Of a DNA stretch of 64,000 bases, positions 1 through 64,000 are shown one piece after another. Under the pieces are notes generated by a model. It had not been told where the DNA came from and did no database searches. It saw nothing but the letters and a program-made list of their open reading frames with translations. Source of the DNA: Escherichia phage phi92; the sequence record NC_023693.1, one strand, 5' to 3'. The translations under genes and the position numbers were made by a program. How positions within the stretch are numbered: the first letter of the stretch is position 1; every line of letters starts with the position of its first letter.

Positions 1-137
1 AGCCTACTTTCTTAAAAGCGCAATAAATCAGAATTATCTTGATTTTTAGTCGGTTTTATAGTATAGAAAATATGTAAATGATAATCATTATCAGCTATCT
101 TCCACGGGTGGCACTATTTCACGCCAGATCATTTCAT

Positions 138-166
138 TTGACAAGGTGTATATAGATGTTTAGACT
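138..166 (+). promoter_or_regulatory. sigma70-like promoter (TTGACA-N17-TAGACT)
   Basis: TTGACA 138-143, 17 bp spacer, TAGACT 161-166; same architecture recurs about 10 times in the window. Confidence 0.35.
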
Positions 167-698
167 TGCCAAGCCATTGATTTACTTAGAATTTATCTGT
201 TTTGTTGTGAGTAGTACCTTTCTTGCTCAGAAAATAATCAAAAGTCTTATAAGTCATTGAATGATAATGCAAATGATAATTATTCTCATTGATATTTGAG
301 GGGGACGGTCGGCAGAAATCGGGGGGCGCTGAAAATCGCGTTAAGCACCTCTCGCAAGCGAGCAGTATTTTGCGGCAAGTTATTGATATTATTGACTTTA
401 CGCTTATGAAAAGGGGGGTGTGTCGAAATAAATCGGGTATACCGGAAAATTTTTGTGGCATAGATATTTATTTGTCTATATTATGTACAAAGGGGGTGTG
501 TTAAAAATATTAGGTATATATAGAATAATTGATAGGGAAATCCTATACTAATTCCTTCATTATTGCAGTGGGTGAAAGACAGAATTGAAGATGCAAATAA
601 TGCTTGCATTGAATAAAAATGTCTGTATAGTGGTTTGCATACCGCGCACGACGCGTTTCCATTTTCAATAAAATGTTAGCATTATGGGGAGGTAGAAA

Positions 699-1160
699 AT
701 GAGACAACTATCTATACTGGAAGCACATGTGCAATGTGTTGCAGATTATGTCAAAGAACACTCAAGTTTGTTGGATGTAACCTGTGCAGTGCAAAATGAT
801 GTAGGTATTGTCTGTGTGCGACATATCTTATCTGAAACTCGTTATGAAGTATTTCGTGCCAAGTTGTTTGGATGTGATCAAGTGCATGTAAACTTCTTGG
901 ATTCCAATTTTCGTTATGCTTTAGAAAATATTGATGATTATCTTCCTTGCTCTCCGACCGGATATGTGATGATAGCAGCAAATGAAGTAACACCAAACAA
1001 CAGTGAGCGGGAAACTTTGTTACGGAAGAAAATACGCCAACTGCAAGTGTTGAATGAACTGAAAGAAGAGATTGAAAAAGAACTGAAAGAAGATTTTGGT
1101 ATGCTTCCAAAAGACGCTTTGAAATGGTATGATGAACTAGGAGAGGAAAGTTATGAATAA
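699..1160 (+). CDS. hypothetical early protein (paralog of 6912-7163 product)
   Basis: 153 aa ORF; GGGGAGG SD 7 nt upstream; shares HxSLL..V....G...V.H.LS.T.Y.VF block with the 6912-7163 protein. Confidence 0.6.
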   Translation: MRQLSILEAHVQCVADYVKEHSSLLDVTCAVQNDVGIVCVRHILSETRYEVFRAKLFGCDQVHVNFLDSNFRYALENIDDYLPCSPTGYVMIAANEVTPNNSERETLLRKKIRQLQVLNELKEEIEKELKEDFGMLPKDALKWYDELGEESYE

Positions 1161-1329
1161 AGAAACTACTGTGTACTTAGTAACAAAGAATACCCCAGGC
1201 TGGAGCCAATGCAGCACTGTCCCTTACAAGATCTGTGCAACATTAGAACTAGCACAACGTGCAGAAGCAGAAGTGAATGCCATGCAATACAGCTATGGTG
1301 AAATCATTCCTTTTACTCTTGAACAATAA
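1153..1329 (+). CDS. small hypothetical protein (58 aa)
   Basis: ATG overlaps upstream stop (ATGAATAA), AGGAAAG SD; below the ORF-track length cutoff. Confidence 0.3.
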   Translation: MNKETTVYLVTKNTPGWSQCSTVPYKICATLELAQRAEAEVNAMQYSYGEIIPFTLEQ

Positions 1330-1340
1330 GGAGTTGTGTA

Positions 1341-1793
1341 ATGTTTGAAATTGGTAAAGTGTATCGTTTTAAGAACCCATCTTATATCCGTAAGTTTGCT
1401 AACGTGTCTGAGTGCAATAGCAGGATTGCTTCTTTTTTAGGTGATTCCTATTTTCGTGTATTAGATGTGGATGATTGGTATGGTGTCACTGCTTTGCAAT
1501 CCTTAGCAGGAGAACAAGAAATTATCGCTCAAAATGAAGGAGACTTTCTTCAGTGTTACACGTTGCTTGCAAAAAGTGAGTTTGAGTATTTTGTAGAAGT
1601 CTTAGAGGAAGCACCAAAAAGTAAACACGAAGAGAAATACTTGCTTGTAGTGGATGGAGTTCCAATCATGGAAACCATCTCCCGTGAGGAAGTTGAAAAA
1701 GAGGCGAAACGTTACAAGCTGGATCGTACACAGAGTGTAGTTGAAGTCTATTCTCTTGTTGGTGTTGCAGATATTAGTGTGAACATCGTATAA
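1341..1793 (+). CDS. hypothetical early protein
   Basis: 150 aa ORF, AAGGAG SD upstream. Confidence 0.6.
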   Translation: MFEIGKVYRFKNPSYIRKFANVSECNSRIASFLGDSYFRVLDVDDWYGVTALQSLAGEQEIIAQNEGDFLQCYTLLAKSEFEYFVEVLEEAPKSKHEEKYLLVVDGVPIMETISREEVEKEAKRYKLDRTQSVVEVYSLVGVADISVNIV

Positions 1794-1796
1794 TAT

Positions 1797-2009
1797 ATGT
1801 GTAATGACAGATACATTCTTCGTGTATCTGATAAGTCTCCTATGTTTGACTGGCGGGGCTGGTGGTTACTAGCTCCGATGCAAGGTCTGATAGACGTGGA
1901 AAAGGAGGCTTATGTGTATACAAAAGAAGAGATAGAAGATAGTCTTTATTTGACAGATAGCATTAAGAGTGGTATCTTTGAGTGTAAATTGAAAGGAGAG
2001 GAAGAATGA
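1797..2009 (+). CDS. hypothetical protein
   Basis: 70 aa ORF in same-strand array; weak SD, start uncertain. Confidence 0.4.
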   Translation: MCNDRYILRVSDKSPMFDWRGWWLLAPMQGLIDVEKEAYVYTKEEIEDSLYLTDSIKSGIFECKLKGEEE

Positions 2010-2305
2010 CTGTTACAGAAAAACTGCGCTGTATTGCAAAGCAAAGTGGAGAAGGTTTATGGTTTCCTATTGAGGAAATTATTCAGGACTGTTATGATCA
2101 GGCTAAGACTGGCAAATACTCCAAAGCATTTAAACCGTCTGTTTTCGGTTTGGATGACTATCCAAAAAATGAACAAGCAAAGAAACGACAAGTTGATTTG
2201 ATTGATCTTGCTATGGAAGCACTACGAGAGCATGGGCTTAGTAAGGTGTATGCTTTAAACACCAAAGAGGGCTTTGTAGATTCAGTGATCGTAGACTGGT
2301 ATTAA
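2006..2305 (+). CDS. hypothetical protein
   Basis: 99 aa ORF, GAAAGGAGAGG SD, start overlaps upstream stop. Confidence 0.55.
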   Translation: MTVTEKLRCIAKQSGEGLWFPIEEIIQDCYDQAKTGKYSKAFKPSVFGLDDYPKNEQAKKRQVDLIDLAMEALREHGLSKVYALNTKEGFVDSVIVDWY

Positions 2306-2314
2306 GGAGAAGTC

Positions 2315-2683
2315 ATGCAAGAGAATAGTAAAGTGTGTAGCATGAAAAGCAGCCCTTATTTGCTACAATTTTATGAGTGGTGGTTAGAACAAGAAGATAC
2401 AAACTTTAGCAAAAAGCATTATGGTCTTTGCACGTGTCTTGTAGACTTCTTATACAATATTGCTTGGATAAAAGATGTTGAGAGTGTATCAAAGCTCCAA
2501 TCCTCTGTACGAGAGGAAATGAAGGAACAGTTTAAGAAAGCGGGTTTGAACCATTTACATCCGTTTAATACGGATTTCTCGCACTACTTTACGGAAACAG
2601 AGCTAGGCATTGCACACCTTAATAAAGAACGTGTACAATGGGTGATTGATCGTATTCGTGATATGGAGGAATACAATGGTTAA
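2315..2683 (+). CDS. hypothetical protein (paralog of 3307-3891 product)
   Basis: 122 aa; AAGGAGAAG SD; shares LLQFY..W, LHPFN and HLNxxRxxWV blocks with the 3307-3891 protein. Confidence 0.6.
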   Translation: MQENSKVCSMKSSPYLLQFYEWWLEQEDTNFSKKHYGLCTCLVDFLYNIAWIKDVESVSKLQSSVREEMKEQFKKAGLNHLHPFNTDFSHYFTETELGIAHLNKERVQWVIDRIRDMEEYNG

Positions 2684-2894
2684 GTTTAAAACTTTCTGTG
2701 CAATCTCTGTTTGTCTTATTCTTGCATACGTGTTATTCTCTGGTATCATTCGTTTAGGTGAGTATATGGCAAGAGAAGCTCGTGAAAGTGAAGCTAAAAA
2801 AGAACAGTGTATTGTGTTCAAGCATCAAAGAGATGCTGAAAAGTTTCTCGCACTTGATTGCAATCGTTATGTATCTTATCAAATGTATGAGTAA
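2676..2894 (+). CDS. small membrane protein (paralog of 7387-7611 product)
   Basis: 72 aa from ATG 2676 (GGAGG SD); N-terminal hydrophobic helix; KEQCIVFKHQRDAEKFL block matches KEKCIILKHNKQAEDFL at 7387-7611. Confidence 0.55.
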   Translation: MVKFKTFCAISVCLILAYVLFSGIIRLGEYMAREARESEAKKEQCIVFKHQRDAEKFLALDCNRYVSYQMYE

Positions 2895-2903
2895 GGAGGA
2901 TTT

Positions 2904-3128
2904 ATGGTAAAACGTCTGGAATGGGATGCGTGTACTGCTCACGCTTGTCACTGTGATATTGTTGAAGATCCTAATGGAGAGATGGTGTATTATGAGGATT
3001 ACGAAGCATTGCACAATGCTGTGATTGCTTTACTGGATGATATTAGCTCACGCTATCCAGGACAACAGTTTACGTGTCCACATATCCAACTATTAGCCAA
3101 ACTTACGGAGTATCCAAGTGTTTCATAA
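2904..3128 (+). CDS. hypothetical Cys-rich protein (paralog of 8272-8535 product)
   Basis: 74 aa; AAGGAGG SD; CDIVEDPNGEMVYYEDYEAL matches CDIVPDPEGDYVLLADYNKL in the 8272-8535 protein. Confidence 0.55.
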   Translation: MVKRLEWDACTAHACHCDIVEDPNGEMVYYEDYEALHNAVIALLDDISSRYPGQQFTCPHIQLLAKLTEYPSVS

Positions 3129-3306
3129 TATGGGTGTCCCTGAACAACTCCTCTTTATTGTAGGATTAGTAGGCTTACTGGCGGCTGGCGCTAAAGCCGC
3201 TTCTCACACGCATCACATAATGTTAAGATTTCTATTCCTACTCCCTTCTATCCTCGTACTATTAGTCATACTGATCGATAACATTTTGCACAATTAAGGA
3301 GAGGTT

Positions 3307-3891
3307 ATGAGTAAAGTTATACCAAGCAGTTATGAATTATTGCAGTTTTATGTATATTACTTAGACTGGGTTAATAGATCGAATGTTAAAGACAATGCGA
3401 TGTTTAGTAAAAACATCTGTTTAACAGAAAGTATCTTCCGTTACTGGCACACAGGTAGAAAGTGTACACACAGTGAAGCTATGCGCATTGTAGGAGAATA
3501 TCTGGAGCAATTGCAAAAAGCAGAGCTACCTGTCCTTCACCCATTCAATGAATCTAAAGAAGAATTAGAACAAGAGTGTAGAGAAGGTAAGTGCCATTTG
3601 AATGAAAAACGTATCGAATGGGTGAGGCAACGTTTAGCCGATGCAGGAAAGACTCCTAGTGACTCTGACTATACGTGGTATGATGTAGAGGGTTTAGTTC
3701 AAGGTTTTGAGGCTTGTGCTATAGATAATACCAACTTTGCCAAAGTTTTATGCGAGGCTTATGACCTGGCAGATAAAATCCGAAATCATGGATGGAAACA
3801 AGAGCATAAAGAATCATATGAACGCCTTGACAAGATTTTCAAACAGATCTATTCTAACCACAAGAAGATGTTCCAAATGGAGGATGTGTAA
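3307..3891 (+). CDS. hypothetical protein (paralog of 2315-2683 product)
   Basis: 194 aa, AAGGAGAGG SD. Confidence 0.6.
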   Translation: MSKVIPSSYELLQFYVYYLDWVNRSNVKDNAMFSKNICLTESIFRYWHTGRKCTHSEAMRIVGEYLEQLQKAELPVLHPFNESKEELEQECREGKCHLNEKRIEWVRQRLADAGKTPSDSDYTWYDVEGLVQGFEACAIDNTNFAKVLCEAYDLADKIRNHGWKQEHKESYERLDKIFKQIYSNHKKMFQMEDV

Positions 3892-4577
3892 TGAAAGAGA
3901 TTATGTTTGAAGGGCATCGTTACGAAGTTCCAGACAATGCAAATTTCATGGCTCGTGATATCACTGGAGATGTGTTCTGGTTTGAAGATGAACCTGTGTT
4001 TTCTTCGAACAAACACTGGTTTTCACAACAATCTTCTTCGGAAAATATGACTTTTGGTTATGTAGAACCTAAAGTGCGCTGCAAAGCAGCTTCTTCTTTG
4101 GTAAAAATTTCCCAAGATGATCAAGAAAATACTCAAGATGTTGTTAGTGCGCTACTGAAGTACATTGCAGAACTTGAGAAGAAAATTAAAGAAGCAGAAA
4201 CTAAGGTGAAAGCACGATCAGCCATCATTGAAGCTATGTCTGAACGTATCTTAGAGCTAGAAGATTTGTGTGGAGAGGCTTATCAAGTGGTCGGTGCACT
4301 GGCTTATGAAGCACAAATGTTTGAAACTTCAGAACAAGTTTCACATATGTTAGATAATTTAAGTGAATGTAAAATGATTCATGATGATGTATTGCCATTT
4401 TGTTGCAATGTTAACAAAACAGAGCAAACAGAAGATTCAGAAACAGTTTATGTTCCGCTGATGTGTGTTCCAGATCATCTAAAAGGTGTATTCTCTTGTA
4501 AATGGTCACTGTTGAGCGTTACTAATTGTGGTGAAAACTATTCTGCCAACATTGAATTGCTAAAACACGTTAAATAA
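3891..4577 (+). CDS. hypothetical protein
   Basis: 228 aa, ATGA start/stop overlap with upstream gene. Confidence 0.6.
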   Translation: MKEIMFEGHRYEVPDNANFMARDITGDVFWFEDEPVFSSNKHWFSQQSSSENMTFGYVEPKVRCKAASSLVKISQDDQENTQDVVSALLKYIAELEKKIKEAETKVKARSAIIEAMSERILELEDLCGEAYQVVGALAYEAQMFETSEQVSHMLDNLSECKMIHDDVLPFCCNVNKTEQTEDSETVYVPLMCVPDHLKGVFSCKWSLLSVTNCGENYSANIELLKHVK

Positions 4578-4587
4578 GGAGAGTAAT

Positions 4588-4992
4588 ATGTGGTCTGTTA
4601 AAATCAAATATAATGCGCAGTATTATGGTGGAAAGCCTTACGAAGTTGTTATTTGTGACTGTATCTCTAAAGAAGTTGCACAGCTTTGTGGCGCTGGGGT
4701 TAGTGAAGCTATGAACAAAATGCATAACTCGACTGTGCGTTACCTGGATCAAGATATTCCAGAAGATGTAAATGATTATGCTTACGAAGTTATTTACAGT
4801 GAAGGTAAGAAGCTCTCTATTGAAGATGCACTTAAAGCACTACCTGCTATGTGCAACCCGACACCAGAAGCAGTTAAAGAGATTTCACCAGAATCCAACC
4901 CCGATGAATATGCTGCTATGGTTGCTTCGGACATGTGGAATCTCTGTCGAGAAACTATGATTAAAAATCTGGTGGAAATGGCGCATGAGTAA
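4588..4992 (+). CDS. hypothetical protein
   Basis: 134 aa, AAGGAGAG SD. Confidence 0.55.
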   Translation: MWSVKIKYNAQYYGGKPYEVVICDCISKEVAQLCGAGVSEAMNKMHNSTVRYLDQDIPEDVNDYAYEVIYSEGKKLSIEDALKALPAMCNPTPEAVKEISPESNPDEYAAMVASDMWNLCRETMIKNLVEMAHE

Positions 4993-5203
4993 AACACACT
5001 TTATACATCCGTTTGATCCAAAGAACAAGGCGGTTATACACCGCCGTTGGACTGAAACGCGCATTACAAAATGTCCTGTGCCAGCAGCACAGGAATATAA
5101 CAAAACATATAAAGCAGAATTTGTGGAGTACACCTTTGTAAATAACAAAGGGAAGGAGGTTTATGTTCCAGAATACTGCCTTTGGATAAAATGGGAGGAA
5201 TAA
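4985..5203 (+). CDS. hypothetical protein
   Basis: 72 aa, overlaps upstream stop. Confidence 0.5.
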   Translation: MSKTHFIHPFDPKNKAVIHRRWTETRITKCPVPAAQEYNKTYKAEFVEYTFVNNKGKEVYVPEYCLWIKWEE

Positions 5204-5204
5204 T

Positions 5205-5370
5205 GCAAACATTTTTTATCGACAAGTTCAATAAAAGTATGAACACGTGGATGGCAACATTCACTATGCAATTTGCGTCATTTAAAGAAGCTCAAGAATG
5301 GTGCGATCAACACAAGGATTTTGATTTTTACTATCAAGTTAATGCAAACCTTTCTCCAGAGGATAAATAA
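5205..5370 (+). CDS. hypothetical protein
   Basis: ATG at 5205 preceded by GGGAGG; in frame with track ORF 5182-5370. Confidence 0.4.
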
Positions 5371-5371
5371 T

Positions 5372-5716
5372 ATGTTGGCTGATATTGAAATCCTTATGTA
5401 CCGACAAGGTATGATCAAAATGTGGCTAGATTCTTTTAGCAACATATACTGCACAGTACGATCAGCAGACGAGCGTAAAACGCTTATTTTATCTGCTATT
5501 GTTGATAAACAACGTTTCTTCAAAGAAATTTTGCAAACAGGCTTCTCCGATGCAGGAGTAGAGATTGCAACGCTTAGTCTTGGAGTGCTGTCTTACTTGG
5601 AATCCGTTGTTTTATATGTCTTCTCTTTAGAGGAAGACTTGCAATTCGAAGCATTAAAACTTATCTTAGATGCTGCAATTGACATAGAACAAAATCGAAT
5701 TGATTCTTTTGAATAA
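5372..5716 (+). CDS. hypothetical protein
   Basis: internal ATG of track ORF 5273-5716 chosen so it does not overlap upstream gene; GAGGA SD. Confidence 0.5.
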   Translation: MLADIEILMYRQGMIKMWLDSFSNIYCTVRSADERKTLILSAIVDKQRFFKEILQTGFSDAGVEIATLSLGVLSYLESVVLYVFSLEEDLQFEALKLILDAAIDIEQNRIDSFE

Positions 5717-5731
5717 AATAAGGAGAAAACT

Positions 5732-6190
5732 ATGAAAGAGGTTAAACATTATCCACATGGTCGTAGTTTTGTAGCTGTATGGCATGTTCCTGCTCGTAAT
5801 GAACTATTTTGTGCATCTTTTCATTACAAAGATGGACAATATTTCACCTATGACGAAACGATGGATGATTTTATCCCAGAGTGCGATCATGGGTATACAC
5901 CAATGTTCTTTAAACGTATGAAAGCTCGTTTCTTCGTTACAGATGTTGATGGTGAACCTACTTGGCACATCGAAGAAGATTGGCAAGATTCTGTGGATAT
6001 TAAAGAAGCCCCAGAATGGGCTACATTACTGGTACACGTCAAAACCCCTACTCTTGACGTTATGGCGTGGGTTAATCATGATGATACCCATTACCAATAC
6101 ATAAATGGTAGCACAGAGATTTCTGGTGAGATTATTGGTCGTTGGAAGCCTACAAATCAGGTTGCTATTGTCGGGTATAAGACAGTATAA
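5732..6190 (+). CDS. hypothetical protein
   Basis: 152 aa, AAGGAGAA SD. Confidence 0.6.
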   Translation: MKEVKHYPHGRSFVAVWHVPARNELFCASFHYKDGQYFTYDETMDDFIPECDHGYTPMFFKRMKARFFVTDVDGEPTWHIEEDWQDSVDIKEAPEWATLLVHVKTPTLDVMAWVNHDDTHYQYINGSTEISGEIIGRWKPTNQVAIVGYKTV

Positions 6191-6191
6191 T

Positions 6192-6386
6192 ATGAAAAAT
6201 AGTGTAGATTGGGATGATTTATCCGATTTTGAAAAATGGTTCTTAGGTAGTGGTTGTTATGCAGATGGGGATCTCGAAAGAGATCCTTCTGGAAACTACA
6301 CTATGCCATTAACCCAAGGTTTTTATGAGTGCTGGTGCGCAGCACAAAACAACGTACTGAATAAGGAGACAACACAATGCAATTAA
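6192..6386 (+). CDS. hypothetical protein
   Basis: internal ATG of track ORF 6105-6386, abuts upstream stop. Confidence 0.4.
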   Translation: MKNSVDWDDLSDFEKWFLGSGCYADGDLERDPSGNYTMPLTQGFYECWCAAQNNVLNKETTQCN

Positions 6387-6616
6387 ACATCGGACAACCC
6401 ATTTTTGATGCAGATACTGGTCAATATGCAGTGATTGTTGCTCGTATGAGCGGTGATGACCTTATTGTTTCAGAACTACTCGGATCAGATCCGCAACTGC
6501 GCGTAGTATGTGACCTATATCTTCGAGACGAAAGTGATCGCATTGCACTGAAAGAAGATGGTATGCTCTACTATACCTGGACTAGAGATCCTGGGGTAAC
6601 GGAGGTAGAGGTATAA
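6377..6616 (+). CDS. hypothetical protein
   Basis: 79 aa, AAGGAGA SD. Confidence 0.5.
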   Translation: MQLNIGQPIFDADTGQYAVIVARMSGDDLIVSELLGSDPQLRVVCDLYLRDESDRIALKEDGMLYYTWTRDPGVTEVEV

Positions 6617-6915
6617 TGGTAAGGAATAGGGGTTTACATAAAAGAAGACACCTTACTTACTGGCATCGTAAAGTACATGAACCTGTATCAAAGAAAGAAT
6701 GGCAATATCTGCCTTATGGGAAGGAGCGAAGAAAGTATCTGTTAGCTCACTTAAGGGTACATGGTTCTCTTCCTGTTAACAGTAAGTGGCAATTGCAAAC
6801 AGCTTATGACGAAGATATGAAATATCTGTTAAAGAGAGGCATTATTTGCCTTGTTAAGATAGGACGATGGAAATCTCGTCAATCTTATATCGTACTTAAA
6901 CAGGAGAAACGATGA
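6616..6915 (+). CDS. hypothetical basic protein
   Basis: 99 aa, GGAGG SD, Lys/Arg rich. Confidence 0.5.
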   Translation: MVRNRGLHKRRHLTYWHRKVHEPVSKKEWQYLPYGKERRKYLLAHLRVHGSLPVNSKWQLQTAYDEDMKYLLKRGIICLVKIGRWKSRQSYIVLKQEKR

Positions 6916-7163
6916 ATATCAAAGATGTTGTAGCATACGTAGAAGATGAAGTTAAAAACCATACAAGTTTACTGAAAGTAATGGTTGTGGTTAAAGATGG
7001 TATTGGACAAGTAAACGTACAACATGTCTTATCTGACACTGTATATAATGTGTTTGAATGTAAAGAAACACCTCATGGAGTACGTGTGGTTTATATTGAT
7101 AACAATTTCAAAGAATGTGTGAGACATACCTTAGAAAATGAACTAAGGATCACAATCTTATGA
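6912..7163 (+). CDS. hypothetical protein (paralog of 699-1160 product)
   Basis: 83 aa, AGGAGA SD; paralog block as for 699-1160. Confidence 0.55.
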   Translation: MNIKDVVAYVEDEVKNHTSLLKVMVVVKDGIGQVNVQHVLSDTVYNVFECKETPHGVRVVYIDNNFKECVRHTLENELRITIL

Positions 7164-7333
7164 GTTATTATGTTGTACCTTATGCCAATAAGTGGAGAGT
7201 AAGAGAAACTTGTTTTCTATTCTCCTGGTGGGCTACGTTCGGAGATGGTTGTGGAAATGATACAGGAAAGCCTGTAGAGTACGACACAAAAGAAGAATGT
7301 GAACAGTGGATAAAATTAACACAAAGATGTTGA
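7160..7333 (+). CDS. small Cys-rich hypothetical protein (57 aa)
   Basis: ATGA overlap with upstream stop; below ORF-track cutoff. Confidence 0.3.
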   Translation: MSYYVVPYANKWRVRETCFLFSWWATFGDGCGNDTGKPVEYDTKEECEQWIKLTQRC

Positions 7334-7358
7334 CACGATCTTAACTTCTTGTTAGTAT
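7330..7358 (+). promoter_or_regulatory. sigma70-like promoter (TTGACA-N17-TAGTAT)
   Basis: TTGACA 7330-7335, TAGTAT 7353-7358, upstream of 7387 gene. Confidence 0.4.
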
Positions 7359-7386
7359 CAATGTGTACTAACGATAAGGAGGGTTT

Positions 7387-7611
7387 ATGAAGTCTGTAAA
7401 CAAGTTGCAACAATTTTTGTTATCAACAGCAATCTCTTTGCTTTTGTTAATTGGTATTCTGTATGGTGAATCTAACTTGTACAATCTACATAATGATGTA
7501 GAACAGAACAAAGAGAAGTGCATCATTCTAAAACACAATAAACAAGCAGAAGATTTCTTAAAGAATAAGTGTTACAACTACATTGATTATGAGGAGACAA
7601 ACAATGATTAA
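7387..7611 (+). CDS. small membrane protein (paralog of 2676-2894 product)
   Basis: 74 aa, AAGGAGGG SD, N-terminal hydrophobic helix. Confidence 0.5.
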   Translation: MKSVNKLQQFLLSTAISLLLLIGILYGESNLYNLHNDVEQNKEKCIILKHNKQAEDFLKNKCYNYIDYEETNND

Positions 7612-7846
7612 AGAATTAGGTATGCGAGTATACAGTGAGTGGACTCCAAGCAATGGCCCAGGAGTTGTTGCAGCTAAATGTATCAATGGTCGTATTGAGT
7701 ACCTGGAAGGGTATGAAGATAATGAAGAGTTAGTAGACTATGCTAAATCTTTTATTGAAGATGATACAGACTTTATTGTATTATATGATACAGGAGAGTT
7801 AGAGTATGGATATGATGGAGATGGGGATATCTTTGAACTTCAATAA
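7604..7846 (+). CDS. hypothetical acidic protein
   Basis: ATG 7604 with GAGGAGA SD; in frame with track ORF 7583-7846. Confidence 0.5.
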   Translation: MIKELGMRVYSEWTPSNGPGVVAAKCINGRIEYLEGYEDNEELVDYAKSFIEDDTDFIVLYDTGELEYGYDGDGDIFELQ

Positions 7847-8053
7847 GAGTAGTAAGTAAGGTATAAAGAGTATATAGTTAGTTATAGAGTTAGTAACATT
7901 ACATATACTCTTTCCATGTATAACATGGAATATTCTCTACCTCGCTATCGCTCGGTATATAAGATTAGGGTAGCATGTTTTTTACGAAAAGTAAAACTGT
8001 TTATACCGATTGATAGCAGGTTTTTAATAGATTCTATCTATGAGGAGTAGAAA

Positions 8054-8272
8054 GTGTACAAATTATATAAAGGAAAAGATAAGTTTACGGGTAATACATC
8101 TGGTTTCTATGTAACACCACGTGGCGTTGCCGTATTTGATTGGATTCCTGGTACTCCAGATCGTGAAATGATCTCTCTTGTAAAACTGTCGGAACAAGAG
8201 TACACTTACGGTGACATTACAACATTCTATTCTCGTGCAGAAAATCCAAAACTGATCGCGGAGTGGGAATAA
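8054..8272 (+). CDS. hypothetical protein
   Basis: 72 aa, GTG start with GAGGAG SD. Confidence 0.5.
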   Translation: MYKLYKGKDKFTGNTSGFYVTPRGVAVFDWIPGTPDREMISLVKLSEQEYTYGDITTFYSRAENPKLIAEWE

Positions 8273-8535
8273 TGGTTACACGATATGGTTTAGAGGTGTA
8301 CAGCCAAGGTGCTGCTGGTCAATGTGATATTGTACCAGATCCAGAAGGAGACTATGTTCTTCTTGCTGATTACAACAAGCTAGAAGAAAGACTTCTGGCT
8401 GTGTATGCTAAAGAGAACAAAACAATCTGTCCTTATTGCAATGGAATGGGTTGGGTGGTTGCAGATGTTGGACAAATGTATGAATGTGTACCTTGTAAAA
8501 CCACAGGCTTTATTGAAAAGGATACTGACAAATGA
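8272..8535 (+). CDS. hypothetical Cys-rich protein (paralog of 2904-3128 product)
   Basis: ATG 8272 overlapping upstream stop; CPYC...CVPC motif. Confidence 0.5.
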   Translation: MVTRYGLEVYSQGAAGQCDIVPDPEGDYVLLADYNKLEERLLAVYAKENKTICPYCNGMGWVVADVGQMYECVPCKTTGFIEKDTDK

Positions 8536-8780
8536 CTGTAGCAGATAAAATGAGAGAACTGGCAGAAAACGCAGAACTTAACAAAGCAAAGGAGAGTTTA
8601 CAAAACATCTACGCGTATATTGAAAGAGCAGCTAAAGATGGAGACAGAGAAGCTGCTATATACACGCTTTATCCAACTTTTGTAAAAGTTAGCTTGGATG
8701 CTGAAGGTTTTTCAACTTTTATTGATACAGAAACATCTCATTATGATGAAAACTTTACTCGAATAGTTATTCGATGGTAA
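8532..8780 (+). CDS. hypothetical protein
   Basis: 82 aa, ATGA overlap. Confidence 0.5.
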   Translation: MTVADKMRELAENAELNKAKESLQNIYAYIERAAKDGDREAAIYTLYPTFVKVSLDAEGFSTFIDTETSHYDENFTRIVIRW

Positions 8781-8885
8781 ATTTCTGACATTTATGCGCC
8801 CTGGCTACCTGGGCGTAATAAATTCAGCTTATATTTGATCCGCGCCTTCGGCGCTTAGGCAAAGCCACGCCACATAGGAGAGTTT

Positions 8886-9296
8886 ATGTTCAAATGGTTA
8901 AAAGAGTTTCTAACATCTTTGGCAGAACCTAAGCAAGATGTTATTAAAAGCTCTATCACAGGAAAACCGCTTGTTATAGTTACAGGCGGCTTTGGTCATG
9001 GGTTTTCTCTTAAACAAACAGATATAGGTTTACAAGGGTGTCTGATTAGTTTTAGAATCACTCAATTAGGAGATAATAGACAAACAATCTTAGATCTTTT
9101 CAATGGGGAGTTTGATGATTATTTATCTAAGAGTGATAAAGAACGTCTGATCGAGCATATAAAACATCGCTATGAGCATGGTGGTTACTATTTAGAGACA
9201 AAACGTAATTCACAAGGTAATCTTGACATAGTTAGCACAGCGTGGGATAATGAATTTAAAACTAAACTTGGTAAACTTCTGGAGGAGTTATGGTAA
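8886..9296 (+). CDS. hypothetical protein
   Basis: 136 aa, AGGAGAG SD. Confidence 0.55.
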   Translation: MFKWLKEFLTSLAEPKQDVIKSSITGKPLVIVTGGFGHGFSLKQTDIGLQGCLISFRITQLGDNRQTILDLFNGEFDDYLSKSDKERLIEHIKHRYEHGGYYLETKRNSQGNLDIVSTAWDNEFKTKLGKLLEELW

Positions 9297-9472
9297 ATAT
9301 TAAAACAGGTGATATTGTACGTCTTGCCAGTGAAGAAATGTTAATGACTGTAATGGTATCTACTTATGATACTTGCGAAGTAGTGTGGTTTGATGTTAAT
9401 GAGCAACTACAGAAAGCTACATTTGATAAACGTATGCTTCGTAAAGTTGAAGAAGTGAAGGAGGAAGAATAA
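9290..9472 (+). CDS. hypothetical protein
   Basis: 60 aa ORF overlapping upstream stop. Confidence 0.45.
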   Translation: MVNIKTGDIVRLASEEMLMTVMVSTYDTCEVVWFDVNEQLQKATFDKRMLRKVEEVKEEE

Positions 9473-9473
9473 T

Positions 9474-9686
9474 ATGGGAATGTTGCTTCGTGTTTTTGTG
9501 TTTCTTATGTTCTGGATTATCGTTGGTAACGGTATTGTATTTTTGATTTTTCCTGAAGTAATGACAGGTAATGGAAATAAAGCAGTGCCTTACATTATGC
9601 TTATCGGTTACGGCATTGGTACACTTGGATTACTGTTTGCTGACTGGTTAGTCAATACTTTGTTCCTTAAGTACAGGAACAACTAA
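9474..9686 (+). CDS. small membrane protein
   Basis: 70 aa, AAGGAGGAAG SD, two hydrophobic segments. Confidence 0.5.
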   Translation: MGMLLRVFVFLMFWIIVGNGIVFLIFPEVMTGNGNKAVPYIMLIGYGIGTLGLLFADWLVNTLFLKYRNN

Positions 9687-9687
9687 T

Positions 9688-9960
9688 ATGTCGGAAAAAT
9701 TACCTAATGTTTTCTTTTGTTTTGTAGATTGTGTTACACAAGAAATTATAGTTGACGAAGAAGGTATGTTTACTTATTTTGCATCTGAAGAAGAGGCAAA
9801 ACTATCAGCTATGAAATGTATAAGCCAATTGTCAGTACCTGCTGTCAACAGGTTCGGTATTGCACAGGTGTATAAAACAGTAACAGAGTTTACACCAGAT
9901 CGAAAACTAACTTTTCTTAACGTTCACTTTGTTTGTAAGTTTAGTGAACTACGACATTAA
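9688..9960 (+). CDS. hypothetical protein
   Basis: 90 aa ORF. Confidence 0.5.
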   Translation: MSEKLPNVFFCFVDCVTQEIIVDEEGMFTYFASEEEAKLSAMKCISQLSVPAVNRFGIAQVYKTVTEFTPDRKLTFLNVHFVCKFSELRH

Positions 9961-9973
9961 ATCAGGAGTAAAA

Positions 9974-10573
9974 ATGAAAGAATATTGGAGTGGTGAGAAG
10001 GGCTTACTAAAGCCAGGAATGCTTTTACGAGTAAAGAACATGTTGATCACACAAGATTACATAATGCCTAATCCTGGAGCATTAGTAGAATTCCTTACTG
10101 CGCGAGATCAACCTGGGGTTGGTGAAATGTGGATTGTAACGTGGATATCTCTCGATGGTAAATTGCGCGTTGCTCCTATTGACCCAAAACACCTAGAATC
10201 TCCTTACGCCAGTATTGATCCTCGGATCATAGATTTGGCTAGAGTTTATAAAGCTCGGACTGGTGTAGAATTAAATGTGGAAATTTTAAATCAATGTATT
10301 GACTTCTTACCGGAAAAAGTGCATAATGCTCAACAAGAAGGTAACGGTTTAGAAGTTGTTCTTCTTAATGATGGGATGTTCTCTGGTTTGGCATCCGTAG
10401 ATTTTCCAATAACATTAAGATTGTTACCTGGAGAATATGTACTGGATGAAGATACTATTGCTATATCCTCTAAAATTTTAGAACTCATTCCAGGTGCAAG
10501 GTGTGTTGGTGATACATCTTCCTTGCTGTTTACTCTGAATGAAGAAGCCATTATAGTTAAAAAGGAGAAGTAA
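9974..10573 (+). CDS. hypothetical protein
   Basis: ATG 9974 with AGGAG SD; in frame with track ORF 9929-10573. Confidence 0.55.
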   Translation: MKEYWSGEKGLLKPGMLLRVKNMLITQDYIMPNPGALVEFLTARDQPGVGEMWIVTWISLDGKLRVAPIDPKHLESPYASIDPRIIDLARVYKARTGVELNVEILNQCIDFLPEKVHNAQQEGNGLEVVLLNDGMFSGLASVDFPITLRLLPGEYVLDEDTIAISSKILELIPGARCVGDTSSLLFTLNEEAIIVKKEK

Positions 10574-10728
10574 ATGATGACGTTTATTGTTGGTGTTGTT
10601 GTTGGTTATTTTGGTCACAAGTATCAGGATGTTATCATCGCTAAAGTTGACGAAGTAATCGAAAAATTTAAACACTAATTTTTAAAAGGCTGTACTGCTG
10701 TGCAGCCTATCTTTCAAAGGAGAGTAAA

Positions 10729-10902
10729 ATGTTCAAAGATACCCATTATAAATGTGTACATTGTGGTAAATCTTTTGGTGATCACAAAGCTAAAACATTC
10801 AATTGTCCACGAAAAGGGCGGGGTAGCTTTAAAGGTTTTAATCCATCCCACGTTTATTCTCCCAACTACGAGAAACCAGAAGAAGAAAAATTTGTAATCT
10901 GA
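10729..10902 (+). CDS. small zinc-ribbon-like protein (57 aa)
   Basis: AAGGAGAG SD then ATG; CxxC...C pattern (YKCVHCGK...FNCPRKG); preferred over SD-less track ORF 10700-10897. Confidence 0.4.
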   Translation: MFKDTHYKCVHCGKSFGDHKAKTFNCPRKGRGSFKGFNPSHVYSPNYEKPEEEKFVI

Positions 10903-10911
10903 GGAGGCAAT

Positions 10912-11199
10912 ATGGAACTAGTGCAAGAAGTTTATGAAAAACTGAAAGAAGAGAATCTTGATTGGCCTGAACATGCTCTTATTGTCGTCAAAGATACTAA
11001 TGGTGAAATAAAATTCTCAAGTGTAAGTGAAGATGATGTTGTTTTAAGTCCTACAGGATATTATATGAGAGGTGTTACGTGTCTATTCAACACCAAAGTG
11101 TATCCTGAAGTTAAACTTAGTTACGGTGAACCTGATCATCCAGAAATCGTTACACGTAATGAATATGAAAATTATTATTTTGCTCGTGAAAGCAAATAA
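10912..11199 (+). CDS. hypothetical protein
   Basis: 95 aa, GAGGAGG SD. Confidence 0.55.
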   Translation: MELVQEVYEKLKEENLDWPEHALIVVKDTNGEIKFSSVSEDDVVLSPTGYYMRGVTCLFNTKVYPEVKLSYGEPDHPEIVTRNEYENYYFARESK

Positions 11200-11207
11200 G
11201 GAAAACT

Positions 11208-11531
11208 ATGCAAAAAATAAACACTGGTTCTCGTCCTAAACAGAAGCAAACAAAAGCAAGGGTATCTTATATTGATAACTCTTGTTATAATTTCAAAAAT
11301 GTTAAAGAAGTCATCATTGATGAAAAAGAAGGTTTGATTCACATTTCATCTGAACGTTTGAAAGGTAGTGTTACTCTTCGTGAGAATGTATCTATACCTA
11401 TGAAAGTTGTGGCTACACTCTGTGTTGATAAACCAGATGTTGCTAACTATTATGTGTTCCGTGATAATCGTATTTCATTACATAATAAGATTTTTAAATC
11501 TTCACACGTTAAAACAAAACACCTTGTATAA
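11208..11531 (+). CDS. hypothetical protein
   Basis: 107 aa, AAGGAAA SD. Confidence 0.55.
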   Translation: MQKINTGSRPKQKQTKARVSYIDNSCYNFKNVKEVIIDEKEGLIHISSERLKGSVTLRENVSIPMKVVATLCVDKPDVANYYVFRDNRISLHNKIFKSSHVKTKHLV

Positions 11532-11536
11532 CACAT

Positions 11537-11560
11537 AAACCCGCTTCGGCGGGTTTTCTT
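11537..11560 (+). terminator. rho-independent terminator
   Basis: AAACCCGC-TTCG-GCGGGTTT hairpin followed by TTCTT. Confidence 0.5.
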
Positions 11561-11618
11561 GTATGTGTGTTCTTTATTTGTTATAAGTATTTTCTTAGCA
11601 TAAACAATAGGAGGTATT

Positions 11619-11840
11619 ATGTCTGTAGTTGTAGAAGGTAGTATTGGTTTCTTAGTAGATAACCCTCACCCTTTCGTGGTTAAGGTTCATATTCAAGAAA
11701 AGGTAAGCAACAATACGTGGTTGTGTTTGTTAGATAGTAAGATACACTCTTATACAGAGGTTTATCTTCACACTTGGCAAATTGGTACGATAACAGCAGA
11801 GGATGAATTGATAATTGAACTATATGAACGAGATCTATAG
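11619..11840 (+). CDS. hypothetical protein
   Basis: 73 aa, AGGAGG SD. Confidence 0.5.
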   Translation: MSVVVEGSIGFLVDNPHPFVVKVHIQEKVSNNTWLCLLDSKIHSYTEVYLHTWQIGTITAEDELIIELYERDL

Positions 11841-11914
11841 ATGACTTTACTAGAGAGTATCGTAGTGTTAATCATCTTTATCATTGTTGTCATAGGATAT
11901 TTTACAGAAGACTA

Positions 11915-11953
11915 AAATAAAGCCCCTAGAATCGCTTCTAGGGGCTTTTGTTT
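11915..11953. terminator. bidirectional rho-independent terminator at the plus/minus convergence point
   Basis: perfect 10 bp stem GCCCCTAGAA-tcgc-TTCTAGGGGC flanked by A-run upstream and TTTTGTTTG downstream. Confidence 0.6.
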
Positions 11954-12015
11954 GCATTAGATAGGGAAACGTATTACTAAAATAAAAAGTGCGTTAGAAT
12001 GCGTTACAGGAGGTT

Positions 12016-12273
12016 TTAGGAATGCATAAAATCTTCTTCAGGGCAGGTTGAGAGATAAGAGATGCACGTTGGGACAACAACAACATTATCTTTAAGGTTT
12101 GCAACCAAGCCTTTTGTAATTCCAGCCACTGCTCCGTTAATATCTGCTTGACGGATACCAAAACCTTGTTGTGCGGATAGATAACAAAATCCCTCACCTT
12201 TCTGTTGATTATTATTGAAGTAATAAACGTAGTGCATCATAAAATGGTCTTTAACGATTTGTTCTGTGGTCAT
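12016..12273 (-). CDS. hypothetical protein
   Basis: 85 aa, AGGAGA SD. Confidence 0.5.
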   Translation of the reverse strand: MTTEQIVKDHFMMHYVYYFNNNQQKGEGFCYLSAQQGFGIRQADINGAVAGITKGLVANLKDNVVVVPTCISYLSTCPEEDFMHS

Positions 12274-12285
12274 AATATTCTCCTA

Positions 12286-12310
12286 TAAGAAAAGGGGCTT
12301 TCGCCCCCTT
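12286..12310 (-). terminator. rho-independent terminator downstream of Sir2-like gene
   Basis: AAGGGGGCGAAAGCCCCTT hairpin then TTTTCTT on minus strand. Confidence 0.45.
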
Positions 12311-12317
12311 GGTTAAG

Positions 12318-13130
12318 TTATTTAGTCAAATGATCTTCTATCATTTTTATGAAAGCAGGATTGCTAAAAGCATCTGCGGCCTTTTCTCGATAAACAAAGA
12401 CTCCTCTATCTTCGTAAAGAAGAGTTTCTTCGTAATTAATTCCTGGGTTAACAACAATCATTTTTGTACCCATATTAAGTGCAGGGAATAATTCCCAATT
12501 AAAATTGATAACTTGGTTTGAACATCCTACTACAACAACCAAATCTTGCATGGTCAAAGTATCAAACAAGTGAGCCATATCTGCATACAAAGGTGCAGCC
12601 TCACCAAAAAATACAACATTAGGCTTCACCCAGTTGTAATCATCTATGTTTATACTGTTGTAACCAATATCTACCAGTGTTTTGTAATCCCCAGGATGCA
12701 TACGGTAAACTACTTCAGGAAGATATCCGTGCACGTGGATAACAGAATCCCTGTCTACACCTGCTCGCTCTAGTAGATCATCAACGTTTGTTGTCAAGTT
12801 TACTACTTGGTTAGGATATTCCTTAAACCACTTTGCTATTTGAATATGTGCAGCATTAGGTTGTACATCTTTAAGCTCAACACGTCTTTTGTTATAAAAT
12901 TCGTGTGTTTTGGCATACAAATCCATACCGTTTTCATCTACACCACCAACCACTGGAAGATCTGGTGATGTTCTCACACGATAACCTGCTTGGAAAGCTC
13001 CAATATCGCAGATCTCTTCTAAATCCCATTCTTCCCATAGGGCACGACCACTATCTGTGTCTGTTCGGAATGTTCGAATCCCACTATCTGCACTTAAACC
13101 AGCTCCACTAACAAAAATTACTCTTCGCAT
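12318..13130 (-). CDS. Sir2-family (sirtuin-like) NAD-dependent protein
   Basis: GAGLSADSGIRTFR NAD-binding motif, NAAH...TTNVDDL...HVHG catalytic-His block, VVFFGE, VVVGCS, VVNPG; no CxxC zinc ribbon seen; GAGGA SD. Confidence 0.75.
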   Translation of the reverse strand: MRRVIFVSGAGLSADSGIRTFRTDTDSGRALWEEWDLEEICDIGAFQAGYRVRTSPDLPVVGGVDENGMDLYAKTHEFYNKRRVELKDVQPNAAHIQIAKWFKEYPNQVVNLTTNVDDLLERAGVDRDSVIHVHGYLPEVVYRMHPGDYKTLVDIGYNSINIDDYNWVKPNVVFFGEAAPLYADMAHLFDTLTMQDLVVVVGCSNQVINFNWELFPALNMGTKMIVVNPGINYEETLLYEDRGVFVYREKAADAFSNPAFIKMIEDHLTK

Positions 13131-13687
13131 TCAATATCCTCTTCGTAATCATCATCCCAAGAAGATGCGTCGTAACGCTCTTCCTCTTCGAAATCCCAGT
13201 TAATTTCTACCCCAAAATCTAAAAACAATTTAACAATGTTTTCTGTAGAGTAGTATTTATCATAAGCATTAGCTAGTTCCCAATACTTATCACTCAATTT
13301 TTTATAAGTAGGATCATTATAGTCATAATCTACTTTATAACCATAGTCATACATCTCTTGTTCAGCTTTAAGCATAGCTTCTGGTGTAAGAAGATTAGGG
13401 AACGGACGATTTCTTTCTTTTAACTTAGAAGCGATCCAGTTTGCAACATTCGCCACTTCACCATCTCGATTATCACCTAAACAACTTGCATAATCTCCAT
13501 CTTCGTAAGTGCCTAAATCCCCACTTACTTCATGTACAATAGATGAATACGATCCACACGTTTCACAATCTGAAAAAGTGTCTACTGTTGTAATATCAAT
13601 AGATAAAACTGGTAAAGCCATAGCTTCTTTCACACAAGCCTCCTCATATAATAACATGTCATCAAAACCCATATATCCTCCAGACAA
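13118..13687 (-). CDS. hypothetical acidic protein
   Basis: 189 aa, very acidic C-terminus. Confidence 0.55.
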   Translation of the reverse strand: MSGGYMGFDDMLLYEEACVKEAMALPVLSIDITTVDTFSDCETCGSYSSIVHEVSGDLGTYEDGDYASCLGDNRDGEVANVANWIASKLKERNRPFPNLLTPEAMLKAEQEMYDYGYKVDYDYNDPTYKKLSDKYWELANAYDKYYSTENIVKLFLDFGVEINWDFEEEERYDASSWDDDYEEDIECEE

Positions 13688-13712
13688 ATAAAGCCCCTGC
13701 TTGGGGGCTTTG
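13686..13712 (-). terminator. rho-independent terminator
   Basis: AGCCCCCAAGCAGGGGCT hairpin then TTATTTG on minus strand. Confidence 0.4.
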
Positions 13713-13727
13713 GTTAAGTTTTACGGA

Positions 13728-14339
13728 TTATACCAGACTTTTAAGGTACTTGTCAAGGGCTTCTTGATCACCTTGACAAACATAGCAACGGAAGTCTTGA
13801 GCAGAAGGTTCTTTGTCCTCGTCCCAATCCCAATAGACAGTACCTTTATAGCGTGAGCCTGGGAACTCGAAGTATGCCACATGAGTAATATGGTGTGGGC
13901 CACCCCAAAACTCTGTAAAAGTAAATTGAGGATACGCTGCTTTAACTGTATTTTCAAACCAAGTTTTACGATCTAATGCTTCGTTTATAAAATAAGCATG
14001 GCGTTCCATTTCATCCCAATCTTTCCAAACGCATTTTTCATCCAGAGAGAAAACAAAATTTTCACTGTTAAACTCGTCTGTATCTGATTCCAAAATATCA
14101 TAGTCATGTGCACTAGGTATCCACCATCCAGCTTCTAATAGTGCTTTTGCAGGTACAAAACCTTTTTCAGCGTATTGGTCAAATTCTTTTACTCTACGTA
14201 CAGTGCAGTATTCATCTTCACCACCAATGTCCAATAGACAAGCGCCTCTGCGTCTTGCTGCAAGACCATGTGTATCAAAAACTACAACGCTACCTTCACC
14301 ATCTTCACGATCTACTTGATATGCAACTTTTTGAGTCAT
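13728..14339 (-). CDS. hypothetical protein
   Basis: 203 aa ORF. Confidence 0.55.
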   Translation of the reverse strand: MTQKVAYQVDREDGEGSVVVFDTHGLAARRRGACLLDIGGEDEYCTVRRVKEFDQYAEKGFVPAKALLEAGWWIPSAHDYDILESDTDEFNSENFVFSLDEKCVWKDWDEMERHAYFINEALDRKTWFENTVKAAYPQFTFTEFWGGPHHITHVAYFEFPGSRYKGTVYWDWDEDKEPSAQDFRCYVCQGDQEALDKYLKSLV

Positions 14340-14462
14340 ATTACCCCCAATGTATATGGGAAATTACCCAAAAGATAAATTCCCAAAAACACCAACCAAG
14401 AAAAGTTAATGGAATTATAAAAGCTATCAGAACAGTTTTCCAGCCTTTCCACAATGTTTCCA

Positions 14463-15452
14463 TTATTCCCCCATAGATTTAAGAATATGTGCAATGACAG
14501 GTATAGTCCAACCGTTGCCTAACATCTTATATGCTTGTGTGTTACTACTCACTTTAAAGTAATCGTCTGGAACACCTTGTAAGCGGCAACACTCTTTAAC
14601 CGTTAACTTTCTATAATGTACGCCTTCACTCAATTTTTCAAAAGCATCTAGATATCTTCCAGGTGGAATGTAGGCTAATAGTACGTCTTTAGGCACAGTC
14701 GTGAGGCAACGAGTTTTTTCACTGTTCTGAACTTCCAAACAATGTACCAAACGATCAGTTTTAGATGTACTACGTTTGCCATTTTCATTAATTCTACGCC
14801 CATATATTGCTGCTGGATAAAAAACCAGTTGTCTGCGACTCTTTTCAAAATACTGTTCTATATTACCACCTTTGGCATAATTTGCATCTATGCAATAAGC
14901 CTTATCTCTGTCTACAATACTATCATCTTCAATGATATCTTGCAACACTTCATTGGTAATATCCCAGGGTTTTATTTCCCAGTTGCACCAGTATAAACGT
15001 TGTCTATTCTGTGCCGTGAAATCTGCGGAGTTAATGAATACGGGATCAACACCTAAGTAACTTGTGATCACGTTTTCCCACTCCACTTTCATCTTAACGT
15101 TTTCAAGCATGAACTTAACATTAGGGTTAAACTTTTTAATATGTTCAAGAATCTCAACATATTCGAAGAATAGCTTAGATCGCGGATCTTGAAAGTTCAA
15201 ACCTTTACCAGAAGAAGAGAAGCCTTGACACGGACTACCACCTAACAAAAGATCAATTTCTCCCCACGGAATATCCCATTCTCTCCATTTTGTAACATCA
15301 CCTAACTGAATAATATCTGGAAAATTTGCTTGGCTTTCAGCTATGGCGAATTTGTCTAATTCTGAAGCATAATATGTATCTACTTCAATACCTGCACTTT
15401 TTAGCGCAAGCATTCCTCCTGACATACCATCAAAAAGACTTAAAACTTTCAT
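14463..15452 (-). CDS. DNA (cytosine-5)-methyltransferase
   Basis: motif I LSLFDGMSGG, motif IV GSPCQGFS, motif VI ENV, motif VIII QNRQR. Confidence 0.85.
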   Translation of the reverse strand: MKVLSLFDGMSGGMLALKSAGIEVDTYYASELDKFAIAESQANFPDIIQLGDVTKWREWDIPWGEIDLLLGGSPCQGFSSSGKGLNFQDPRSKLFFEYVEILEHIKKFNPNVKFMLENVKMKVEWENVITSYLGVDPVFINSADFTAQNRQRLYWCNWEIKPWDITNEVLQDIIEDDSIVDRDKAYCIDANYAKGGNIEQYFEKSRRQLVFYPAAIYGRRINENGKRSTSKTDRLVHCLEVQNSEKTRCLTTVPKDVLLAYIPPGRYLDAFEKLSEGVHYRKLTVKECCRLQGVPDDYFKVSSNTQAYKMLGNGWTIPVIAHILKSMGE

Positions 15453-15865
15453 TATTGCTTCTTCTCCTTAACACTAGCTGGTAATTCTGCCTTGAGGCAG
15501 AAGTTTAAACGGTAAGCCTCATTTTCATTTAAAAGTACAGATTCACACGATAACCAGAACAAGAGATCCTCAATACCAGGGCTGTTAAGCCAACAGTGCA
15601 GAAGAGAATGTTGTTCTATATCAATGTAATTTAGTAACAAGGCTTGTAAGGCGTAACTAGTTCCTGTCGTTTTTGCTTTTTCAAGGATGATATTGTGTTT
15701 ACTAACAACTTTCTTCCTAAGACCAAACCATTTATTAACAACAACAGTCTCCTCTTGTAGTTGTTTTCTTATTTTCTCACATTCTTTAACTACAATCTGC
15801 ATCTTATCCACTGCCGATTGAAGTTGTTCTTTTGTTGGGTTTACAAAATAATCACTATAATACAT
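15452..15865 (-). CDS. hypothetical protein
   Basis: 137 aa, start overlaps methyltransferase stop. Confidence 0.5.
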   Translation of the reverse strand: MYYSDYFVNPTKEQLQSAVDKMQIVVKECEKIRKQLQEETVVVNKWFGLRKKVVSKHNIILEKAKTTGTSYALQALLLNYIDIEQHSLLHCWLNSPGIEDLLFWLSCESVLLNENEAYRLNFCLKAELPASVKEKKQ

Positions 15866-15920
15866 GCTAATCTCCTCTTCTGTTTTTCTGTAGTTTATTC
15901 GAAAAAACTGGTGTTGTCAA

Positions 15921-15944
15921 CAAAAAACCCGCCGAAGCGGGTTT
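15921..15944 (-). terminator. rho-independent terminator
   Basis: ACCCGC-CGAA-GCGGGT hairpin then TTTTTTG on minus strand. Confidence 0.5.
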
Positions 15945-15947
15945 ATA

Positions 15948-16205
15948 TTATTCTACAGGAACTTCTTCACCAAGAGAGACTTCTAAACGGAATGCTTTAC
16001 TTTCAATACACTCACTACCTTTTAGAAAATCAAATTGCACTATAGACTGACTTAATAGAATAGATAGAATCACATCGCAATCTTCACTAGGGGCTAGATG
16101 TTTGTATTCTTCCTTCAAAGTAACATCATAAAAACATAAATCCCCTACTCCTAGTTCATCCCATCCTTCCCACGCATCTACAAAGTTAAACTCTAAACCT
16201 TTCAT
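15948..16205 (-). CDS. hypothetical acidic protein
   Basis: 85 aa. Confidence 0.5.
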   Translation of the reverse strand: MKGLEFNFVDAWEGWDELGVGDLCFYDVTLKEEYKHLAPSEDCDVILSILLSQSIVQFDFLKGSECIESKAFRLEVSLGEEVPVE

Positions 16206-16726
16206 ACAACCTCCTCGTAGTTGTTATTGTGTTTTACTGTCTCAACATACAATAAAGATTCCATCTGTAATACATTACCAGAAACAATAAACCCATAAGC
16301 CATTTCAGATGTGTCTATATCATATGCCCCGTCTTCCGGTTTAGCAAAGTGTAAAACTATTTCATCTGGGTTTTCTTCATCCCATAGTTTAGAAATTTTC
16401 CGAACCAGAATGTTAGCTAAAATAGTTGACATTCGGGATAAAGCTGTATCCTCATATCTTTTAAAACCTAGCCAATAGAGGTTAAGAATTTCTACTTCTT
16501 CTTGTGTTAAGTTTTTGTCTAAAGTAATCAGATCTGTAGAGCACGGCGTTTTTGTTGAACCTACTGTTACAAAACCTGGAGTATTATGAAAAACAATCTT
16601 AACTTTATCACGTATAAAGTTTAAACCTTGTGCCTCAACTATATATTGTATTGTAGGTACAATATCGTTTGTTACATCAATAAAACTATCTTTAATGACG
16701 CTTATATTATTTCTGGACAAGACCAT
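16202..16726 (-). CDS. hypothetical protein
   Basis: 174 aa. Confidence 0.55.
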   Translation of the reverse strand: MVLSRNNISVIKDSFIDVTNDIVPTIQYIVEAQGLNFIRDKVKIVFHNTPGFVTVGSTKTPCSTDLITLDKNLTQEEVEILNLYWLGFKRYEDTALSRMSTILANILVRKISKLWDEENPDEIVLHFAKPEDGAYDIDTSEMAYGFIVSGNVLQMESLLYVETVKHNNNYEEVV

Positions 16727-17285
16727 TCTCCTCTAAAATAGGCTTAATAAATTCGAAAATTTGTTTTTTACTTTTACCTCGAATATTAAAACAAGGAACA
16801 TTAAACTTTTTAGCCAACATCCAAGCTGTTCTTGTACCACCTAAAGGATCTCCATTTTTATCTGTATTTGCACAAGCTAAAAGAAAACAAGATGGTTTTG
16901 GATTCTCAAGATCTCTTCCAAGAACTTGGTGGATATTTCTTTGATGTAATTTTTTAGCACCTTGAGATAATCTGTCCCAAGCTGGATGCAATTCTTTTGC
17001 ATATTGCAAGGTTAGAGCATAGTTTACACTATCTGGTCTGTCAAGAACAATAACCTCTCCCTCTATTTCATTACCTTTAAACGAGAGCCAAGGGATGTAT
17101 ATTTCTTTCTTTGTATTGTTCCCACTATCATATACACCGCATTCAAATGCGGAATCTGCACCTTCTGCTTTACCAGATCGCAAAATGAACCATGTAGATA
17201 GCCATTTTGCAACAGATACCATAGTATCCCATTCTTCGTCTGTAATATCTCTGCTACCAACACCTGTGTAGAATAAATCGCTCAT
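16707..17285 (-). CDS. DprA/Smf-like (SLOG-type Rossmann) nucleotide-binding protein
   Basis: start set at internal ATG 17285 (AAGGAG SD); GVGSRDIT...SGKAEGADSAFECGV resembles DprA/SLOG glycine-rich signature. Confidence 0.4.
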   Translation of the reverse strand: MSDLFYTGVGSRDITDEEWDTMVSVAKWLSTWFILRSGKAEGADSAFECGVYDSGNNTKKEIYIPWLSFKGNEIEGEVIVLDRPDSVNYALTLQYAKELHPAWDRLSQGAKKLHQRNIHQVLGRDLENPKPSCFLLACANTDKNGDPLGGTRTAWMLAKKFNVPCFNIRGKSKKQIFEFIKPILEENGLVQK

Positions 17286-17295
17286 GGTTTTCTCC

Positions 17296-17616
17296 TTAAC
17301 AAGTAATATTGGGAGTAACAATTGGATTAACAATTGGAGTGATAGGGTACGTAAACCAAGGGCTTCCAATTTCCCAAGGACTATAAGGTCTACGAGGATC
17401 AAATGGAGGAGTTACTTCAGGCTTTTTCCAAATCTCCGCTAGTTGTTTCTTCCATTTATCCCTTGCTGTCTCATTATCTTCATCCAACTGTTCATCATTA
17501 TCTTTTATTTCTGGTTTTGGAAATAAAAGCTCTTTGACTAACTCAACATCTTCCGTCTCAATAGTAGTTTCTTTCGTAAGTTCTCCTACTGTTTCTTTAA
17601 TTGTGATTTTATACAT
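17296..17616 (-). CDS. hypothetical protein
   Basis: 106 aa. Confidence 0.5.
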   Translation of the reverse strand: MYKITIKETVGELTKETTIETEDVELVKELLFPKPEIKDNDEQLDEDNETARDKWKKQLAEIWKKPEVTPPFDPRRPYSPWEIGSPWFTYPITPIVNPIVTPNITC

Positions 17617-18362
17617 TAATCCTCCTCTAAAGTAGAATAAAATTGTAACGTATTTGAATCATCAAAATATGCAAAGGTTAAATTACCATTGAAGCAAGAT
17701 CCTGTGTCCATATATACCCTATTACTGCTAATCACAGGTTTAGGAACATAAGAATGCCCGTGAAATACATAATCTACTCCTGAAACCCTAGGAAGAAGAA
17801 TCCCTTCAAGTGCGCAATCTATCATATCACGATCCCACATTAAAGATTCTGTGAATCGAGATACTTGCTCTTTATTCATATTCAAACAAAATGGCAAAAC
17901 TTCTGTCACTGGTAAATGTTCCAAAACTGAAGGATACCCACCGTGAATAAAGCCTAGTTTCATATCACGATAATTGACAACAAGTACAACAGGTAAATCT
18001 TCTAGCATCAAAGCAAGAGCAGTTGCACCCTCTTCTCCACACTCGTCTAGAACTGTATGGCCTCCGTTCTGAAACCAACATTCGTAATATCGTCTATCAC
18101 CTTCTAGCAACCCTTTAATCATCATATCTTCATGATTTCCACGAATACCATAACGATTTAGCTTTCTGGTGAATTCAACAACACAACGAAAATTCTGCTT
18201 GCCGCGATCTGTAAGATCTCCTAAAGATACAACAACATCTTGATCTCGGATACCTAAAGTATTAACACCTTTCTGGTACAAATCAAAGCAACCATGTAAA
18301 TCACCAATAATAAACAGGTCTTGATCATCTTTTACACTAATTTCTTGATATACTAGCATCAA
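17616..18362 (-). CDS. Ser/Thr protein phosphatase (calcineurin-like metallophosphoesterase)
   Basis: GDLHG, GDLTDRG, GNHE metallophosphatase motifs. Confidence 0.75.
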   Translation of the reverse strand: MMLVYQEISVKDDQDLFIIGDLHGCFDLYQKGVNTLGIRDQDVVVSLGDLTDRGKQNFRCVVEFTRKLNRYGIRGNHEDMMIKGLLEGDRRYYECWFQNGGHTVLDECGEEGATALALMLEDLPVVLVVNYRDMKLGFIHGGYPSVLEHLPVTEVLPFCLNMNKEQVSRFTESLMWDRDMIDCALEGILLPRVSGVDYVFHGHSYVPKPVISSNRVYMDTGSCFNGNLTFAYFDDSNTLQFYSTLEED

Positions 18363-18685
18363 CTCTCCTCAAAATCCATAAGTATAAAGATATTAACTTT
18401 ACCTTCTATATTATGTTCTACAACAAGATCTGCAAATTCTTTGTAGGCTTTTTCTTCTATTTGTTCAATGTGAGACGCTACATCTTTGTATATAGCGTCA
18501 CCATCTACTTTAACAAGGAGGAATAGAGATCTTACTTCAATCTCTTTATTTTTACGGGGTAGAAAATCGACGGCTTCTTGTATACGCCAGCCGAGATACC
18601 CTGGAGTCCTTTGAATATCCTCCAAATGACTTTCTAAGATTTCCCTTCCTTTGTCTATTAAAGCCTGTTCTGTCGTTATTTTCAT
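18359..18685 (-). CDS. hypothetical protein
   Basis: 108 aa. Confidence 0.5.
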   Translation of the reverse strand: MKITTEQALIDKGREILESHLEDIQRTPGYLGWRIQEAVDFLPRKNKEIEVRSLFLLVKVDGDAIYKDVASHIEQIEEKAYKEFADLVVEHNIEGKVNIFILMDFEES

Positions 18686-18695
18686 CCCCTTCTCC

Positions 18696-19268
18696 TTAAT
18701 GTGTTAATGAAACTGCGTAACTAAACACAGGTTCAGATATTACATCGGCTACAGTAATAAAAACGTCTTCGTCTTGAGTTGTTTCTACACGACATACAGT
18801 TACACCATTCACCACGAATTCAACGCAATGTGGAATATCTTCACAAACGAAGGTAGTGTAAGTAACACCCAAAGCATCATACAAAGATTTAACAGTGTTT
18901 GCAAGTGCCGCAGTTTCTTCTTTTTCTGAGACAATGAATGCTGTAACAACAAGATTGTTTGCATAGTTTAGACTGTCCTCTATAGCCAATGATTTACAAG
19001 GTAGTAATGCAAAATATTTACCTGGTTTAATCAGACCTGCTTCCCATTGATTCAAAATTGCTTGGGATGGTTTAGTAATATAAAACAGATTTTCACTTGG
19101 GTTATCAATATTACTTCTGGCGATACAACGTGAAGGATTATTAATATCAAACACATGATCAAAATCTACACAAACTGGTAAACTGAAAGGTGTGAATTTT
19201 TTACCTAATAATCCTACTGCTGACAATATGTTTGCTGTGCTTATCTTCCCGTTAAAAGCTAAACGCAT
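18696..19268 (-). CDS. hypothetical protein
   Basis: 190 aa. Confidence 0.55.
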   Translation of the reverse strand: MRLAFNGKISTANILSAVGLLGKKFTPFSLPVCVDFDHVFDINNPSRCIARSNIDNPSENLFYITKPSQAILNQWEAGLIKPGKYFALLPCKSLAIEDSLNYANNLVVTAFIVSEKEETAALANTVKSLYDALGVTYTTFVCEDIPHCVEFVVNGVTVCRVETTQDEDVFITVADVISEPVFSYAVSLTH

Positions 19269-19279
19269 ATTTAACTCCT

Positions 19280-19483
19280 TTAACTAGCAACCGTAACTTC
19301 CGAACTTTCTTCTTTCGTACTGTCTACGATATGCCTGGTGGCAATATACGAGACTTGCCAGTTACCATCTGGTGTAGTCTCAATAAGTACCCTATCTACT
19401 TCGAGAAAATGCAAAAATTCAACCATCGCTCGCTTCGATAGGAATTGTTTTTTAACAGTCTCCTCAAAAGATTGAACTGCCAT
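19280..19483 (-). CDS. hypothetical protein
   Basis: 67 aa. Confidence 0.45.
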   Translation of the reverse strand: MAVQSFEETVKKQFLSKRAMVEFLHFLEVDRVLIETTPDGNWQVSYIATRHIVDSTKEESSEVTVAS

Positions 19484-19492
19484 GTTTCCTCC

Positions 19493-20155
19493 TTATTTAA
19501 TATTCAATTTTGCACAAAGACGTTGTACCGCTTTGGCATCGAACAAACTCCCACGAATAGTTCTCTTTCCTGATTCATTCAGATGTTTTGCAATCGTCAT
19601 ATATGGCGTTTTACAAGCTCTGTATGCAACTAAAGAATCTTTTAAAGAAAGCGCAAACTCTTTTGAGCGTTTTGCTTCTTCCGTTTTCGTATAATCTGTT
19701 CTTTTGTATTTAGGGTTTGCTGCACCAAGAAGCGTTCCCTTCGCTTTTGCTACTTTAAGGCTCTTCTTAACACGATCAGATATTGCACGAGCCTCTTCTT
19801 CTGCCAGAACTGCTAAAATATTTATTATCATATTTTCAGCGGAGGGCATAGTTGCTATTCGTACATTAATCATCTCTAACAAGGTTGCAACAGAAGCTGT
19901 GTTACGTCCAAGACGGTCAACCTTAGCAACAACAAGTGTAGCACCTGTTTCTTTGCAAAGATTAACAGCTTTTACAAGCTCTCTACGTTGCTTCCAATCG
20001 CCTTTACCCGAATAAAACTCTGCAAAGCTACCTACAATAGTATAATTTTCTTGTGAATCCAGGAAGCGTTGAATATCTGCTTCCTGTGACTCTATACCAT
20101 ACTGGTTGCCTTGTTGTTTCTTCTTAGAAAGTCGATGATATAGTACAAACTTCAT
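19493..20155 (-). CDS. serine recombinase (resolvase/invertase family)
   Basis: N-terminal YHRLS...Q, LVVAKVDRLGRN, ILAVLAEEEARAISDRVK...AKG blocks typical of resolvase catalytic domain; basic C-terminus. Confidence 0.6.
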   Translation of the reverse strand: MKFVLYHRLSKKKQQGNQYGIESQEADIQRFLDSQENYTIVGSFAEFYSGKGDWKQRRELVKAVNLCKETGATLVVAKVDRLGRNTASVATLLEMINVRIATMPSAENMIINILAVLAEEEARAISDRVKKSLKVAKAKGTLLGAANPKYKRTDYTKTEEAKRSKEFALSLKDSLVAYRACKTPYMTIAKHLNESGKRTIRGSLFDAKAVQRLCAKLNIK

Positions 20156-20212
20156 AATACCCTCCTGTTCTGTTACAGGAAGTATGCACTACCTTAATGT
20201 TAAAGTCAACAG

Positions 20213-20416
20213 TTAAGTAGTGGTAATATCATCCTCTTGAATACTAGGGTCAACTTCTGCAAAGATAGCCTCTACAGGAATTTCTTCACCTGCTATTCTA
20301 GAAAGAAGCACGGAACCAATAGCTTTTGCGTGTTCTTCGGATTCCGCATAAACATTAGTTCCTGTGTCTTTTTTCTTAGTTTCGTTAAAATATACCAGAT
20401 AGTAATTGTATGCCAT
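20213..20416 (-). CDS. hypothetical protein
   Basis: 67 aa. Confidence 0.4.
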   Translation of the reverse strand: MAYNYYLVYFNETKKKDTGTNVYAESEEHAKAIGSVLLSRIAGEEIPVEAIFAEVDPSIQEDDITTT

Positions 20417-20667
20417 TATTCATCCCAATCGCCGTTACGAGCACTTTCAAGAACCTTGACAACTTCTGCATACTCTACAGCTAAACCAGCACATACTTCA
20501 GCTTGTTTTGCAATTGCTTGTTTAAAGAACATAGCGATTGCAACACTCTGTGTTGTGTGAATGTTATCTGCTTTAGTTGATACATGAAGATCAAAATCTT
20601 CTTCATCAAAGGTGAGTTCCATAGTAACAATAAATTTCTCGGTCATAAAAATGCTCCTCTTAAACAA
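20416..20667 (-). CDS. hypothetical protein
   Basis: 83 aa. Confidence 0.45.
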   Translation of the reverse strand: MFKRSIFMTEKFIVTMELTFDEEDFDLHVSTKADNIHTTQSVAIAMFFKQAIAKQAEVCAGLAVEYAEVVKVLESARNGDWDE

Positions 20668-21169
20668 AATAGAAAGGTTGAGTTAAACCCAGCCTGTTTT
20701 TTGGGTCGTAGACGTACCAAGCATATGCTGTCTTATCAGTACCACCTGCAACAAAAGATGGTCGTTCAGAAAGAACAATCAAATTTGTTGGTGGATTCTG
20801 TTTATGGAATTCCCTTCGTTTAATAGACTCTAGGAACCCAAGACGCAACAAGTATATGCAAACGTCTGCTTCTTTTAAGCTCTTTTGCAAGAACTCAAGT
20901 GCAAGTCTGAATGGTGGATTTGTGATTATAATATCCGGCTTAGTATGCCATTCGTGGTTAAAATAATCCTTCCCTTCTTCTAACTCACAATATTCTGATC
21001 CTTCTGGAAAATGTTGATAAATTGCAGCAGCAGCACCTTTACACGGTTCTGCAAAAATAAAACCTTCTTCTTTAAGGTTATTAAAATCTATTACACTAAA
21101 TAATGCATTTATACATTTTTGTGGAGTAGGATAGTAATCAGTTGGTGGACGATCATACTTATTTGCCAC
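20660..21169 (-). CDS. DNA N6-adenine methyltransferase (phage Dam-like)
   Basis: DYYPTP and IITNPPF (motif IV) in a 169 aa protein. Confidence 0.65.
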   Translation of the reverse strand: MANKYDRPPTDYYPTPQKCINALFSVIDFNNLKEEGFIFAEPCKGAAAAIYQHFPEGSEYCELEEGKDYFNHEWHTKPDIIITNPPFRLALEFLQKSLKEADVCIYLLRLGFLESIKRREFHKQNPPTNLIVLSERPSFVAGGTDKTAYAWYVYDPKNRLGLTQPFYFV

Positions 21170-21587
21170 TACTTAAAATCTCCTCTTTTGTGATTTCAGG
21201 GTCTTCTTCAAAAACCATAATATCTCTTAAGAACGTTAATTCTTCCATAGATACTGGTATTGTATCTTCTTCTGTTTTTCGTTTACATAAATCGTCAAGA
21301 AAGTTTTTAAAGTTTTCTGACAAATCGTAAAATTTCAACAGTTGATAATCACAGGAGGAGATCCTATCCAGTTCTAACATTCTTTCTAAGATATTTTCTG
21401 TGTTGCCATACAGCACACGAACTTCTCCGAAAGGGTTGACTGAATATTGTGAAGTTCTGAACCATCCCTTTTTAGATACAGTGTAACGCTGTTCTGCTAA
21501 ACTTTCAATAAAATTTTTAGCTCTTTTACAGTTTTGTTCTAAAGAGTAGTAGGCTTTTTCTACAAAGGTTACAGGTACTGGTAACAT
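21159..21587 (-). CDS. hypothetical protein
   Basis: 142 aa. Confidence 0.5.
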   Translation of the reverse strand: MLPVPVTFVEKAYYSLEQNCKRAKNFIESLAEQRYTVSKKGWFRTSQYSVNPFGEVRVLYGNTENILERMLELDRISSCDYQLLKFYDLSENFKNFLDDLCKRKTEEDTIPVSMEELTFLRDIMVFEEDPEITKEEILSSGK

Positions 21588-21627
21588 ATCTCCTCCTAAT
21601 AACCCCCTTGCGGGGGTTTATACTAGA

Positions 21628-22281
21628 TTAATTATCAGAGGACACTTTATCAAGTTTTTCAGAGACTGTCAATACTTTTTCTTGTGATTCTTTCATTTCT
21701 GCTAAAATACTTTCAGCTTCATCACTATCAGGATCACCAGTCAACAGCATACTAATTAGTTGCTCCTTGCTGAAGTTCAGAATATCTTCCGCTGTTAACT
21801 CCAGTTGTTCTTCGATCTCTTCGATAAAAGTTTCACCGCCTGAAAAAGCATCTCGCAGTTTTGCAACTTCCATCGCTTCTTCTGGGGTTGCCCCAGCGTC
21901 TAAAGCTGCTAAAGCAAAATCTGCCCCACTACCAACAGCATAATAATCTTCAGTTAAAGGATATGCTCGCGTTGGATTGTTACCCTCGTGCATATAAATT
22001 TTACCATCTGGGTGAACAACTAATGCCACAAACTCTTCATCTTCTTTATCAGGATTTGACTGGATCACCAAACCTGGGATTGTCTCTTGTGCTGCTTGGC
22101 ATTGTAAGTTTTGTTCGAACCAAGAAAAGAAAGTCAGGATAGAAGACAGACGTCCTGCACCACCAACAAGGTAATCCCCAATTTTACGCACTTTCTTGAA
22201 ATTTAAAGTGTCTACTCGATTACCTACTGTTACTTTACCGTCAGACAGAATTTTGTTACGTGTTGCAATAATTGTTGTCAT
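21628..22281 (-). CDS. HslV/proteasome-like Ntn-hydrolase peptidase
   Basis: N-terminal MTTIIATRN (Thr nucleophile after Met), KKVRKIGDYLVGGAG and YAVGSGADFALAA align to HslV blocks. Confidence 0.55.
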   Translation of the reverse strand: MTTIIATRNKILSDGKVTVGNRVDTLNFKKVRKIGDYLVGGAGRLSSILTFFSWFEQNLQCQAAQETIPGLVIQSNPDKEDEEFVALVVHPDGKIYMHEGNNPTRAYPLTEDYYAVGSGADFALAALDAGATPEEAMEVAKLRDAFSGGETFIEEIEEQLELTAEDILNFSKEQLISMLLTGDPDSDEAESILAEMKESQEKVLTVSEKLDKVSSDN

Positions 22282-22772
22282 TGTACTTCCTCCTGTAGTG
22301 TTTTAAGGACTGCTTTACCACCGCTTACATATTTACGGAGGTAATCAATAGCTCTTAGTGTTTCTTTATCCACAAGAATTTTATTAGTTCTTGTTAGTGG
22401 ATGATTTAGTAAATCACTGCAATTTCTTACTAACATAGATTTCTTGTGAAAGATACTGCTAAGAAAAAGAAGTTTAGAATCTTCTTCATCAATCAGGAGT
22501 AATTCTGAATTAGACCCAGCTATATTTATTATACACTCAAACAAGCCTTCTTGACTATCAGATAATTCCTGGTAATATTTAGTTAGCCAATCCTCTCCTT
22601 TTAACCAACTAAAAAACATCTGAACTTTTTGCAAAGTTGTCATGTTCTCTAAACGAAGAGATATTTCTTTTTCAATCTTGTCAATATAAATCTGTCTAAA
22701 CTCATTCGGCTTAACTAAGCCAGCTTGATAGCATTCATCAATACCATTGCGATCAATCTCAATTAGCGTCAT
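22278..22772 (-). CDS. hypothetical protein
   Basis: 164 aa. Confidence 0.5.
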   Translation of the reverse strand: MTLIEIDRNGIDECYQAGLVKPNEFRQIYIDKIEKEISLRLENMTTLQKVQMFFSWLKGEDWLTKYYQELSDSQEGLFECIINIAGSNSELLLIDEEDSKLLFLSSIFHKKSMLVRNCSDLLNHPLTRTNKILVDKETLRAIDYLRKYVSGGKAVLKTLQEEVQ

Positions 22773-22808
22773 TTAACCTCCATAATAGGCATCCTTGCCT
22801 TGTAATTA

Positions 22809-23561
22809 TTAATATACTTCCGTGATGAACTGAGACAAACGGGAACGTTGGTTATCAGCAGTTGTCATTTCAACATAACCAATAAAATCTACAATAGCTT
22901 CCCTTTCTCCTTCTTCGTTAATAGGAACAACACGATCTAACAAATCACCTAACCCGTTAGCTCTTCGTTTAATTGCATATGTTTGATTAACATCGCCCAT
23001 AATGACAATACGTGTATTAAGACCTGCTCGCTCAAGGAGAAGTTTTACTGTGTTTGGTGACATAAGTTGAACTTCATCAATAAGAATAATGCTGTTATCC
23101 CACGTAGCACCTAGTGCATAGTTTGGAATATTAAGTTCAATTTTGCCACTTGCAATATCGTTTTCCAATTTATTTGCAGTCATAAACTGTTGGAAAATTC
23201 TTTTAGTTGATTCGTAGTGTGCTGCTAGTTTATCAGTCTTATCTCCAGATAAGAAACCAATTTGATCATCACCTACTTCTGTCGGGTTTTTAAGGAAAAT
23301 CAACTTTCTGAAATCACCAGCTTTAAGCATTTGCAATGCTTTCCACAGTGCTGTTGTCGTTTTTCCTGTTCCTGCTGGGGCATTAACAATGGTTAAATCA
23401 TTCCAAACCATGCTTCTTACAATAGCTTCTTGATTCCCAACAGGGGTAAATTCATCAAGACGGTAATCATCATTTCCTACTGCTTTAGCCGCATAACGAC
23501 TGGCACGTTTGTCATCATTGGCTGCTGATTGACGACGAGCCTTTGCGGTTTTATTTCCCAT
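22809..23561 (-). CDS. phoH: PhoH-like ATPase
   Basis: Walker A VNAPAGTGKTT and PhoH-like overall layout. Confidence 0.8.
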   Translation of the reverse strand: MGNKTAKARRQSAANDDKRASRYAAKAVGNDDYRLDEFTPVGNQEAIVRSMVWNDLTIVNAPAGTGKTTTALWKALQMLKAGDFRKLIFLKNPTEVGDDQIGFLSGDKTDKLAAHYESTKRIFQQFMTANKLENDIASGKIELNIPNYALGATWDNSIILIDEVQLMSPNTVKLLLERAGLNTRIVIMGDVNQTYAIKRRANGLGDLLDRVVPINEEGEREAIVDFIGYVEMTTADNQRSRLSQFITEVY

Positions 23562-23569
23562 GTTTGCAC

Positions 23570-23598
23570 TCCTTATAAAAGGGGCTTTCGCCCCTTTG
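23570..23598 (-). terminator. rho-independent terminator
   Basis: AAAGGGGCGAAAGCCCCTTT hairpin then TTTTATAAGG on minus strand. Confidence 0.5.
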
Positions 23599-23599
23599 T

Positions 23600-24100
23600 T
23601 TAGTTATAAGCGTCTAATGTTCCAGTTTTAAGCACCTGAATTACACGCTCTGCGCGATTAGGCGTTTGGCGATACCATTTACTTTTACGTAAATTTATAG
23701 AGGCTTGAGTATAATATGAATTACTCACTAAAGTCAAGCTATTTTTGAAAGATTCTGCACCTTTCAATCCCATTTGAAATACCATATTAATAATAGCCAT
23801 TTTACGATTAGGACTTACTTTATCGTAAATAGGAGATAATATGGTACTTGAATGGATTTGTTGTATCGCTTTCTTTACGTCACTTTCAAAGATTCTTCTA
23901 GCTTCCGCTTCAGTAATAACTCCATTGGTTTTTCTACCTACTAAGTTATCAAGAATGCGTATAGCTTCTGCTTTATCTTTGAGTTTTGTCAGAAGGTGTC
24001 CAATACCAACTGTCCAATACCCTTCGGTATCAGGATATACAGTTAGCTTTAGTCCTTCATCAAAACGTAACATATCAAACACATCAACTACTTTAGCCAT
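23600..24100 (-). CDS. endolysin, T4-type lysozyme (GH24)
   Basis: FDMLRFDEGLKLTVYPDTEGYWTVGIGHLL matches T4 lysozyme N-terminus including catalytic Glu/Asp/Thr spacing. Confidence 0.85.
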   Translation of the reverse strand: MAKVVDVFDMLRFDEGLKLTVYPDTEGYWTVGIGHLLTKLKDKAEAIRILDNLVGRKTNGVITEAEARRIFESDVKKAIQQIHSSTILSPIYDKVSPNRKMAIINMVFQMGLKGAESFKNSLTLVSNSYYTQASINLRKSKWYRQTPNRAERVIQVLKTGTLDAYN

Positions 24101-24260
24101 GTTTTCCTTATATTAGTCGCCCTCCCCATGATCTAGCTCTTGAAACAGTAGGTGTTCAGGAGACATTTCACGTTTAGGCTTCGTCTTTTTAGTTTGGGAC
24201 TTAAGCTCTGTTGCCAAAGCACGAGAAAAGATCTTACGTTTCTGTTTACCTTTCATATTG

Positions 24261-24527
24261 TTACTCCGCAATCTGAGCCATGAATTCACGTAGTTCAGAA
24301 AAACCTCCTACGTGGGTTAGCTGTTCACCATCTTCCACAAAAATCTGAGGAAATGTGCGTGGTAGAACACCTGTTTTCTCTAAAACCAGATTCTGAATCT
24401 GATCTAAAGAATAGTCTTCATCTAAGGTAAGGTATTTAAAATCCTGTTCACGCTGTTCTAGTAGAATCTTAGCGTTAGTGCAGAAAGGACAATTTGGTTT
24501 ACCGTAGATAATAAAATTCATTTTCAC
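24261..24527 (-). CDS. glutaredoxin (NrdH/Grx-like)
   Basis: CPFC active site near N-terminus, 88 aa. Confidence 0.75.
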   Translation of the reverse strand: MKMNFIIYGKPNCPFCTNAKILLEQREQDFKYLTLDEDYSLDQIQNLVLEKTGVLPRTFPQIFVEDGEQLTHVGGFSELREFMAQIAE

Positions 24528-25354
24528 TCCTTGTTTAAAAGTATAGTTAAAGTTCTTACAATACCGCTATCAACACTTCGCGGATTTAAAGTAGGATCTG
24601 TTTTTAAATAAGATGTTGCTGGTCTGACTGCTTTGGAATTATAGGTTGAAGCAGATACAGGATTAACTGTAACAGACAAATCTATAACAAGAAATATCTT
24701 TCGTGCAAAATCATACCAAGAAATATAATCTGCACCTGCATAGTGTACAATTTTACTATTTACACCATCTTTTACAAGTTTAAAAATTGTTTCTGCAAGA
24801 TCAGGTGCATAAGTAGGACATGATAAATGATCACATACTACATTAAATTCTTTTTGACCACCGTTGTAGCGTTCCAACATAGTTTTCAAAAAGTTATGTC
24901 CAAATTCACTATAAACAGAAGCTGTTCTGATAATAAGTGCTGTAGGACAAACTGCTTGTACTAAAGTTTCACCTAATTGTTTACTGTAACCGTAGGTGTT
25001 CAAGGGGTTTGTTTTACTCTCTTCTGTGCCAGCAACATGTCCATCAAAAACATAGTCTGTTGAAATATGTACAAACTGTATCAGTAAATCATTACATGCT
25101 TTGGCAATGTTTGTTGCACCGTATGCATTAACATTTATACAGGTGTTAACATCTTCTTCAGCTTTATCTACTGCCGTGTAAGCCGCACAATTCACAACAA
25201 CATCAGGCACATGCTGTACAAGACTATTCATAACATCTTTAAAGTTGGTAATGTCTATATCACTTGCTTCAATCAAAACAACATCTTCTGGTGCAACTTT
25301 TGCCAAAGATTGTCCTAATTGACCTTTTGAACCAAAGACTAAAAATTTTGTCAA
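24524..25354 (-). CDS. rmlD: dTDP-4-dehydrorhamnose reductase
   Basis: N-terminal Rossmann FGSKGQLGQ and RmlD-like length; last gene of rml operon order. Confidence 0.75.
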   Translation of the reverse strand: MTKFLVFGSKGQLGQSLAKVAPEDVVLIEASDIDITNFKDVMNSLVQHVPDVVVNCAAYTAVDKAEEDVNTCINVNAYGATNIAKACNDLLIQFVHISTDYVFDGHVAGTEESKTNPLNTYGYSKQLGETLVQAVCPTALIIRTASVYSEFGHNFLKTMLERYNGGQKEFNVVCDHLSCPTYAPDLAETIFKLVKDGVNSKIVHYAGADYISWYDFARKIFLVIDLSVTVNPVSASTYNSKAVRPATSYLKTDPTLNPRSVDSGIVRTLTILLNKE

Positions 25355-25905
25355 AATATGATCTCCTTTAGTGTTTTGGCTTCCTGATCTTTTTGTGACA
25401 AGATAGGTTTAAAATTAATATCATTAAAGATTAAATCAAAACCCCAATCTATATTGATATCTGGATCATTCCACGCAAGACTACACTCTGAAGTCGGATC
25501 GTAATATTCTGTACATTTGTATTCAAAATCAGCAATATCACTAATCACAACAAAGCCATGAGCGAAACCAGGAGGAATCCAAAATTGTGTTTTATTCTTT
25601 TCAGATAAGAGAACACCTACCCATTCTCCAAATGTTGGACTACCAACCCTAATATCTACAGCAACATCATAAACTTCACCACGAACACAGCGTACCAACT
25701 TCCCTTGTGGGTTTTTCTTTTGAAAATGAAGCCCACGTAGAACTCCTCGGATAGAACGTGAATGGTTATCTTGGACAAAGTTTTGTTTACCTATGTATTG
25801 ATCATATAAAGCCTGATTAAAACTTTCTAAGAAAAAGCCACGTTCATCTCCGTAAACGTCAGGTTGAATGATCAACAAATCTTCGATTTTTGTTGCTTGA
25901 ATCAT
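25351..25905 (-). CDS. rmlC: dTDP-4-dehydrorhamnose 3,5-epimerase
   Basis: RGLHFQ cupin signature, 184 aa. Confidence 0.8.
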   Translation of the reverse strand: MIQATKIEDLLIIQPDVYGDERGFFLESFNQALYDQYIGKQNFVQDNHSRSIRGVLRGLHFQKKNPQGKLVRCVRGEVYDVAVDIRVGSPTFGEWVGVLLSEKNKTQFWIPPGFAHGFVVISDIADFEYKCTEYYDPTSECSLAWNDPDINIDWGFDLIFNDINFKPILSQKDQEAKTLKEIIF

Positions 25906-25917
25906 TTAATTCCCCTT

Positions 25918-26787
25918 TTATTTTAATTTAAGTAAATACTTACCGTAGTCTGTTTTACTTAAAACCTCTCCAGAACTTTTTACAGAGTCTAAAGTAATCC
26001 ATTCATTTTTAAAAGCAATCTCTTCCAGGCATGCAACCTTCATACCTTGTTGCTTCTCTATTGCATGAACAAATTGAGATGCTTCCATAAGACTTTCATG
26101 TGTTCCTGTATCCAGCCAAGTGAAACCTCTTCCTAGTTTACAGACACGTAAAGTCTTTTCTTTCCAGTACATCTCATTTATATCCGTAATCTCTAACTCC
26201 CCTCTAGCAGAAGGTTTAACGCTCTTAGCTTTCTGTATAACAGAATTATCGTAAAAGTACAAGCCTGTGATTGCGTAGTTGCTTTTTGGTGTTTTTGGTT
26301 TTTCTTCAATACTCACCACTGTACCTTCAGAATCAAACTCAACAACACCAAATCTTTCAGGATCATTTACGTGATACCCAAAGATATTAGCTCCACCATT
26401 CTTTTCAATATGTTCTTTAGCAGAATCTAAAATGCTACCAAAACTCTGACCAAAGAATAAATTATCACCTAGCACAAGTGCTACAGAATCTTCACCAATA
26501 AAGTTCTCACCAATAATAAACGCTTCTGCTAAACCTTTTGGGCTATCCTGTATTGCATACTGTAGGGAAATACCAAAAGAAGAACCATCACCTAGAAGAT
26601 TTACAAAATTAATTTGATCTTCTGGTGTTGTAATTATTAGTATTTCCCTAATTCCAGAAAGCATTAGGACAGAGAGTGGATAATAAATCATAGGTTTATC
26701 GTAAATTGGTAATAGTTGTTTACTAACCCCTTTAGTAACTGGGTAAAGCCTTGTTCCACTACCACCTGCTAAGATAATACCTTTCAT
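25918..26787 (-). CDS. rmlA: glucose-1-phosphate thymidylyltransferase
   Basis: [18 protein letters not shown] nucleotidyltransferase signature, 289 aa. Confidence 0.85.
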
Positions 26788-26795
26788 ACTCCTCC

Positions 26796-27785
26796 TTAAA
26801 CTTTATTTTCCCACCACTCTTTGTTATCTACATACCAATCAATGGTTGAATAAAGTTTTTCTTCAAATGTGCCTTTAGCTTTCCACCCTAATTCCTTTTC
26901 AATCTTATAAGGATTCACTTCATATCTTAAATCATGCCCAGGCCTATCTGTAACCATCTCAATGAGGCTACAAGCATCTGTTTCAGATGGATATACCGCA
27001 TCCATATAATCACAAATCATATAGATTACATCAATATTAGTTCTAGGGTTTCTGCTCCCAATATTATATGTCTCTCCAGATTTGCCTTTAGTTACTACTA
27101 GGTGTAATGCCTCTGCGTGATCGTCAACGTATAACCAGTCTCTTACTTGAAGACCATTACCATAAACAGGGATTGGTTTATGCATTAAGATATTTGTTAT
27201 CGTTTTAGGTATTAGTTTTTCTGGATGATGATATGCTCCAAAATTATTTGAACAATTTGTTATAACTGTCGGAATACCATAAGTACGATGCCACGCTCTT
27301 ACCAAATGATCGCTTGCAGCTTTAGATGCAGCATATGGACTACTTGGTTTATAAGGATTCTGTTCTGTAAACGGATAATCTCCTTCTTCCAGATCACCAT
27401 ACACTTCATCTGTTGAAATATGATGGAACATTTTAAGATTTGATTTATCTCCCATTAAACGAACAGCTTCTAGAAGATTAAATGTCCCAACAATATTTGA
27501 ATTTATAAAAACACTCGGTGATGCTATTGAATTATCTACGTGACTCTCTGCTGCAAGATGCATTATATAATCTGGATTAACATCTGCCACAATCTTAGCA
27601 GTTAACTGCGCATTTGTCAAGTCAACACGACAAAACTTTACATTAGGTGTTTCTGATAAATTCCTAGGGTCTGAAGCGTAACCCCATTTATCTATAACGT
27701 AAATATCATTCTTAGTATTTTTAGCTAGGAAACGAACTACCGCACTTCCAATAAAGCCTAAACCACCTGTTACTAAGTATTTCAT
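26796..27785 (-). CDS. rmlB: dTDP-glucose 4,6-dehydratase
   Basis: [12 protein letters not shown]-binding motif, SDR-type YxxxK region, 329 aa. Confidence 0.85.
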
Positions 27786-27979
27786 TTAGTCTCCTTCCAA
27801 TTATTCCCTTCAGTAAAAATAATACCTTCATAAAACAACCATCTGGAACCTTTTTCAACAGGAACAGGAAGCTCTTCTTCAGTAAAGTTATAAACCTCTC
27901 TAGCATCTTCTAAAAGTGATGCAAATGTTTTTGGACTTACTGTTACGCGAGGAGCATTGATCAGTTGATCTAGCATCAT
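27782..27979 (-). CDS. hypothetical protein
   Basis: internal ATG 27979 with AAGGAGG SD; avoids overlap with next gene. Confidence 0.4.
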   Translation of the reverse strand: MMLDQLINAPRVTVSPKTFASLLEDAREVYNFTEEELPVPVEKGSRWLFYEGIIFTEGNNWKETK

Positions 27980-27992
27980 TCTACTATCCTCC

Positions 27993-28319
27993 TTACCAAA
28001 CGTGTTGAGAAATAATAGTTTCCGTTTCAATGTTATATTTTTCAAGAAGTTGTGCATAGGCTTCTTTTGCATTTTTATTTAGTTGCTCAAGATCTACAGC
28101 TACACTTCCTTCGTCACCTTCTAAATAAATGCCATATATGCAATAAGATTCATCAGCGTCATAGAAAGGAGAGATACGACTTAAATCAAGACCTTCTTGT
28201 AAGAACCAGTTAAAGTCTCCATCAAATTCTTCTTCAATTCTAGGATCTTCTCCTACAGCTTCTTCCCATTTATTAAAAGGTGCGCCCTGTAACATACGCC
28301 ATTCAATATTAGTCCCCAT
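27993..28319 (-). CDS. hypothetical protein
   Basis: 108 aa. Confidence 0.5.
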   Translation of the reverse strand: MGTNIEWRMLQGAPFNKWEEAVGEDPRIEEEFDGDFNWFLQEGLDLSRISPFYDADESYCIYGIYLEGDEGSVAVDLEQLNKNAKEAYAQLLEKYNIETETIISQHVW

Positions 28320-28449
28320 TATCTTCCTCTTCTTCTTCAGTATGAACGAAACCTAAACCGTTACAATTCCAACAAGGAATAAATTGTTCCATACTAACAA
28401 TAAAATTCCCAGTACCACCGCAGATAGGACAAATACTTACATCATCCAT
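28309..28449 (-). CDS. small zinc-ribbon protein (46 aa)
   Basis: CPICGG...CWNCNG double CxxC, acidic tail; below ORF-track cutoff. Confidence 0.3.
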   Translation of the reverse strand: MDDVSICPICGGTGNFIVSMEQFIPCWNCNGLGFVHTEEEEEDNGD

Positions 28450-28451
28450 TA

Positions 28452-28658
28452 TTAAAGCTCCTCAATCTTTTCTAACATCTGTTTTAACTCATTCTCTGTT
28501 AACAGAATTTCTGTGATACCATCATAAGTTTCTACCATCAGAGTAAAACATTTCTCTCCATCTGAACACACAAAAGCACCACCTTCATCTTCTGTTAAGT
28601 CAGAATTAATATCTACATCAACAAAATCAATCATCTTTTTCTCCTTTGATAATTTCAA
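28452..28658 (-). CDS. hypothetical protein
   Basis: 68 aa. Confidence 0.45.
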   Translation of the reverse strand: MKLSKEKKMIDFVDVDINSDLTEDEGGAFVCSDGEKCFTLMVETYDGITEILLTENELKQMLEKIEEL

Positions 28659-28845
28659 ACTTGGCTACACCATTAACTATAATGTGACCGCAAGACATAA
28701 CTCCTAGCCAATGATCACCATTCTTTTTTAAACGTTTACCGTAAACATCACAGAAACCATTCTGTAATTCGGAAGCCTCATAAGAGGCTCCCTTTTCGAA
28801 AACGTCTTTGAAGTCAGAAATTAATCCAACACAAAGTAGTTTCAT
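28627..28845 (-). CDS. hypothetical protein
   Basis: 72 aa; start may be internal. Confidence 0.4.
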   Translation of the reverse strand: MKLLCVGLISDFKDVFEKGASYEASELQNGFCDVYGKRLKKNGDHWLGVMSCGHIIVNGVAKFEIIKGEKDD

Positions 28846-29930
28846 TAAAAGTCTAACTCCTCGTCATCACTTACATCTTTATTTGCTGAATTCAGTTTGT
28901 AAGCTGTAATTTGGATCTCCTGTGCTGCTGCTTGAATTTGATCTGGATTTAACCAAACATCCATCCAAGGCAGTGGACTTTTCTTCGGTGCACGGAATTT
29001 GTGTTTCATTTTCAGTCTGCGATAGATAGGCGCAGCATTGAAGTAAACCCAAAGTTTGAACAGCTCTGCGTTACCACCAACAATAATCCTTCCTTCACTA
29101 AACAGATAGTCACACCAATCTTCCTCTTGTCCAACTACCGTGTCAAGAATTTCTGTCAGAACGTCGATATTATCTTCGTATACTTTTCTCCAGACAGGAT
29201 CTTTCAGCAGTGCATCAATAATAGCATAATCCATTTTAACGTGCAATAGTTCATCCAACATAATTTTTTGAATGAGTTTAGCTGCACCTACAAACAGTTG
29301 CTGCTCTGCTAAGGCAAATGTTGCAGCAAAAGATGATATGAATTGAATGCCTTCCAGACCGATAAGTGCAATCATTCCTTTCAGAATCAGTAGACGAAGG
29401 TTATCATCCTTCTCAATCAGACCTAGAGCATATTTATGCCCTGCCTCTGCCAGATCACTCATTATCTCTTCAACTATACCCATCCTCTGGAAGATTCTTT
29501 CGTTCTCCATAATCTGATCGATAACTTCATTTGGATTAGGGATACACTGACGAATAATTTCAGAATATGTCAAAGCGTGTAAAACTTCCATTTCTGATTG
29601 CTTCATCATCATTGCACATGCTTCGTTGTTGCTTAAAAATGGTGCAAACAAAGTGATGATTGATTTAGCAAGTGAATCATTTTCCCATTGGAAAGATAGG
29701 TTTTTGATCATAACATCATAGTTGCTTTTAGAACAAGCTACGAAATCTTTTCGTGTCTGATCTAAGTTTACTTCGTTTTCATCCCAGTCTTGCTGTTTTT
29801 GTAGTTTGTACAGACGATGCATTTCTGGGTATGTTACATTAATAGAATCAAAAATACCTAACTGTTCTCCCAAAAATACAGGGTAGAAACCTTCTTTGTA
29901 AGTGTCGTTGTATAAGTTAATTGCTGCCAT
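28845..29930 (-). CDS. nrdB: ribonucleotide reductase small subunit
   Basis: di-iron/tyrosyl-radical R2 blocks (EACAMMMKQSEMEVLHALTYSE; GLEGIQFISSFAATFA). Confidence 0.85.
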   Translation of the reverse strand: MAAINLYNDTYKEGFYPVFLGEQLGIFDSINVTYPEMHRLYKLQKQQDWDENEVNLDQTRKDFVACSKSNYDVMIKNLSFQWENDSLAKSIITLFAPFLSNNEACAMMMKQSEMEVLHALTYSEIIRQCIPNPNEVIDQIMENERIFQRMGIVEEIMSDLAEAGHKYALGLIEKDDNLRLLILKGMIALIGLEGIQFISSFAATFALAEQQLFVGAAKLIQKIMLDELLHVKMDYAIIDALLKDPVWRKVYEDNIDVLTEILDTVVGQEEDWCDYLFSEGRIIVGGNAELFKLWVYFNAAPIYRRLKMKHKFRAPKKSPLPWMDVWLNPDQIQAAAQEIQITAYKLNSANKDVSDDEELDF

Positions 29931-29931
29931 T

Positions 29932-29960
29932 TAAAAATTCTCCTCAATAAAAAGGGGCCG
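29932..29960 (-). terminator. rho-independent terminator
   Basis: AAGGGGTTTCGGCCCCTT hairpin then TTTTATTG on minus strand. Confidence 0.5.
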
Positions 29961-29974
29961 AAACCCCTTGATGT

Positions 29975-30631
29975 TTAGCCTTGGAACACTGTTTTTGTTT
30001 CTGCCAAGTGATAGTATAAATCTGCCTTGTTTATAAGAGTGTTGTATACCTCTTGACAAAAATGTTCTTCCTCTTTGTAACGATTCGCTGTTTCCCTGAT
30101 CGACTTGGCTTTATCTTTTAACCAAGCGAAGTGTGCCTCTTCCTCTGTAGCGAAATAGCCTAAATGCTTGCTTTTGCTTCCAGAAGTTTTGGCATAAATC
30201 TTGCCATCTTTCCTAATATGCGCTCCGAGTAAGTATTTCCTTTTATGTCTCTTGGCATAACTTAAAAGTGTATTGATATAGGGAGGAACAAACCTACAAT
30301 ATTCAGGACAATAGACAGTATTTCCCTCAAGAACAAGATCTTTGTCTAAAACAAAACCTTCGACATTGTGTTCTTGATACCAATTATCAAAATTTGAAAA
30401 AGTAAACCAAGCATCACAGACGGTAACATCTTTATACCCTGGTCTAATATCTTCCATCTTATATGCACGATGAAACATGCCTTTCCAAGCTGCATAGGAA
30501 GGGTCTATGAATGTGTTAACCCTTTTCCCGTTGACAACGCCACCTTCCCACAATCTACGTTCAACATCCACAATCAAGGGGATTTCTCCCCTCTCTGTGA
30601 GAACAGTAACTTTACGTTTACCCTTCTTCAC
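29975..30631 (-). CDS. putative homing endonuclease with AP2-type DNA-binding domain
   Basis: HLGYFATEEEAHFAW AP2-like block; free-standing ORF between nrdA and nrdB. Confidence 0.5.
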   Translation of the reverse strand: MKKGKRKVTVLTERGEIPLIVDVERRLWEGGVVNGKRVNTFIDPSYAAWKGMFHRAYKMEDIRPGYKDVTVCDAWFTFSNFDNWYQEHNVEGFVLDKDLVLEGNTVYCPEYCRFVPPYINTLLSYAKRHKRKYLLGAHIRKDGKIYAKTSGSKSKHLGYFATEEEAHFAWLKDKAKSIRETANRYKEEEHFCQEVYNTLINKADLYYHLAETKTVFQG

Positions 30632-30639
30632 CTGTCCTC

Positions 30640-32904
30640 CTACATTTTACAGGCGCTACACCCCTCGTCTTCAGAATCTTCTTGAGCGAGTGAGGATGCC
30701 GATTTTGTTCTGCTATTTAGATAGTACAAAGATTTACCACCAAGTTTTGCAAACTGAAGAATATATTGCATTTCTGATTTAATGGATAAACGACCACCTT
30801 CCATCTTAGAATAGTCAATCCACTTATCACATGATGCACCTTGATCTAAGAATTTAGTCAACAGTCCATATGCTTCAGCCATATCTTTATCTGGTGTATC
30901 CCAAGCCGATTGGTAAATATCTTTTAGTTTATCGTAGTCTGGCACAATAAACAGAACATTACCCTTTTGGCTTTGTTTATAAACTATAGTATCACGTACA
31001 GGATACACAGAGTTAGTCGTATTACTTACAAGACTACTGGACTCATTTGGAGCAATAGCTGCTAATACGCTATTTCGGATACCACCTTGTGCAATGATAT
31101 CTTGTCGTAAACCTTCCCAATCCATTTTAAGTTTAAAATTGCCAATATCGTCTACAGCTTTAGCGTAGGTATCAATAGGCAACCATCCTTCAGGCCATTT
31201 GGTTTTATGCATCCATTCTGCATTACCTTTCTCTTTTGCCAAACGAAGAGAAGCTCTTGCTAACCAGTAATAATGCCTTTCTGCTAATTCGTGAATTAGT
31301 TTTTTGCCGTAAGGATCTGAATAAGTAACAAAATTACTTGCCAGATAATGTGCAAGGTTTGTAATACCTACACCGATAGACCTACGTGCTTTAGCAGTGA
31401 TTTCGTTATGTTTAAACGGATACTGCATTGTTTCAATAACATTATCAATAGTTAGAACGGTATAGTATGCAACATCTTCATATTCTTCTGGTGTAACACG
31501 ACCAGCTACAATAGAAGACAGGAAGCATAATGCCAATTCTTGATCTTCTGTATTCTCACCTGTGAAAAGATCAGTCATATTGTGAAATGCTTTCGTAGGT
31601 AAGAAAATTTCTTGGCACAAGTTTGACTGATAAATAACATCCTTAAACGGGGTATGTTTATTAGCATTATCCGCAAAGAACATATAAATACGTCCTGTCT
31701 CTGCTCTTTGTGTAATAATTTCTGCCAGAAGATCTCGTGCTTTTACAAACTTTTTCTTAATTCGTTTGCGACTAACTTTTTCATATACTTCTTCAAACTC
31801 TTCCTCGCTTTTATAAAGCGCATCATAGAGTTCTGGTGCTTCGTCATAACTAACTAGCATCCAATCTTTACCTTTTGCTGCACGGCGCAGGAAAGCATTG
31901 TTTACTACGATAGAGTAATCAAGTTTATCTACTCGTTTTTCACTAACAGTAGTTGGGTTTTTCAAACGTACCAGATCTTCAAAATCAGGTTCTAGTATTG
32001 TAAACGTTACTGTTGCACTTCCACCACGACTTGCTTGTTTTGATGCTCCAACACTTGTCTCCATCCATTTCAGATATGGTAAAAGACCACCGTGAACGAT
32101 ACGGTTGTTCTTAACACCTTGTCCTGTGGCACGGGTTTGAAGGTTAACACCAATACCTGCATTATTCAATGTATATTCATGCGCAAGATAGTTAGCAATT
32201 GCTAAAGATTCTGCTGTATCGTCTGCTCTAAACAGACAACAAGAAGCACTACCTTTAATCTTAGTACGCAAAGTTGTTAAATAAGGCGATGGTAAATTAA
32301 TCTTAAGATCACTTACGTAGGTATATAGACGTTTAATGTCTTCTACTCTGCGATCTTTTGGTTGGATTTCCATTACCTTCATTGCTACACCAATGAATAA
32401 AAACTGTGGTGATTCAAAAACAACATCATTGATCGCATCTTTCACAAGATACTTATCAACCATCTGGCGCAGTACGGAATAACCATAAGTTAGGTTTTTA
32501 TCGTGATTGACAATTTTACCAATCTCAATAATTTCTTCTTCTGTATAATCCATTTTTCCCCAATAGCCTTTACTTACAGACATATTGTAGAAATCCAGGA
32601 GGGAGGGGATATTGTGATATCCCCCATGAGCCTGTTTATAAATCATACCAAGAAGTAACCGACCTGCCATATCACTATATGCCTGATCTTTCTTATCAAT
32701 ACATGCTGCTATCATAGCTTTATGTAAATCACGAGTAGGCACACCGTCGTAACAACGTTTAACAGCTTCGAGTTCAATTTCAGACCAATTTAATTTACCA
32801 GCAGCAAACTCTGACCATTTACGAAGTTTTTCTGGATTAAATTCTTCTTTCTTGCCGTTTGTTTTTGTTACATAACGGATAGATTTGCTTAGATACTGAG
32901 TCAC
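30640..32904 (-). CDS. nrdA: ribonucleotide reductase large subunit (class Ia)
   Basis: 754 aa; SNLCQEIFLP active-site Cys block, N-terminal ATP-cone-like region. Confidence 0.9.
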   Translation of the reverse strand: MTQYLSKSIRYVTKTNGKKEEFNPEKLRKWSEFAAGKLNWSEIELEAVKRCYDGVPTRDLHKAMIAACIDKKDQAYSDMAGRLLLGMIYKQAHGGYHNIPSLLDFYNMSVSKGYWGKMDYTEEEIIEIGKIVNHDKNLTYGYSVLRQMVDKYLVKDAINDVVFESPQFLFIGVAMKVMEIQPKDRRVEDIKRLYTYVSDLKINLPSPYLTTLRTKIKGSASCCLFRADDTAESLAIANYLAHEYTLNNAGIGVNLQTRATGQGVKNNRIVHGGLLPYLKWMETSVGASKQASRGGSATVTFTILEPDFEDLVRLKNPTTVSEKRVDKLDYSIVVNNAFLRRAAKGKDWMLVSYDEAPELYDALYKSEEEFEEVYEKVSRKRIKKKFVKARDLLAEIITQRAETGRIYMFFADNANKHTPFKDVIYQSNLCQEIFLPTKAFHNMTDLFTGENTEDQELALCFLSSIVAGRVTPEEYEDVAYYTVLTIDNVIETMQYPFKHNEITAKARRSIGVGITNLAHYLASNFVTYSDPYGKKLIHELAERHYYWLARASLRLAKEKGNAEWMHKTKWPEGWLPIDTYAKAVDDIGNFKLKMDWEGLRQDIIAQGGIRNSVLAAIAPNESSSLVSNTTNSVYPVRDTIVYKQSQKGNVLFIVPDYDKLKDIYQSAWDTPDKDMAEAYGLLTKFLDQGASCDKWIDYSKMEGGRLSIKSEMQYILQFAKLGGKSLYYLNSRTKSASSLAQEDSEDEGCSACKM

Positions 32905-32915
32905 TTCCTCTCCTA

Positions 32916-33176
32916 TTAATTATGCATATTTAGAACATCTACATCATAACCGCCACGCATCTCATTATATAAGCCATTTGCGTATAGAAAACCTTCAAAA
33001 TGATCTATACCTTCAAAACCTTTTGCCTTTGCTTTGCGGTCTGCTTCTTGTCTTTTTGGAGATAATCTTTTAGATGTATCAAGGATAACTGTTACATTGC
33101 AACCTAATGTTTCATCAAAATAGACTTCAATTTCACAGCCTTCATATTTATTACTTTCTGTCATTTGGCCTCTCAA
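32916..33176 (-). CDS. hypothetical protein
   Basis: 86 aa. Confidence 0.5.
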   Translation of the reverse strand: MRGQMTESNKYEGCEIEVYFDETLGCNVTVILDTSKRLSPKRQEADRKAKAKGFEGIDHFEGFLYANGLYNEMRGGYDVDVLNMHN

Positions 33177-33587
33177 TTAGAATTCAGAATCATCATCTCG
33201 TGATGGATCATGTTCATTTCCGAAGTCTTCCATTTTGATATGAGAGCTACCCCAACCTGTAAAATCTTCTTCTCCAAAGTGCAAAATATCTACACCTTGA
33301 TAGATTCGCTTATATTTATAGTCCTGTCGAACTGGGAAAGTATACAATGTAGTATTTGCAAACACCACACGTCGATTGTTGTTACTACGAATATTAACAC
33401 CACGTTCTACTGTATAATGTCCATCGGTAGACATACCAAGCATTACTAATGCTGCTCGCAATGTAGTGTTATGATACTCGTGAGGAATTTTTCCTCCGTG
33501 TTTTTTAGCCATTTCTTTCCAGATCGGTGTAGCCTTAATGGTAGACATACTTACGGTCGCCCAAATGGTTGTATTAATTAGTGACAT
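33177..33587 (-). CDS. hypothetical protein
   Basis: 136 aa. Confidence 0.5.
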   Translation of the reverse strand: MSLINTTIWATVSMSTIKATPIWKEMAKKHGGKIPHEYHNTTLRAALVMLGMSTDGHYTVERGVNIRSNNNRRVVFANTTLYTFPVRQDYKYKRIYQGVDILHFGEEDFTGWGSSHIKMEDFGNEHDPSRDDDSEF

Positions 33588-33685
33588 AAATTCTCCTTCT
33601 CTCTTTTTAAGGAGAGCTACGCTCTCCTAACGTTAGCCTATACTACACGAATCTCAATTAAAAGTCAACTATAATTTTAAGTTGA

Positions 33686-34657
33686 TCACCATTTTGTATG
33701 GTTAGTCAAAAGTTGACGATGTTGAATCCAACCACAGAAGTTTCCACTCCACAAACGATGTTTACGATCCATATGTGTAATACCTTCTTCCCAAGAGGTA
33801 GGGAACGGAGGAATATTAATACCACCTTTCTGTTGTTTTAATCCTGACAAATCCATTTCTTTCATTGGCGTTGCCTGGTGTTCAAACGGAGATGCATGTA
33901 CCTTTTGTCCAGACAGCAAACGAGAATAGATATCCAATGCTTTATCTTTGGTATCATTCAATTTACGATAACTTACCTGAGCGCAACAAGAAGCTGAAAT
34001 AGCTTTTGCTTCATCTTCTGTCAACATTTTCTCGTTGGAGAAGGTTTCACCCAAGAAATAACGGATCATACCAGTTTCTGGATCTCGATCACGATTAACG
34101 TAAGGTGTATGCCATTCCCCTGGGAAAAGAAGATATGGTTCAGAAGATTCATACAGTTTTTTAATTTCTTTAGCAAGAGCCTCAATAGTAGGATCTGCAT
34201 CAGCATCTACGCGCAACCACAAGAAGTTTTCTAGCTCTGTAGTGGTTACTACAGTCTTCATACGCTGGAATGGTTCTAGTAGGCGGTTTGCAACCTGTTT
34301 ATGATAACCAGCAAGGGCAAACTCTTCTGCAAAACGTGCAGCACTTAGCGCAGCCAAGTCCCACCATTCTTTTGCAGTGTAACCTGCATCAATCAGGGCA
34401 TCGTGATCTGTGCCTTTATCTTGCATACCTGGTTGGTTAGCACCAAAACGATAAGGACGTGCTGGAGATTGCCGTACCATTTCAATTAGAGTTTTAACAG
34501 GGATAGCTCGACTTGATGCGGCATTACGAGAAAACAAACGATGCGTCATCAATTCAGAGTGAATGATTCGAGGATATTCAAGTTCAAAGGTAACAATATC
34601 CTTACCTTCAGATGTTTGAGAGTGTGCAATAATTTTTGCTGAAATAGAGTTTGTCAT
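33686..34657 (-). CDS. ThyX-like flavin-dependent thymidylate synthase (tentative)
   Basis: HRLFSRNAASSR resembles ThyX RHRx7S signature; no ThyA PCH motif; longer than typical ThyX. Confidence 0.4.
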   Translation of the reverse strand: MTNSISAKIIAHSQTSEGKDIVTFELEYPRIIHSELMTHRLFSRNAASSRAIPVKTLIEMVRQSPARPYRFGANQPGMQDKGTDHDALIDAGYTAKEWWDLAALSAARFAEEFALAGYHKQVANRLLEPFQRMKTVVTTTELENFLWLRVDADADPTIEALAKEIKKLYESSEPYLLFPGEWHTPYVNRDRDPETGMIRYFLGETFSNEKMLTEDEAKAISASCCAQVSYRKLNDTKDKALDIYSRLLSGQKVHASPFEHQATPMKEMDLSGLKQQKGGINIPPFPTSWEEGITHMDRKHRLWSGNFCGWIQHRQLLTNHTKW

Positions 34658-34666
34658 TATTTCTCC

Positions 34667-35257
34667 TTAAGGTAGTAAAATACTTTCAATTTCTTCCCAC
34701 TGATTATCTAAACCAGTGATAATTACATTAGGAAGTTTCTTTAACTCTTCCAAGTATGGATCTTCGTAAATAGTGTTGAAATATATTTTCAACGTTTCAT
34801 CTGGAAATAGGACAAGATTTTCAGCCCTATCGTCAATAGTTACGTCGCAAGGTAATAAGTATTTTTCTTTTGTTGCGAAAAAGCCATTACCAGATGTTCT
34901 ACTAAAGTCCACTTTATCTAAAGATCGTGTTACGTGTCTATATTTAGAACTAAGGTGTCCACCCTTAGTGTGGCTTGCTATAGATATATTAGCGCCATTT
35001 GCAATTATACGATGAACAACATCTGTACTATTAGGTACTACTCCCATAGTATCATATAGATGTTGGTTATCCCAAAAAGAGTAAGGATCTACACCAAATT
35101 GCTTTTTAAAATCAGGAAAATATTTCGTAATATCATAATGCACAGTCTTTTGTGTCTTATCAAACTTGATATTAGATCTACTTACCGCATTTAACCAACT
35201 CAACCATTCTATATCGGCAGGAGCTATTACTAAATCCCAATCACATACTAGACGCAT
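34667..35257 (-). CDS. HAD-family 5'(3')-deoxyribonucleotidase-like protein (tentative)
   Basis: start at internal ATG 35257 (AGGAGA SD); CDWDLVIA (DxD-like) and VTIDDRAENL blocks. Confidence 0.4.
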   Translation of the reverse strand: MRLVCDWDLVIAPADIEWLSWLNAVSRSNIKFDKTQKTVHYDITKYFPDFKKQFGVDPYSFWDNQHLYDTMGVVPNSTDVVHRIIANGANISIASHTKGGHLSSKYRHVTRSLDKVDFSRTSGNGFFATKEKYLLPCDVTIDDRAENLVLFPDETLKIYFNTIYEDPYLEELKKLPNVIITGLDNQWEEIESILLP

Positions 35258-35804
35258 TATTTCTCCTGTTATAACATTTTCTACACATTGTTTCGTAAAT
35301 GTCTTCTCCTCCAATAACAATCTGTTCTTTAGAGTCGATAAGTCTAGCATTGAAAATAGCTTTTCTTCCACATTTACAAATGCTTTTCAATTCTGTAATT
35401 GAATCTGCTATGGCTAATAACCGTTCAGAACCTTCAAACAATTCTGTAGCAAAATCTGTTTTAAGCCCATAACAGAATACAGGAATATCGTAATTATCTA
35501 CCACATCTCCAAGAATGTCAACCATATCTTTAGTTAGGAATTGTGATTCGTCAACAAATACTGCATCTACTGGATTTTCTTTAAGCTGTGTATAAATTTC
35601 CAGCATATCTTCTTTTGTTTTAACTGGTTTTGCTTCCTCTTTAATACCTATCCTAGAAGCAATAGCACAACCAGATCTGGTATCTAAAGCTGAAGTTAAA
35701 AGAAGAACTTTCATATTTCTTTCTTTATAGTTCCAAGCTGTTTGTAGCAGGTGTGTGCTTTTACCACTGTTCATCGGACTGTATCGGAAATAAAGTTTAG
35801 CCAT
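35241..35804 (-). CDS. tdk: thymidine kinase
   Basis: P-loop MNSGKST and C-terminal zinc ribbon CxxC...CxxC typical of Tdk. Confidence 0.85.
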   Translation of the reverse strand: MAKLYFRYSPMNSGKSTHLLQTAWNYKERNMKVLLLTSALDTRSGCAIASRIGIKEEAKPVKTKEDMLEIYTQLKENPVDAVFVDESQFLTKDMVDILGDVVDNYDIPVFCYGLKTDFATELFEGSERLLAIADSITELKSICKCGRKAIFNARLIDSKEQIVIGGEDIYETMCRKCYNRRNNASSM

Positions 35805-35849
35805 ATTTTCTCCTCTAACGCTCCCATTTGTGGGAGCGATAATACTTTA

Positions 35850-36425
35850 TTATTTCTCTTCGTCAAGAAGAATTTTTACTATTTGTTTTCTTCGCTTACT
35901 TACTGTACTTTCTGGTGAAATTCCGCGCTTCGTTAGCCAATTTTTATCCTTTTTAGACTGGCATAAAGCTATCGCTTCCTTCTCCGCTTTTGCTTCCCTG
36001 AATGTCATATCGTGCTTGTCAGCGTAAGCCAGGATAGCGTTACACTGCTTACAAACTACACGCAGGTCGTCTTCTGTTACGTACAATAGGCGTAAAACAA
36101 AACTTGGGATATCTTCATAACAGGTTAATGTACCTGCTGCATTAATATGGTCTACTTGAAAGTCTTTCATACCTCCTGTATGTCCACACAATTCACACTT
36201 ACAATTCCAAACCTGTTTCGGTTTGCCTGTTTTCTTATCTAAAACTATATTTCCATCTTTATCCAACCTATCAGCTTTAAACCGTACAGATTGAATCTTT
36301 TTTATCTTATTCGGGTGTCTCACCCATGCTTTCCTTAAGCAACCCCTTAAATATGTATAAAAGGCTGCTTGAGTTTTCCAAGGTGTTCCATCTCCCCAAA
36401 TAACTTTAGGTTCTTTATTTTCCAA
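35850..36425 (-). CDS. HNH endonuclease (homing-type)
   Basis: CELCGHTGG...VDHINAAG...CKQCN HNH motif. Confidence 0.7.
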   Translation of the reverse strand: MENKEPKVIWGDGTPWKTQAAFYTYLRGCLRKAWVRHPNKIKKIQSVRFKADRLDKDGNIVLDKKTGKPKQVWNCKCELCGHTGGMKDFQVDHINAAGTLTCYEDIPSFVLRLLYVTEDDLRVVCKQCNAILAYADKHDMTFREAKAEKEAIALCQSKKDKNWLTKRGISPESTVSKRRKQIVKILLDEEK

Positions 36426-36609
36426 TAGTGCTCACCTTTTTAGCTACATAATCTCCTGGTGGAATGTTATATTTAAAGAAAAGCATACGGTCTAAACCAG
36501 CTTTACACATGTTTTCTGGGATTGTGATTGTATATAGGAGTTTATCTCCACGCTTATTGTATATTTTATATACTTCACCCTCTCCGTATTGTTTACCGTG
36601 AGAAGCCAT
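36415..36609 (-). CDS. hypothetical protein
   Basis: 64 aa. Confidence 0.4.
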   Translation of the reverse strand: MASHGKQYGEGEVYKIYNKRGDKLLYTITIPENMCKAGLDRMLFFKYNIPPGDYVAKKVSTIGK

Positions 36610-36994
36610 CTACACTCTCCTTCAATGCTTCAATAGCATCTGCTGCTTCAATATACTTACCTTTGTACATTGCTTTTAAAGCCTTACGAACAAGATCATC
36701 GTCTGTGTATAAATCAATTAGCTGATTAGCTAACTCAATTTTTACAGGATTTTTTAAGTTAGGGTAGGCTTCATACAACATATTGTAATACTTATCACTT
36801 AATTCTTTTTCAATATGAATAACGTGAATCGCTTTGTTTAGGTTGATCACACGATCACCTTTGTTTCGACAAGCATACTTAGCTAACTTAGTGAAACAAG
36901 GAGTTGCACCAATTAGATATGCAAGTTCCAAAGGTTGCATACGCATACGTTTGTAGTGATCACCATCAATTTGAATATCCAGTGCTGTAGTCAT
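36593..36994 (-). CDS. hypothetical protein
   Basis: 133 aa. Confidence 0.5.
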   Translation of the reverse strand: MTTALDIQIDGDHYKRMRMQPLELAYLIGATPCFTKLAKYACRNKGDRVINLNKAIHVIHIEKELSDKYYNMLYEAYPNLKNPVKIELANQLIDLYTDDDLVRKALKAMYKGKYIEAADAIEALKESVDGFSR

Positions 36995-37000
36995 AAATCC

Positions 37001-37033
37001 TCCAAAAATAAAGGGGCTTTCGCCCCTTTTTAT
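37001..37033. terminator. rho-independent terminator (hairpin with T-runs on both sides)
   Basis: AAAGGGGCTTTCGCCCCTTT flanked by A-run and TTTTTATT. Confidence 0.5.
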
Positions 37034-37995
37034 TAAATTCCAATAACAGTGTTTACACGCTTCTCTTTGCTACGCAAATTAACACGTCCACGAGACAGGC
37101 TATTACATGATGTGCATCTTAGCACTTGGAATGTACTAACCGCTGTTGTGTAAACCTTACCAGGAACAAATTCAAGGTGCTCTTTACCGCAACGAGGACA
37201 ACGAAGTTTTTCATCGTCATAGAATGCAGATACGTTAGGATGTTGTGGAATCCATGCACGAAGTTTGATGTAAAGATCTCTAAGAGAAACAACATCACCA
37301 TCGTTGTATGTTTGCATACGGAAGAAGGCATGTCTATCTCCTTCACAACATGCTTTCCACAAAGGAAAACCTTCATTATCAAGTTTAAAGTTTTCTGTAT
37401 CAAAATACAAACACATTTCTTTAAGCGCATTAGAAGGTAGTGCAAACTGCTTCTTAGCTGCCTTGAGTGTATCAATTACAACATAATGTGATGGTGGCTC
37501 CATACCGTGAAAAGCAAAACGTTGGTTAATATAAGCCTTATCAAACTTAATACCGTTGTGCGCGATCACAATATCTGCATCGTCAAGCAAGTGCCAGAGA
37601 TCTTGACATAATTCCCAATCATCTGTATGATCTATGTCAAACAAAGGGTAATTGCTAAGGTTCTTACCTTCTACTTCCCCTGTTTCTAAATCAGCAGATG
37701 AATAGGAAAGCAAGTAACCTCGACGAATAACTTGTTCAGGTGCAATAAAGGCTTTGAAACGTGAGAAGCTATACACAATCTCCGGTGCTGTCTCTACGTC
37801 AATAATTTTAATTACTGGCCCACCTTTATCTTGCGGAGCACCGCGATGTGGTGAATTTACACGAGCTAAGTAATCATTTACTGTGCTCTTCTTAGTAGAA
37901 CTTCCCAACACCTCTTGTGCAATCTTACGCGAAGAATAACCTTGTGCTTTCATAGATACAATCAAGGCTTTCTGTTCGTCTGTTAATTTACTCAA
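37033..37995 (-). CDS. DnaQ/RNase-H-fold 3'-5' exonuclease with C-terminal zinc ribbon
   Basis: IIDVETAP (Exo I-like), IAHNGIKFDKAYI (Exo II-like), CPRCGK...CTSCN. Confidence 0.55.
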   Translation of the reverse strand: MSKLTDEQKALIVSMKAQGYSSRKIAQEVLGSSTKKSTVNDYLARVNSPHRGAPQDKGGPVIKIIDVETAPEIVYSFSRFKAFIAPEQVIRRGYLLSYSSADLETGEVEGKNLSNYPLFDIDHTDDWELCQDLWHLLDDADIVIAHNGIKFDKAYINQRFAFHGMEPPSHYVVIDTLKAAKKQFALPSNALKEMCLYFDTENFKLDNEGFPLWKACCEGDRHAFFRMQTYNDGDVVSLRDLYIKLRAWIPQHPNVSAFYDDEKLRCPRCGKEHLEFVPGKVYTTAVSTFQVLRCTSCNSLSRGRVNLRSKEKRVNTVIGI

Positions 37996-39026
37996 TGTTC
38001 CTCCTGCTCTGAAATATATGCTTGTAGCATACTTTCAAAAGTTGTTTCATCATTCGCCCAACGTTTCATATATACCAACTGAAAAATTGTCTCTATCCAT
38101 TCATCAGTTGTCATTTCTACTTCTTCACCATCCCAAGAAGTAAATTTAACGCCATCTGGGAACCATTCATAATACTGATCTTTAACTGTCTGAAAAAGTT
38201 CAGCCTGTGTTTTACATTTGGAAATAAGATTAAAGCAAGTAATATCTCCAAATTTAACATCGAAGTCTTGGTAAGGTCGAATACTATCTGTCTTATCACC
38301 CATTAGCATTTGATAAGCTAACCAGTAACTACCCCAACCCTTAACTTCTTTTTTCTTACCTTTTTCTACGATCCAGATATCACCGATAGATTCATCAATC
38401 AGAATAACACAAGGATTTTTATAAACACCATCCTCTTTATAAAAGTTAAAGAGTAAACTTGGTGTATGTAAGCTATCTTTGTCGATAGATGCTACAATAT
38501 GAGAAAACTTACCAGTTTCCTTGTAGGCTTTATACCCTGCATATCCATAGATTTCTAAAGCATCATCTGCCTCAATACCAGTAACAACGTCACCGTTATG
38601 TTTTTCAACTAGATAATCTTTAGTATCTGATAATTGGATTGGTCTTAAATCTGATCGTTCTGATTTATATTCTTTTGGCATTTTGAAAGAATGCCGGAAG
38701 GTTTTTCCTACCCCGATGACACCGCAATACTTTTGAAGTTTTAGGTGATCCACCATCTGGGTTATTTTTGTCTTTGCAGCTTGAAACGTAAAAGAAATAT
38801 TCTCTGGGACTATTTGAACATCTTTTATTTCAAAATCTTCCTTGGAGAACAACTTCTTACCAGCAGCTTCGCGTTGCGCGTTAAGTGCTCCTAACCATCC
38901 TCCAATGTTTTTTGAAGATTTACCCCAAAAATCTGTTCTTGTTTCAAACTCTTTTACATTACCGGAAGCCTTGTGTACAGCGTGGATTTTTCTTTGTTCT
39001 AAAGCTGAAGACGCTTGGAACGCCAC
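37992..39026 (-). CDS. 5'-3' exonuclease / flap endonuclease family (T4 RNase H / T5 D15-like)
   Basis: TGIEADDALEIYGY and LMGDKTDSIRP match FEN blocks GYEADD and GDxSDNIPG. Confidence 0.55.
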   Translation of the reverse strand: MAFQASSALEQRKIHAVHKASGNVKEFETRTDFWGKSSKNIGGWLGALNAQREAAGKKLFSKEDFEIKDVQIVPENISFTFQAAKTKITQMVDHLKLQKYCGVIGVGKTFRHSFKMPKEYKSERSDLRPIQLSDTKDYLVEKHNGDVVTGIEADDALEIYGYAGYKAYKETGKFSHIVASIDKDSLHTPSLLFNFYKEDGVYKNPCVILIDESIGDIWIVEKGKKKEVKGWGSYWLAYQMLMGDKTDSIRPYQDFDVKFGDITCFNLISKCKTQAELFQTVKDQYYEWFPDGVKFTSWDGEEVEMTTDEWIETIFQLVYMKRWANDETTFESMLQAYISEQEEH

Positions 39027-39118
39027 TTGATCGTAGTCTATTGCAAGAATTGTGTTCTCGTCAACATATTTGTGCAGGTCTTCCGGTTGGATTAAAATGT
39101 AACCGCTAATATTACCTC

Positions 39119-39331
39119 CTATTCGTCATCTGAACTCTCTGTTGAGAATGTTCGTGTGTAGGGACACTGACGACTTGCAGAAACCTCTATAACCTTGTCG
39201 TACATACCGTTAGAGTAAAAACAGTATTTTGTACTTCCAGAAACTTGTTCTCCAGAATTAATTAAAGTTATTTGACCAGCATAAGAATAAGAACTGATTA
39301 CTAAAAGTAAACCGACAAGAAGTTTTTTCAT
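39119..39331 (-). CDS. small secreted protein
   Basis: N-terminal signal peptide MKKLLVGLLLVISSYSYA. Confidence 0.5.
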   Translation of the reverse strand: MKKLLVGLLLVISSYSYAGQITLINSGEQVSGSTKYCFYSNGMYDKVIEVSASRQCPYTRTFSTESSDDE

Positions 39332-39406
39332 TGGTGTGTCTCCTTAAAAGCCCACCTAACTAAGTAGGTAGGCATATTAACACATATTAAATTAGTAAGT
39401 CAAGTG

Positions 39407-40291
39407 TTATTTTTGAATAGTTGACTTAATAAGGTCTTGCATAATACCCCGGATTTCATTAAAGCACAGAAGGACAGATGCTTCAAAAGATCCTTCTTCA
39501 TCGTTAAAGTATTTAGGGAATTTAATACCACTCAACTTAAATTCTTTATCAACAATAAAGTTAACGAAACCGTCATATTCCAGGCCAATGGCAACAACGT
39601 GTTTACCATCTTCCATAAGTTCTACTGCACGAGATTCATAAAGGGACTCTTTACTCCATACAACCACACCTTCAGAATCTTCAAGTTTAATATAATTACC
39701 AAGGGTCAGTCGTTCAGCCTCATGTTCTTCTAAGATGGTATCAAAACCTTTAATAATGGCTTCTTCGTGTACACTAAACGGCAGGACTGGGAAAGTACCC
39801 AACACCTCACGAAGAAACACAGCAATATCTTCACTAATTTTCTTAGTACCATTAAGAACGTAGGTAATACTGTTTTCAGTGTCTACAACAACATAGTTAT
39901 AGAAATCATCTGCCTCTGTTTCTGGGAGCAGAGAAAACACGATATCAGCCTCAATTGCTTTTTTACTTTCTTTGTCCAAGAAGAACTCTTTAGTAGGATT
40001 TGCAGCAATAAACTCTTGTTCCATCTCTTGGAGTTTTTCATTAAGAATGCGTTTAACTTTTTTCTTGTTAACTTTCTTAACAGATTGCCCTACTTTAATA
40101 ACCTCTAAACCAGAGAACACTTTTACATAGGAACCATCGTCTTCAAAACGAACAAGACCAATGGTATGTGCTTGTTGACCCTGTGCCACAACAAAATCCA
40201 GCGGTTTATCTGTTACTGTGTTCAGTGCGGAAATAGACAGACCATCACCAGAAATCAGGGTTACGCAAGATTTGAAATTTTTAGCAAACAT
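39407..40291 (-). CDS. hypothetical protein
   Basis: 294 aa. Confidence 0.55.
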   Translation of the reverse strand: MFAKNFKSCVTLISGDGLSISALNTVTDKPLDFVVAQGQQAHTIGLVRFEDDGSYVKVFSGLEVIKVGQSVKKVNKKKVKRILNEKLQEMEQEFIAANPTKEFFLDKESKKAIEADIVFSLLPETEADDFYNYVVVDTENSITYVLNGTKKISEDIAVFLREVLGTFPVLPFSVHEEAIIKGFDTILEEHEAERLTLGNYIKLEDSEGVVVWSKESLYESRAVELMEDGKHVVAIGLEYDGFVNFIVDKEFKLSGIKFPKYFNDEEGSFEASVLLCFNEIRGIMQDLIKSTIQK

Positions 40292-40301
40292 AGTTTTCTC
40301 C

Positions 40302-40580
40302 TCAAATAATAACTACAAAATATTTTACACCATCATATTCGACAATATGATCAGGATATTTAAATCCTTTATAAGATTTACCAAACAGACTAACAGCTTC
40401 ATTAGCTTTGTTTTGCGGATTACTCAGCCACTGTTCTTCTGTGTAAAACTTAAACTCTGTTCTCTTACCTTCTTTTTCTAAACCAACAATTTCCTGTGTG
40501 ATATCTTCAATACCTGCATTCTTCAAGGATTTGATTACCTGACGCAAACCGTGTTTAAAGATATCTTCTGCTGTTAACAT
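40302..40580 (-). CDS. hypothetical protein
   Basis: 92 aa, GGAGG SD. Confidence 0.5.
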   Translation of the reverse strand: MLTAEDIFKHGLRQVIKSLKNAGIEDITQEIVGLEKEGKRTEFKFYTEEQWLSNPQNKANEAVSLFGKSYKGFKYPDHIVEYDGVKYFVVII

Positions 40581-40593
40581 AATACCTCCAATA

Positions 40594-40620
40594 AGCCCCC
40601 GAAGGGGCTTTATTTCTTAA
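40594..40620 (+). terminator. hairpin with plus-strand T-tract (antisense to surrounding genes)
   Basis: AAGCCCCCGAAGGGGCTT then TATTTCTT on plus strand; no T-tract on minus strand. Confidence 0.3.
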
Positions 40621-41339
40621 GCAATGATTGCTGCGATATTAGGTTTAACAAAGGTAGATGGTTTCATAATTTTACCTTTGTCATCAAAGAATACGTACAC
40701 CTTTTGAACTTCGTTATATACAGCATGTACCCCAGTATAAGAACCTTCTGCACGATCTTTGCTTCGCATCTCGATAGCATCGCACTCTTTTTCAAGAGCT
40801 TCAATAATATCCTTAGTTTCCCAAATAGCCAGGAGTTGCTTCTTGGTAGGATACTTGGACTCATTACTATTCAACACTTCACGCATAACCTTCTTCTCGT
40901 TATAAACAGAACGCACCAAAGTATCTCGTGCCATACGTGTAAGTGTAAGAGACATTAGGGCAAATTGCAAGTCATTTTCTACCATTTTATCAAATTCAAT
41001 GATAACATCGTAGATGTTTTCTGCCAGAACATCTCCTGTCGGCATTTCCAGAGCTTTATCAACACCTTCTTTACCAAAGAACATAAATGCCAGGTAGGAT
41101 GCTACCACAAAAATATCTGCTGCTGCATCAAGTAATTCAACGTGATCATTTTCCTGTGCTGCTGCTTGGAACTCTTTTAGTTCTTCGCGTACAAAAGAAA
41201 GTTGAGCTTCAAACATCTCTTGAGTAAATTCTGGAGTTACTCCACCGCGTGCCTTAGCATTCCAAGCAACAATTTGATCGGCAGCTTTGATAAAGAAGCT
41301 ATTGTCCACTTTTACTTGTTTGAAAAAATTCTCGATCAT
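40617..41339 (-). CDS. MazG-like all-alpha NTP pyrophosphohydrolase (tentative)
   Basis: EMFEAQLSFVREELKEF....ELLDAAADI resembles MazG/HisE helical metal-binding motif. Confidence 0.4.
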   Translation of the reverse strand: MIENFFKQVKVDNSFFIKAADQIVAWNAKARGGVTPEFTQEMFEAQLSFVREELKEFQAAAQENDHVELLDAAADIFVVASYLAFMFFGKEGVDKALEMPTGDVLAENIYDVIIEFDKMVENDLQFALMSLTLTRMARDTLVRSVYNEKKVMREVLNSNESKYPTKKQLLAIWETKDIIEALEKECDAIEMRSKDRAEGSYTGVHAVYNEVQKVYVFFDDKGKIMKPSTFVKPNIAAIIA

Positions 41340-41348
41340 TGTTTCTCC

Positions 41349-41555
41349 TTATTTAAAATATTGTTCTAACAAAACACTAATGCGAACTACCGATTCGCCC
41401 ATATACGCCCCAGCACAGAGGAAAACAACAAATCTACAAAAATTGCAGTACCATTTGTCCACCGGAAACGAGGCTAACATTATAATTGCAATAGCAATTA
41501 ACATCATAAGAACTGTTACTAATACCATATTATCTCTTACTCTGCTGGTTCCCAA
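41349..41555 (-). CDS. small membrane protein
   Basis: 68 aa, hydrophobic. Confidence 0.4.
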   Translation of the reverse strand: MGTSRVRDNMVLVTVLMMLIAIAIIMLASFPVDKWYCNFCRFVVFLCAGAYMGESVVRISVLLEQYFK

Positions 41556-42700
41556 GTACCTGGAATCATCTTACGTAAACGGACACCTGTTGGTTTTGTA
41601 GGTATTCCACCATCGGAAAATTCTTCGTACTCTATTTCAACAAATTGACCAATAAGTGTCAAAGCATTTTCTTCTTTACGATAGTTAATGGTTTCATCTG
41701 AATCCTTACGCATCAGGAATTCGACTACTTTACCATTTTCCATCTCACCTGTCAATACCCCGTCACCATTTTTATCACGTTTTGCACTTACCACTTTAAC
41801 TTCAAGCGTCTGACGTGGTTTACGTTTAATAACATCATAAGAACGTTTATCAAACTCGTAAACACCTTGTGCGTTACGATACACCACACCTTCCGCTTTC
41901 TCACGTAGAGCTTTTGCATAGAAAGCATCAAACTGCTCTTGGTTTTCAATGTACTCTGTATGTACTACACAAATAAGTTCATCTAAACCTTTATCTTCAA
42001 CAACGTCTTTTAGAGCAGCCAAAACTTCAACCCTCTTCTCAAATGGTACAGATGGCACAGGAACATCATATACATAGTATTTAAGAAGCGGAGTGTTAGC
42101 ATTATGCTTTTTCCACGCACTATTAATTTGTTGAAGGCTAAGGACACCCAAACCAGCAAAAACTTCACCGTCAAGAGGATGACCAACTACTTCTTTAATG
42201 AAGGTTGGAATTTCTTTCCAGTGAGGTGGAAGTTTATATACTTCCCCAGCTTTAGATAAACATTCACCTTGCATGTTAATCATTGAACGTAGACCATTCA
42301 ATTTATATTGTGCATAACCTGGGAACAAAACACGATCAGCATAATCTTTATAATCCTGACATTTCATGGGTGTGGAAGGAACATGGTTTTCAGCTTCCTC
42401 TTTTGTTTTATAATACCCATTCTTAAGTTGTTTTGTCCATTTGGCAAGAGCTTCTATTTCAGCTTGTTCTTCTGCTGTTGTTTCATTTGAGCGACCAATA
42501 TTTTTAGGTTCTGCTGTGTAAGATTTGCTAGTAATCTTTCCACCTAATTGACCATGAGCAACAGTTACAACACTACCTTCGGTATAGACTGACCACTGTT
42601 TAATTTTACCTGTAGAAGTTTTACCATACAATGTAGGATTAGTTTGTTTCATCTTTAACCTCCAGTTGCGAAAGAACCCATTTAGCCATTTCAATTTCAC
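41537..42700 (-). CDS. ATP-dependent DNA ligase
   Basis: motif I KLNGLR (KxDG-type), DGEVF, EGVVYR, DVIKRK nucleotidyltransferase motifs; true start may be internal. Confidence 0.7.
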   Translation of the reverse strand: MKLKWLNGFFRNWRLKMKQTNPTLYGKTSTGKIKQWSVYTEGSVVTVAHGQLGGKITSKSYTAEPKNIGRSNETTAEEQAEIEALAKWTKQLKNGYYKTKEEAENHVPSTPMKCQDYKDYADRVLFPGYAQYKLNGLRSMINMQGECLSKAGEVYKLPPHWKEIPTFIKEVVGHPLDGEVFAGLGVLSLQQINSAWKKHNANTPLLKYYVYDVPVPSVPFEKRVEVLAALKDVVEDKGLDELICVVHTEYIENQEQFDAFYAKALREKAEGVVYRNAQGVYEFDKRSYDVIKRKPRQTLEVKVVSAKRDKNGDGVLTGEMENGKVVEFLMRKDSDETINYRKEENALTLIGQFVEIEYEEFSDGGIPTKPTGVRLRKMIPGTWEPAE

Positions 42701-42842
42701 CGTGTAGTCTGCCTAGTTCATAGGCATCATCAATATTACCACCAGTGTAATCATCCACCATAAAGTAAGGATCTTCACTACTGTTAGGCGCGTTTGCAAT
42801 TCTCGTTAGTTCTTCAATAAATGTCATAGTTAACCTTACCAA
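42639..42842 (-). CDS. hypothetical protein
   Basis: 67 aa. Confidence 0.4.
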   Translation of the reverse strand: MVRLTMTFIEELTRIANAPNSSEDPYFMVDDYTGGNIDDAYELGRLHGEIEMAKWVLSQLEVKDETN

Positions 42843-43060
42843 TTATACACAAGAGTTTGAATTTCTTCCATCAAATCTTCAAGATCTGTATCAACATATT
42901 CAGAAGATGTTGCCATAAAGTATGTAATCATTGTGAACCCTTCCGAAGAAAGGGCATCAAGGATATCATTAAACATATCTTCCATTTCAGTATTCTCACC
43001 AAATGAAAATAACATTTGTTGATCTTCGCTTACACCTTTAACATAGATAGCTGTGCTCAT
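42836..43060 (-). CDS. hypothetical acidic protein
   Basis: 74 aa. Confidence 0.45.
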   Translation of the reverse strand: MSTAIYVKGVSEDQQMLFSFGENTEMEDMFNDILDALSSEGFTMITYFMATSSEYVDTDLEDLMEEIQTLVYNW

Positions 43061-43063
43061 ATA

Positions 43064-43384
43064 TTAATCCTTAAGACGTTCATTTAAATCTGCAATAACA
43101 TCACCTAAATCTTCACATTCCAGTGTTAACTCTGAAACTTGTCCACTCAAATAACAAACTTCTTCATTTAGATCTGAAATAATGTTTTCTAATGAATCTA
43201 CTTGGTCATCATATGAACGTTTTGTTTCTTCAAGTTCTTCCGTAAGATCATTAATCAAACGGAGCAAAGATAAGATATAACCGTCTCCTGTCTCGTTCCT
43301 CCACTCACTTCCGTAGCGATAAATAATAATTTCACCATTATCGACTACTGTAAAATACTTACCTTCACCAGAATAAATTTCCAT
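43064..43384 (-). CDS. hypothetical coiled-coil protein
   Basis: 106 aa. Confidence 0.5.
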   Translation of the reverse strand: MEIYSGEGKYFTVVDNGEIIIYRYGSEWRNETGDGYILSLLRLINDLTEELEETKRSYDDQVDSLENIISDLNEEVCYLSGQVSELTLECEDLGDVIADLNERLKD

Positions 43385-43393
43385 AAACTCTCC

Positions 43394-43798
43394 TTATTGT
43401 AGCTTAAGTGAACTGCGAAGACGTTCCTCTTGCTGATCACGAATATGTTGTGGAACCTCATGAATTGAATCGTTACCGTGCCTATTCTCCACAACTAAAG
43501 AAATAACTTGATAACCAAACTCTTCAGCAAGAGTTAAATAGGGTTTAAGTTCTTTTTCTGTAGTAGAGGTATTAGAAACAATAATCTTTTCAACACCATA
43601 CTGCATATATTTTTGTACTTTGACACGACACCATTGGTGTGCTTTATGGATATTCTCTTGTTTCCACTCATACACACCATCTTCAGTGTAGTGGTATTGA
43701 TCTGCCTCACAAATAGGCCAATGATTTTCAGAGATAATTTCTGCTACTGTAGATTTACCTGCACCTGAAACACCACGTAAAATGATAAGTTGTTTCAT
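43394..43798 (-). CDS. P-loop kinase (polynucleotide kinase-like)
   Basis: Walker A GVSGAGKST at N-terminus, 134 aa; resembles kinase domain of T4 Pnk. Confidence 0.6.
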   Translation of the reverse strand: MKQLIILRGVSGAGKSTVAEIISENHWPICEADQYHYTEDGVYEWKQENIHKAHQWCRVKVQKYMQYGVEKIIVSNTSTTEKELKPYLTLAEEFGYQVISLVVENRHGNDSIHEVPQHIRDQQEERLRSSLKLQ

Positions 43799-44731
43799 TT
43801 AGCCTCCAAAGAAGTTTTCTATTTCTTTACGTCGCTCTTGTGGATCTAAAGCAGCCCATTGAGTCTTAGTAAAGTTGTTTCGAAGCCATTCTAGCAAAGT
43901 ATAATATTCTTCGTCAACAATTTGTTTAGCATTGTTTGGGTTGTCCCAAATCATATCCCACTTCTTATTGCCACCACGCATAAGGAATTTTTTAGCAAGA
44001 TAGTATGGTGACTTAATCTTTAACAGTAAGTTAAACGGGTAGTTTGTTTCACGAACAACAAACCCTTCGTGTTTACAATGTTTAGACATTTCAACAACAT
44101 CTGAAAATTTAATCATCGGATAAACTTCAGGACGTTTAAATTTTGTAACAGATGCAATCCCATCAAGAACACCTTCAGGTAACATGAAACTTGTCCCATC
44201 AAGATTTTGAATTCTTGCTCCAATTAAGTATGCGCCTGGTTCTTCTTCGACAATATGTGGGTCAGAAGGATCACAGATTTCAAAAAGAAAAGTTGCTTTT
44301 GCACTTTCTGTCCACTTAATGAAATACTCTATGTCGTCACACTCGGAAACAATACGGTTCTTTGCCATAATTGCGAAATCTGATTCTAGGCTCCCTGTTG
44401 TTGATACAACAAGTTTCCCTTTGTACACACCTACAGATGCCACAAAACCGTTTACTTTACGGACAGCATCTACAATTTCGTCTGCTGGAAGATCTGTACC
44501 ATTTTCAAAACGATTAAAGATTTTAGTAAAAGGCCAAATAACAACATTGTCTTCTGAGTCAACAACCAACCCACGACAATCTAAAAGTCGTTTGTCAACG
44601 TTCCACAAGTTATCCCAGAATACATTGTTTTTGTATTTAAGTACAGCAAGACCAGCATACTCTCCAGATTTAACTTCTTTTTTATGCACTAAACCTTTTG
44701 CAATCAGGTCATCACAATTGAACTTAGCCAC
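43799..44731 (-). CDS. ligase-family nucleotidyltransferase (RNA-ligase-like)
   Basis: motif I VRKVNGF (Kx[ND]G), motif IV EGFVVRE, motif V LLLKIK; second ligase besides the DNA ligase at 41537-42700. Confidence 0.55.
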   Translation of the reverse strand: MAKFNCDDLIAKGLVHKKEVKSGEYAGLAVLKYKNNVFWDNLWNVDKRLLDCRGLVVDSEDNVVIWPFTKIFNRFENGTDLPADEIVDAVRKVNGFVASVGVYKGKLVVSTTGSLESDFAIMAKNRIVSECDDIEYFIKWTESAKATFLFEICDPSDPHIVEEEPGAYLIGARIQNLDGTSFMLPEGVLDGIASVTKFKRPEVYPMIKFSDVVEMSKHCKHEGFVVRETNYPFNLLLKIKSPYYLAKKFLMRGGNKKWDMIWDNPNNAKQIVDEEYYTLLEWLRNNFTKTQWAALDPQERRKEIENFFGG

Positions 44732-44732
44732 C

Positions 44733-45284
44733 TTAATCTCCTTTGATTATCTTATGATGATCTACAACAATAATATCACGCTTATCCATAATAGAGATGA
44801 TTTCGTCAAAATGCAAGATTTTCCCGTGTGCATCCCAACCAACATCCAACATTTTCCCATACAAATGATCAGGGAATGATCCGTGAGAGTGTCCGTGTAG
44901 CATGATTGATCCATGCCCTTGTTTATTCCAGGCAGCCATAGGGTAATGACTTAAGACGAAGAACAGCTTCTGATATTTCACTTCGTCATAATACAAAACT
45001 TCTCCATACTCTGCAAGCACTTTTCTGTGTTTGCTGTAATCATGGTTCCCAACACAGTAAGTAATATCCCCTTGGAGACGGGAAGCAATCTTACGGGTAT
45101 CTTCTTCAGTCCCGAAACAGAAGTCCCCAAGATGGTACATCTTTACTCCTGGTGTTGTGGCACATTTATTCCATGCTTCGATCAGTGCTTCTGTCATATG
45201 CTCCATATCTTCCCACGGACGATATTCAGGAGCAAACTCTCGGATACGTTTGTGCATAAAATGCAAATCACTTGTAATAAACAT
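44733..45284 (-). CDS. metallophosphoesterase (calcineurin-like phosphoesterase)
   Basis: SDLHF, GDF, GNHD, HGHSH motifs. Confidence 0.75.
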   Translation of the reverse strand: MFITSDLHFMHKRIREFAPEYRPWEDMEHMTEALIEAWNKCATTPGVKMYHLGDFCFGTEEDTRKIASRLQGDITYCVGNHDYSKHRKVLAEYGEVLYYDEVKYQKLFFVLSHYPMAAWNKQGHGSIMLHGHSHGSFPDHLYGKMLDVGWDAHGKILHFDEIISIMDKRDIIVVDHHKIIKGD

Positions 45285-45646
45285 TAGTATAATCCCTCGC
45301 TGAATAGTTCACTGTTGTGACCATTTCTTTCGTAGTTAATTTGTTTGGCGTTATCTGCAATGATATAAGCATCTTTGCGACTCCACCAGTTATAATACTG
45401 ATCAATAAACCCTTGATTATCAGGTAAGCAAAACAGTTTATCGATCAATCCTGCATCTTTTAAAACATTAAGTTGTGCAGATAGTACAGGATTTGCATGC
45501 CTAACACAAGGAATAATTAACTCTTCGCCATTGTTAAGAATATACTTATTCGCAGCGCATACTATAACACGTTGAGCATAGTGATCCTCACCAATCCAAG
45601 TAAGAGGTTGGTAACAAATATCATGTTGATTAGTAGCGCACATCAA
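45284..45646 (-). CDS. hypothetical protein
   Basis: 120 aa. Confidence 0.5.
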   Translation of the reverse strand: MMCATNQHDICYQPLTWIGEDHYAQRVIVCAANKYILNNGEELIIPCVRHANPVLSAQLNVLKDAGLIDKLFCLPDNQGFIDQYYNWWSRKDAYIIADNAKQINYERNGHNSELFSEGLY

Positions 45647-45801
45647 TTTTCTCCGTACTCTTTTAATCTATCAGCGAAAAAACTGTAATCAGGAAGTAAA
45701 AGATCATTACTCATATCGTTACAGTTTTCTTCCTCTTTATAGATAAAACGCCCTTCATCCTCTTCTTGCTCTGACCAAACTGAGTAATGCATAATACCTA
45801 C

Positions 45802-46143
45802 TTAATAATTAACACGTTTAATTTCAACACCATAGGATGAAATAAAATTTTCCTTAGCTAACATATATTTACCAGCAGCAGAAGGATTTGATGTATGAAC
45901 ATAGATAGTTTTAAGAGCATCCCATTCACCCGCGTACAACATACATTCTACGTCTAAGAACGCATGATATCCTTCTTGATCTTCTCCAAGATCATTATCG
46001 AAGTGTATCTCTGAGATATTATTGAAATTATCTTCATCTGAAACAAAAGATAACCAATCCTCAAAAGATTTTAACCAAATGGCATCCTCATAACCATAAT
46101 CTTTAGGATCTCTTAAATCGTCTAACCAAAGAATTTTAGCCAC
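45802..46143 (-). CDS. hypothetical protein
   Basis: 113 aa. Confidence 0.5.
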   Translation of the reverse strand: MAKILWLDDLRDPKDYGYEDAIWLKSFEDWLSFVSDEDNFNNISEIHFDNDLGEDQEGYHAFLDVECMLYAGEWDALKTIYVHTSNPSAAGKYMLAKENFISSYGVEIKRVNY

Positions 46144-46337
46144 TATCTACCCCCTTCCTGTTTCTCTTCTTTCCAAGTTTTACCATTATCTACCAACTTC
46201 TTAGAAACAGCAAATCTTTCTCCATTGATATAAAACAAATAAAGAATAAAGGATTTTCCTATAGTTACAGTATCTGCTACTTCTACACGCTTTACACCTT
46301 GCATGTATTTGGCTTTACCTGAATAAATAAGAAACAT
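46143..46337 (-). CDS. hypothetical protein
   Basis: 64 aa. Confidence 0.45.
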   Translation of the reverse strand: MFLIYSGKAKYMQGVKRVEVADTVTIGKSFILYLFYINGERFAVSKKLVDNGKTWKEEKQEGGR

Positions 46338-46615
46338 TACTTATTCCTTTTGTTGTTGATCACATCTAAAGCTGTGTAAGGTTTGTTTGTACCGCTGTAT
46401 TCAAGAATAATTGGTACATATTCATAGACCAACTCAAAAGTACCATACACAGAATCTGCAACTGAAATAAGCATTTCAGTGCCTTCGTCGTTCTTAATTA
46501 ATGAAAATCTTGCCCCTGGTTTATTGAGCACTTCATATTTCTTACCTGCTGTCAGCAAACCTGAATACCATTCATTTTGCACAACAGACAAACACTTCAG
46601 ATAAGTTTTTCTCAT
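46337..46615 (-). CDS. hypothetical protein
   Basis: 92 aa. Confidence 0.5.
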   Translation of the reverse strand: MRKTYLKCLSVVQNEWYSGLLTAGKKYEVLNKPGARFSLIKNDEGTEMLISVADSVYGTFELVYEYVPIILEYSGTNKPYTALDVINNKRNK

Positions 46616-46953
46616 TTCTTTTTGCTCCTTCTTTTAGGCTTCTCGTATAAACCTAACACAGCCGATTCTTTTGCACAAATAGGAACTGACTTCATTCCTC
46701 GTTTTTTAGCTTCTGGTAGATTCAAAACCCACCAGCCAAACCAGTACAATTCATCTTCTGTGAAAGGATCTGCCATAGGATCTGCATCACGTGCTTCAAA
46801 TTTAGCAAGAGCTTCTTCTATCTTTTCTATTGGAGTATCAAAGACAAAAGCCTCTGTGTCAAATTTTTGTTTCTTAGGAGCGGCTTTTGCCGCCCCATCT
46901 TTAGATGCGCGCTTTGTTACGGATCGCTTCTTCGGTGTTTTCGCCATCAACAA
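46612..46953 (-). CDS. hypothetical protein with basic Lys-rich N-terminus
   Basis: 113 aa. Confidence 0.5.
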   Translation of the reverse strand: MLMAKTPKKRSVTKRASKDGAAKAAPKKQKFDTEAFVFDTPIEKIEEALAKFEARDADPMADPFTEDELYWFGWWVLNLPEAKKRGMKSVPICAKESAVLGLYEKPKRRSKKK

Positions 46954-47140
46954 CCTCCATGCGGTGTAAGAAATCTTGCTGGAATCGCCAATACTGTTGA
47001 CCAGTCCTTACATCTTCGTAGATCACAACAGGATCAAATACTTTAGATACACCCGCTGGTTTAGGAAAGCCAACTACACGATATAAACCGCCTTTGCTAA
47101 TACAAGAATATGTTACATCAGTTAAAATTTCTTTTTTCAT
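46901..47140 (-). CDS. hypothetical protein
   Basis: 79 aa. Confidence 0.45.
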   Translation of the reverse strand: MKKEILTDVTYSCISKGGLYRVVGFPKPAGVSKVFDPVVIYEDVRTGQQYWRFQQDFLHRMEVVDGENTEEAIRNKARI

Positions 47141-47334
47141 TTCTTAATAAACTCCAATACAGGTACGTGATCAGCAGTTAAAGTTACACAATTGTAACTT
47201 ACCTTTTCAACTTCAGAGAATGCTTCAACCCAAAGCAAGAAATTCTCTTTAGCTTCTTCATAATTCAATGTTGACTTAACAACATGGAACTCACCAAGAA
47301 TTACTCTATAGATTGTTTGCATAGTTTGATTCAT
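47137..47334 (-). CDS. hypothetical protein
   Basis: 65 aa. Confidence 0.45.
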   Translation of the reverse strand: MNQTMQTIYRVILGEFHVVKSTLNYEEAKENFLLWVEAFSEVEKVSYNCVTLTADHVPVLEFIKK

Positions 47335-47400
47335 TTATTTTTCCTTTGTTTAAAATGTGTTAAACAATCGCAAATGCTTGTGACGCACTTTGTGATTCCA

Positions 47401-47769
47401 CTAATTAATGTCAGCACTATGATTGTTGAAAGTATAGGATACTCCATCGCCCAAGTCAACATGAATCTCAACTCCTAACTGTCTTTCTAATGGTAAACGT
47501 TTTGAGAATTGATAATTACAAAGTTTACAGTCTAAGTCAAGCAATTCATGTTTGCTTAAACCTGCAACGATAACTTTGCTTCCCGCTGTCCACTCAATAC
47601 CTTCAAAGTTATCTCTTCTTTTCAAAATGTCAAGTAAGAAGATGATTTGTTGCCATTCCGTAGACAAGTCTTCTTCATAGAACGCAGAACAAAAAGTTTT
47701 ATCATCGTAGAAAGCATACATTATGCCTCCATCTATTGTTTCACTTCTAACGTAACGTGTGACCCTCAT
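47401..47769 (-). CDS. hypothetical protein (first gene of minus-strand block)
   Basis: 122 aa, GGAGGA SD. Confidence 0.5.
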   Translation of the reverse strand: MRVTRYVRSETIDGGIMYAFYDDKTFCSAFYEEDLSTEWQQIIFLLDILKRRDNFEGIEWTAGSKVIVAGLSKHELLDLDCKLCNYQFSKRLPLERQLGVEIHVDLGDGVSYTFNNHSADIN

Positions 47770-47900
47770 TATTTCCTCCTGTACGGCTCTGTAACGAGCT
47801 AATAGCCTCTAAGATATGCAATCACCTTACCTCACAGTAAAACTCGTTACAATCGTTTTTAGGAGGTTTAGGTTGTACTTAAAAATAATCTAAAAAGGTG

Positions 47901-47929
47901 TTGACAAACGCAAAAAAGTATGCTACCCT
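47901..47929 (+). promoter_or_regulatory. sigma70-like promoter (TTGACA-N17-TACCCT)
   Basis: TTGACA 47901-47906; weak -10. Confidence 0.3.
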
Positions 47930-48110
47930 AACCCCCGAAAAACGCCGAGCGCAGCGAGGGGGTGTTATCTAATCTTGTGATACATGATCTAACAGACAAC
48001 TGAGTAGTCTACATATAGCACTATGTTATGTCTATAATACTAACATACATACTCTATACTAACAATAGATTCTTTATTAATTTTATTATTAATTAAATAA
48101 TAAATATCTA

Positions 48111-48139
48111 TTGACTTTAGATCTATCTGTATGTAGAGT
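48111..48139 (+). promoter_or_regulatory. sigma70-like promoter (TTGACT-N17-TAGAGT)
   Basis: in AT-rich divergent region, about 40 nt upstream of the 48179 start. Confidence 0.45.
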
Positions 48140-48178
48140 AGAGAACATAAAGTCCTAACTCAACTAAGGAGATAAACA

Positions 48179-49072
48179 ATGAAAGTTAGTATTCTACATG
48201 GTGTTGGCTGTTATGTTACTGATGTAGACGTTAAAGTCTTTACATTCTCTGGTGGAGAACAACATGTTCAACTAGACACGAATCTATCAGGTTTCAATCA
48301 TGCTACAGACAGAATCTTACTCTCTTTAGAAGTAAGATCTGCTAAAGACTTGATGACTTTGGTTATGACTAAGAATGCATTGGACAATATGCTATATCAT
48401 AAACCATATTGTGTTGATTTGCTCATGTTGTATGTGCCATATGCACGACAAGACAGAGTGTGTGAACCTGGGGAAGCATTCGGAGTTAAAGCATTTGCTT
48501 CTATAATTAATTCATTAAATTTCTCACGTGTTATCGTTGCTGATCCACATAGTGATGTTACTCCAGCGGTGTTTGACAGACTCTGTGTAATACCTCAAGA
48601 AGAAATTGCTTACGAAACTTTAAAGTGGAAGTTACGTATGGAGAATTTTGCTCTTGTTAGTCCTGATGGTGGTGCTCTTAAGAAAATATTTAAATTATCT
48701 AAGAAAATGTCTTTAGATGTGTTCTGTGCAGAGAAGGTTAGAGATACTGCAACAGGTGCTATTGTTCGTACAGACATTTCTGTACAGGATTTCAATAAGC
48801 GTAACCTGATGATCGTAGATGATATCTGTGACGGCGGTAGAACTTTTATTGAATTGGCTAAAGTGCTACGTGCTCGTAACGCAGGTAAGATTGAGTTATA
48901 TGTTACACACGGTATCTTTTCTAAAGGTCTTAAAGAGTTAAGTGAGCACTTTGACTGCATTCATTCTCTTAATGTGTGGGAAGATAACATCCAAGAAGAT
49001 TCCGGTGTTCTTGTTAAGAATCAGTCAGATTTGCAACAACAAATTGTATCTCCATACGTGTGGAATTTTTAA
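48179..49072 (+). CDS. ribose-phosphate pyrophosphokinase (PRPP synthetase) family protein; candidate ADP-ribose pyrophosphate synthetase (Adps-like)
   Basis: VSPDGGALKK and PRPP-binding-type IVDDICDGGRT motifs; AAGGAG SD. Confidence 0.8.
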   Translation: MKVSILHGVGCYVTDVDVKVFTFSGGEQHVQLDTNLSGFNHATDRILLSLEVRSAKDLMTLVMTKNALDNMLYHKPYCVDLLMLYVPYARQDRVCEPGEAFGVKAFASIINSLNFSRVIVADPHSDVTPAVFDRLCVIPQEEIAYETLKWKLRMENFALVSPDGGALKKIFKLSKKMSLDVFCAEKVRDTATGAIVRTDISVQDFNKRNLMIVDDICDGGRTFIELAKVLRARNAGKIELYVTHGIFSKGLKELSEHFDCIHSLNVWEDNIQEDSGVLVKNQSDLQQQIVSPYVWNF

Positions 49073-49081
49073 ATAATAAGT

Positions 49082-49110
49082 GTTGACAATAGGGAGTATG
49101 CTTAGTAAGA
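49082..49110 (+). promoter_or_regulatory. sigma70-like promoter (TTGACA-N17-TAAGAT)
   Basis: between the PRPP-synthetase-like and NAMPT-like genes. Confidence 0.45.
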
Positions 49111-49143
49111 TACTCCCACACTAACAAACAAGGAGACATAACT

Positions 49144-50877
49144 ATGAATATTTTTGCACCTTTTGCTACTGATTGGTATAAACCTGGTCACAAGCAGATG
49201 TACAACCAAAATACAAAACTCATTTTCTCTAATTTAACTCCTCGTAATGATAAAAACTTTGCACACTATGCAGATCGTGAAGCACGTGGTGTGATTGTTT
49301 TAGGTATTCGTCGAGCAGTCACTGATGCTCTTGTAACTATGTGGGATAGCTTCTTTAAAATGTCTCGTAGTGCAGCAGTAAATAAATTTTATCGTATGTC
49401 TAAAAATGCATTAGGTGCTTCTGCTCCTTCTGCTGAATGTTGGGAAGAATTGCACGATTTAGGTTATCTTCCGCTAGAAGTTCGATCTCTGCCAGAAGGT
49501 GTTTTGTGTCCTATTGGTGTTCCTGTGTTTACTGTGCATAATACTTTAGAAAAATTCTTTTGGTTAACTAACTATGTGGAAACACTATTGTCAGATGAAA
49601 CTTGGAAGACAATGACTAATGCCACAGCAGCTTTTCAGTATAAGCGTATCGCTATGGCGTATGCGATGGCAACGTGTGATAACATTGATCACGTTAATTT
49701 CCAGTGTCATGACTTTAGCCTACGTGGTTTAAGCAATATCGAAGATGGTTATAAGAGTGGTATCGCTCATTTGGCATCTTTCACAGGAACAGATAACATT
49801 CTGGCTATTGAGACTGTGCATGATTATTATGGTATTGATTATGATCAGTTTGTTGCAGGTTCTATTCCGGCAACAGAACATTCAGTAGCAACGACTAACA
49901 TTGGAGCTATTGTTGAAGATCTGAAGAAACATTTCCCACATCTTAAAGATGATGTTGATGGGCTTCGTTATGTAGCAGAGAAAGAGTTTCTTCGCCGCTA
50001 TATTGAAGAAATTGTTCCAGAAGGTTTTTGTTCATATGTAGCAGATTCTTATGATTACTGGGCTGTCTTGACTCGCATTCTGGTAGAATTGAAAGAGTCC
50101 ATTATGTCACGAAATGGTCGTCTTGTTATTCGTCCAGATTCAGGAGATCCGGTTAAAGTTGTTGCAGGATACAATGTTGAATCTTTTGCTAACTATGAAG
50201 ACCTTTTAAATAATGGTATTGCTACAGCCACTGAAGTAGTTCATTTGGCTGATGTTAATAAGTATTACAATGTTCTTCAGGATTGCAGTGTTGCTGATTG
50301 TATTGATGAAACTTATGAGATTCCTTATTGTGAAGCAGTAGGTTCTATTCAAATCCTTTGGGAAGTGTTTGGTGGTACTATCAACCGAAAAGGCTACAAG
50401 GTTCTTGATCAGCACATCGGTATGATTTATGGTGATTCTATTACTGTTGAACGAGAATACGAGATCTTACGCCGACTGAAGAAGAAAGGTTTTGCAGCTT
50501 CCAATATTGTATTTGGTGTTGGTAGTTATACTTATCAGTTCAATACACGAGATACTTTTGGTTTTGCTGTTAAAGCAACAGGTAGTATCATCGGTGAACA
50601 CGAAATTTTGGTAAGTAAGGAGCCTAAAACTGATCCTGGTAAACGCTCTGCAAAAGGTTTTATTAAGGTTGTTAAGGATACAAATGGTAAACTTTCTCTT
50701 GTGGATAATCTTTCTTTTAAAGATATCCAAGATGAAGACAATGAGTTAAAAGTTATCTTCAGGGATGGTACGGTTATTACACCACAAGTAGAAGGACGTG
50801 ATGAAACATTTACTGATATCCGCAACCGTGTTGATGTAGAGGTTCTTCGTACTATGGGAACCATCCAGGTTGACTAA
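49144..50877 (+). CDS. nicotinamide phosphoribosyltransferase (NAMPT) family protein; candidate nicotinamide ADP-ribose transferase (Namat-like)
   Basis: N-terminal TDWYKPGH (DSYKxxH-like), RPDSGD, FGVGSYTYQFNTRDTFGFAVKAT blocks of NAMPT family; AAGGAGA SD. Confidence 0.8.
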   Translation: MNIFAPFATDWYKPGHKQMYNQNTKLIFSNLTPRNDKNFAHYADREARGVIVLGIRRAVTDALVTMWDSFFKMSRSAAVNKFYRMSKNALGASAPSAECWEELHDLGYLPLEVRSLPEGVLCPIGVPVFTVHNTLEKFFWLTNYVETLLSDETWKTMTNATAAFQYKRIAMAYAMATCDNIDHVNFQCHDFSLRGLSNIEDGYKSGIAHLASFTGTDNILAIETVHDYYGIDYDQFVAGSIPATEHSVATTNIGAIVEDLKKHFPHLKDDVDGLRYVAEKEFLRRYIEEIVPEGFCSYVADSYDYWAVLTRILVELKESIMSRNGRLVIRPDSGDPVKVVAGYNVESFANYEDLLNNGIATATEVVHLADVNKYYNVLQDCSVADCIDETYEIPYCEAVGSIQILWEVFGGTINRKGYKVLDQHIGMIYGDSITVEREYEILRRLKKKGFAASNIVFGVGSYTYQFNTRDTFGFAVKATGSIIGEHEILVSKEPKTDPGKRSAKGFIKVVKDTNGKLSLVDNLSFKDIQDEDNELKVIFRDGTVITPQVEGRDETFTDIRNRVDVEVLRTMGTIQVD

Positions 50878-50948
50878 ATAAAAACTTCGTGATAAGATTA
50901 AGGTAAGGAGAGCCTGCAACTGCCCTGGATGGGCTTCACGAAGGATTT

Positions 50949-51170
50949 ATGAAACAACATAATTTTTATTTTCGTTGCCGAGCCTGTAACAGACACTTGA
51001 CTAATCACTCCCGTAGAGACAGGAATGGTAATATTCAAGAGTCGGATCTATGCTCGATTTGTACAAGTTTGGCATTCGACGACAGTCCCGAAAGGGTTTA
51101 TCAACATCAAAGTGTAACTGATCTTCTTCTAAATTACACAGCACCAGAGGAGGAATTAGATTTAACATAA
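50949..51170 (+). CDS. small zinc-ribbon protein
   Basis: CRACNRH...CSIC, 73 aa. Confidence 0.45.
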   Translation: MKQHNFYFRCRACNRHLTNHSRRDRNGNIQESDLCSICTSLAFDDSPERVYQHQSVTDLLLNYTAPEEELDLT

Positions 51171-51183
51171 TTAAGGAAACAGT

Positions 51184-51294
51184 ATGTCTACAGAAATTAT
51201 TTTTGGCTTATCTGTTTTTATTGCTATTGTATCTTTTGTATGCGGTTATACACTAGGTTACAGATCAAGAAAAAATATTGTAAAAACTAGTTGA
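51184..51294 (+). CDS. small membrane peptide (36 aa)
   Basis: AAGGAAA SD; single hydrophobic helix. Confidence 0.3.
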   Translation: MSTEIIFGLSVFIAIVSFVCGYTLGYRSRKNIVKTS

Positions 51295-51320
51295 CAACAT
51301 AGCTAGTTATTTGCTAAGAT
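51291..51320 (+). promoter_or_regulatory. sigma70-like promoter (TTGACA-N18-TAAGAT)
   Basis: upstream of 51351 gene. Confidence 0.45.
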
Positions 51321-51350
51321 AAGCACAAGTTAAACAAAAAGGAGAAAACT

Positions 51351-51617
51351 ATGACAGAAAAGACTTATGGTAAAGAATTGATTGAGAAGCACGTATTGAT
51401 TGATAATAAAGGTGGAGCAATCTTTATTTTTGAACCTGAATCAGTTCTTACTGAAAACGAAAATGGTAGCGTTAGCCTTAAAACAGAAAGTTTGGTAATT
51501 GACTTCCTTGCTCTTCTGGATGAAATGGGGCTTCCTCACGAAGAAGAAGCAGCTATTGCTTTGATTGCAGTTCTTCTGGAGAAACGCGAAGCTGGTGAAA
51601 TGACCCAGTATGCTTAA
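51351..51617 (+). CDS. hypothetical protein
   Basis: 88 aa, AAGGAGAA SD. Confidence 0.5.
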   Translation: MTEKTYGKELIEKHVLIDNKGGAIFIFEPESVLTENENGSVSLKTESLVIDFLALLDEMGLPHEEEAAIALIAVLLEKREAGEMTQYA

Positions 51618-51624
51618 TATTCAA

Positions 51625-51700
51625 GGTTCCATAGCTCACTGACGAGAGCGCACACCTCATAAGTGTCGAGGGCAGGGATTGTAACCCTGGGGAACCACCA
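51625..51700 (+). tRNA. tRNA-Met/Ile2-like (anticodon CAT), non-canonical T-loop
   Basis: manual fold: acceptor GGTTCC/GGAACC, D-stem GCTC/GAGC, anticodon loop CTCATAA, T-stem CAGGG/CCCTG with loop ATTGTAA, CCA encoded. Confidence 0.5.
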
Positions 51701-51731
51701 TTTAAAAGGAGGTGCTATGCATCTCCTATAT

Positions 51732-51817
51732 GCAAGTGTGGTGGAATTGGTGATACACATTGTGCTTAAAACGCAACGCTTAAATGCTTGAGGGTTCGAA
51801 TCCCTCCACTTGCACCA
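51732..51817 (+). tRNA. tRNA-Leu (anticodon TAA)
   Basis: manual fold: acceptor GCAAGTG/CACTTGC, anticodon stem TTGTG/CGCAA, loop CTTAAAA, long variable arm, T-arm GAGGG-TTCGAAT-CCCTC, CCA. Confidence 0.7.
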
Positions 51818-51833
51818 ACACCTAAAAAATATC

Positions 51834-51862
51834 TTGACATTTACTTAGTTTTTTGTTATAGT
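51834..51862 (+). promoter_or_regulatory. sigma70-like promoter (TTGACA-N17-TATAGT)
   Basis: immediately upstream of tRNA-like element at 51874. Confidence 0.45.
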
Positions 51863-51873
51863 TACTATGAAAA

Positions 51874-51955
51874 CGGGGTGTATCTCACCTGACTTCTAAT
51901 CAGGCGTTAACCGAGTAATTGGAGTATGCAGGTTCGAATCCTGTCACCCCGGCCA
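51874..51955 (+). tRNA. tRNA-like element, identity unresolved (candidate anticodon loop CTTCTAA)
   Basis: acceptor CGGGGTG/CACCCCG, T-arm GCAGG-TTCGAAT-CCTGT, CCA; perfect hairpin CCTGA-CTTCTAA-TCAGG but no D-arm found by eye. Confidence 0.4.
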
Positions 51956-51973
51956 AAAAGTTTTAAAAACTAC

Positions 51974-52002
51974 TTGACAAGCAAGATAGTTTTATGTTAG
52001 AT
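51974..52002 (+). promoter_or_regulatory. sigma70-like promoter (TTGACA-N17-TTAGAT)
   Basis: upstream of tRNA-Ser at 52019. Confidence 0.4.
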
Positions 52003-52018
52003 TTAAAGTATGATAACT

Positions 52019-52108
52019 GGAAGGTAGGGCGCAGCGGTGCGCAACCAGGTTTGAACCCTGGCCCATTGTAGCGATACGGTGATGGTTCGACTCCATTATC
52101 TTCCTCCA
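52019..52108 (+). tRNA. tRNA-Ser (anticodon TGA)
   Basis: manual fold: acceptor GGAAGGT/ATCTTCC, anticodon stem CCAGG/CCTGG loop TTTGAAC, long variable arm, T-loop TTCGACT, CCA. Confidence 0.65.
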
Positions 52109-52114
52109 AATTCA

Positions 52115-52279
52115 ATGAGTGATTTTATGAATTATAAAACTATTGGACAGGTTGTTACCGGAGTTAAGATTGTAAATAATAAAGTTGTTTATGAGTATTC
52201 TAATCTTCAACAATCTGAAGATGGTAAGAATATTCGTATGGTAAAAACAGAACAAAAAGATTCCGGTTGTTTTGAATAA
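52115..52279 (+). CDS. small hypothetical protein inside tRNA cluster
   Basis: ORF between tRNAs; start uncertain (ATG 52115 or 52127); weak SD. Confidence 0.3.
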   Translation: MSDFMNYKTIGQVVTGVKIVNNKVVYEYSNLQQSEDGKNIRMVKTEQKDSGCFE

Positions 52280-52287
52280 TTAAAAAC

Positions 52288-52373
52288 GGTAGATTGGTGA
52301 AATGGTAGCCACAACAGTTTGCTAAACTGTCGTCGGAAACGGCGTGTAGGTTCAAGTCCTACATCTACCGCCA
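52288..52373 (+). tRNA. tRNA-Ser (anticodon GCT)
   Basis: manual fold: acceptor GGTAGAT/ATCTACC, anticodon stem ACAGT/ACTGT loop TTGCTAA, long variable arm, T-arm GTAGG-TTCAAGT-CCTAC, CCA. Confidence 0.7.
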
Positions 52374-52507
52374 AGTTATCTTTAATGTAGCTTGTAATCT
52401 TACTTTAGCAGAGTAAACTTTCGGCAGATGGTGGCAGCCATTTTACCGATACCCCAATACTTCATAGCTAAGTGCCGCAAACACTGGCTATTTTAAAGAT
52501 AATTTAT

Positions 52508-52583
52508 ACATCGTTAGCTTAGTTGGTAGAGCAAGGGTCTTTTAACTCCAAGGTCGAAGGTTCGAATCCTTCACGATGTACCA
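52508..52583 (+). tRNA. tRNA-Lys-like (anticodon TTT), weak anticodon stem
   Basis: perfect acceptor ACATCGT/ACGATGT, D-arm GCTTAGTTGGTAGAGC, loop CTTTTAA, T-arm GAAGG-TTCGAAT-CCTTC, CCA; anticodon stem only about 3 bp. Confidence 0.55.
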
Positions 52584-52588
52584 AACAT

Positions 52589-52675
52589 GTAGGTATCGCA
52601 TAGCGGCAATTGCTGGAGACTGTAAATCTCTTGCCCTTCGGGGCTTCGTTGGTTCGAGTCCAACTACCTGCACCA
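52589..52675 (+). tRNA. tRNA-Tyr (anticodon GTA)
   Basis: manual fold: acceptor GTAGGTA/TACCTGC, anticodon stem GGAGA/TCTCT loop CTGTAAA, long variable arm, T-loop TTCGAGT, CCA. Confidence 0.65.
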
Positions 52676-52682
52676 AATTAAA

Positions 52683-52767
52683 GATGGATTGGCCTAGTGG
52701 TTGGGCGACGGACTGTTAATCCGTGAACGAAAGTTCTAGCAAGGTTCAAATCCTTGATCCATCGCCA
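52683..52767 (+). tRNA. tRNA with Asn anticodon (GTT) on a class-II (long variable arm) body
   Basis: manual fold: acceptor GATGGAT/ATCCATC, 3 bp D-stem, anticodon stem ACGGA/TCCGT loop CTGTTAA, variable arm hairpin GAAC-GAAA-GTTC, T-arm CAAGG-TTCAAAT-CCTTG, discriminator G, CCA. Confidence 0.55.
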
Positions 52768-52772
52768 TATAG

Positions 52773-52840
52773 TGCTTGTAGAGTTAATAGAAACCTCTAG
52801 AATTTTCTAGAATTGTAGGTATCAAATCCTACCAAGCAAA
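52773..52840 (+). tRNA. degenerate tRNA-like remnant (possible pseudo-tRNA)
   Basis: T-arm-like GTAGG-TATCAAAT-CCTAC with 8 nt loop, no CCA, overlapping TCTAGA inverted repeats instead of a clean anticodon arm. Confidence 0.2.
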
Positions 52841-52846
52841 TATTTT

Positions 52847-52921
52847 GCTCCTATCGTATAACGGCTATTACGGTTGCCTTGTAAGCAACTTATCAGGGTT
52901 CGAGTCCTTGTGGGAGCACCA
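52847..52921 (+). tRNA. tRNA-Thr (anticodon TGT)
   Basis: manual fold: acceptor GCTCCTA/TGGGAGC, anticodon stem GTTGC/GCAAC loop CTTGTAA, T-loop TTCGAGT, CCA. Confidence 0.7.
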
Positions 52922-52943
52922 ATTTAACTCTAAAGGAGTGTAT

Positions 52944-53267
52944 GTGACAGAAAAAGAGTTAGAGAAATATTTTAATATCAATGTTTTCGATGGTTTTGAT
53001 GATATTGAAGATGTTGAAAGATATTATGAAGTAGAGTTAGATAAGGATAACATTGTAATTCTTTCTGCCACTTATGATTGTGCATATTATGAAGGTGAAT
53101 CTCACGTTTATTTCTATGATATGAAAACATCTTTGTTTTATGAAGTACACGCATATCATTGTTCTTGTTATGGCTTAGAAGGTCAGTGGGAACCTGAAGA
53201 AATAGGTGATTTGGACTTTACTATTGCATATCTAAACAGACGTGGTGCATCTACTATTTTAAAATAA
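52944..53267 (+). CDS. hypothetical protein inside tRNA cluster
   Basis: GTG start after AAAGGAG SD; in frame with track ORF 52845-53267, whose 5' part overlaps tRNA-Thr. Confidence 0.45.
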   Translation: MTEKELEKYFNINVFDGFDDIEDVERYYEVELDKDNIVILSATYDCAYYEGESHVYFYDMKTSLFYEVHAYHCSCYGLEGQWEPEEIGDLDFTIAYLNRRGASTILK

Positions 53268-53281
53268 ATATTAAAAGCCTC

Positions 53282-53311
53282 TTGACAAAGGGGCTAATAA
53301 TATGTTAGAGT
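53282..53311 (+). promoter_or_regulatory. sigma70-like promoter (TTGACA-N18-TAGAGT)
   Basis: upstream of tRNA-Gly. Confidence 0.45.
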
Positions 53312-53322
53312 AATATTGTTAA

Positions 53323-53397
53323 GCGGGTATAGTGTTAATGGTAGCATATGAGGTTTCCACCCTCCAGGTGCAGGTTCAAGTCCTGTTACTCGCTCCA
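53323..53397 (+). tRNA. tRNA-Gly (anticodon TCC)
   Basis: manual fold: acceptor GCGGGTA/TACTCGC, anticodon loop TTTCCAC, T-arm GCAGG-TTCAAGT-CCTGT, CCA. Confidence 0.6.
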
Positions 53398-53828
53398 AGA
53401 TTATTTAAATGGAATCGCTAGAGAAAATTTCTCTTTTCGCTCATGGTTTTCTCCTTCAAACTCTAGCGGTTCTTTTTAAGTGATTTTTTAGTTTATTGGA
53501 GATTCACTGCCTTAGTGTGAGCTAAAATCGAGGAGCCATCGAACTGTCTGATTAATGATTTGCGAATCATTATAGTTTTAAGACCCCGGCAGTTTTATGG
53601 TGTACCTCTTGAATGTGAATGATGACGGGTTTATGGTTATCCTGGTCGTTAAATATCCAAAAACCTATGTTCCCCTTGAGGGCTTGCGCAGGCAATGCCA
53701 ATAAGTCCTGCATTTTCATTTAAAAGAGAATTTATAATGGAAAAAGATGAACTTAAGTATGCTAAGCCTCTGGCTTCTGCTGCACGAAAAGCAGTTCGTC
53801 ACTTTGTGGTAACACTGAAGTAATTTAT

Positions 53829-53903
53829 TGGAGATTGGCCTAGTGGGAAGGCAACGGCCTTTGAAGTCGTGATGACTAGGTTCGATTCCTAGATCTCCAG
53901 CCA
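53829..53903 (+). tRNA. tRNA-Gln (anticodon TTG)
   Basis: manual fold: acceptor TGGAGAT/ATCTCCA, anticodon stem ACGGC/GTCGT loop CTTTGAA, T-arm CTAGG-TTCGATT-CCTAG, CCA. Confidence 0.65.
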
Positions 53904-53910
53904 AGATTTA

Positions 53911-53986
53911 CAGTGCGTAGCGCAGTTGGTAGCGTGGGAGCCTTGGACGCTTCAGGTCGCAGGTTCGAGTCCTGCCGCACTGACCA
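53911..53986 (+). tRNA. tRNA-Pro (anticodon TGG)
   Basis: manual fold: acceptor CAGTGCG/CGCACTG, anticodon loop CTTGGAC, T-arm GCAGG-TTCGAGT-CCTGC, CCA. Confidence 0.65.
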
Positions 53987-53991
53987 AATTT

Positions 53992-54066
53992 GCAGAGATA
54001 GCTGAGACGGATTAGTGCTACCCTGAAAAGGTAGAAAGGATGGATCGTTACCATCTCTCTGCACCA
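53992..54066 (+). tRNA. tRNA-Phe (anticodon GAA), atypical T-loop
   Basis: manual fold: perfect acceptor GCAGAGA/TCTCTGC, anticodon stem CTACC/GGTAG loop CTGAAAA, T-arm GATGG-ATCGTTA-CCATC, CCA. Confidence 0.6.
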
Positions 54067-54143
54067 AATAACACCATCCAAGGAGAATACTTGGTTAACT
54101 GTCAATAGCACATTGAGGCTTCTTACAGTGGTGTACTTATTAT

Positions 54144-54228
54144 GGCTAAGTGGTGGAATGGTATACACGATACGCTTAGAACGTATTGCCCCAAGGGATT
54201 GTGAGTTCGAGTCTCACCTTAGCTACCA
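54144..54228 (+). tRNA. tRNA-Leu (anticodon TAG)
   Basis: manual fold: acceptor GGCTAAG/CTTAGCT, anticodon stem ATACG/CGTAT loop CTTAGAA, long variable arm, T-arm GTGAG-TTCGAGT-CTCAC, CCA. Confidence 0.7.
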
Positions 54229-54243
54229 AATTATTACAAGTTT

Positions 54244-54322
54244 CGCGGGATAGAGGAGTCTGGTCGTCCTCGCCAGTTTCATATGCTGGAGATCGTAGGT
54301 TCAAATCCTACTCCCGTTACCA
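54244..54322 (+). tRNA. tRNA-Met (anticodon CAT), initiator-like
   Basis: 5' CGCGGGA with unpaired position 1-72 (as in bacterial tRNA-fMet), anticodon stem CCAGT/GCTGG loop TTCATAT, T-arm GTAGG-TTCAAAT-CCTAC, CCA. Confidence 0.6.
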
Positions 54323-54387
54323 ACAAATACCTCCCTTCTGGTGTAATGATTAAATTACATTGACACTTCAAGGAACTCATAGCCGGG

Positions 54388-54463
54388 TAGATTTAAAAGA
54401 GTATGGTACTCAATATGGCTCCAAACCATAGATCAGGGGGTTCGATTCCTCACCTTGCTGCCA
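54388..54463 (+). tRNA. tRNA-Trp-like (anticodon CCA), acceptor stem not resolved
   Basis: perfect anticodon arm TATGG-CTCCAAA-CCATA, D-stem GAGT/ACTC, T-loop TTCGATT, 3' CCA; 5' acceptor strand does not pair well by eye. Confidence 0.4.
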
Positions 54464-54468
54464 ATTAT

Positions 54469-54544
54469 TGTGGTATCGTACAGATGGTTAGTACACTCGA
54501 CCGATAATCGAGAAACAACGGTTCGACTCCGTTTACCACGACCA
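54469..54544 (+). tRNA. tRNA-Ile (anticodon GAT)
   Basis: manual fold: acceptor TGTGGTA/TACCACG, anticodon stem CTCGA/TCGAG loop CCGATAA, T-arm AACGG-TTCGACT-CCGTT, CCA. Confidence 0.65.
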
Positions 54545-54656
54545 AACTCCGTGCCAGCGGTGTCTTCGAAGAACAAGCCTAGTTCCTTCTGAGATGGAGG
54601 GGTGCGACTCCTTAACGCACAATATACTACTACTAAATACTTATCAGGAGATATCA

Positions 54657-54925
54657 TGTATACTTTAAAAGTAATTCGCAAGTTTCCTCAAGAAGAGGAA
54701 GTAAGAATTTATAACACTGTACCATTCGTAGTAAATGAAGAAGAATTCTTTTATTGCTTAGAAGATGAAGTAATTATTCAATATCATTGGGAAGGTTACG
54801 ACAGACAAGATGGTGTTGTAGCTTCTGTGCTTGCTGGTGATAGAGTGTTATTCATTCACAAAACTGAATCAGCATATTTAATGAATGATAAAGGACAAAC
54901 TGTTAAAGTAATTAACAGACCATAA
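54657..54925 (+). CDS. hypothetical protein
   Basis: ATG 54657 with AGGAGA SD; in frame with track ORF 54602-54925. Confidence 0.5.
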
Positions 54926-54936
54926 AGAATTTTATA

Positions 54937-54964
54937 AAAGCCTCCTTTTTGGAGGTTTTTTATT
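54937..54964 (+). terminator. rho-independent terminator
   Basis: AAAAGCCTCC-TTTTT-GGAGGTTTTT then T-run. Confidence 0.6.
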
Positions 54965-55031
54965 ATCTATAAAATAAAGATCTTTACAAAACGTATAAAA
55001 TATGTTATCCTTAAGTAAGGAGGTGCATATT

Positions 55032-55322
55032 ATGCCTAAATTGAAAAGAGGTCGAGGTAGACCTACAGCCGAAATGCAACAGATTTATGCTATGGATGCT
55101 GCACAGGCGCAAGTAAAAGAAATTTTTGCTGGTCGTTATTTAGATGCTATGCGTTACATTGCAGATCTTGTTGTGGATGAAAAGGCTTCTGCTAATATTA
55201 AGTTGACTGCTTCTAAGATCATCAAAGAACAAGTAGAAGAATGGCTGGAAGAACATTATGAATCTATGGAAGAAGAAGATATTCTTCCAGAAAATTCTCC
55301 CCCTCAAAAAATCGTTATCTAA
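55032..55322 (+). CDS. small AT-hook-like basic protein (possible DNA-binding regulator)
   Basis: ATG 55032 after AAGGAGG SD; N-terminal KRGRGRPT. Confidence 0.45.
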   Translation: MPKLKRGRGRPTAEMQQIYAMDAAQAQVKEIFAGRYLDAMRYIADLVVDEKASANIKLTASKIIKEQVEEWLEEHYESMEEEDILPENSPPQKIVI

Positions 55323-55368
55323 TTCTCCTCTCTTGGGAACTTTGTTCCCCCTCTCCTTGTTAATTAAC

Positions 55369-55400
55369 ACCCCTTTCCGAAAGGTTAGGGGGTTTTTTAT
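55369..55400 (+). terminator. rho-independent terminator
   Basis: CCCCT...AGGGGG hairpin followed by TTTTTTATTTT. Confidence 0.6.
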
Positions 55401-55460
55401 TTTATACCTATTGCTTTTATATATGTTTTTATGATATGATTAATACAGGAGGACTATAAA

Positions 55461-55634
55461 ATGAGAAACTATGTAGCTAAACACGATTTCAATAGGGCTT
55501 CTTATCACAGAGATAAGAAGAACAGTTATTCGCGTAAATGGGATCTGGAGGAAGAGTTAGACTATGATTACAGAAGAACAATGGAAGGAGATTTTGGAGA
55601 ATGCACAACCGATGGTAGTGAAGAAGATAGTTAA
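55461..55634 (+). CDS. small hypothetical protein (57 aa)
   Basis: AGGAGG SD 8 nt upstream; below ORF-track cutoff. Confidence 0.3.
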   Translation: MRNYVAKHDFNRASYHRDKKNSYSRKWDLEEELDYDYRRTMEGDFGECTTDGSEEDS

Positions 55635-55669
55635 TAATTCACCAAATCTGCCTAAAGTAAAATTTAAAG

Positions 55670-56101
55670 ATGATGATACTGACTATGTTAATAAACCTAC
55701 TGAAGAATAAATGGGTTAGGTATTTTGTTCTTATTATAGCACTGTTTGGTGGTTTGTATGTTGGTTTAAACAAATTACACGATGACGTGTATGCACAAGG
55801 CTACAACGCAGGTATTGCTAAACAAGAACAAATATTACAACAAAACCAAATTAAAGCAAAACAGCAGTTCGATATCTTACAAGCAAAAGCAGATTCAGAA
55901 AGATCTAAATTGAATGAAAAAATTCATTCATTAACGAAACAAAGAAATGATCTTCTTACACAACTGGATAAGAAGAGTAATAACATAACACAAGAGAGAA
56001 TAGATTATGCGAAAACATCTTCTGGCGCTATGTCTTGTTTTAGCCCTAATGATGACGGGTTGCGCATCATCAACAACAGCTTCCCAGCCTCTATTGATTG
56101 A
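55670..56101 (+). CDS. i-spanin-like protein (inner-membrane spanin, Rz-like)
   Basis: N-terminal TM segment VRYFVLIIALFGGLYVGL then Gln/Lys-rich coiled-coil; next gene embedded in its 3' end. Confidence 0.5.
   Translation: MMILTMLINLLKNKWVRYFVLIIALFGGLYVGLNKLHDDVYAQGYNAGIAKQEQILQQNQIKAKQQFDILQAKADSERSKLNEKIHSLTKQRNDLLTQLDKKSNNITQERIDYAKTSSGAMSCFSPNDDGLRIINNSFPASID

Positions 56102-64000: not shown

What the first reader, a model, noticed from the sequence alone, without database searches (positions are those of the whole stretch)
16707..18362. DprA/SLOG-like protein adjacent to a PP-family protein phosphatase
The 16707-17285 product has a GxGxR...SGxAxGAD Rossmann signature typical of DprA/SLOG nucleotide-ligand binding domains. 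Two genes upstream lies a lambda-phosphatase-like Ser/Thr phosphatase (GDLHG, GDLTDRG, GNHE). Both are signalling or nucleotide-processing folds frequently found in conflict systems, and their co-occurrence in the accessory block is suggestive but unproven.
Basis: inference. Interest (0 to 1): 0.4.

Follow-up and report, generated by a model that had tools for sequence, protein, structure and literature searches.

The report
Phage SLOG protein beside lambda-type phosphatase
These are two already-annotated accessory genes of a phi92-like E. coli phage, a stand-alone DprA-like "SLOG" nucleotide-binding protein and a lambda-type phosphatase, and comparison with other phages ties the SLOG protein to NAD+/ADP-ribose counter-defence genes much more often than to the phosphatase.

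Summary

The window is 99% identical to Justusliebigvirus phages, where both genes are already annotated this way.

The SLOG protein is not a canonical DprA, LOG or YspA member. I grouped 90 homologous loci into 37 lineages.
- A NinI-like phosphatase lies within 3.5 kb in 5 lineages.
- NAD+/ADP-ribose modules (the NARP1 genes Adps/Namat, Macro, DUF4326, NADAR) lie within 3.5 kb in 12 lineages.
- One locus has SLOG translationally coupled to Adps.
- Family members occur fused to NADAR or DUF4326.

This phage carries NARP1 itself, 31 kb from the SLOG gene.

Best reading (inferred): the SLOG protein binds or processes a nucleotide or ADP-ribose derivative as a counter-defence accessory. The phosphatase pairing is mostly lineage synteny. 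No experiment on this family was found. Interest is modest.

The parts
16707..17285 (-). Stand-alone SLOG-fold protein, 192 aa (ortholog of phi92 gp047; PHROG 768 'DprA-like')
17296..17616 (-). 106-aa protein of unknown function (phrog_15301) between the phosphatase and SLOG genes
   Evidence: It matches phrog_15301 at 3.2e-53. It lies directly upstream of SLOG in every Stephanstirmvirinae-like locus and in L055. Its N-terminal ~60 aa are conserved and the C-terminus ...T-C is invariant. The AF2 model is unreliable (pLDDT 56).
17616..18359 (-). Lambda-type (NinI-like, PPP-family) metallophosphatase, 247 aa from ATG 18359
   Evidence: It matches Metallophos at 4.6e-13, PHROG 246 at 7e-76, NCBIfam PrpA/PrpB-type models at 6e-27 but below cutoff, and lambda phosphatase 1G5B at 4.2e-30 over its full length. 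All catalytic motifs are present.
18359..18685 (-). 108-aa unknown protein (phrog_15398); its stop codon overlaps the phosphatase start by 1 nt
16202..16726 (-). 174-aa unknown protein (phrog_8569); its start overlaps the SLOG 3' end by 20 nt
   Evidence: Only close homologs were found, plus 30-34% identical relatives inside the same phage subfamily.
15948..16205 (-). 85-aa unknown protein, last gene of the unit
15925..15944 (-). Intrinsic-terminator-like hairpin followed by a T-run that closes the transcription unit; a TTGACA promoter-like site follows it
48179..50877 (+). Context, not adjacent: NARP1-type pair Adps (48179-49072) and Namat (49144-50877), the NAD+ reconstitution pathway first described in a phage of this genus
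   Evidence: HMMs built from locus homologs hit these ORFs at 8.7e-78 and 1.1e-198. The VEcB annotation agrees. NARP1 was discovered in Bas63 genes 79-80 (bioRxiv 10.1101/2024.02.11.579819).
12318..13130 (-). Context: sirtuin-family (Sir2-like) protein 3.6 kb downstream on the same strand
   Evidence: The ORF carries a GAGxS motif and is annotated as 'sirtuin family protein' or 'Sir2' in EmilieFrey and VEcB.

Best explanation
The 16707-17285 gene encodes a stand-alone SLOG-fold protein of a large, phage-dominated family (PHROG 768). By sequence and fold it is nearest to the Rossmann core of DprA, but it has none of DprA's accessory domains.

I propose (inferred) that it uses the superfamily's ligand pocket, formed by the G-S-R loop, the SGxAxGxD loop, the H-x-R-N helix and the GGT loop, to bind and possibly cleave an adenine-nucleotide or ADP-ribose-derived molecule made during host NAD+-based defence. 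It would then be a counter-defence accessory whose product or activity complements the phage's own NARP1 NAD+-reconstitution genes (48179-50877).

The lambda-type phosphatase two genes upstream is a genuine, intact PPP enzyme co-transcribed with it. The pairing is mainly inherited synteny of this phage subfamily, not a conserved two-component system.

Shown: the folds, motifs, operon structure, neighbourhood counts and domain fusions. Inferred: the ligand, the chemistry, the counter-defence role and the lack of coupling to the phosphatase.
For: Fold
- The AF2 model has pLDDT 96.9.
- 52 of 61 homologs weakly match PF02481 and 12 of 61 match SLOG cluster 4.

Family size
- Homologs occur in 1245 of 50,697 phage records and in 6052 clusters at 50% identity.

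Gene context
- NARP1 genes lie within 3.5 kb in 7 of 37 lineages, and any of Adps, Namat, Macro, DUF4326 or NADAR does so in 12 of 37.
- Contiguous same-strand blocks include Adps-Namat-x-SLOG (L030, L051), Adps-Namat-Macro-x-SLOG (L039, L082, Pae01) and SLOG-Adps with a 4-nt overlap, followed by Namat-x-DUF4326 (L058).

Fusions
- NADAR+SLOG occurs in P0141 and P0205. DUF4326+SLOG occurs in P0072, P0199, P0207 and P0217. P0121 and P0122 are ~1480-aa multi-SLOG proteins with a NADAR domain.

Background rates
- NARP1 is in only 4.3% of phages, and Namat/Nampt homologs are in 4.0% of records.

This phage
- It carries NARP1.

Precedents
- Other genes embedded in NARP1 loci are proven accessory enzymes that make ADPR: Macro Adpp (bioRxiv 10.64898/2026.01.28.702374) and RyDEP (10.64898/2026.05.28.727677).
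- Iyer et al. 2022 predicted ADPr-derivative processing for viral SLOG domains.

Operon
- Gene junctions are 1-nt, 1-nt and 20-nt overlaps and a 10-nt gap, and a terminator lies at 15925-15944.
Against: - No experiment exists for this family.
- In this window the SLOG gene is not next to any ADPR module: NARP1 is 31 kb away on the other strand, and no Macro, NADAR or DUF4326 was detected in the window.
- 23 of 37 lineages show no such neighbour even within 10 kb.
- Large phages cluster all auxiliary genes together, so proximity is partly confounded by genome organisation. I ran no phylogenetically corrected genome-wide test.
- The LOG catalytic Glu of the PGGxGTxxE motif is absent (the sequence here is KGGTRTAW), so N-glycosidase chemistry is not supported by motif.
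- The conserved R12 and R116 correspond, in the sequence alignment, to the DprA/ShosA ssDNA-binding arginines, so a DNA ligand is equally compatible with the pocket.
- PhoH and RNR are about as frequent as neighbours.
Confidence: 0.45

Rival explanations
1. It is what the public annotation says. It would be a minimal DprA-like ssDNA-binding protein that helps recombination, replication restart or DNA repair of the phage genome, for example under nuclease or DNA-ADP-ribosylation attack.
For: - DprA is the only family reached by sequence, with PDB profile hits at E 0.07-0.14 over the GSR...SGxAxGxD region and PF02481 hits in 52 of 61 homologs.
- DprA is also the top Foldseek hit.
- R12 and R116 align with HpDprA R52/R143 and ShosA R139/R234, which are needed for ssDNA binding.
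- In some phages the gene sits by replication genes: the gp41 helicase in Acj61 and between the ligase halves in a T5-like Vibrio phage.
- NADAR fusion partners are DNA de-ADP-ribosylases that counter DarT1 (PMC11257639), so an ssDNA-binding module fused to them would make sense.
- A phage protein of another SLOG family, annotated Smf/DprA, scored together with a DNA ligase in an anti-Avs3 knockout screen.
Against: - The window protein does not reach any Pfam or NCBIfam model.
- It is a single 192-aa domain without the SAM, DML1 or winged-helix domains of DprA.
- The neighbours in this window are not recombination genes.
- The linkage to NARP1, Macro and DUF4326 (soluble ADPR chemistry) is not explained by recombination mediation.
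- H114 and Q120 are invariant polar residues that, from my memory of the DprA consensus, are not DprA features (a lead, not tested).
Confidence: 0.2
2. It is a nucleotide-pool enzyme of LOG/PpnN type, a nucleoside-monophosphate N-glycosidase or a related activity, that remodels host nucleotide pools for phage DNA synthesis.
For: - Nucleotide-metabolism genes are frequent neighbours: RNR within 10 kb in 10 of 37 lineages, plus thymidine kinase, thymidylate synthase, dCMP deaminase and glutaredoxin. PhoH is adjacent in 4 lineages.
- The EVADES preprint predicts AMP phosphoribohydrolase activity for the phage SLOG protein ORF83.
Against: - The LOG signature PGGxGTxxE with its catalytic Glu is not present, and GGGxxGxM is replaced by SGxAxGAD.
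- ORF83 belongs to a different SLOG family (YspA, PF10686), shown through its CAjan counterpart gp82. The hhalign probability to this family is 9%.
- Nucleotide-metabolism genes are the generic neighbours of any early or middle gene in large phages.
Confidence: 0.15
3. The lambda-type phosphatase and the SLOG protein, perhaps with the small gene between them, would work together on one substrate. For example, the phosphatase would remove a phosphate from a phosphorylated ADP-ribose derivative that the SLOG protein binds or cleaves. It would be a non-homologous replacement for the Macro or DUF4326 phosphatases seen next to SLOG elsewhere.
For: - The genes are co-transcribed and translationally coupled.
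- The arrangement phosphatase-small ORF-SLOG is kept while the phosphatase diverges to 41% identity, and it recurs in L084 (phosphatase 28% and SLOG 37% identical, 172 bp apart) and in L055 (phosphatase-DUF4326-x-g106-SLOG).
- A phosphatase or predicted phosphatase of some fold (NinI-like, small Metallophos_2, Macro Adpp, DUF4326) lies within 3.5 kb in 14 of 37 lineages (union of the lineage lists).
- The lineages with a NinI-like neighbour are scattered in a poorly resolved SLOG tree.
Against: - A NinI-like phosphatase is within 300 bp in only 2 of 37 lineages and within 3.5 kb in 5 of 37.
- No phosphatase-SLOG fusion turned up among the 20 multidomain family members scanned.
- The enzyme is a close full-length homolog of the lambda protein phosphatase, with no sign of a changed active site.
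- Neither protein matches PADLOC models.
- The neighbour-joining tree is star-like, so independent origins of the pairing are not established.
Confidence: 0.12

Closest known systems
DprA/Smf (PF02481), including the ShosA antitoxin
   Different: The window protein has no Pfam hit, and its homologs score below the gathering cutoff. It has no SAM, DML1 or winged-helix domains. There is no competence or recombination gene context here. Family-specific motifs (IHPAW, LHxRNxxQ, KGGTRTAW) set it apart. No RecA or UvsX link has been tested.
Viral SLOG domains surveyed by Iyer, Burroughs, Anantharaman and Aravind 2022 (PMC9503650)
   Same: This is the same class of stand-alone phage SLOG proteins, enriched in larger phages and fused or linked to Macro, NADAR and DUF4326. 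That paper predicts that they sense or degrade ADPr-derived immune signals. My neighbourhood and fusion results reproduce that pattern for this specific family.
   Different: The paper places most viral SLOGs in a YpsA-like clade, whereas this family is reached by DprA models and not by YspA/YpsA models. The paper is computational only. The recurrent placement inside or beside NARP1 operons is shown here, not there.
Phage DruSM1 ORF83 (anti-AVAST type III candidate; YspA SLOG family PF10686)
   Same: It is a small stand-alone phage SLOG protein annotated 'Smf/DprA', and relatives are fused to DUF4326. It is the only phage SLOG protein I found with a phenotype: its knockout lowers plating on Avs3 cells (bioRxiv 10.1101/2024.04.14.589459).
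   Different: It belongs to a different family. I never obtained the ORF83 sequence. I took CAjan gp82 (130 aa) as its counterpart because it carries exactly the residues reported for ORF83 (R89, N90, T112, D114). CAjan gp82 matches PF10686 at 2e-18 and matches this family only marginally (hhalign probability 9%). It has a LOG-like PGGAGTMD motif that this protein lacks.
NARP1 accessory enzymes Adpp (Macro) and RyDEP (RyR-domain)
   Same: These are extra genes embedded in Adps-Namat operons. They convert defence-made NAD+ products (ADPR-1''P, 2'/3'cADPR) into ADPR for NARP1. The SLOG gene occupies equivalent positions in several lineages.
   Different: They have unrelated folds. Their activities are demonstrated, whereas none is demonstrated for SLOG. 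In this window the SLOG gene is 31 kb from NARP1.
Bacteriophage lambda Ser/Thr phosphatase (NinI, PDB 1G5B) and E. coli PrpA/PrpB
   Same: The neighbour gene is a full-length homolog (E 4e-30) with all PPP metal-binding and catalytic motifs.
   Different: It is 247 aa against 221 aa, with an insertion around residues 145-170. It scores below the NCBIfam equivalog cutoffs. Its substrate in this phage is unknown.

Membership tests
SLOG superfamily (Smf/DprA-LOG Rossmannoid fold) | Three-layer alpha/beta Rossmann-like fold with structural similarity to several SLOG families | tested here: met
SLOG superfamily (Smf/DprA-LOG Rossmannoid fold) | Glycine-rich ligand loops after strand 1 and strand 2 | tested here: met
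   YTGVGSR and RSGxAxGAD are present, with G10, R12, S37, G38, A40, G42 and D44 invariant in 61 homologs.
DprA/Smf (PF02481) | Match to the family profile above its curated threshold | tested here: not met
   The window protein has no Pfam hit at E<=0.1. Homologs reach at best 3.6e-6, and the bit scores seen stay below the 29.6 cutoff. PDB DprA chains match only at E 0.07-0.14 over 43 residues.
DprA/Smf (PF02481) | Accessory domains (N-terminal SAM and/or C-terminal DML1 or winged helix) flanking the Rossmann core | tested here: not met
   The protein is 192 aa and the model is one domain spanning residues 4-186.
DprA/Smf (PF02481) | ssDNA binding, dimerisation and loading of RecA | not testable with these tools
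   Only the alignment of R12 and R116 with the DprA/ShosA DNA-binding arginines could be noted.
LOG / PpnN phosphoribohydrolases | PGGxGTxxE motif with catalytic Glu, and GGGxxGxM motif | tested here: not met
The corresponding segments are KGGTRTAW (no acidic residue at T+2 or T+3) and SGKAEGAD.
YspA / cpYpsA-related SLOG (PF10686), the family of anti-Avs3 candidate ORF83 | Match to PF10686 or profile similarity to a member | tested here: not met
   The window protein has no PF10686 hit. The hhalign probability of the family profile against CAjan gp82 is 9%. Viral YspA structures give TMq of only ~0.45, against 0.75-0.85 for true family members.
ThsA-type SLOG sensors of cyclic ADP-ribose | Ligand pocket that binds 3'cADPR or 2'cADPR | not testable with these tools
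Lambda-type PPP phosphatase (NinI/PrpA/PrpB) | GDxHG, GDxxDRG and GNHE motifs plus downstream His motifs, and full-length similarity to lambda phosphatase | tested here: met
   The motifs are visible in the translation. It matches 1G5B at E 4.2e-30 over residues 3-230, Metallophos at 4.6e-13 and PHROG 246 at 7e-76.
Conserved two-gene SLOG + phosphatase system | Adjacency maintained across many unrelated lineages, or gene fusion | tested here: inconclusive
   A NinI-like phosphatase lies within 300 bp in 2 of 37 lineages, within 1.5 kb in 4 of 37 and within 3.5 kb in 5 of 37. No fusion was seen among 20 multidomain members. No background model was computed.
NARP1-associated accessory gene | Location inside or directly beside an Adps-Namat operon on the same strand | tested here: not met
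   This is not met in this window, where NARP1 lies at 48179-50877(+), 31 kb away. It is met for family members in 7 of 37 lineages, including 4-nt overlap with Adps in L058.

The most novel reading that the evidence does not exclude
The PHROG-768 SLOG family, present in about 2.5% of sequenced phages, is a third class of NARP1-linked counter-defence enzyme alongside Macro Adpp and RyDEP. It would convert or capture a defence-made NAD+ derivative so that the phage can neutralise the signal and recycle it to NAD+. Candidates are an N-glycosidically cyclised or base-linked ADP-ribose such as cADPR or N7-cADPR, a His-ADPR-type signal, or ADP-ribose on ssDNA. In phi92-like phages the co-transcribed lambda-type phosphatase would supply the dephosphorylation step that Macro or DUF4326 supplies elsewhere.
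Probability: 0.2. Interest if true: 0.7.

Novelty: already known. Interest (0 to 1): 0.3.

Why it matters
The genes themselves are ordinary, already-annotated accessory genes of a well-sampled phage genus. The public label "DprA-like DNA recombination-mediator protein" is probably misleading for a family found in more than 1200 phage genomes. This family recurs inside NAD+-reconstitution (NARP1) loci and is fused to NADAR and DUF4326 domains. Two other NARP1-embedded genes were shown in 2026 to be new anti-defence enzymes, so this family is a concrete and cheap candidate for the next one. BASEL-collection phages of this genus are available for knockouts.

Tried and rejected
- Direct profile searches of the SLOG protein returned nothing: Pfam, NCBIfam, PADLOC and a single-sequence PDB search.
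- I suspected that the experimentally flagged anti-Avs3 protein ORF83 of phage DruSM1 was an ortholog. I first attributed it from memory to Gao et al. 2022, which is not held. It actually comes from Ojima et al. 2024.
  - Phage 9g (first 50 kb of its 56.7-kb genome) has no homolog.
  - CAjan gp82 has exactly the reported residues R89, N90, T112 and D114. It is a YspA-family SLOG (PF10686) and only marginally similar to this family. The phenotype therefore cannot be transferred.
- The idea that the 106-aa gene between the two is a ubiquitin-like beta-grasp protein could not be tested. The AF2 model was poor (pLDDT 56, pTM 0.21), so I ran no fold search on it.
- A homolog search for the downstream 174-aa gene found only near-identical proteins.
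- Pfam scans of recurrent unknown neighbours gave nothing: the 152-aa gene between Namat and SLOG in L030/L051, and the ~165-190-aa gene just downstream of SLOG in four lineages.
- A neighbour-joining tree of SLOG representatives was too star-like to decide whether the phosphatase linkage arose more than once.
- One apparent recurrent neighbour turned out to be the common N6-adenine methyltransferase. Another was an antisense shadow ORF inside the SLOG gene.
Full report
**What the window is.** The 3.9-kb stretch around the finding is 98-99.4% identical to more than 50 sequenced phi92-like E. coli myoviruses (Justusliebigvirus, Stephanstirmvirinae), for example Nernie, EmilieFrey (Bas61) and VEcB. 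In those records the genes are already annotated. Labels include "DprA-like DNA recombination-mediator protein" or "putative DprA-like recombination protein", and "NinI-like serine-threonine phosphatase". All genes of the region lie on the minus strand.

**Check of the observation.**
- The 16707-17285(-) gene starts at ATG 17285, seven bases after TAAGGAG, and encodes 192 aa. The product contains YTGVGSR and RSGKAEGAD.
- The gene two positions upstream runs 17616-18359(-), from ATG 18359; the mechanical ORF begins one codon earlier at TTG 18362. Its product carries GDLHG, GDLTDRG, GNHE and the downstream HGG and GHS motifs.
- Between them lies a 106-aa ORF at 17296-17616.
- Junctions, read coordinates: g108/phosphatase and phosphatase/g106 each overlap by 1 nt. 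g106 and SLOG are separated by a 10-nt gap containing the Shine-Dalgarno sequence. SLOG and g174 overlap by 20 nt, and g174 and g85 by 4 nt.
- A hairpin followed by a T-run at 15925-15944 on the minus strand closes the unit.

The anatomy is therefore one co-transcribed, translationally coupled block.

**Identity of the two proteins.**

*Phosphatase.* It matches Pfam Metallophos (4.6e-13), PHROG 246 "NinI-like" (7e-76) and PrpA/PrpB-type NCBIfam models (6e-27, below the equivalog cutoff). It matches the lambda phosphatase structure 1G5B at E 4.2e-30 over its whole length.

*SLOG protein.* The protein itself has no Pfam, NCBIfam, PADLOC or single-sequence PDB hit. It matches PHROG 768 at 8.6e-60.
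- A 61-sequence alignment (A1, down to 39% identity) has 16 invariant positions: G10 R12 S37 G38 A40 G42 D44 H114 R116 N117 Q120 G123 S132 G149 G150 T151.
- Of the 61 members, 52 weakly match the DprA model PF02481 (best 3.6e-6) and 12 match SLOG cluster 4.
- The family profile finds DprA chains first in the PDB, but only at E ~0.1 over the N-terminal 43 residues.
- The AF2 model is excellent (pLDDT 96.9, pTM 0.92, one alpha/beta domain).
- Foldseek ranks H. pylori DprA first (E 3e-6, TMq 0.54-0.59).
- Against viral models, true family members (including "Phi92_gp047") give TMq 0.75-0.85. YspA/DUF2493 proteins give about 0.45.

The fold assignment stands, and DprA is the nearest characterised family. 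The protein fails the membership tests for DprA (profile threshold, accessory domains), for LOG (no PGGxGTxxE glutamate; KGGTRTAW instead) and for YspA.

**How widespread the family is.** tblastn finds homologs in 1245 of 50,697 phage records, across Pseudomonas, Klebsiella, Escherichia, Aeromonas, Vibrio and Acinetobacter phages and many phage families. An exhaustive profile search finds 6052 clusters at 50% identity, 2113 of them at E<=1e-30, mostly 170-200-aa stand-alone proteins.

**Is the phosphatase a partner?** I collected 80 IMG/VR loci with 10-kb flanks, nine annotated phage loci and the window. I called ORFs, clustered them, and grouped the 90 loci into 37 lineages by SLOG identity of at least 55%. 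I then built iterated HMMs for the recurrent neighbour families, naming them by Pfam scans of representatives.
- The arrangement phosphatase-g106-SLOG is present in all 15 loci of the window's lineage (SLOG at least 62% identical), even where the phosphatase has diverged to 41%.
- Outside that lineage it recurs in L055 and L084. L055 has phosphatase (49% identical)-DUF4326-x-g106-like-SLOG. L084 has RNR-phosphatase (28% identical)-67-aa ORF-SLOG, with 172 bp between the phosphatase and SLOG.
- Looser linkage is seen in a few further lineages.

Counts of lineages with each neighbour near the SLOG gene:

| Neighbour | ≤300 bp | ≤1.5 kb | ≤3.5 kb | ≤10 kb |
|---|---|---|---|---|
| NinI-like phosphatase | 2 | 4 | 5 | 6 |
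| Any ADPR/NAD module | 1 | 9 | 12 | 14 |
| PhoH | 4 | 6 | 6 | 12 |
| RNR | 0 | 3 | 6 | 10 |

All counts are out of 37 lineages. No phosphatase-SLOG fusion was seen among the 20 multidomain family members scanned. The neighbour-joining tree scatters the phosphatase-linked lineages but is star-like and unreliable. I conclude that the pairing is mostly synteny of one phage subfamily with a few suggestive recurrences. A functional link is possible but not shown.

**What the SLOG gene does keep company with.** The most specific recurrent neighbours are NAD+/ADP-ribose genes.
- The NARP1 pair (Adps, a Prs-like kinase, and Namat, a Nampt-like transferase) is within 3.5 kb in 7 of 37 lineages.
- Macro is within 3.5 kb in 4 lineages, DUF4326 in 3 and NADAR in 2. 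Any of these is within 3.5 kb in 12 of 37.
- The blocks are contiguous and on the same strand. They include Adps-Namat-x-SLOG (L030, L051) and Adps-x-Namat-x-Macro-x-SLOG (Pakpunavirus Pae01/L039, L082, L049). L058 has TK-SLOG-Adps-Namat-x-DUF4326, with SLOG overlapping Adps by 4 nt.
- Fusions of this family, scanned among its strongest database matches, include NADAR+SLOG (P0141, P0205) and DUF4326+SLOG in both orders (P0072, P0199, P0207, P0217). P0121 and P0122 are ~1480-aa proteins that string this SLOG type with YspA-type and cluster-4 SLOG domains and a NADAR domain.
- For scale, NARP1 occurs in 4.3% of phages, and Namat/Nampt homologs occur in 2040 of 50,697 records.
- Of the seven representative loci with Namat within 10 kb, six have it within 3.5 kb.

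These numbers are not corrected for genome size or phylogeny.

**Literature context.**
- Iyer et al. 2022 (PMC9503650) surveyed viral SLOG domains. They reported fusions to Macro, NADAR and DUF4326 and predicted that viral SLOGs sense or degrade ADPr-derived immune signals.
- NARP1 was discovered in BASEL phage Bas63, which belongs to the same genus as this window.
- Two genes embedded in NARP1 operons have since been shown to be accessory enzymes that yield ADPR. One is the Macro phosphatase Adpp, which counters the aRES system. The other is the RyR-domain glycosidase RyDEP, which counters Thoeris cADPR signals. Neither paper mentions SLOG or DprA.
- Phage NADARs remove ADP-ribose from DNA to counter DarTG1 (PMC11257639).
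- The one phage "Smf/DprA" protein with a phenotype is ORF83 of DruSM1, whose knockout plates worse on Avs3 cells. Judged through CAjan gp82, which carries its reported residues, it is a YspA-family SLOG (PF10686) and not this family.
- I found no experimental paper on PHROG 768 proteins.

**This window specifically.** The phage carries NARP1 at 48179-50877(+), at the head of the opposite transcription arm and 31 kb from the SLOG gene. A sirtuin-family gene lies 3.6 kb downstream of SLOG on the same strand. No Macro, NADAR or DUF4326 gene was detected in the window with my HMMs. The ADPR link is therefore inferred from relatives and is not visible in the local gene order.

**Mechanism I commit to.**
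- Best reading, about 45%: the protein uses the SLOG pocket (GSR loop, SGxAxGAD loop, HxRN helix, GGT loop) to bind, and perhaps hydrolyse, an adenine-nucleotide or ADP-ribose derivative produced by host NAD+-consuming immunity. It would act alongside NARP1.
- Rival, about 20%: a minimal DprA-like ssDNA binder used in repair, recombination or de-ADP-ribosylation of DNA. The aligned DNA-binding arginines and the NADAR fusions fit this.
- Rival, about 15%: a LOG-like nucleotide-pool enzyme. The fold and the nucleotide-metabolism neighbours fit this, but the motifs do not.
- Rival, about 12%: genuine cooperation with the lambda-type phosphatase.

The folds, motifs, operon structure, neighbour counts and fusions are shown. 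The ligand, the chemistry and the biological role are inferred.

**Verdict.** The genes are already annotated in dozens of genomes, and the ADPr connection of viral SLOG domains is published. The finding is therefore not new, and the suspected SLOG-phosphatase system is not established. What is worth carrying forward is that the "recombination mediator" label is probably wrong for this family, and that its repeated placement in NARP1 loci makes it a testable candidate anti-defence enzyme.

Noticed in passing
window 48179-50877 (+): A NARP1-type operon, Adps (48179-49072) plus Namat (49144-50877), sits at the start of the plus-strand arm. It is the NAD+ reconstitution pathway first described in a phage of this same genus (Bas63 genes 79-80).
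   Followed up: partly
window 17296-17616 (-); alignment A2: The 106-aa gene between the phosphatase and SLOG genes has a conserved ~60-aa N-terminal part, a Pro-rich linker of very variable length, and an invariant C-terminal ...P-x-x-(I/V)-T-C. It always ends no more than 10 nt before the SLOG start. The N-terminal pattern reminded me of a beta-grasp start, but the AF2 model was too poor (pLDDT 56) to test this.
   Followed up: partly
window 51625-54544 (+): An array of 15 tRNA genes lies just downstream of NARP1. One ARAGORN call at 52508-52583 has an abnormal two-base anticodon loop reading ('tRNA-???', anticodon tt).
   Followed up: no
window 12318-13130 (-): A sirtuin-family (Sir2-like) gene lies 3.6 kb downstream of SLOG on the same strand. 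It is another NAD+-using enzyme in the same accessory arm.
   Followed up: no
window 13118-13687 (-) and 18696-19268 (-): Two ~190-aa genes are both annotated in related phages as aminoacyl/histidyl-tRNA-synthetase-like (PHROG 4806 for the second). They flank the block and may be paralogs. Both are far shorter than a real HisRS.
   Followed up: no
window 13727-13756 (-), 13689-13712, 11919-11948, 15925-15944: A perfect sigma-70 consensus (TTGACA-18-TATAAT with an upstream TG) lies on the minus strand next to a bidirectional terminator-like hairpin. Strong hairpin terminators are found 16 times against 6.5 expected in 11.5-24 kb, which suggests short, well-delimited transcription units.
   Followed up: no
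window 29975-30631 (-): A ~218-aa ORF sits between the ribonucleotide reductase small (28845-29930) and large (30640-32904) subunit genes. The corresponding gene in VEcB is annotated as an HNH endonuclease. Its relatives recur in 9 SLOG lineages, so it behaves like a mobile homing endonuclease.
   Followed up: partly
window ~12000 and ~48000: GC skew flips sign at about 12 kb and 48 kb. These flips match the switches of coding strand (plus, minus, plus arms).
   Followed up: no
L030:9537-9995 and L051:9447-9920: An unannotated ~155-aa gene with no Pfam hit sits exactly between Namat and SLOG in two lineages. It forms a tight Adps-Namat-x-SLOG block and is a further candidate NARP1 accessory gene.
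   Followed up: partly
P0121, P0122 (database proteins, ~1480 aa): Giant proteins concatenate three different SLOG types (this family, YspA-type and cluster 4) with a C-terminal NADAR domain.
   Followed up: partly
L003:4460-4963, L049:11316-11843, L052:10540-11037, L082:10856-11332: An unknown ~160-190-aa protein family with no Pfam hit lies immediately downstream of the SLOG gene in four lineages, including the Pakpunavirus NARP1-Macro-SLOG loci.
   Followed up: partly

Follow-up and report, generated by a model that had tools for sequence, protein, structure and literature searches.

A small, intact serine recombinase conserved in phi92-like lytic phages of Escherichia coli, and its possible resolvase-type role

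The phi92-like phages carry a genuine, intact small serine recombinase. The DNA analysed here (the window) comprises the left 64 kb of a Justusliebigvirus genome, a group of phi92-like E. coli myoviruses of the Stephanstirmvirinae with genomes of ~147 kb. A resolvase-type reaction on the phage's own DNA is the most likely role of the enzyme. We give this reading a probability of roughly one in three; both the target site and the function are inferred, and we consider inversion or integration less likely. Neither the gene nor the kind of system is new: the gene is already public, and over 100 lytic E. coli phages of the phi92 type carry an annotation for it.

The gene, its protein and the class of recombinase

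The features of the gene and of the encoded protein are as follows.

19493..20155, minus strand: coding sequence of the small serine recombinase, stop codon included (ORF call, Pfam PF00239, RefSeq label 'DNA invertase')
19733..20155, minus strand: catalytic domain and helix E, residues 1-141 (Pfam match to residues 4-141, alignment, AF2, Foldseek)
20126-20128, minus strand: codon of the nucleophile Ser10 (family alignment)
19496..19678, minus strand: predicted C-terminal four-helix DNA-binding domain, residues ~160-220 (AF2, PF07508 in relatives)

The ORF list of the window gives an ATG-started ORF of 220 aa at this place, and the motifs MKFVLYHRLS, VAKVDRLGRN and LAEEEARAISDRVKKSLKVAKAKG are all present in its translation. 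Its counterparts are JR317_gp047 of phage PHB05 and the homologue gp052/053 of phi92. An earlier reading, made from the sequence only, had described the product as a resolvase-type serine recombinase, and this was borne out by Pfam, PHROG, the fold and the catalytic residues. PF00239 (Resolvase) matched residues 4-141 (E=8.4e-22; 78.3 bits against a cut-off of 23.3) and was likewise matched by every member of the family (39/39), and PHROG 125, 'DNA invertase', matched the recombinase at 1.3e-31. The best sequence relatives in the PDB were Sin, Tn3 resolvase, gamma-delta resolvase and Gin; with the family profile, the E values were 2e-16 for Sin, 4e-16 for Tn3 resolvase and ~1e-15 for Gin. The protein also has the size of a resolvase or invertase rather than that of a large integrase, as the same reading had stated, with 220 aa compared to integrase/excisionase models of 465-542 positions.

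Besides Ser10, the key residues of the catalytic domain are Arg8, Asp80/Arg81/Arg84 and Glu121/Arg128. Loss of the catalytic Ser/Arg residues had been named beforehand as grounds for rejecting the assignment; these residues are instead conserved in the family alignment, which holds 39 sequences and reaches down to relatives of ~31% identity. D80, R81, R84, E121 and R128 are invariant in this alignment, and Y6, R8 and S10 are retained in at least 90% of it, the exception being an N-terminally truncated entry. In the family profile, R8 and S10 pair with R7 and S9 of Sin, and E121 and R128 with E118 and R125 of gamma-delta resolvase. Equivalents were found for the whole catalytic set in Tn3 numbering (R8, S10, D67, R68, R71, E118 and R125). 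Because the catalytic Ser/Arg set is kept across the family, the recombinase looks catalytically competent.

The AlphaFold (AF2) model built from the 39-sequence alignment had a mean pLDDT of 88.8 and displayed the resolvase core with the beta1-Ser loop, and residues 108-138 formed a long helix E. When this model was submitted to Foldseek, the significant matches were all serine recombinases, with a probability of 1.00 for Sin, gamma-delta resolvase and Bxb1; the top match was Bxb1, a large serine integrase that aligned over 248 columns (E=1.9e-7).

The C-terminal helices of the model (residues 162-170, 172-180, 185-194 and 207-216) had pLDDT values above 90. The first half of PF07508 'Recombinase' (approximately positions 5-51 of 102) was matched by 28 of the 39 family members, among them the ESCO13, 05F01, Shewanella and Vibrio orthologues; for the window protein itself, no match to PF07508 reached E=0.1. 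No Hin- or resolvase-type HTH was recognised in the window protein by Pfam, and a zinc ribbon, a coiled coil and the second half of the recombinase domain are absent from its 220 aa. The best NCBIfam model was CcrB, which covered residues 4-212 with 35.8 bits against a cut-off of 900, and the scores for the Mpi invertase (33.5 bits, cut-off 272) and for YneB (29.8 bits, cut-off 175) were similarly far below threshold. The protein is best described as a catalytic domain followed by what is predicted to be a minimal integrase-like helical DNA-binding module. Assignment to the Hin/Gin invertases, the Tn3 resolvases or the large integrases was considered, and none of these classes fits, as the C-terminus, the scores and the context differ. 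The architecture is a common one: with a threshold of E<=1e-10, an exhaustive search returned 2,556 cluster representatives; among the best 150 of these listed, most are 210-245 aa long and match end to end. None of the ~220-aa relatives tested was placed in a curated NCBIfam family.

Comparison with the known systems places the protein between the established groups. Like the Sin (pI9789/Tn552), Tn3 and gamma-delta resolvases of ~200 aa, it has a catalytic domain, helix E and a DNA-binding domain in last position, and it shares with the small resolvases the catalytic Arg/Ser, the DRLGR motif and the Glu/Arg pair on helix E. It differs from them in that the identity is only ~25%, Ser10 is followed by a longer loop (KKKQQGNQYGIESQ), the C-terminus resembles the start of PF07508 and not the resolvase/Hin HTH, and the gene is without an upstream res site, a transposase or a plasmid context. 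With Hin, Gin, Cin and Pin, it has in common that it is a phage-borne small serine recombinase but, unlike them, it has neither an invertible segment beside it nor 26-bp inverted crossover sites, and a Hin-type HTH and isomers are absent as well; P1 Cin was aligned by tblastn only over residues 44-157, with 32% identity. The likeness to the large serine recombinases (Bxb1, phiC31, TP901-1, CcrB, XisF) lies in the Foldseek match to Bxb1, the NCBIfam match to CcrB and the first half of PF07508, whereas the length of 220 aa and the lack of an attP, a recombination directionality factor and lysogeny set it apart. The full two-domain architecture is found in the ~220-aa 'recombinase family proteins' of Phaeobacter piscinae pP18_i and Synechococcus elongatus pIITB3_2 but, unlike the phage gene, these are bacterial plasmid genes located beside Rep and ParA/RHH partition genes.

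Distribution, selection and gene neighbourhood

The window shares 97-99% identity with Justusliebigvirus phages, and the first 64 kb of vB_EcoM_PHB05 are collinear with it. The recombinase is 100% identical in 54 phage records, where it is labelled DNA invertase, resolvase, recombinase family protein, site-specific recombinase or hypothetical protein. In Phapecoctavirus, an intact orthologue, at least 99% identical in 63 records, shows 57% identity to the window protein, and an intact protein is also encoded by phAPEC8. Essentially all Stephanstirmvirinae records found carry the gene. Only Schickermooser and one other record have a disrupted copy, whose 5' part contains several frameshifts; the frameshifted Schickermooser copy means that the gene is not strictly essential.

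Relative to PHB05, the gene has eight synonymous and no non-synonymous differences, while the window DNA differs by ~2.5%. The comparison with the orthologue of Klebsiella phage phi1_175008 (78% identity) gave a dN/dS of ~0.06, with dS saturated. The GC content is 38.3% for the gene and 37.1% for the window. Judged by these substitution patterns, the recombinase is under strong purifying selection. The gene of Klebsiella phage 05F01 is a mosaic, in which the C-terminal part is ~64% and the catalytic domain ~27% identical to the window protein; the catalytic domain is of the classic YxRVSTxxQ type. Because both halves of the 05F01 protein are still serine-recombinase-like, selection seems to act on the complete enzyme with this binding domain.

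The neighbours of the gene are as follows.

20213..21169, minus strand: upstream neighbours in the MTase-x-x-REC sub-module, namely a 169-aa N6-adenine-type DNA methyltransferase (20660-21169) and ORFs of 83 aa and 67 aa (tblastn, annotation)
16707..19483, minus strand: downstream neighbours, namely ORFs of 67, 190 and 108 aa, a NinI-like Ser/Thr phosphatase, a 106-aa ORF and a DprA-like protein (synteny)

By tblastn of the neighbouring ORFs, the order of the module is PhoH - o164 - HslV - o142 - N6A-MTase - o83 - o67 - REC - o67 - o190 - phosphatase - o106 - DprA, and the whole module is collinear in Klebsiella phi1_175008. Rearranged versions can still be recognised in two more Klebsiella phages, 05F01 and FBKp34, as well as in the marine Shewanella phage 1/4 and a metagenomic phage contig of 75 kb. 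The MTase-x-x-REC order was also found by tblastn in the metagenomic phage contig. In 05F01 and FBKp34, the MTase is followed by a small ORF and then by REC, without matches to the 83-aa and 67-aa ORFs, and in Shewanella phage 1/4 the recombinase is followed by one small ORF and then by DprA. In Phapecoctavirus, the orthologue is placed elsewhere, within a group of small early genes; more distant phages have the recombinase gene beside NAMPT/rII genes. We considered that the gene might adjoin a physical genome end in FBKp34 or phiWec190 and discarded this idea, both record starts being arbitrary. No transposase or transposon ends were found near the gene, which is surrounded by phage genes (MTase, phosphatase, HslV, PhoH and DprA).

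A remnant of a mobile-element insertion had been among the explanations offered by the sequence-only reading. It is disfavoured by the background GC content, the purely synonymous differences from PHB05, the low dN/dS and the conserved position in the module. A recent insertion or a decaying remnant is unlikely because the gene appears to be kept in a conserved module, with a promoter of its own and under purifying selection. A broader form of this explanation is a selfish or leftover gene, either a free-standing mobile cassette or an element remnant, that brings no benefit to the phage. A promoter of its own would suit such a gene, as would the different positions in Justusliebigvirus, Phapecoctavirus and the distant phages with NAMPT/rII neighbours, the mosaic in 05F01 and the frameshifts in Schickermooser. 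We nevertheless regard it as unlikely, given the strong purifying selection, the identity within each genus (put at 100%, the Phapecoctavirus records being at least 99% identical), the presence in essentially all Stephanstirmvirinae records found, the background GC, the lack of flanking repeats and a synteny that reaches the Shewanella phage; moreover, a catalytic site that is intact at 31% identity is unlike that of a decaying remnant.

Expression, lysogeny and the search for recombination sites

Two expression signals lie immediately upstream of the gene.

20181..20209, minus strand: candidate sigma70-like promoter, with -35 TTGACT at 20204-20209, a 17-nt spacer and -10 CATACT at 20181-20186 (consensus scan, 9/12)
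20160-20165, minus strand: RBS GGAGGG, 5 nt upstream of the start codon

The intergenic space upstream of the gene measures 57 bp and consists essentially of the promoter-like site and the RBS. Taken alone, the match in the promoter scan is weak, as 59 such sites were found versus 47 expected. The Klebsiella phage orthologue has TTGACA-17-CATACT in the same place upstream, and TTGACA-type sites also precede the gene in FBKp34 and Shewanella phage 1/4. Host RNA polymerase probably transcribes the gene from this promoter of its own, and early. A res site (three dyad subsites, ~120 bp) was not found in the 57-bp space. A small hairpin, CCTGT-N6-ACAGG, is present upstream in the window and is not conserved in the Klebsiella orthologue, and no operator-like dyad conserved across the orthologues was found in the promoter region.

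The promoter region bears on a further explanation, according to which the protein would be mainly a sequence-specific DNA-binding regulator, or would have some other non-recombination role, with catalysis secondary. The Tn3 and gamma-delta resolvases are known autorepressors, Tn3 resolvase repressing its own promoter. The position of the phage gene directly behind its own promoter is in line with such a role, and so is the fact that no recombination site could be found (see below). The invariant catalytic residues and the serine-recombinase-like catalytic domain of 05F01, on the other hand, point to selection on the chemistry, and the negative result of the search for a conserved operator-like dyad also counts against a regulator. 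A mainly regulatory role is, in our view, quite unlikely.

Phages of this group have been described as lytic (PMC12210895, PMC11841896, PMC5374246). The earlier observation that the genome has no other lysogeny signals held true in the RefSeq annotation of PHB05 (97% identical), which lists no integrase or repressor and contains no att feature. Window positions 18500-21500 gave no match, either integrated or on a plasmid, in 5,426 complete E. coli genomes. Nothing links the recombinase to lysogeny. On the evidence here, the gene does not appear to be an integrase, because it is without integrase-specific domains, an att/repressor partner and prophage copies.

The enzyme could also act on host DNA, through cryptic lysogenic or carrier integration or by rearranging or excising defence islands, prophages or invertible switches. 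The probable early expression from a host-type promoter would agree with this, as would the relationship of the DNA-binding domain to that of large serine integrases and the search of the phage genome, which gave no target. Large serine integrases, however, use a zinc ribbon and a coiled coil for att-site recognition and directionality. The phage protein is without either, and its 220 aa match the models of 465-542 positions only in part. The region gave no match in the 5,426 complete E. coli genomes, the annotation includes neither a repressor nor an attP-like element, and the phages are reported to be lytic (PMC12210895, PMC5374246). We judge a host-DNA target very improbable.

The sites themselves were sought in the phage genomes. 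An invertase is expected to have an inverted pair of ~26-bp sites, usually next to the gene, and a resolvase is expected to have a res-like cluster upstream. The search for inverted-repeat crossover sites that the sequence-only reading had proposed as a check was run on the window and on PHB05, and none were found; specifically, repeat searches and self-BLAST detected no hix/gix-like inverted-repeat pair in either the window or the complete PHB05 genome. Within 6 kb of the gene, only weak, chance-level inverted repeats were present, with 70-86% complementarity and located inside coding sequence. The repeat searches of the window, of the 12 kb around the gene and of PHB05 gave only terminator hairpins, a single tandem duplication of 590 bp and repeated early promoters, which carry a conserved 5' hairpin. 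Enumeration of dyads in PHB05 (11-bp arms with at least 10 matching positions, spacers of 0-8) gave 45 compared to 16-19 in shuffled sequence, many of them G+C-rich, terminator-type hairpins. Across the complete PHB05 genome, none of the dyad-symmetric motifs occurs more than once, no two dyads being alike, and no dyad near the gene is shared across seven lineages.

A comparison of public assemblies served as a computational substitute for the long-read check suggested with the sequence-only reading. The 54 Justusliebigvirus assemblies are collinear over window positions 1-25 kb and over the 25-kb tail-fibre region, extra 'places' in the comparison occurring only where the record ends cut a match. 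No inversion isomers were found among the 54 assemblies in window 1-25 kb or in the tail region; for window 25-64 kb, the comparison covered summary counts and top rows only and is hence weaker. Like the site searches, the isomer comparison has limited power against short or weakly symmetric sites. In the tail region, the differences between isolates are module replacements and not inversions, and all tail genes lie on one strand.

An inversion switch, which the sequence-only reading had put forward, found no support, there being no inverted-repeat pair, no isomers and no Hin-type HTH. A DNA invertase that flips a phage segment such as a promoter or a tail-fibre module, in the manner of Gin, Cin and Hin, is the least probable of the explanations considered: the 'DNA invertase' label in many GenBank/RefSeq records and in PHROG 125 stems only from generic homology, and although alternative tail fibres and spikes are numerous in phi92-like phages, and small elements with short, imperfect repeats would escape the searches used, the Mpi model scored 33.5 against 272 bits, the C-terminus is PF07508-related without a Hin-type HTH, no inverted-repeat pair exists in the genome apart from terminator hairpins, the tail genes share one strand and the 54 assemblies are collinear (window 1-25 kb and tail region).

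A proposed resolvase-type reaction on phage DNA

The nearest non-phage full-length homologues found by tblastn (~35% identity over 98-100% of the length) are located on small plasmids; on the 7.3-kb Phaeobacter plasmid pP18_i, for example, the recombinase is found with Rep, ParA and an RHH protein. Serine recombinases of ~220 aa in a plasmid setting typically resolve multimers, as in Sin, beta recombinase and the ParA-type systems. By analogy, the plasmid homologues would be expected to resolve multimers as well.

The genome of phage BME3 has 342-bp direct terminal repeats (PMC12210895), and Stephanstirmvirinae genomes are generally reported to end in direct terminal repeats (PMC12695924). The 342-bp repeat of BME3 maps to window positions 76-415. 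With such repeats, directly repeated DNA is present at the genome ends and therefore at concatemer junctions. It is the combination of plasmid homologues beside Rep/ParA with direct terminal repeats that favours a resolvase-type reaction, and the resolution of direct repeats fits the data because such a reaction leaves no orientation polymorphism. The resolution of replication or concatemer intermediates was one of the roles suggested by the sequence-only reading; we regard it as the best guess on the remaining evidence, including the plasmid homologues by Rep/ParA.

The terminal repeat was also considered as the location of a recombination site. Its conspicuous dyads match the 19-bp Fur-box consensus and have odd symmetry; they were rejected because a serine recombinase with a 2-nt stagger would not use odd symmetry. 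No obvious even-spaced dyad was found in the 342-bp repeat.

If the enzyme works as other members of its family do, dimers would bind a dyad-symmetric site via the C-terminal helical domain, and two bound sites would synapse to form a tetramer. Ser10 would then cut all four strands, giving phosphoserine links and a 2-nt staggered double-strand break, and one half of the tetramer would rotate by 180 degrees before religation. Recombination between directly repeated copies of the site on phage DNA could convert replicative multimers or circles to unit forms, or could cyclise or re-join genomes with direct terminal repeats.

Several observations stand against a resolvase-type reaction. No candidate site was found, the upstream space has only 57 bp, the gene is located elsewhere in Phapecoctavirus and the Schickermooser copy is frameshifted; in addition, the homologues on plasmids share only ~35% identity with the phage protein, and what they do is likewise deduced from context. 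Phages T7 and T5 have fixed terminal repeats and both replicate and package their DNA without a site-specific recombinase, so that no need for resolution is established. One paper guesses, without data, that the gene keeps concatemers as single genomes (PMC10282059). Our literature search found annotation-level mentions only, and no functional study or strand-exchange experiment on this recombinase.

A more specific variant is suggested by Cre. Phage P1 Cre acts at sites in terminally redundant DNA, where it cyclises the incoming genome and resolves dimers. A functional analogy to Cre-lox, and only a functional one, is conceivable here given the 342-bp direct terminal repeats; Cre differs in being a tyrosine recombinase and in coming from a temperate plasmid-prophage, and the search of the terminal repeat here gave no site. 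A lytic phage might accordingly use a stripped-down serine recombinase as an early Cre-lox-like function on its own DNA, or for rearranging host DNA, an idea that we consider improbable. In the Cre-lox-like form, a catalytic domain with half of an integrase DNA-binding domain would cyclise the incoming genome or convert replication products. To our knowledge, no serine recombinase of a virulent phage has been assigned such a role.

The presence of this gene matters for phage-therapy screens, in which recombinase genes are commonly treated as markers of a temperate lifestyle. Justusliebigvirus and Phapecoctavirus phages have repeatedly been proposed as therapeutics, and the recombinase here does not appear to be an integrase. 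The reason why a virulent phage group conserves an intact site-specific recombinase would inform our understanding of phage DNA processing.

Variant recombinase genes and record labels

Two relatives carry divergent versions of the 220-aa serine recombinase:

Klebsiella phage 05F01, 2908-3579 of the examined stretch (L013): syntenic recombinase, mosaic gene
Phage Schickermooser, 3800-4546 of the examined stretch (L007): Phapecoctavirus orthologue with several frameshifts in the 5′ third

In the 05F01 protein, the C-terminal DNA-binding part shares ~64% identity with the window protein, against just ~27% for the N-terminal catalytic domain. This catalytic domain belongs to the classic YxRVSTxxQ type and has Ser at the Asp position of the DRLGR motif. 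The alignment of the Schickermooser gene with that of ESCO13, which carries the orthologue, required 8 gap openings over 806 bp, and because of the frameshifts the catalytic Ser is no longer in the reading frame. The orthologue is intact in 63 other records. The Schickermooser copy reflects either sequencing error or a natural, rare pseudogene.

Several Phapecoctavirus records (for example, NC_052662.1, OR352956.1, and MW175890.1) label the recombinase 'methionine ABC transporter ATP-binding protein', which is a propagated mis-annotation. Five "Campylobacter phage" records with C. jejuni as the stated host (MG065639, MG065645, MG065650, MG065656, and MG065689) are 96-98% identical to E. coli Justusliebigvirus/Phapecoctavirus genomes; the most likely explanation is that they are coliphages that were mislabelled or present as contaminants.

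tRNA genes, hairpins, and length differences from PHB05

The following features were mapped in the window and in the 97%-identical relative vB_EcoM_PHB05 (PHB05):

Window 51625-54544: cluster of 15 tRNA genes
Window 11537-11556, 15925-15944, 11919-11948, 12292-12310, 23578-23597, and 37009-37034: recurrent G+C-rich hairpins
PHB05 81,755-82,934 (L002 31755-32934): perfect 590-bp tandem duplication between the tail-spike and baseplate genes

Within the tRNA cluster, the gene at 52508-52583 was assigned an abnormal two-base anticodon by ARAGORN. The recurrent hairpins, which include AAACCCGCTTCGGCGGGTTT and AAAGGGGCTTTCGCCCC, are the source of the top-scoring 'repeats' of the window. Among them is a 30-bp perfect palindrome located at the switch between rightward and leftward gene blocks. 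These hairpins resemble intrinsic terminators that are shared and in part bidirectional.

The tandem duplication in PHB05 doubles a gene for a small membrane protein, whereas only one copy is present at this site in phage inny; the duplication may be an assembly artefact or real. Near the gene for the ribonucleotide reductase (RNR) small subunit, the window is ~350 bp longer than PHB05 (29949-30676): the aligned blocks on either side are 727 bp apart in the window and 379 bp apart in PHB05.

Candidate regulatory regions and Fur-like sites

Two further features of PHB05 lie outside the window:

PHB05 137.24-137.64 kb (L003 37240-37640): three iteron-like direct repeats of ~60 bp each, within an 800-bp non-coding stretch
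PHB05 138.6-145.9 kb (L003 38620-45875): at least five early-type promoters, TTGACA-N17-TAATAT-like

The iteron-like repeats (ttatttaaagttttt...gaaaatgaaaagttcaa) are followed by a dense cluster of AT-rich dyads (ATTCTCATTTGTAAATGAGAAT, TTATCATTTAATTATGTAAATGATAA, and others) that are also Fur-box-like, and then by a foreign-looking G+C-rich segment. A role as an origin or in regulation is possible for this non-coding stretch. Each of the early-type promoters is followed by one and the same 5′ hairpin, GGCGGG(G)AAATGGTTTCCCGCC; a search of the window for this motif gave no matches with three or fewer mismatches.

Phage BME3 has an annotated direct terminal repeat of 342 bp (PMC12210895), which maps to window 74-415 with 96.5% identity. 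This match places the start of the window ~75 bp outside the physical left genome end. The opening bases of the repeat are a near-consensus Fur box (window 74-92, GTAAATGATAATCATTATC), with 2 mismatches to the consensus against a chance expectation of 0.03 matches, and a second Fur-like cluster was found at window ~260-295 (ATGATAATGCAAATGATAATTATTCTCATT). It is possible that the genome end or the early promoters are under iron-responsive control.

Follow-up and report, generated by a model that had tools for sequence, protein, structure and literature searches.

The minus strand of the window, that is, of the whole 64,000-nucleotide stretch of Escherichia phage phi92 DNA analyzed here (NC_023693.1), encodes at positions 21628..22281 a 217-amino-acid protein that we consider to be probably an active predicted Ntn hydrolase, a long form of the phage PPH/RPC lineage that is likely to self-associate, that most likely does not dock on HslU in the canonical manner and that serves the phage as an accessory protein. 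The sequence-only reading of this DNA had treated the gene as an unnoticed feature, but its identification as a proteasome/HslV-like peptidase was already known, since numerous GenBank records carry it as an annotation and a 2021 survey had described the phage lineage (PMC8665760). What we add to this is modest and consists of a long-tailed subfamily with a post-core motif, a constant PhoH neighborhood, a pattern of selection and a natural deletion in phage VEcB.

Gene structure and expression signals

The open reading frame at 21628..22281 opens with an ATG on the minus strand and codes for 217 amino acids. According to the open reading frame list, PHROG 1040 and Pfam PF00227, its product is a proteasome-like Ntn hydrolase, the ortholog of Bas61_0205 ("putative proteasome component"). 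Translation of 21628..22281 on the plus strand gave many stops. A gene with exactly these ends had been proposed by the sequence-only reading, which left the strand unstated, and the three blocks that it quoted are all found in the product, which begins MTTIIATRNKILSDGK and includes MTTIIATRN, KKVRKIGDYLVGGAG and YAVGSGADFALAA.

A Shine-Dalgarno sequence, AGGAGG, is located 7 nt 5' of the peptidase ATG (22289..22294, minus strand), within the 3' end of the upstream ORF, and the ATG itself shares 4 nt (ATGA) with the stop codon of this 164-amino-acid ORF (ORF164). The gene is well formed, and the overlap of start and stop suggests that translation of the peptidase is coupled to that of ORF164. 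A GC-rich hairpin, CCCCCGCAAGGGG (21604..21616, minus strand), lies 11 nt past the peptidase stop codon, just ahead of the Shine-Dalgarno sequence of the next gene. Promoter and terminator scans around the peptidase gene returned numbers of sites not above shuffled expectation, and since this includes terminator-like sites, a function of the hairpin is not established. The literature on transcriptomics and proteomics of phi92-like phages yielded nothing usable.

Sequence relationship to HslV and the proteasome

The 217-amino-acid protein matched PHROG 1040 ("peptidase HslV family") with an E value of 3.3e-62 and Pfam PF00227 (Proteasome) with a score of 24.6 bits against a cut-off of 22.4. HslV chains of the PDB were matched with an E value of 2e-7 when the single sequence was used and of 1.3e-14 when a 60-sequence family profile was used, HslV being the best sequence match of this profile, and hhalign of E. 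coli HslV against the peptidase family gave a probability of 97.3%. Judged from these comparisons, the similarity to the proteasome and HslV is far beyond chance. PHROG 1040, Pfam, the HslV chains and the Foldseek matches described below all agree with the earlier call of an HslV/proteasome-like Ntn peptidase.

Proteins 98-99% identical to this one occur in dozens of records, where they are named "peptidase HslV family", "putative proteasome component" or "putative 20S proteasome", and the 15 kb around the gene are 99% identical to Escherichia phages VivaForever and EmilieFrey (Justusliebigvirus, Stephanstirmvirinae). The group to which these two phages belong consists of phi92-like myoviruses of ~147 kb. 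Phage-encoded members of the fold amount to 49 BFVD representatives, and the proteasome-like fold is common in phages. In the literature on phage proteasome-like family members we found annotation-level mentions only and no experimental work, and a search of PADLOC-DB gave no defense-system match for the peptidase or for either of the small ORFs flanking it.

The HslV equivalog models NF003964 and TIGR03692 gave 35.2 and 32.9 bits, respectively, against cut-offs of 137 and 157.75, thus falling about 100 bits short. No HslU/ClpX/ClpY-type gene was found in the window and none is annotated in the 99%-identical curated genome MZ501063, in line with the earlier remark that no HslU partner is nearby; the closest ATPase gene, 0.5 kb upstream, codes for a PhoH-like P-loop protein. 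Because the protein scores below the NCBIfam cut-offs, is predicted to be devoid of helix H2 and is not accompanied by hslU, we conclude at the level of sequence that it is not HslV proper.

Catalytic residues and selection on the core

Conservation was counted in two alignments, one with 19 and one with 60 family members. Every complete homolog starts with M-T-T and has no propeptide, and T2, the Thr directly after the initiator Met to which the sequence-only reading had drawn attention, was present in 59/59 aligned homologs. Its codon (22276..22278, minus strand, in the sequence atg aca aca) specifies the predicted N-terminal nucleophile, Thr1 after removal of Met. E. coli HslV starts with MTTIV, and Thr is the first residue of its chain 1e94_A in the crystal structure. 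D14 (Asp17; codon 22240-22242) and K30 (Lys33; 22192-22194) were found in 59/59 homologs and G43 (Gly47; 22153-22155) in 59 of 60, and all three align to their HslV equivalents. The serine of the G117-S118-G119 triplet (Ser129; 21928-21930) was likewise present in 59/60 homologs. The Lys and Ser catalytic partners, whose loss the earlier reading had named as the finding that would speak against it, are therefore retained. A conserved R143-D144-x-x-S147-G148-G149 motif (D144, 21850-21852; S147, 21841-21843; all these codons on the minus strand) aligns with the Thermoplasma 20S beta subunit at Asp166/Ser169/Gly170; alignments with HslV end before this RDxxSGG motif, and those with beta5 continue through it. 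As far as can be read from the alignments, the proteasome-type active site is complete, comprising Thr1, Asp17, Lys33, Gly47, Ser129, Asp166 and Ser169.

The AlphaFold2 model, Foldseek, conservation and dN/dS together delimit a catalytic core of residues 1-157 (21811..22281, minus strand), a beta-sandwich with helices H1, H3 and H4. Compared to the Phapecoctavirus ortholog, the core has a dN/dS of 0.12 and is under strong purifying selection.

Predicted structure

The AlphaFold2 model had a pLDDT of 86.6 overall and above 90 in the core and showed an Ntn beta-sandwich (alpha-beta-beta-alpha) with H1 (residues 45-67), H3, H4 and a last core strand at residues 152-155. In Foldseek the model was matched about equally well by the 20S beta subunit (E value of 2.7e-10), HslV (2.8-4.6e-10; target TM of 0.64-0.67) and BPH (4.9e-10), with a probability of 1.0. 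In place of helix H2 of HslV and 20S beta, DSSP of the model gave a coil (residues 68-83; 22033..22080, minus strand): no helix was present between H1 and the strand at 84-89, in the monomer model or in the tandem model described below, and these residues form the least conserved part of the core. Helix H2 is thus absent from the predicted structures. In the model, a turn of two residues connects strand 17-19 to strand 22-25.

We also used a paired 15-sequence alignment to fold a tandem construct made of core 1-185, a 30-residue Gly/Ser linker and a second core 1-185. Each core adopted the fold of the monomer model, and the pTM of the whole chain was 0.71, compared to ~0.4-0.5 that by our own estimate would be expected for independently placed halves; this value has no control and the five models vary (mean pLDDT of 56-75), so that the tandem model gives a weak hint of self-association.

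An acidic tail defines the long form

The 217 residues divide into the 157-residue core and a 60-residue acidic tail (residues 158-217) with a net charge of -11. Conservation and the model delineate at the start of the tail a post-core motif, L-T-x-E...(F)SKEQLI..LL.G (residues 161-182; 21736..21801, minus strand), predicted to form a helix-turn-helix with helices at 164-169 and 172-181 (pLDDT of 75-81). All long-form members have this motif, even those with 30-36% identity, and the short forms of ~140 amino acids do not. The distal tail (residues 183-217 and the stop codon; 21628..21735, minus strand) is variable, with a helix predicted at low confidence at 188-211 (pLDDT of 57-73). Its identity to the query across the family is 14%, versus ~70% in the core, and residues 186-217 showed a dN/dS of 1 or more, at saturation, against the Phapecoctavirus ortholog. 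The tails of full-length long forms are always acidic, with net charges of -5 to -23. The tail sequence had no match in the PDB, and its matches in Pfam were insignificant.

When 1.8 billion cluster representatives were searched exhaustively (E value up to 1e-3), 2065 relatives were found, about 55 of which were long forms (180-350 amino acids) matching the query through residue ~190. These long forms (~55 representative clusters) add to the core a tail of 40-170 amino acids that starts with the conserved helix-turn-helix motif. Many other relatives, 135-155 amino acids long and 30-46% identical, match residues 1-150 only and end right past the RDxxSGG strand. By their sequences, these short relatives fit the description of PPH, and since they stop after the core, the phi92 protein would correspond to a PPH-type core followed by a 60-amino-acid tail. 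Sizes run as a continuum from the long forms to proteins of ~140 amino acids. Among the long-form homologs found, all came from phage records or phage-sized contigs, and their named hosts, Escherichia, Klebsiella, Vibrio, Aeromonas and Shewanella, are gammaproteobacteria.

Comparison with known systems

Phage-borne proteasome homologs of the PPH/RPC lineage were described by Fuchs, Alva and Lupas in 2021. In that description PPH and RPC have no helix H2, PPH is ~140 amino acids long, RPC has a C-terminal extension and is listed as proteobacterial, neither a function nor an AAA+ partner was found for the phage homologs, and the authors warned that several of the new homologs may not form rings (PMC8665760). 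The phi92 protein resembles this lineage in being a phage-borne member of group I without a propeptide, in its compact core without insertions or S12/H5 and without H2, in its intact Thr1/Asp17/Lys33/Gly47 and in having no known co-occurring AAA+ partner. It differs from PPH by its length, 217 rather than ~140 amino acids, and it has a C-terminal extension as RPC does, but RPC is listed as proteobacterial and not as a phage group. Compared by published description, the protein is best filed with the phage PPH/RPC lineage, as a long form, rather than with HslV.

With HslV it has in common the Ntn fold, the lack of a propeptide, a Thr1 that removal of Met would expose and nearly the same first five residues. 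However, the identity is only ~25%, the S1-S2 hairpin is 4 residues shorter, there is no hslU neighbor, H2 and part of the pocket for the HslU C-tail are missing, the acidic tail is extra, and at the C-terminal motif the sequence is not that of HslV but RDxxSGG, which it shares with 20S beta. The likeness to the 20S proteasome beta subunit comprises the fold (Foldseek E value of 2.7e-10 to the S. acidocaldarius beta subunit), Ser129 in G-S-G and Asp166/Ser169 in RDxxSGG; the phage protein differs by its much smaller core and by having no propeptide, alpha partner, H2 or S12/H5. BPH (beta-proteobacteria proteasome homologue; 5ovs/5ovt) likewise stands alone as a bacterial homolog, without a known unfoldase, and has acidic elements, which in BPH are proposed to regulate substrate access, but its acidity resides in a long pore loop after H1/H2 and not in a C-terminal tail, and BPH keeps H2.

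Two other identities were considered and rejected. The protein is not taken to be a 20S beta subunit, as it has no propeptide, no alpha-like gene was found and ORF164 is unrelated. Nor is it a phage prohead protease, as the gene lies among nucleotide-metabolism genes and the fold is Ntn rather than that of a herpesvirus/HK97-type serine protease; the prohead protease is annotated as a gene of its own, bas61_0005, which is flanked by the portal and scaffold genes in the structural module.

Genomic neighborhood

The peptidase gene belongs to an extended run of minus-strand genes for nucleotide metabolism and replication. ORF164 (22278..22772, minus strand), which overlaps the peptidase start by 4 nt and is likely cotranslated with it, belongs to PHROG 14834 (function unknown). 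It is conserved within Stephanstirmvirinae only, with 40% identity to the Klebsiella KP13-16 protein, and an unrelated ORF of ~62 amino acids takes its place in Vibrio-type lineages. Aeromonas phage 4L372D carries two adjacent PHROG 1040 genes. We considered whether ORF164 could be a cryptic alpha-like second subunit and rejected this, as it has no sequence similarity to either of the 4L372D paralogs or to the Ntn fold.

Upstream of ORF164 lies the gene for the PhoH-like P-loop ATPase (22809..23561, minus strand; Pfam PhoH, E value of 1.4e-35), which is a conserved neighbor. In all eight lineages examined, the transcribed order was cell-wall hydrolase, PhoH-like ATPase, zero to six ORFs and long-form homolog. 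This order was found in Justusliebigvirus, Phapecoctavirus, Klebsiella KP13-16, Vibrio 1.187.O, Shewanella 1/40 and Aeromonas 4L372D, where six ORFs separate PhoH from the peptidase homolog, as well as in two metagenomic phage lineages whose homologs have 36% and 32% identity. It persists despite non-homologous lysin families and one intein-bearing PhoH. Short homologs in the unrelated phages CcrColossus and Erythrobacter L02 had no annotated PhoH neighbor. The adjacency to PhoH could reflect functional coupling or, equally, inherited colinearity within one myovirus clade.

Another ATPase, bas61_0105 (375 amino acids, AAA ATPase, "FtsH-like protease"), was rejected as a specific unfoldase: its gene is at a distance of 38 kb, beyond the window, and it has no peptidase domain. 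Its family occurs in 378 phage records, including many phages of Gram-positive bacteria without a peptidase homolog, and in a weak alignment it reads QAYS at the position of the Cdc48 pore-1 loop MWFG, so that a canonical pore-1 loop is not present.

A natural deletion in phage VEcB

An interval of ~1.12 kb, corresponding to ~22097..23217 as judged from blastn breakpoints, is missing in Escherichia phage VEcB (MT932211.1), and blastn revealed a 9-nt microhomology, AGCAGCACA, at both flanks of the deletion. The deletion takes the C-terminal half of PhoH, the whole of ORF164 and peptidase residues 1-63, which include Thr1, Asp17, Lys33 and Gly47, and leaves an in-frame fusion (vecB_055/P0043) of PhoH 1-113 to peptidase residues 64-217. 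Phage OZ035773.1, of the same species as VEcB, has a full-length peptidase gene. Since the deletion removes the nucleophile, the peptidase is dispensable for the propagation of at least one isolate. Its dispensability in VEcB, together with the purifying selection that shows its use in nature, makes it an accessory gene with a conditional benefit and not an essential one.

Proposed mechanism and alternative explanations

We propose that the peptidase would be made along with the products of the replication and nucleotide-metabolism genes, its translation being coupled to that of ORF164 and its gene following that of the PhoH-like ATPase. Host methionine aminopeptidase would remove Met1, as it does for E. 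coli HslV (MTTIV), and the hydroxyl of the exposed Thr1 would then attack peptide bonds, with Lys33/Asp17 acting as a proton relay and Gly47 providing the oxyanion hole. The protein would probably self-associate, as the tandem model may indicate, and its activity would be confined to the assembled particle, which would act alone on unfolded proteins and peptides or with a partner other than HslU. The helix-turn-helix predicted at the start of the acidic tail would be the best candidate for an element binding this partner or the substrate.

The sequence-only reading had suggested that the protein cooperates with host HslU or a ClpY-like unfoldase, and we found this to be unsupported: the equivalog models failed, H2 is replaced by coil and pocket residues are changed. 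That the phage protein takes the place of host HslV or adds to it, docks on host HslU (ClpY) and degrades host or defense proteins is in our view unlikely, although HslV is the best match of the family profile (E value of 1e-14), the MTTII start is nearly the same as MTTIV of HslV, and no HslU is encoded by the phage itself. Gammaproteobacteria, from which the named hosts come, are known to encode HslUV. In HslUV, the C-tail of HslU enters a pocket between HslV subunits that is formed by Phe54 and Phe57 (H1), Ala79 and Lys80 (H2) and Gln114 (PMC6429459). In the hhalign alignment to E. coli HslV, Phe57 is kept as F52, a point in favor of such docking, but Phe54 is replaced by L49 and Gln114 by P108, and the model has coil at residues 68-83 and hence no helix to carry Ala79 and Lys80. 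In addition, Lys28 of HslV, which Sousa and coworkers (2000) reportedly identified as the residue that pairs with the C-terminal carboxylate of HslU, corresponds in the alignment to a Thr that varies among homologs. Because H2 appears to be absent, the canonical pocket for the HslU C-tail is most likely unused; read from the model, its absence argues against canonical HslU docking and would be compatible with another mode of HslU binding. The scores of 33-35 bits against HslV equivalog cut-offs of 137-158, the C-terminal active-site motif, which is of the 20S beta type and not of the HslV type, and the failure of Fuchs et al. to find an AAA+ partner for such homologs (PMC8665760) also weigh against HslU as the partner.

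The protein could also be a Thr1 Ntn enzyme other than a general protease, working as a specific ligase or transpeptidase, like connectase, or as an amidase whose substrate is one particular peptide or small molecule. Connectase belongs to the same superfamily and is a monomer that uses Thr1 to ligate proteins with high specificity, and some homologs may lack rings (PMC8665760); in our model, the loss of H2 and the presence of the tail would alter the surfaces at which a ring is capped. We nevertheless hold this to be improbable, as the full proteasome-type set of residues is conserved, including Ser129, Asp166 and Ser169, the S3/S4 helical insertion that lies over the active site of connectase is absent and replaced by the 2-residue turn, and the tandem model hints at self-association. 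The constant neighborhood raises a further alternative, in which the PhoH-like ATPase is the cognate partner, a ring motor stacked on the peptidase with the tail motif as its dock, the two forming a new ATP-dependent machine. According to published work, PhoH domains assemble into hexameric RNA-helicase rings feeding a PIN ring fused to them, and their substrate is RNA and not protein (PMC7390352). The PhoH gene lies upstream in all eight long-form lineages, down to 32% identity and despite lysin replacement and the intein, the short forms without the tail are also without an annotated PhoH neighbor, and PhoH, ORF164 and the peptidase nucleophile were lost together in VEcB. However, the linked lineages belong to one broad clade of colinear myoviruses of ~115-155 kb, so that the adjacency may be inherited, six ORFs intervene in Aeromonas 4L372D, and the VEcB deletion is contiguous and thus uninformative on interaction. 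PhoH is, moreover, common in phages without a peptidase homolog. We therefore consider a cognate role of PhoH very unlikely, and a two-component degradation machine of long-form homolog and PhoH, ATP dependent and with hexameric PhoH capping the peptidase via the tail motif, strikes us as a long shot. Finally, phages often encode inactive mimics of host proteins, and the acidic tail could be a competitive element, but a decoy whose catalysis is irrelevant and which poisons host HslV or HslU by binding to it would hardly need catalytic residues kept in 59-60 of 60 homologs or a core dN/dS of 0.12, and it would lack the HslU-facing H2; we find it scarcely credible.

Biological meaning

A predicted Ntn hydrolase of the phage PPH/RPC long form, with an intact predicted active site, is carried by phages of E. 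coli K-12 (BASEL phage EmilieFrey, Bas61, and relatives). The deletion in VEcB (MT932211), set beside the full-length gene of OZ035773, offers a convenient entry to its substrates and to any partner. If it were true that host or defense proteins are degraded, the peptidase would represent a new kind of phage countermeasure, and if the pairing with PhoH were true, it would give a role to the widespread but functionally obscure phoH and add a non-AAA+ motor to the proteasome activators.

Relatives of the proteasome homolog

In Aeromonas phage 4L372D (NC_048771.1), two genes assigned to PHROG 1040, the "peptidase HslV family" to which the window's proteasome homolog belongs, were found side by side (L006:4432-4983 and L006:5001-5885). 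The upstream gene encodes a divergent paralog of 183 aa and lies immediately 5' of the 294-aa long form. This paralog starts with M-T-C, carries VGCG where the GSG motif with Ser129 would be expected, and is devoid of the tail. With such a pair, a hetero-oligomeric particle may be formed in the 4L372D lineage.

Two N-terminally truncated entries were also recovered among the database relatives of the proteasome homolog, namely, P0062, of 128 aa and carrying an unrelated N-terminus, and P0072, of 159 aa and annotated in phage vB_EcoM-Ro121c4YLVW. These may represent additional frameshift or loss variants, or merely mis-called starts.

Four GenBank records labelled "Campylobacter phage" (MG065639.1, MG065645.1, MG065656.1, and MG065689.1; 146 kb, host C. 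jejuni) contain a protein 98.6% identical to the window's homolog, and the matches to the 15-kb region around this gene include five Campylobacter records. The assignment of these phages to C. jejuni as a host looks doubtful.

Neighboring genes

Upstream of the PhoH-like ATPase gene, the same slot is occupied by cell-wall hydrolases (window 23600-24100, L010:2465-3067, and L009:2740-3447, the latter two in other phage loci) belonging to non-homologous families, that is, a T4-type lysozyme, a GH108 protein with PG_binding_3, and a PG_binding_1 protein with CHAP. The pattern looks like a replacement of the lysin in place among related phages. In L010, a metagenomic phage contig (SRR20381876), the PhoH gene itself (L010:3084-4946, 620 aa) is split by a Hint/LAGLIDADG intein and directly adjoins the long-form proteasome homolog on its upstream side.

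The lysin gene and the proteasome-homolog gene are each followed by a short intergenic gap that contains a GC-rich hairpin (window 23578-23597 and 21604-21616, respectively). Since the hairpin count near these genes showed no excess over the shuffled expectation, we claim no functional role for either.

Outside the window, the near-identical genome MZ501063.1 encodes bas61_0105 (L003:24904-26031; PHROG 2376), annotated as an "FtsH-like protease." This 375-aa protein is a classical-clade AAA ATPase with PF00004 as its sole domain and no peptidase domain, and its homologs occur in 378 phage records, many of them from Enterococcus, Bacillus, and Staphylococcus phages. The protease label is misleading.

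Other genes of the window

An array of 15 tRNA genes lies on the plus strand (window 51625-54544). One of them (52508-52583) was called "tRNA-???" by ARAGORN, with an anticodon of two bases (tt); a tRNA-Lys is annotated at the matching spot of a near-identical genome.

On the minus strand, four successive genes (window 24524-27785) resemble the dTDP-L-rhamnose pathway (thymidylyltransferase, 4,6-dehydratase, 3,5-epimerase, and reductase) and are adjoined by a glutaredoxin gene. They may serve the modification either of DNA or of surface sugars. A sirtuin-family gene (window 12318-13130, minus strand) and the phosphoribosylpyrophosphate synthetase and nicotinamide phosphoribosyltransferase genes (plus strand, at about 47840-50540 when the annotated positions in MZ501063 are shifted to window coordinates) form an NAD-related set in phi92.

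Follow-up and report, generated by a model that had tools for sequence, protein, structure and literature searches.

A conserved dTDP-L-rhamnose-type operon in a phi92-like phage and the glycosyltransferase cassette that it may supply

The minus strand of the phage DNA studied here, a stretch of 64,000 nucleotides (the 64-kb window) from a Justusliebigvirus (phi92-like) that is 99% identical to phage Nernie, carries at 24261-27785 five co-directional open reading frames in the transcription order rmlB, rmlA, rmlC, rmlD, grx. This locus raises the question whether a lytic phage makes its own activated deoxysugar and, if so, to what acceptor the sugar is transferred. For the identification of the Rml enzymes a score above the curated NCBIfam equivalog cut-off was required together with the catalytic or cofactor motifs. 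The scores were 442.5 bits for RmlB against TIGR01181 (cut-off 365.1), 472.9 bits for RmlA against TIGR01207 (cut-off 360.65), 259.8 bits for RmlC against TIGR01221 (cut-off 155.75) and 254.2 bits for RmlD against TIGR01214 (cut-off 224.05). Pfam agreed, RmlB matching GDP_Man_Dehyd as well as Epimerase and RmlA matching NTP_transferase, and the four consecutive genes are thus those named in an initial annotation of the window. The signature motifs cited there for RmlB, RmlA and RmlC were also present in the translations: RmlB contains both TGGLGFIGS (the SDR Rossmann GxxGxxG) and YAASK (Tyr-xxx-Lys), RmlA the nucleotide-binding loop G-G-x-G-T-R-L, and RmlC the catalytic signatures RGLHFQ (His), GKLVRC (Lys) and, at the C-terminus, SQKD. 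RmlD contains GxxGxxG (as GSKGQLG), STDYVF and YGYSK. Alignment of RmlC to the S. enterica RmlC structure 1dzr (E 6e-64) placed the catalytic His and Lys as conserved, and alignment of RmlD to the RmlD structure 1vl0 (E 4e-44) did so for STDYVF and YxxxK. With four intact equivalogs the product is very probably dTDP-L-rhamnose, as had been proposed and as the gene identities support, or a close 6-deoxy-L-hexose, since sequence does not separate an RmlD-type reductase from a 6-deoxy-L-talose-forming homologue, nor accordingly the two stereochemistries of the product (rhamnose or 6-deoxy-talose).

The start codon of rmlD is a TTG which overlaps the stop codon of rmlC, and the ATG of rmlB overlaps the stop codon of the preceding 65-aa ORF, which appears from this ATGA arrangement to be translationally coupled to rmlB (Table 1). 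The glutaredoxin that had been recognised after rmlD is indeed encoded there; its gene probably starts at ATG 24521, preceded by the ribosome-binding site AAGGAG, and not at GTG 24527. The protein scored below the NCBIfam equivalog cut-offs, matched phrog_22 'thioredoxin domain' and weakly matched Grx-NrdB fusion models. Most likely it is the reductant of the phage NrdAB and not a part of sugar synthesis. The neighbouring nrdA, nrdB and tdk genes, which had been pointed out as well, were located in the window, with nrdB lying upstream of the rml genes in the same direction of transcription. The sole local peculiarity of the window in comparison to its relatives is that nrdA and nrdB have an HNH endonuclease gene between them. 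A scan gave no promoter signal above chance inside the rml operon and recovered the palindrome of the terminator-like hairpin (23574..23597) that is read on the minus strand downstream of the lysozyme gene. It is proposed that the rml operon is co-transcribed with the phage nrd genes.

Table 1. Positions of the features of the window that are referred to in the text
Feature	Position	Strand	Assignment and remarks
Dcm-like C5-cytosine DNA methyltransferase	14463..15452	(-)	Pfam DNA_methylase, 152 bits
Intrinsic-terminator-like hairpin	23574..23597	(-)	AAAGGGGC-GAAA-GCCCCTTTT; ends the nrd...rml...lysozyme unit
Lysozyme/endolysin	23600..24100	(-)	Last gene of the co-directional block; endolysin in EmilieFrey
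Glutaredoxin (grx)	24261..24521	(-)	CPFC active site; Pfam PF00462, 45 bits
rmlD	24524..25354	(-)	dTDP-4-dehydrorhamnose reductase, 276 aa; TIGR01214 equivalog
rmlC	25351..25905	(-)	dTDP-4-dehydrorhamnose 3,5-epimerase, 184 aa; TIGR01221 equivalog
rmlA	25918..26787	(-)	Glucose-1-phosphate thymidylyltransferase, 289 aa; TIGR01207 equivalog
rmlB	26796..27785	(-)	dTDP-glucose 4,6-dehydratase, 329 aa; TIGR01181 equivalog
65-aa ORF	27782..27979	(-)	phrog_27883; coupled to rmlB (ATGA); CDS in EmilieFrey
108-aa ORF between nrdB and rmlB	27993..28319	(-)	phrog_15453; annotated in relatives
nrdB	28845..29930	(-)	Class I ribonucleotide reductase beta; so annotated in EmilieFrey and Nernie
nrdA	30640..32904	(-)	Class I ribonucleotide reductase alpha; so annotated in relatives
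Divergent ThyX-family thymidylate synthase	33686..34657	(-)	Pfam Thy1, 37 bits
tdk	35241-35804		Neighbour gene

More than 100 phage records in GenBank have the rml operon annotated, and it is 95-99% identical in 54 records. The syntenic ThyX...nrd...rmlBACD-grx block is shared by every Stephanstirmvirinae-like lineage, with amino-acid identities falling to 44-68%, and grx follows rmlD in all lineages compared. The GC content of the operon is 35% and that of the phage 37%; relative to the E. coli rfb genes the nucleotide identity is 65% over 52% of the length, and the gene order is different. Judged by these comparisons, the operon has long been part of this phage clade and is conserved in it. 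Natural variants were found in which the pathway has been shortened: L039 has no rmlB, and KP2025 has neither rmlA nor rmlB and keeps rmlC and rmlD, two genes that were never lost in any related lineage examined. Enterobacterales make dTDP-4-keto-6-deoxyglucose via RffH/RffG. Because these two variants dropped entry steps and rmlC and rmlD were never lost, the gene contents indicate that selection acts on the end product of the pathway.

A likely recipient for such an end product was found elsewhere in the genome. That no glycosyltransferase (GT) is obvious near the operon holds within the 64-kb window, but not genome-wide: a search of the rest of the genome, which had been suggested as a check, was positive, the 99%-identical Nernie having four consecutive GT genes at 126,964-130,140. 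They belong to a conserved cassette, GT1-GT2-GT3-GT4-hyp89, which is located about 70 kb from the operon and thus outside the window, adjoins primase and DNA polymerase genes and always ends with hyp89, a conserved acidic protein of 89 aa. Among Escherichia phage records RmlC was detected in 104, GT1 in 104, GT2 in 105 and GT4 in 105, whereas a homologous tail sheath is present in 218; the Vequintavirinae are therefore without both gene sets. All large IMG/VR contigs with a Stephanstirmvirinae-type cassette carry RmlC (the divergent siphovirus contig L031 was left out of this comparison), and KP2025 has trimmed both sets in parallel, being without rmlA, rmlB and GT4 and retaining GT1, GT2 and GT3. 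Because of this co-distribution and parallel gene loss, it is likely that the dTDP-sugar feeds the GT cassette. The predicted model of GT4 (pLDDT 95) has a GT4-type GT-B fold, with PglA, PglH, PimA, WbnH, WaaB and WaaG, i.e. enzymes of lipid-linked glycans and LPS, as its best structural matches. GT3 is basic (pI 8.9), GT1 is a putative glycosyltransferase, and transmembrane segments were predicted in none of the GTs.

In the proposed mechanism the operon would convert glucose-1-phosphate and dTTP to dTDP-L-rhamnose, which would serve as donor for the GT1-GT2-GT3-GT4-hyp89 cassette, and the four soluble cytoplasmic GTs would assemble a short rhamnose-containing glycan. The likeliest acceptor would be a virion protein of the phage itself, or several of them, by analogy to mycobacteriophages with their glycosylated capsids and tail tubes. 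Our best guess, albeit a tentative one, is that virion proteins carry a rhamnose-containing glycan, and among the options of the initial annotation virion glycosylation best fits the new comparative evidence. If true, a phage of very broad host range would, with a pathway of its own, not rely on rhamnose synthesis by the host serotype that it happens to infect. Counting against this reading, Freeman et al. 2023 reportedly found virion glycosylation to be little evidenced outside actinobacteriophages.

Virion proteins are preferred as acceptor because of the gene contexts of distant homologues only. The unrelated siphovirus contig L031 (56% GC) carries an orthologous GT1-GT2-GT3 block of 39-45% identity between the genes for its major capsid protein and its head-tail connector. 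The junctions of this cassette (25 and 12 nt) hold ribosome-binding sites only, and 24 relatives of L031 have a gap of 387-727 bp at the same place and no GTs. Since L031 itself resembles temperate lambda-like prophages, its insertion could also serve lysogenic conversion by way of the host surface. In the Cellulophaga phage phi18:2 a homologue of GT1 is located between portal/minor capsid genes and protease/MCP genes, and in the Streptomyces phage KimJongPhill a homologue of GT4, immediately upstream of the terminase and portal genes, adjoins a methyltransferase gene and one for an NDP-sugar dehydratase/epimerase. The nearest outside relative of GT2 is gp102 of mycobacteriophage Boomer (99.3% probability, E 4e-20, for the GT2 family profile), which belongs to a virion-glycosylation locus and is two genes away from gp105; the latter is 82% identical to Che8 gp110, a GT essential for capsid glycosylation (PMC12363180; PMC11256854). 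GT2 had no match to the validated Che8 GTs gp108, gp109 and gp110 (probability <1%), and therefore the link to mycobacteriophages is one of locus association only. In the Stephanstirmvirinae the cassette is located by replication genes and the operon by nucleotide-metabolism genes, neither of them by structural genes, which counts against virion proteins as acceptor. The Ser/Asn-rich C-terminal tail of the sheath, when compared across phages, does not track with the pathway.

These positions of operon and cassette would also suit a hypermodification of DNA, in which rhamnose or a rhamnose-containing glycan is placed on a modified base of the phage genome. This idea is already found in Olsen et al. 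2020, where the operon was noted as 'peculiar' and rhamnosylated DNA was proposed, and it would be in line with weak matches of GT2 to Pfam TAGT (E 2e-4) and to a PHROG of beta-glucosyl-HMC alpha-glucosyltransferases (E 5e-5), with T4 alpha-GT and beta-GT as structural neighbours of the GT4 model and with the C5-cytosine methyltransferase encoded by the phage. We nevertheless regard it as improbable. The TAGT match of GT2 (21.8 bits) is below the gathering score of 27.5 and spans only 60 residues, and a TAGT-domain protein came merely 48th among the viral structural matches of GT2. Maffei et al. 2021 found phi92-like phages 'exceptionally susceptible' when challenged with six restriction-modification (RM) systems, in assays that left the glycosyl-hmC T-even phages essentially unaffected. 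A motif-limited modification, e.g. at Dcm-like-methylated sites as in TET/5hmC-glycosyl systems, could be present and need not confer resistance to those six RM systems. However, the only thymidylate-synthase-like gene belongs to the ThyX family (35.8 bits against TIGR02170, below the cut-off of 87.9) and not to the ThyA/dCMP-hydroxymethylase fold, and no TET/JBP, 2OG-oxygenase or other base-modifying enzyme was found by Pfam among the 64 un-named proteins, a search that a very divergent enzyme could escape. A route from 5mC via 5hmC to a glycosylated base starting with the Dcm-like enzyme was considered, but the hypothetical proteins flanking the methyltransferase had no Pfam match and no oxygenase partner was found. 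Moreover, KP2025 keeps rmlC, rmlD and GTs with no detected homologue of the Dcm-like enzyme, and in L031 the same cassette is located inside a capsid-tail operon. To our knowledge, no DNA glycosyltransferase characterised so far uses a donor other than a UDP-sugar. Neither a hydroxymethyl-making enzyme nor a member of a DNA-GT family was found, and with this susceptibility to restriction, the lack of a hydroxymethylase or TET-type oxygenase and the sub-threshold TAGT match, the DNA or nucleotide-pool role favoured in the initial annotation is poorly supported. With respect to the nucleotide pool, RmlA consumes dTTP and the operon has nrdAB, ThyX, Tdk and glutaredoxin genes around it, so that RmlA could be imagined as a dTTP/dTDP sink or buffer with the sugar being incidental. 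This is highly improbable: in conflict with it, the variants lost rmlB (L039) or rmlA and rmlB (KP2025), i.e. the dTTP-consuming entry steps, and never rmlC or rmlD, which therefore argues against a dTTP sink. Furthermore, purifying selection acts on each of the four enzymes across lineages, the glutaredoxin is accounted for by the ribonucleotide reductase module, and a phage with 63% A+T in its DNA gains nothing by draining dTTP.

Acceptors in the host have to be weighed against virion proteins as well. The GTs may put rhamnose on a cytoplasmic lipid-linked intermediate of the host envelope (Und-PP-GlcNAc, LPS core or an ECA/NGR precursor), and the changed surface glycans could mask receptors, leading to superinfection exclusion and to fewer progeny being lost on debris; alternatively, Und-P could be sequestered. 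The predicted similarity of GT4 to enzymes of lipid-linked glycans and LPS points in this direction, as do the basic character of GT3, shared with many peripheral membrane GTs, the surface glycans (NGR glycan) and LPS core that these phages use as receptors, and the lambda-like nature of L031, given that cassettes inserted in such prophages often serve lysogenic conversion. Such a use is nonetheless rather unlikely, since genes for a flippase, a polymerase, a ligase and a membrane-anchored GT are missing from the phage, whose GTs are free of transmembrane segments, and the strictly lytic cycle leaves little time to export a new glycan. Moreover, the cassette is common to phages of E. coli, Klebsiella and other hosts, which differ in their surface glycans, and in L031 it is inside the late structural operon with no room for an own promoter or terminator. 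An acceptor of another kind, such as a non-structural protein of host or phage, a small molecule or a nucleotide-derived signal, is unlikely. It could serve host takeover or counter-defence, and the acidic hyp89 could itself be the acceptor: the cassette always closes with this protein, Ter-type and NAD/ADP-ribose-related genes typical of host-takeover regions are nearby, and GT folds do not reveal the acceptor. On the other hand, no particular acceptor of this kind has positive support, three to four GTs suggest the assembly of an oligosaccharide and not a single regulatory modification, and the contexts in L031, Cellulophaga and Streptomyces phages are all structural. A glycan on virion proteins is hence retained as the preferred interpretation.

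The operon is not new, as it has already been annotated and discussed in the literature, where it was called 'putative dTDP glycosylation machinery' (Maffei et al. 2021). The same operon is present in the Stephanstirmvirinae (phi92, phAPEC8, ECGD1, EmilieFrey/Bas61 and others), and the window is a member of this group. With bacterial RmlABCD (RfbABCD) the phage enzymes share the equivalogs and catalytic motifs, and the same chemistry and product would be expected. In contrast to the bacterial genes, the operon is carried by a virulent myovirus in the order B-A-C-D (rfbB-D-A-C in E. coli) and is part of an nrd/glutaredoxin/lysozyme unit, not of a cluster for O-antigen or capsule; unlike in the bacterial pathway, some phage lineages carry the last two steps only. 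Mimivirus synthesises UDP-L-rhamnose and PBCV-1 bears capsid glycans, but these eukaryotic viruses use the UDP-rhamnose route (UGD/UGER), and beyond the shared fold their machineries have no sequence relationship to the bacterial dTDP route of the phage. Phage DNA glycosylation systems (glucosylation and arabinosylation of hmC in T-even phages; methyltransferase plus TET/5mYOX plus GT, TAGT) likewise have GTs among replication and nucleotide genes, and the C5-cytosine methyltransferase and the weak TAGT and beta-alpha-GT similarity add to this likeness; here, however, the donor would be a dTDP- and not a UDP-sugar, and methyltransferase and GTs are not clustered. The virion glycosylation of mycobacteriophages (Che8, Corndog and Myrna; Freeman et al. 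2023) likewise relies on phage-encoded soluble GTs. In comparison to these phages, the E. coli phage cassette, with its proposed role in virion glycosylation, is not beside structural genes, the host is Gram-negative and the sugar-nucleotide pathway, too, is encoded by the phage.

The dTDP-L-rhamnose operon of Escherichia phage phi92 is in itself ordinary and already catalogued. The operon region shares 99.0% identity with that of Escherichia phage Nernie and 95-99% with 54 phage records, all from the Stephanstirmvirinae genus Justusliebigvirus (phi92-like) and including the BASEL phages EmilieFrey and PaulScherrer; most of these records already carry the rml annotation. Rhamnosylated DNA was proposed by Olsen et al. 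(2020), and Maffei et al. (2021; PMC8594841) described the phages as 'exceptionally susceptible' to RM systems 'despite... a putative dTDP glycosylation machinery', so that both the operon and the DNA role favoured in the initial annotation are already in print. The question of what use a strictly lytic phage makes of its own rhamnose supply has stood since at least 2020, and neither an experimental resolution of the operon's role nor a report of rhamnosylated phage DNA, or of glycosylated virions in these phages, was found in the literature. What is added here is a testable link from the operon to a mobile glycosyltransferase (GT) cassette, together with comparative evidence by which the virion replaces DNA as the favoured target. 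Four 'Campylobacter phage' records, A150, A145, C3 and A110a (MG065639, MG065645, MG065656 and MG065689; host C. jejuni), have an operon 98.5% identical to that of the window as well as the GT cassette, and their host assignment looks doubtful.

A dTDP-rhamnose operon inside the phage was confirmed. Its five tightly packed ORFs follow the order rmlB, rmlA, rmlC, rmlD and a CPFC glutaredoxin, and all four Rml proteins surpass the NCBIfam equivalog cut-offs with concordant Pfam results, which supports dTDP-rhamnose as the product; in alignments the catalytic motifs of RmlC and RmlD match those of solved structures. The rmlD gene starts with TTG and overlaps the rmlC stop codon, and for the glutaredoxin ATG 24521 is the most likely start. 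As rmlB begins with an ATG that overlaps the stop of the 65-aa ORF before it, a sigma-70 scan of the rml block gave promoter sites at chance level (20 versus 20.4 expected) and a good terminator hairpin lies past the lysozyme gene, the rml genes are predicted to be part of a long nrdA-(HNH)-nrdB-...-rmlBACD-grx-lysozyme unit. The glutaredoxin is similar to Grx-NrdB fusion proteins and thioredoxin-domain PHROGs and is best read as the reductant of ribonucleotide reductase rather than as a component of sugar synthesis. In EmilieFrey and Nernie the place of the HNH homing endonuclease gene is taken by a 111-aa ORF, which indicates a variable mobile insertion in the ribonucleotide reductase operon. 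The early/middle region also contains a gene for an HslV/proteasome-beta-like peptidase, labelled 'putative proteasome component' in EmilieFrey.

Features of the phi92 window and of related genomes (positions without a genome name refer to the window; L004 is the stretch of Nernie used for coordinates outside it)
Feature	Position	Strand	Description
Whole operon	24261-27785	minus	five ORFs
rmlB	27785-26796	minus	TIGR01181, 442.5 bits (cut-off 365)
rmlA	26787-25918	minus	TIGR01207, 472.9 bits (cut-off 361)
rmlC	25905-25351	minus	TIGR01221, 259.8 bits (cut-off 156)
rmlD	25354-24524	minus	TIGR01214, 254.2 bits (cut-off 224)
Terminator hairpin	23597-23574		
HslV-like peptidase	21628-22281	minus	
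HNH homing endonuclease	29975-30631	minus	218 aa, between nrdA and nrdB; phrog_953, E 3e-58
'Thymidylate synthase'	33686-34657	minus	323 aa; Pfam Thy1 37 bits; TIGR02170 35.8 bits (cut-off 87.9)
PRPP synthetase, NAMPT, Sir2-family protein	48179-50877; 12318-13130	plus; minus	
tRNA gene cluster	51625-54544	plus	15 genes
Abnormal tRNA	52508-52583		two-base anticodon (ARAGORN)
Prohead serine protease	60180-60671	plus	between portal and scaffold; XkdF-type (PF14550, 44 bits)
Ter-type cluster	Nernie 118,389-124,958 (L004:18389-24958)		TerC membrane protein, TelA-like, vWA-TerF-like, TerD
GT cassette	Nernie 126,964-130,140		four consecutive genes
GT1			187 aa; invariant CLRDxDTMFL (DxD-like) motif; faint GT2-family similarity
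GT3, GT4			337 and 314 aa; paralogues, 42% identical
89-aa protein	Nernie 130,140-130,409 (L004:30140-30409)		pI 4.1; phrog_4240, function unassigned
Relocated GT2	KP2025 94,204-94,836		divergent copy, 35% identity
Three-gene GT cassette	L031:9474-11558		GT1, GT2, GT3

Recent capture from E. coli was ruled out, the operon reaching only ~65% nucleotide identity to rfb genes at best, across 52% of its length, among 5,426 E. coli genomes; its GC content of 35% is close to the 37% of the phage, and its order rmlBACD differs from rfbB-D-A-C in E. coli. Every Stephanstirmvirinae-like lineage recovered from GenBank and IMG/VR has a syntenic ThyX...nrd...rmlBACD-grx block, with amino-acid identities as low as 44-68%. 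One such lineage (L039) retains rmlA-rmlC-rmlD-grx intact and is missing rmlB, while Klebsiella phage KP2025 has rmlC-rmlD-grx only, RmlA and RmlB being absent from a whole-genome tblastn search; loss of RmlC or RmlD was seen in none of the recovered lineages. In Enterobacterales, dTDP-4-keto-6-deoxyglucose for ECA is made via RffH/RffG, so that RmlC and RmlD would be the minimal addition securing dTDP-L-rhamnose in any host. Since rmlB or both rmlA and rmlB are lost but RmlC and RmlD never are, the selected trait appears to be the end product. The same pattern makes a dTTP-sink role for the operon unlikely, as a sink would need RmlA. A different, widespread partial 6-deoxyhexose module of uncultivated phages is represented by more than 60 mostly short IMG/VR viral contigs (L048-L113), in which an RmlB-like dehydratase adjoins RmlC (~50-55% identity) without RmlA or RmlD; the same pairing occurs in Synechococcus phages in GenBank.

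The initial statement that no glycosyltransferase is obvious nearby holds inside the window but not genome-wide: a search of the remaining genome was positive in Nernie, of which the window corresponds to ~18.9-82.9 kb, and yielded four consecutive genes annotated as glycosyltransferases, followed directly by a conserved 89-aa ORF, a primase/helicase gene and a DNA polymerase gene. The structure model of GT4 (pLDDT 95) predicts a GT4-type GT-B enzyme, and no membrane segments were found in the cassette GTs. GT1 was rejected as a recognisable GT-A enzyme, because its hhalign comparison with the GT2 family was not significant and a PDB profile search was empty; its faint Pfam matches are to the GT2 family only. 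In all Stephanstirmvirinae-type lineages the 3' end of the cassette has the very acidic 89-aa protein, with identities as low as 33%. Counts over the Escherichia phage records were 104 for RmlC, 104 for GT1, 105 for GT2 and 105 for GT4, compared with 218 for the homologous tail sheath, the difference reflecting the sister Vequintavirinae, which have neither the rml nor the GT set. All large IMG/VR contigs with a Stephanstirmvirinae-type cassette have RmlC, the divergent siphovirus-type contig L031 being outside this count, and in KP2025 the two sets are trimmed in parallel, with rmlA, rmlB and GT4 gone and GT1, a relocated GT2 and GT3 kept. On this comparative evidence the conserved, mobile GT cassette elsewhere in the genome is very likely to be what uses the sugar. 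A Ter-type cluster lies immediately upstream of the cassette and is also kept in KP2025.

The DNA or nucleotide-pool role preferred in the initial annotation was left unsupported by RM sensitivity, by the lack of any detected hydroxymethylase or oxygenase and by the loss of rmlB, or of both rmlA and rmlB, in relatives. In the assays of Maffei et al. (2021; PMC8594841) phi92-like phages were RM-hypersensitive, whereas glycosyl-hmC T-evens were insensitive. The gene annotated as 'thymidylate synthase' encodes a divergent member of the ThyX family and not a ThyA-type hydroxymethylase; the protein is unusually long and its chemistry is putative. No oxygenase signature was found in the proteins flanking the Dcm-like C5-methyltransferase, and a Pfam scan of the 64 un-named proteins with a length of 100 aa or more gave no family of base-modifying enzymes, TET/JBP and 2OG-oxygenase included. 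The match of GT2 to the DNA-GT-type family TAGT is below threshold and spans 60 residues; in the ranking of viral structural matches to GT2, generic GT2-like proteins come ahead of a TAGT-domain protein in 48th place, and among the structural matches of GT4 the T4 alpha-GT ranks 15th and the beta-GT 30th. Moreover, KP2025 keeps the pathway with no detectable homologue of the Dcm-like enzyme. DNA glycosylation by this system is thus unlikely, and a motif-restricted hypermodification through an oxygenase diverged past detection is quite improbable.

Because fold alone is undecisive, the acceptor was judged from the contexts of distant GT homologues. The strongest clue is the context in L031 (IMGVR_UViG_3300046474_000595), a lambda-like siphovirus-type genome of 56% GC with the gene order terminase, portal, Mu-F, major capsid protein (MCP), GT1 (44% identity), GT2 (39%), GT3 (45%), head-tail connector, tail tube and tape measure. 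The junctions of the cassette measure 25 and 12 nt and contain ribosome-binding sites only, its GC content equals that of the flanks, and the 89-aa protein is absent; in L031 the cassette would so be expressed with the head and tail genes. As 24 relatives sharing the capsid (≤90% identity) and connector genes have a 387-727 bp gap without GTs at this place, the exact MCP/connector insertion implies transfer of the cassette, as one unit, between phages of unrelated type. The GT2 family profile matched the GT-A domain of Mycobacterium phage Boomer gp102 (99.3% probability, E 4e-20, 188 columns), and tblastn gave 335 Mycobacterium-phage genes of this type, all of those among the matches listed being located at the genome end. 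Two genes from gp102, Boomer gp105 is 82% identical to Che8 gp110, a GT reported to be essential for capsid glycosylation (PMC12363180; also PMC11256854). Direct homology of GT2 to the validated Che8 GTs gp108-110 gave no match, only the Boomer gp102 type matching, so the mycobacteriophage link is one of locus and not of orthology. The only other relatives of GT1 are the C-terminal half of Cellulophaga phage phi18:2 gp39, which sits between portal/minor-capsid and protease/MCP genes, and the GT4 homologue of Streptomyces phage KimJongPhill adjoins NDP-sugar dehydratase/epimerase and methyltransferase genes directly upstream of terminase and portal.

Taken together, the L031, Boomer, phi18:2 and KimJongPhill contexts tentatively favour virion proteins as the acceptor; confidence stays limited because a glycan on the virions is putative, the cassette of the E. 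coli phages adjoins replication genes and the L031 insert may be a conversion module. A remodelling of glycans on the host envelope agrees with the similarity of GT4 to Und-PP-glycan and LPS enzymes and with the reliance of these phages on surface glycans, but export machinery is lacking and the cassette is conserved in phages whose hosts differ in their surfaces, both of which fit it poorly and make it rather unlikely. Less likely still is another protein or small-molecule acceptor, the conserved acidic 89-aa protein included. With virion proteins as acceptor, the dTDP-L-rhamnose pathway and the mobile GT1-GT2-GT3(-GT4) cassette would place a rhamnose-containing glycan on the virion, and it is possible, if slightly more speculative than the choice of acceptor, that Stephanstirmvirinae (phi92- and phAPEC8-like) virions carry such a glycan made from wholly phage-encoded parts.

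Two candidate components were ruled out. The C-terminal tail of the sheath protein, rich in Ser and Asn, does not track the rml/GT genes as a glycosylation site, since it occurs in Justusliebigvirus only, is absent in the pathway-bearing Phapecoctavirus and has comparable counterparts in GT-less Vequintavirinae. The gene between portal and scaffold is no sugar methyltransferase like the Cellulophaga and Streptomyces neighbours, its prohead serine protease product having no similarity to the methyltransferases of these phages; the label 'DNA methyltransferase' of its Nernie orthologue is a mis-annotation in the public record.

Elsewhere in the window, the PRPP synthetase, NAMPT and Sir2-family genes, together with genes for NADAR, Macro, ComF-like PRTase and DUF4326 proteins located outside it in Nernie, suggest that the phage salvages NAD+ or handles ADP-ribose, perhaps to counter defences that deplete NAD. 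The tRNA with the abnormal anticodon corresponds to 'tRNA-OTHER' in Nernie.

The question is thereby narrowed to a sugar that probably feeds a mobile GT cassette, with DNA glycosylation and a dTTP sink unlikely and virion glycosylation as the leading hypothesis. This phage group is widely used in therapy and biocontrol, and the phi92-like phages, which are therapy candidates, lead the BASEL collection in breadth of host range. If true, the proposed glycan would be the first virion glycosylation in phages of Gram-negative bacteria, extending the phenomenon beyond actinobacteriophages, and such a coat could affect particle stability and mucus binding and, as in mycobacteriophages, alter antibody recognition.
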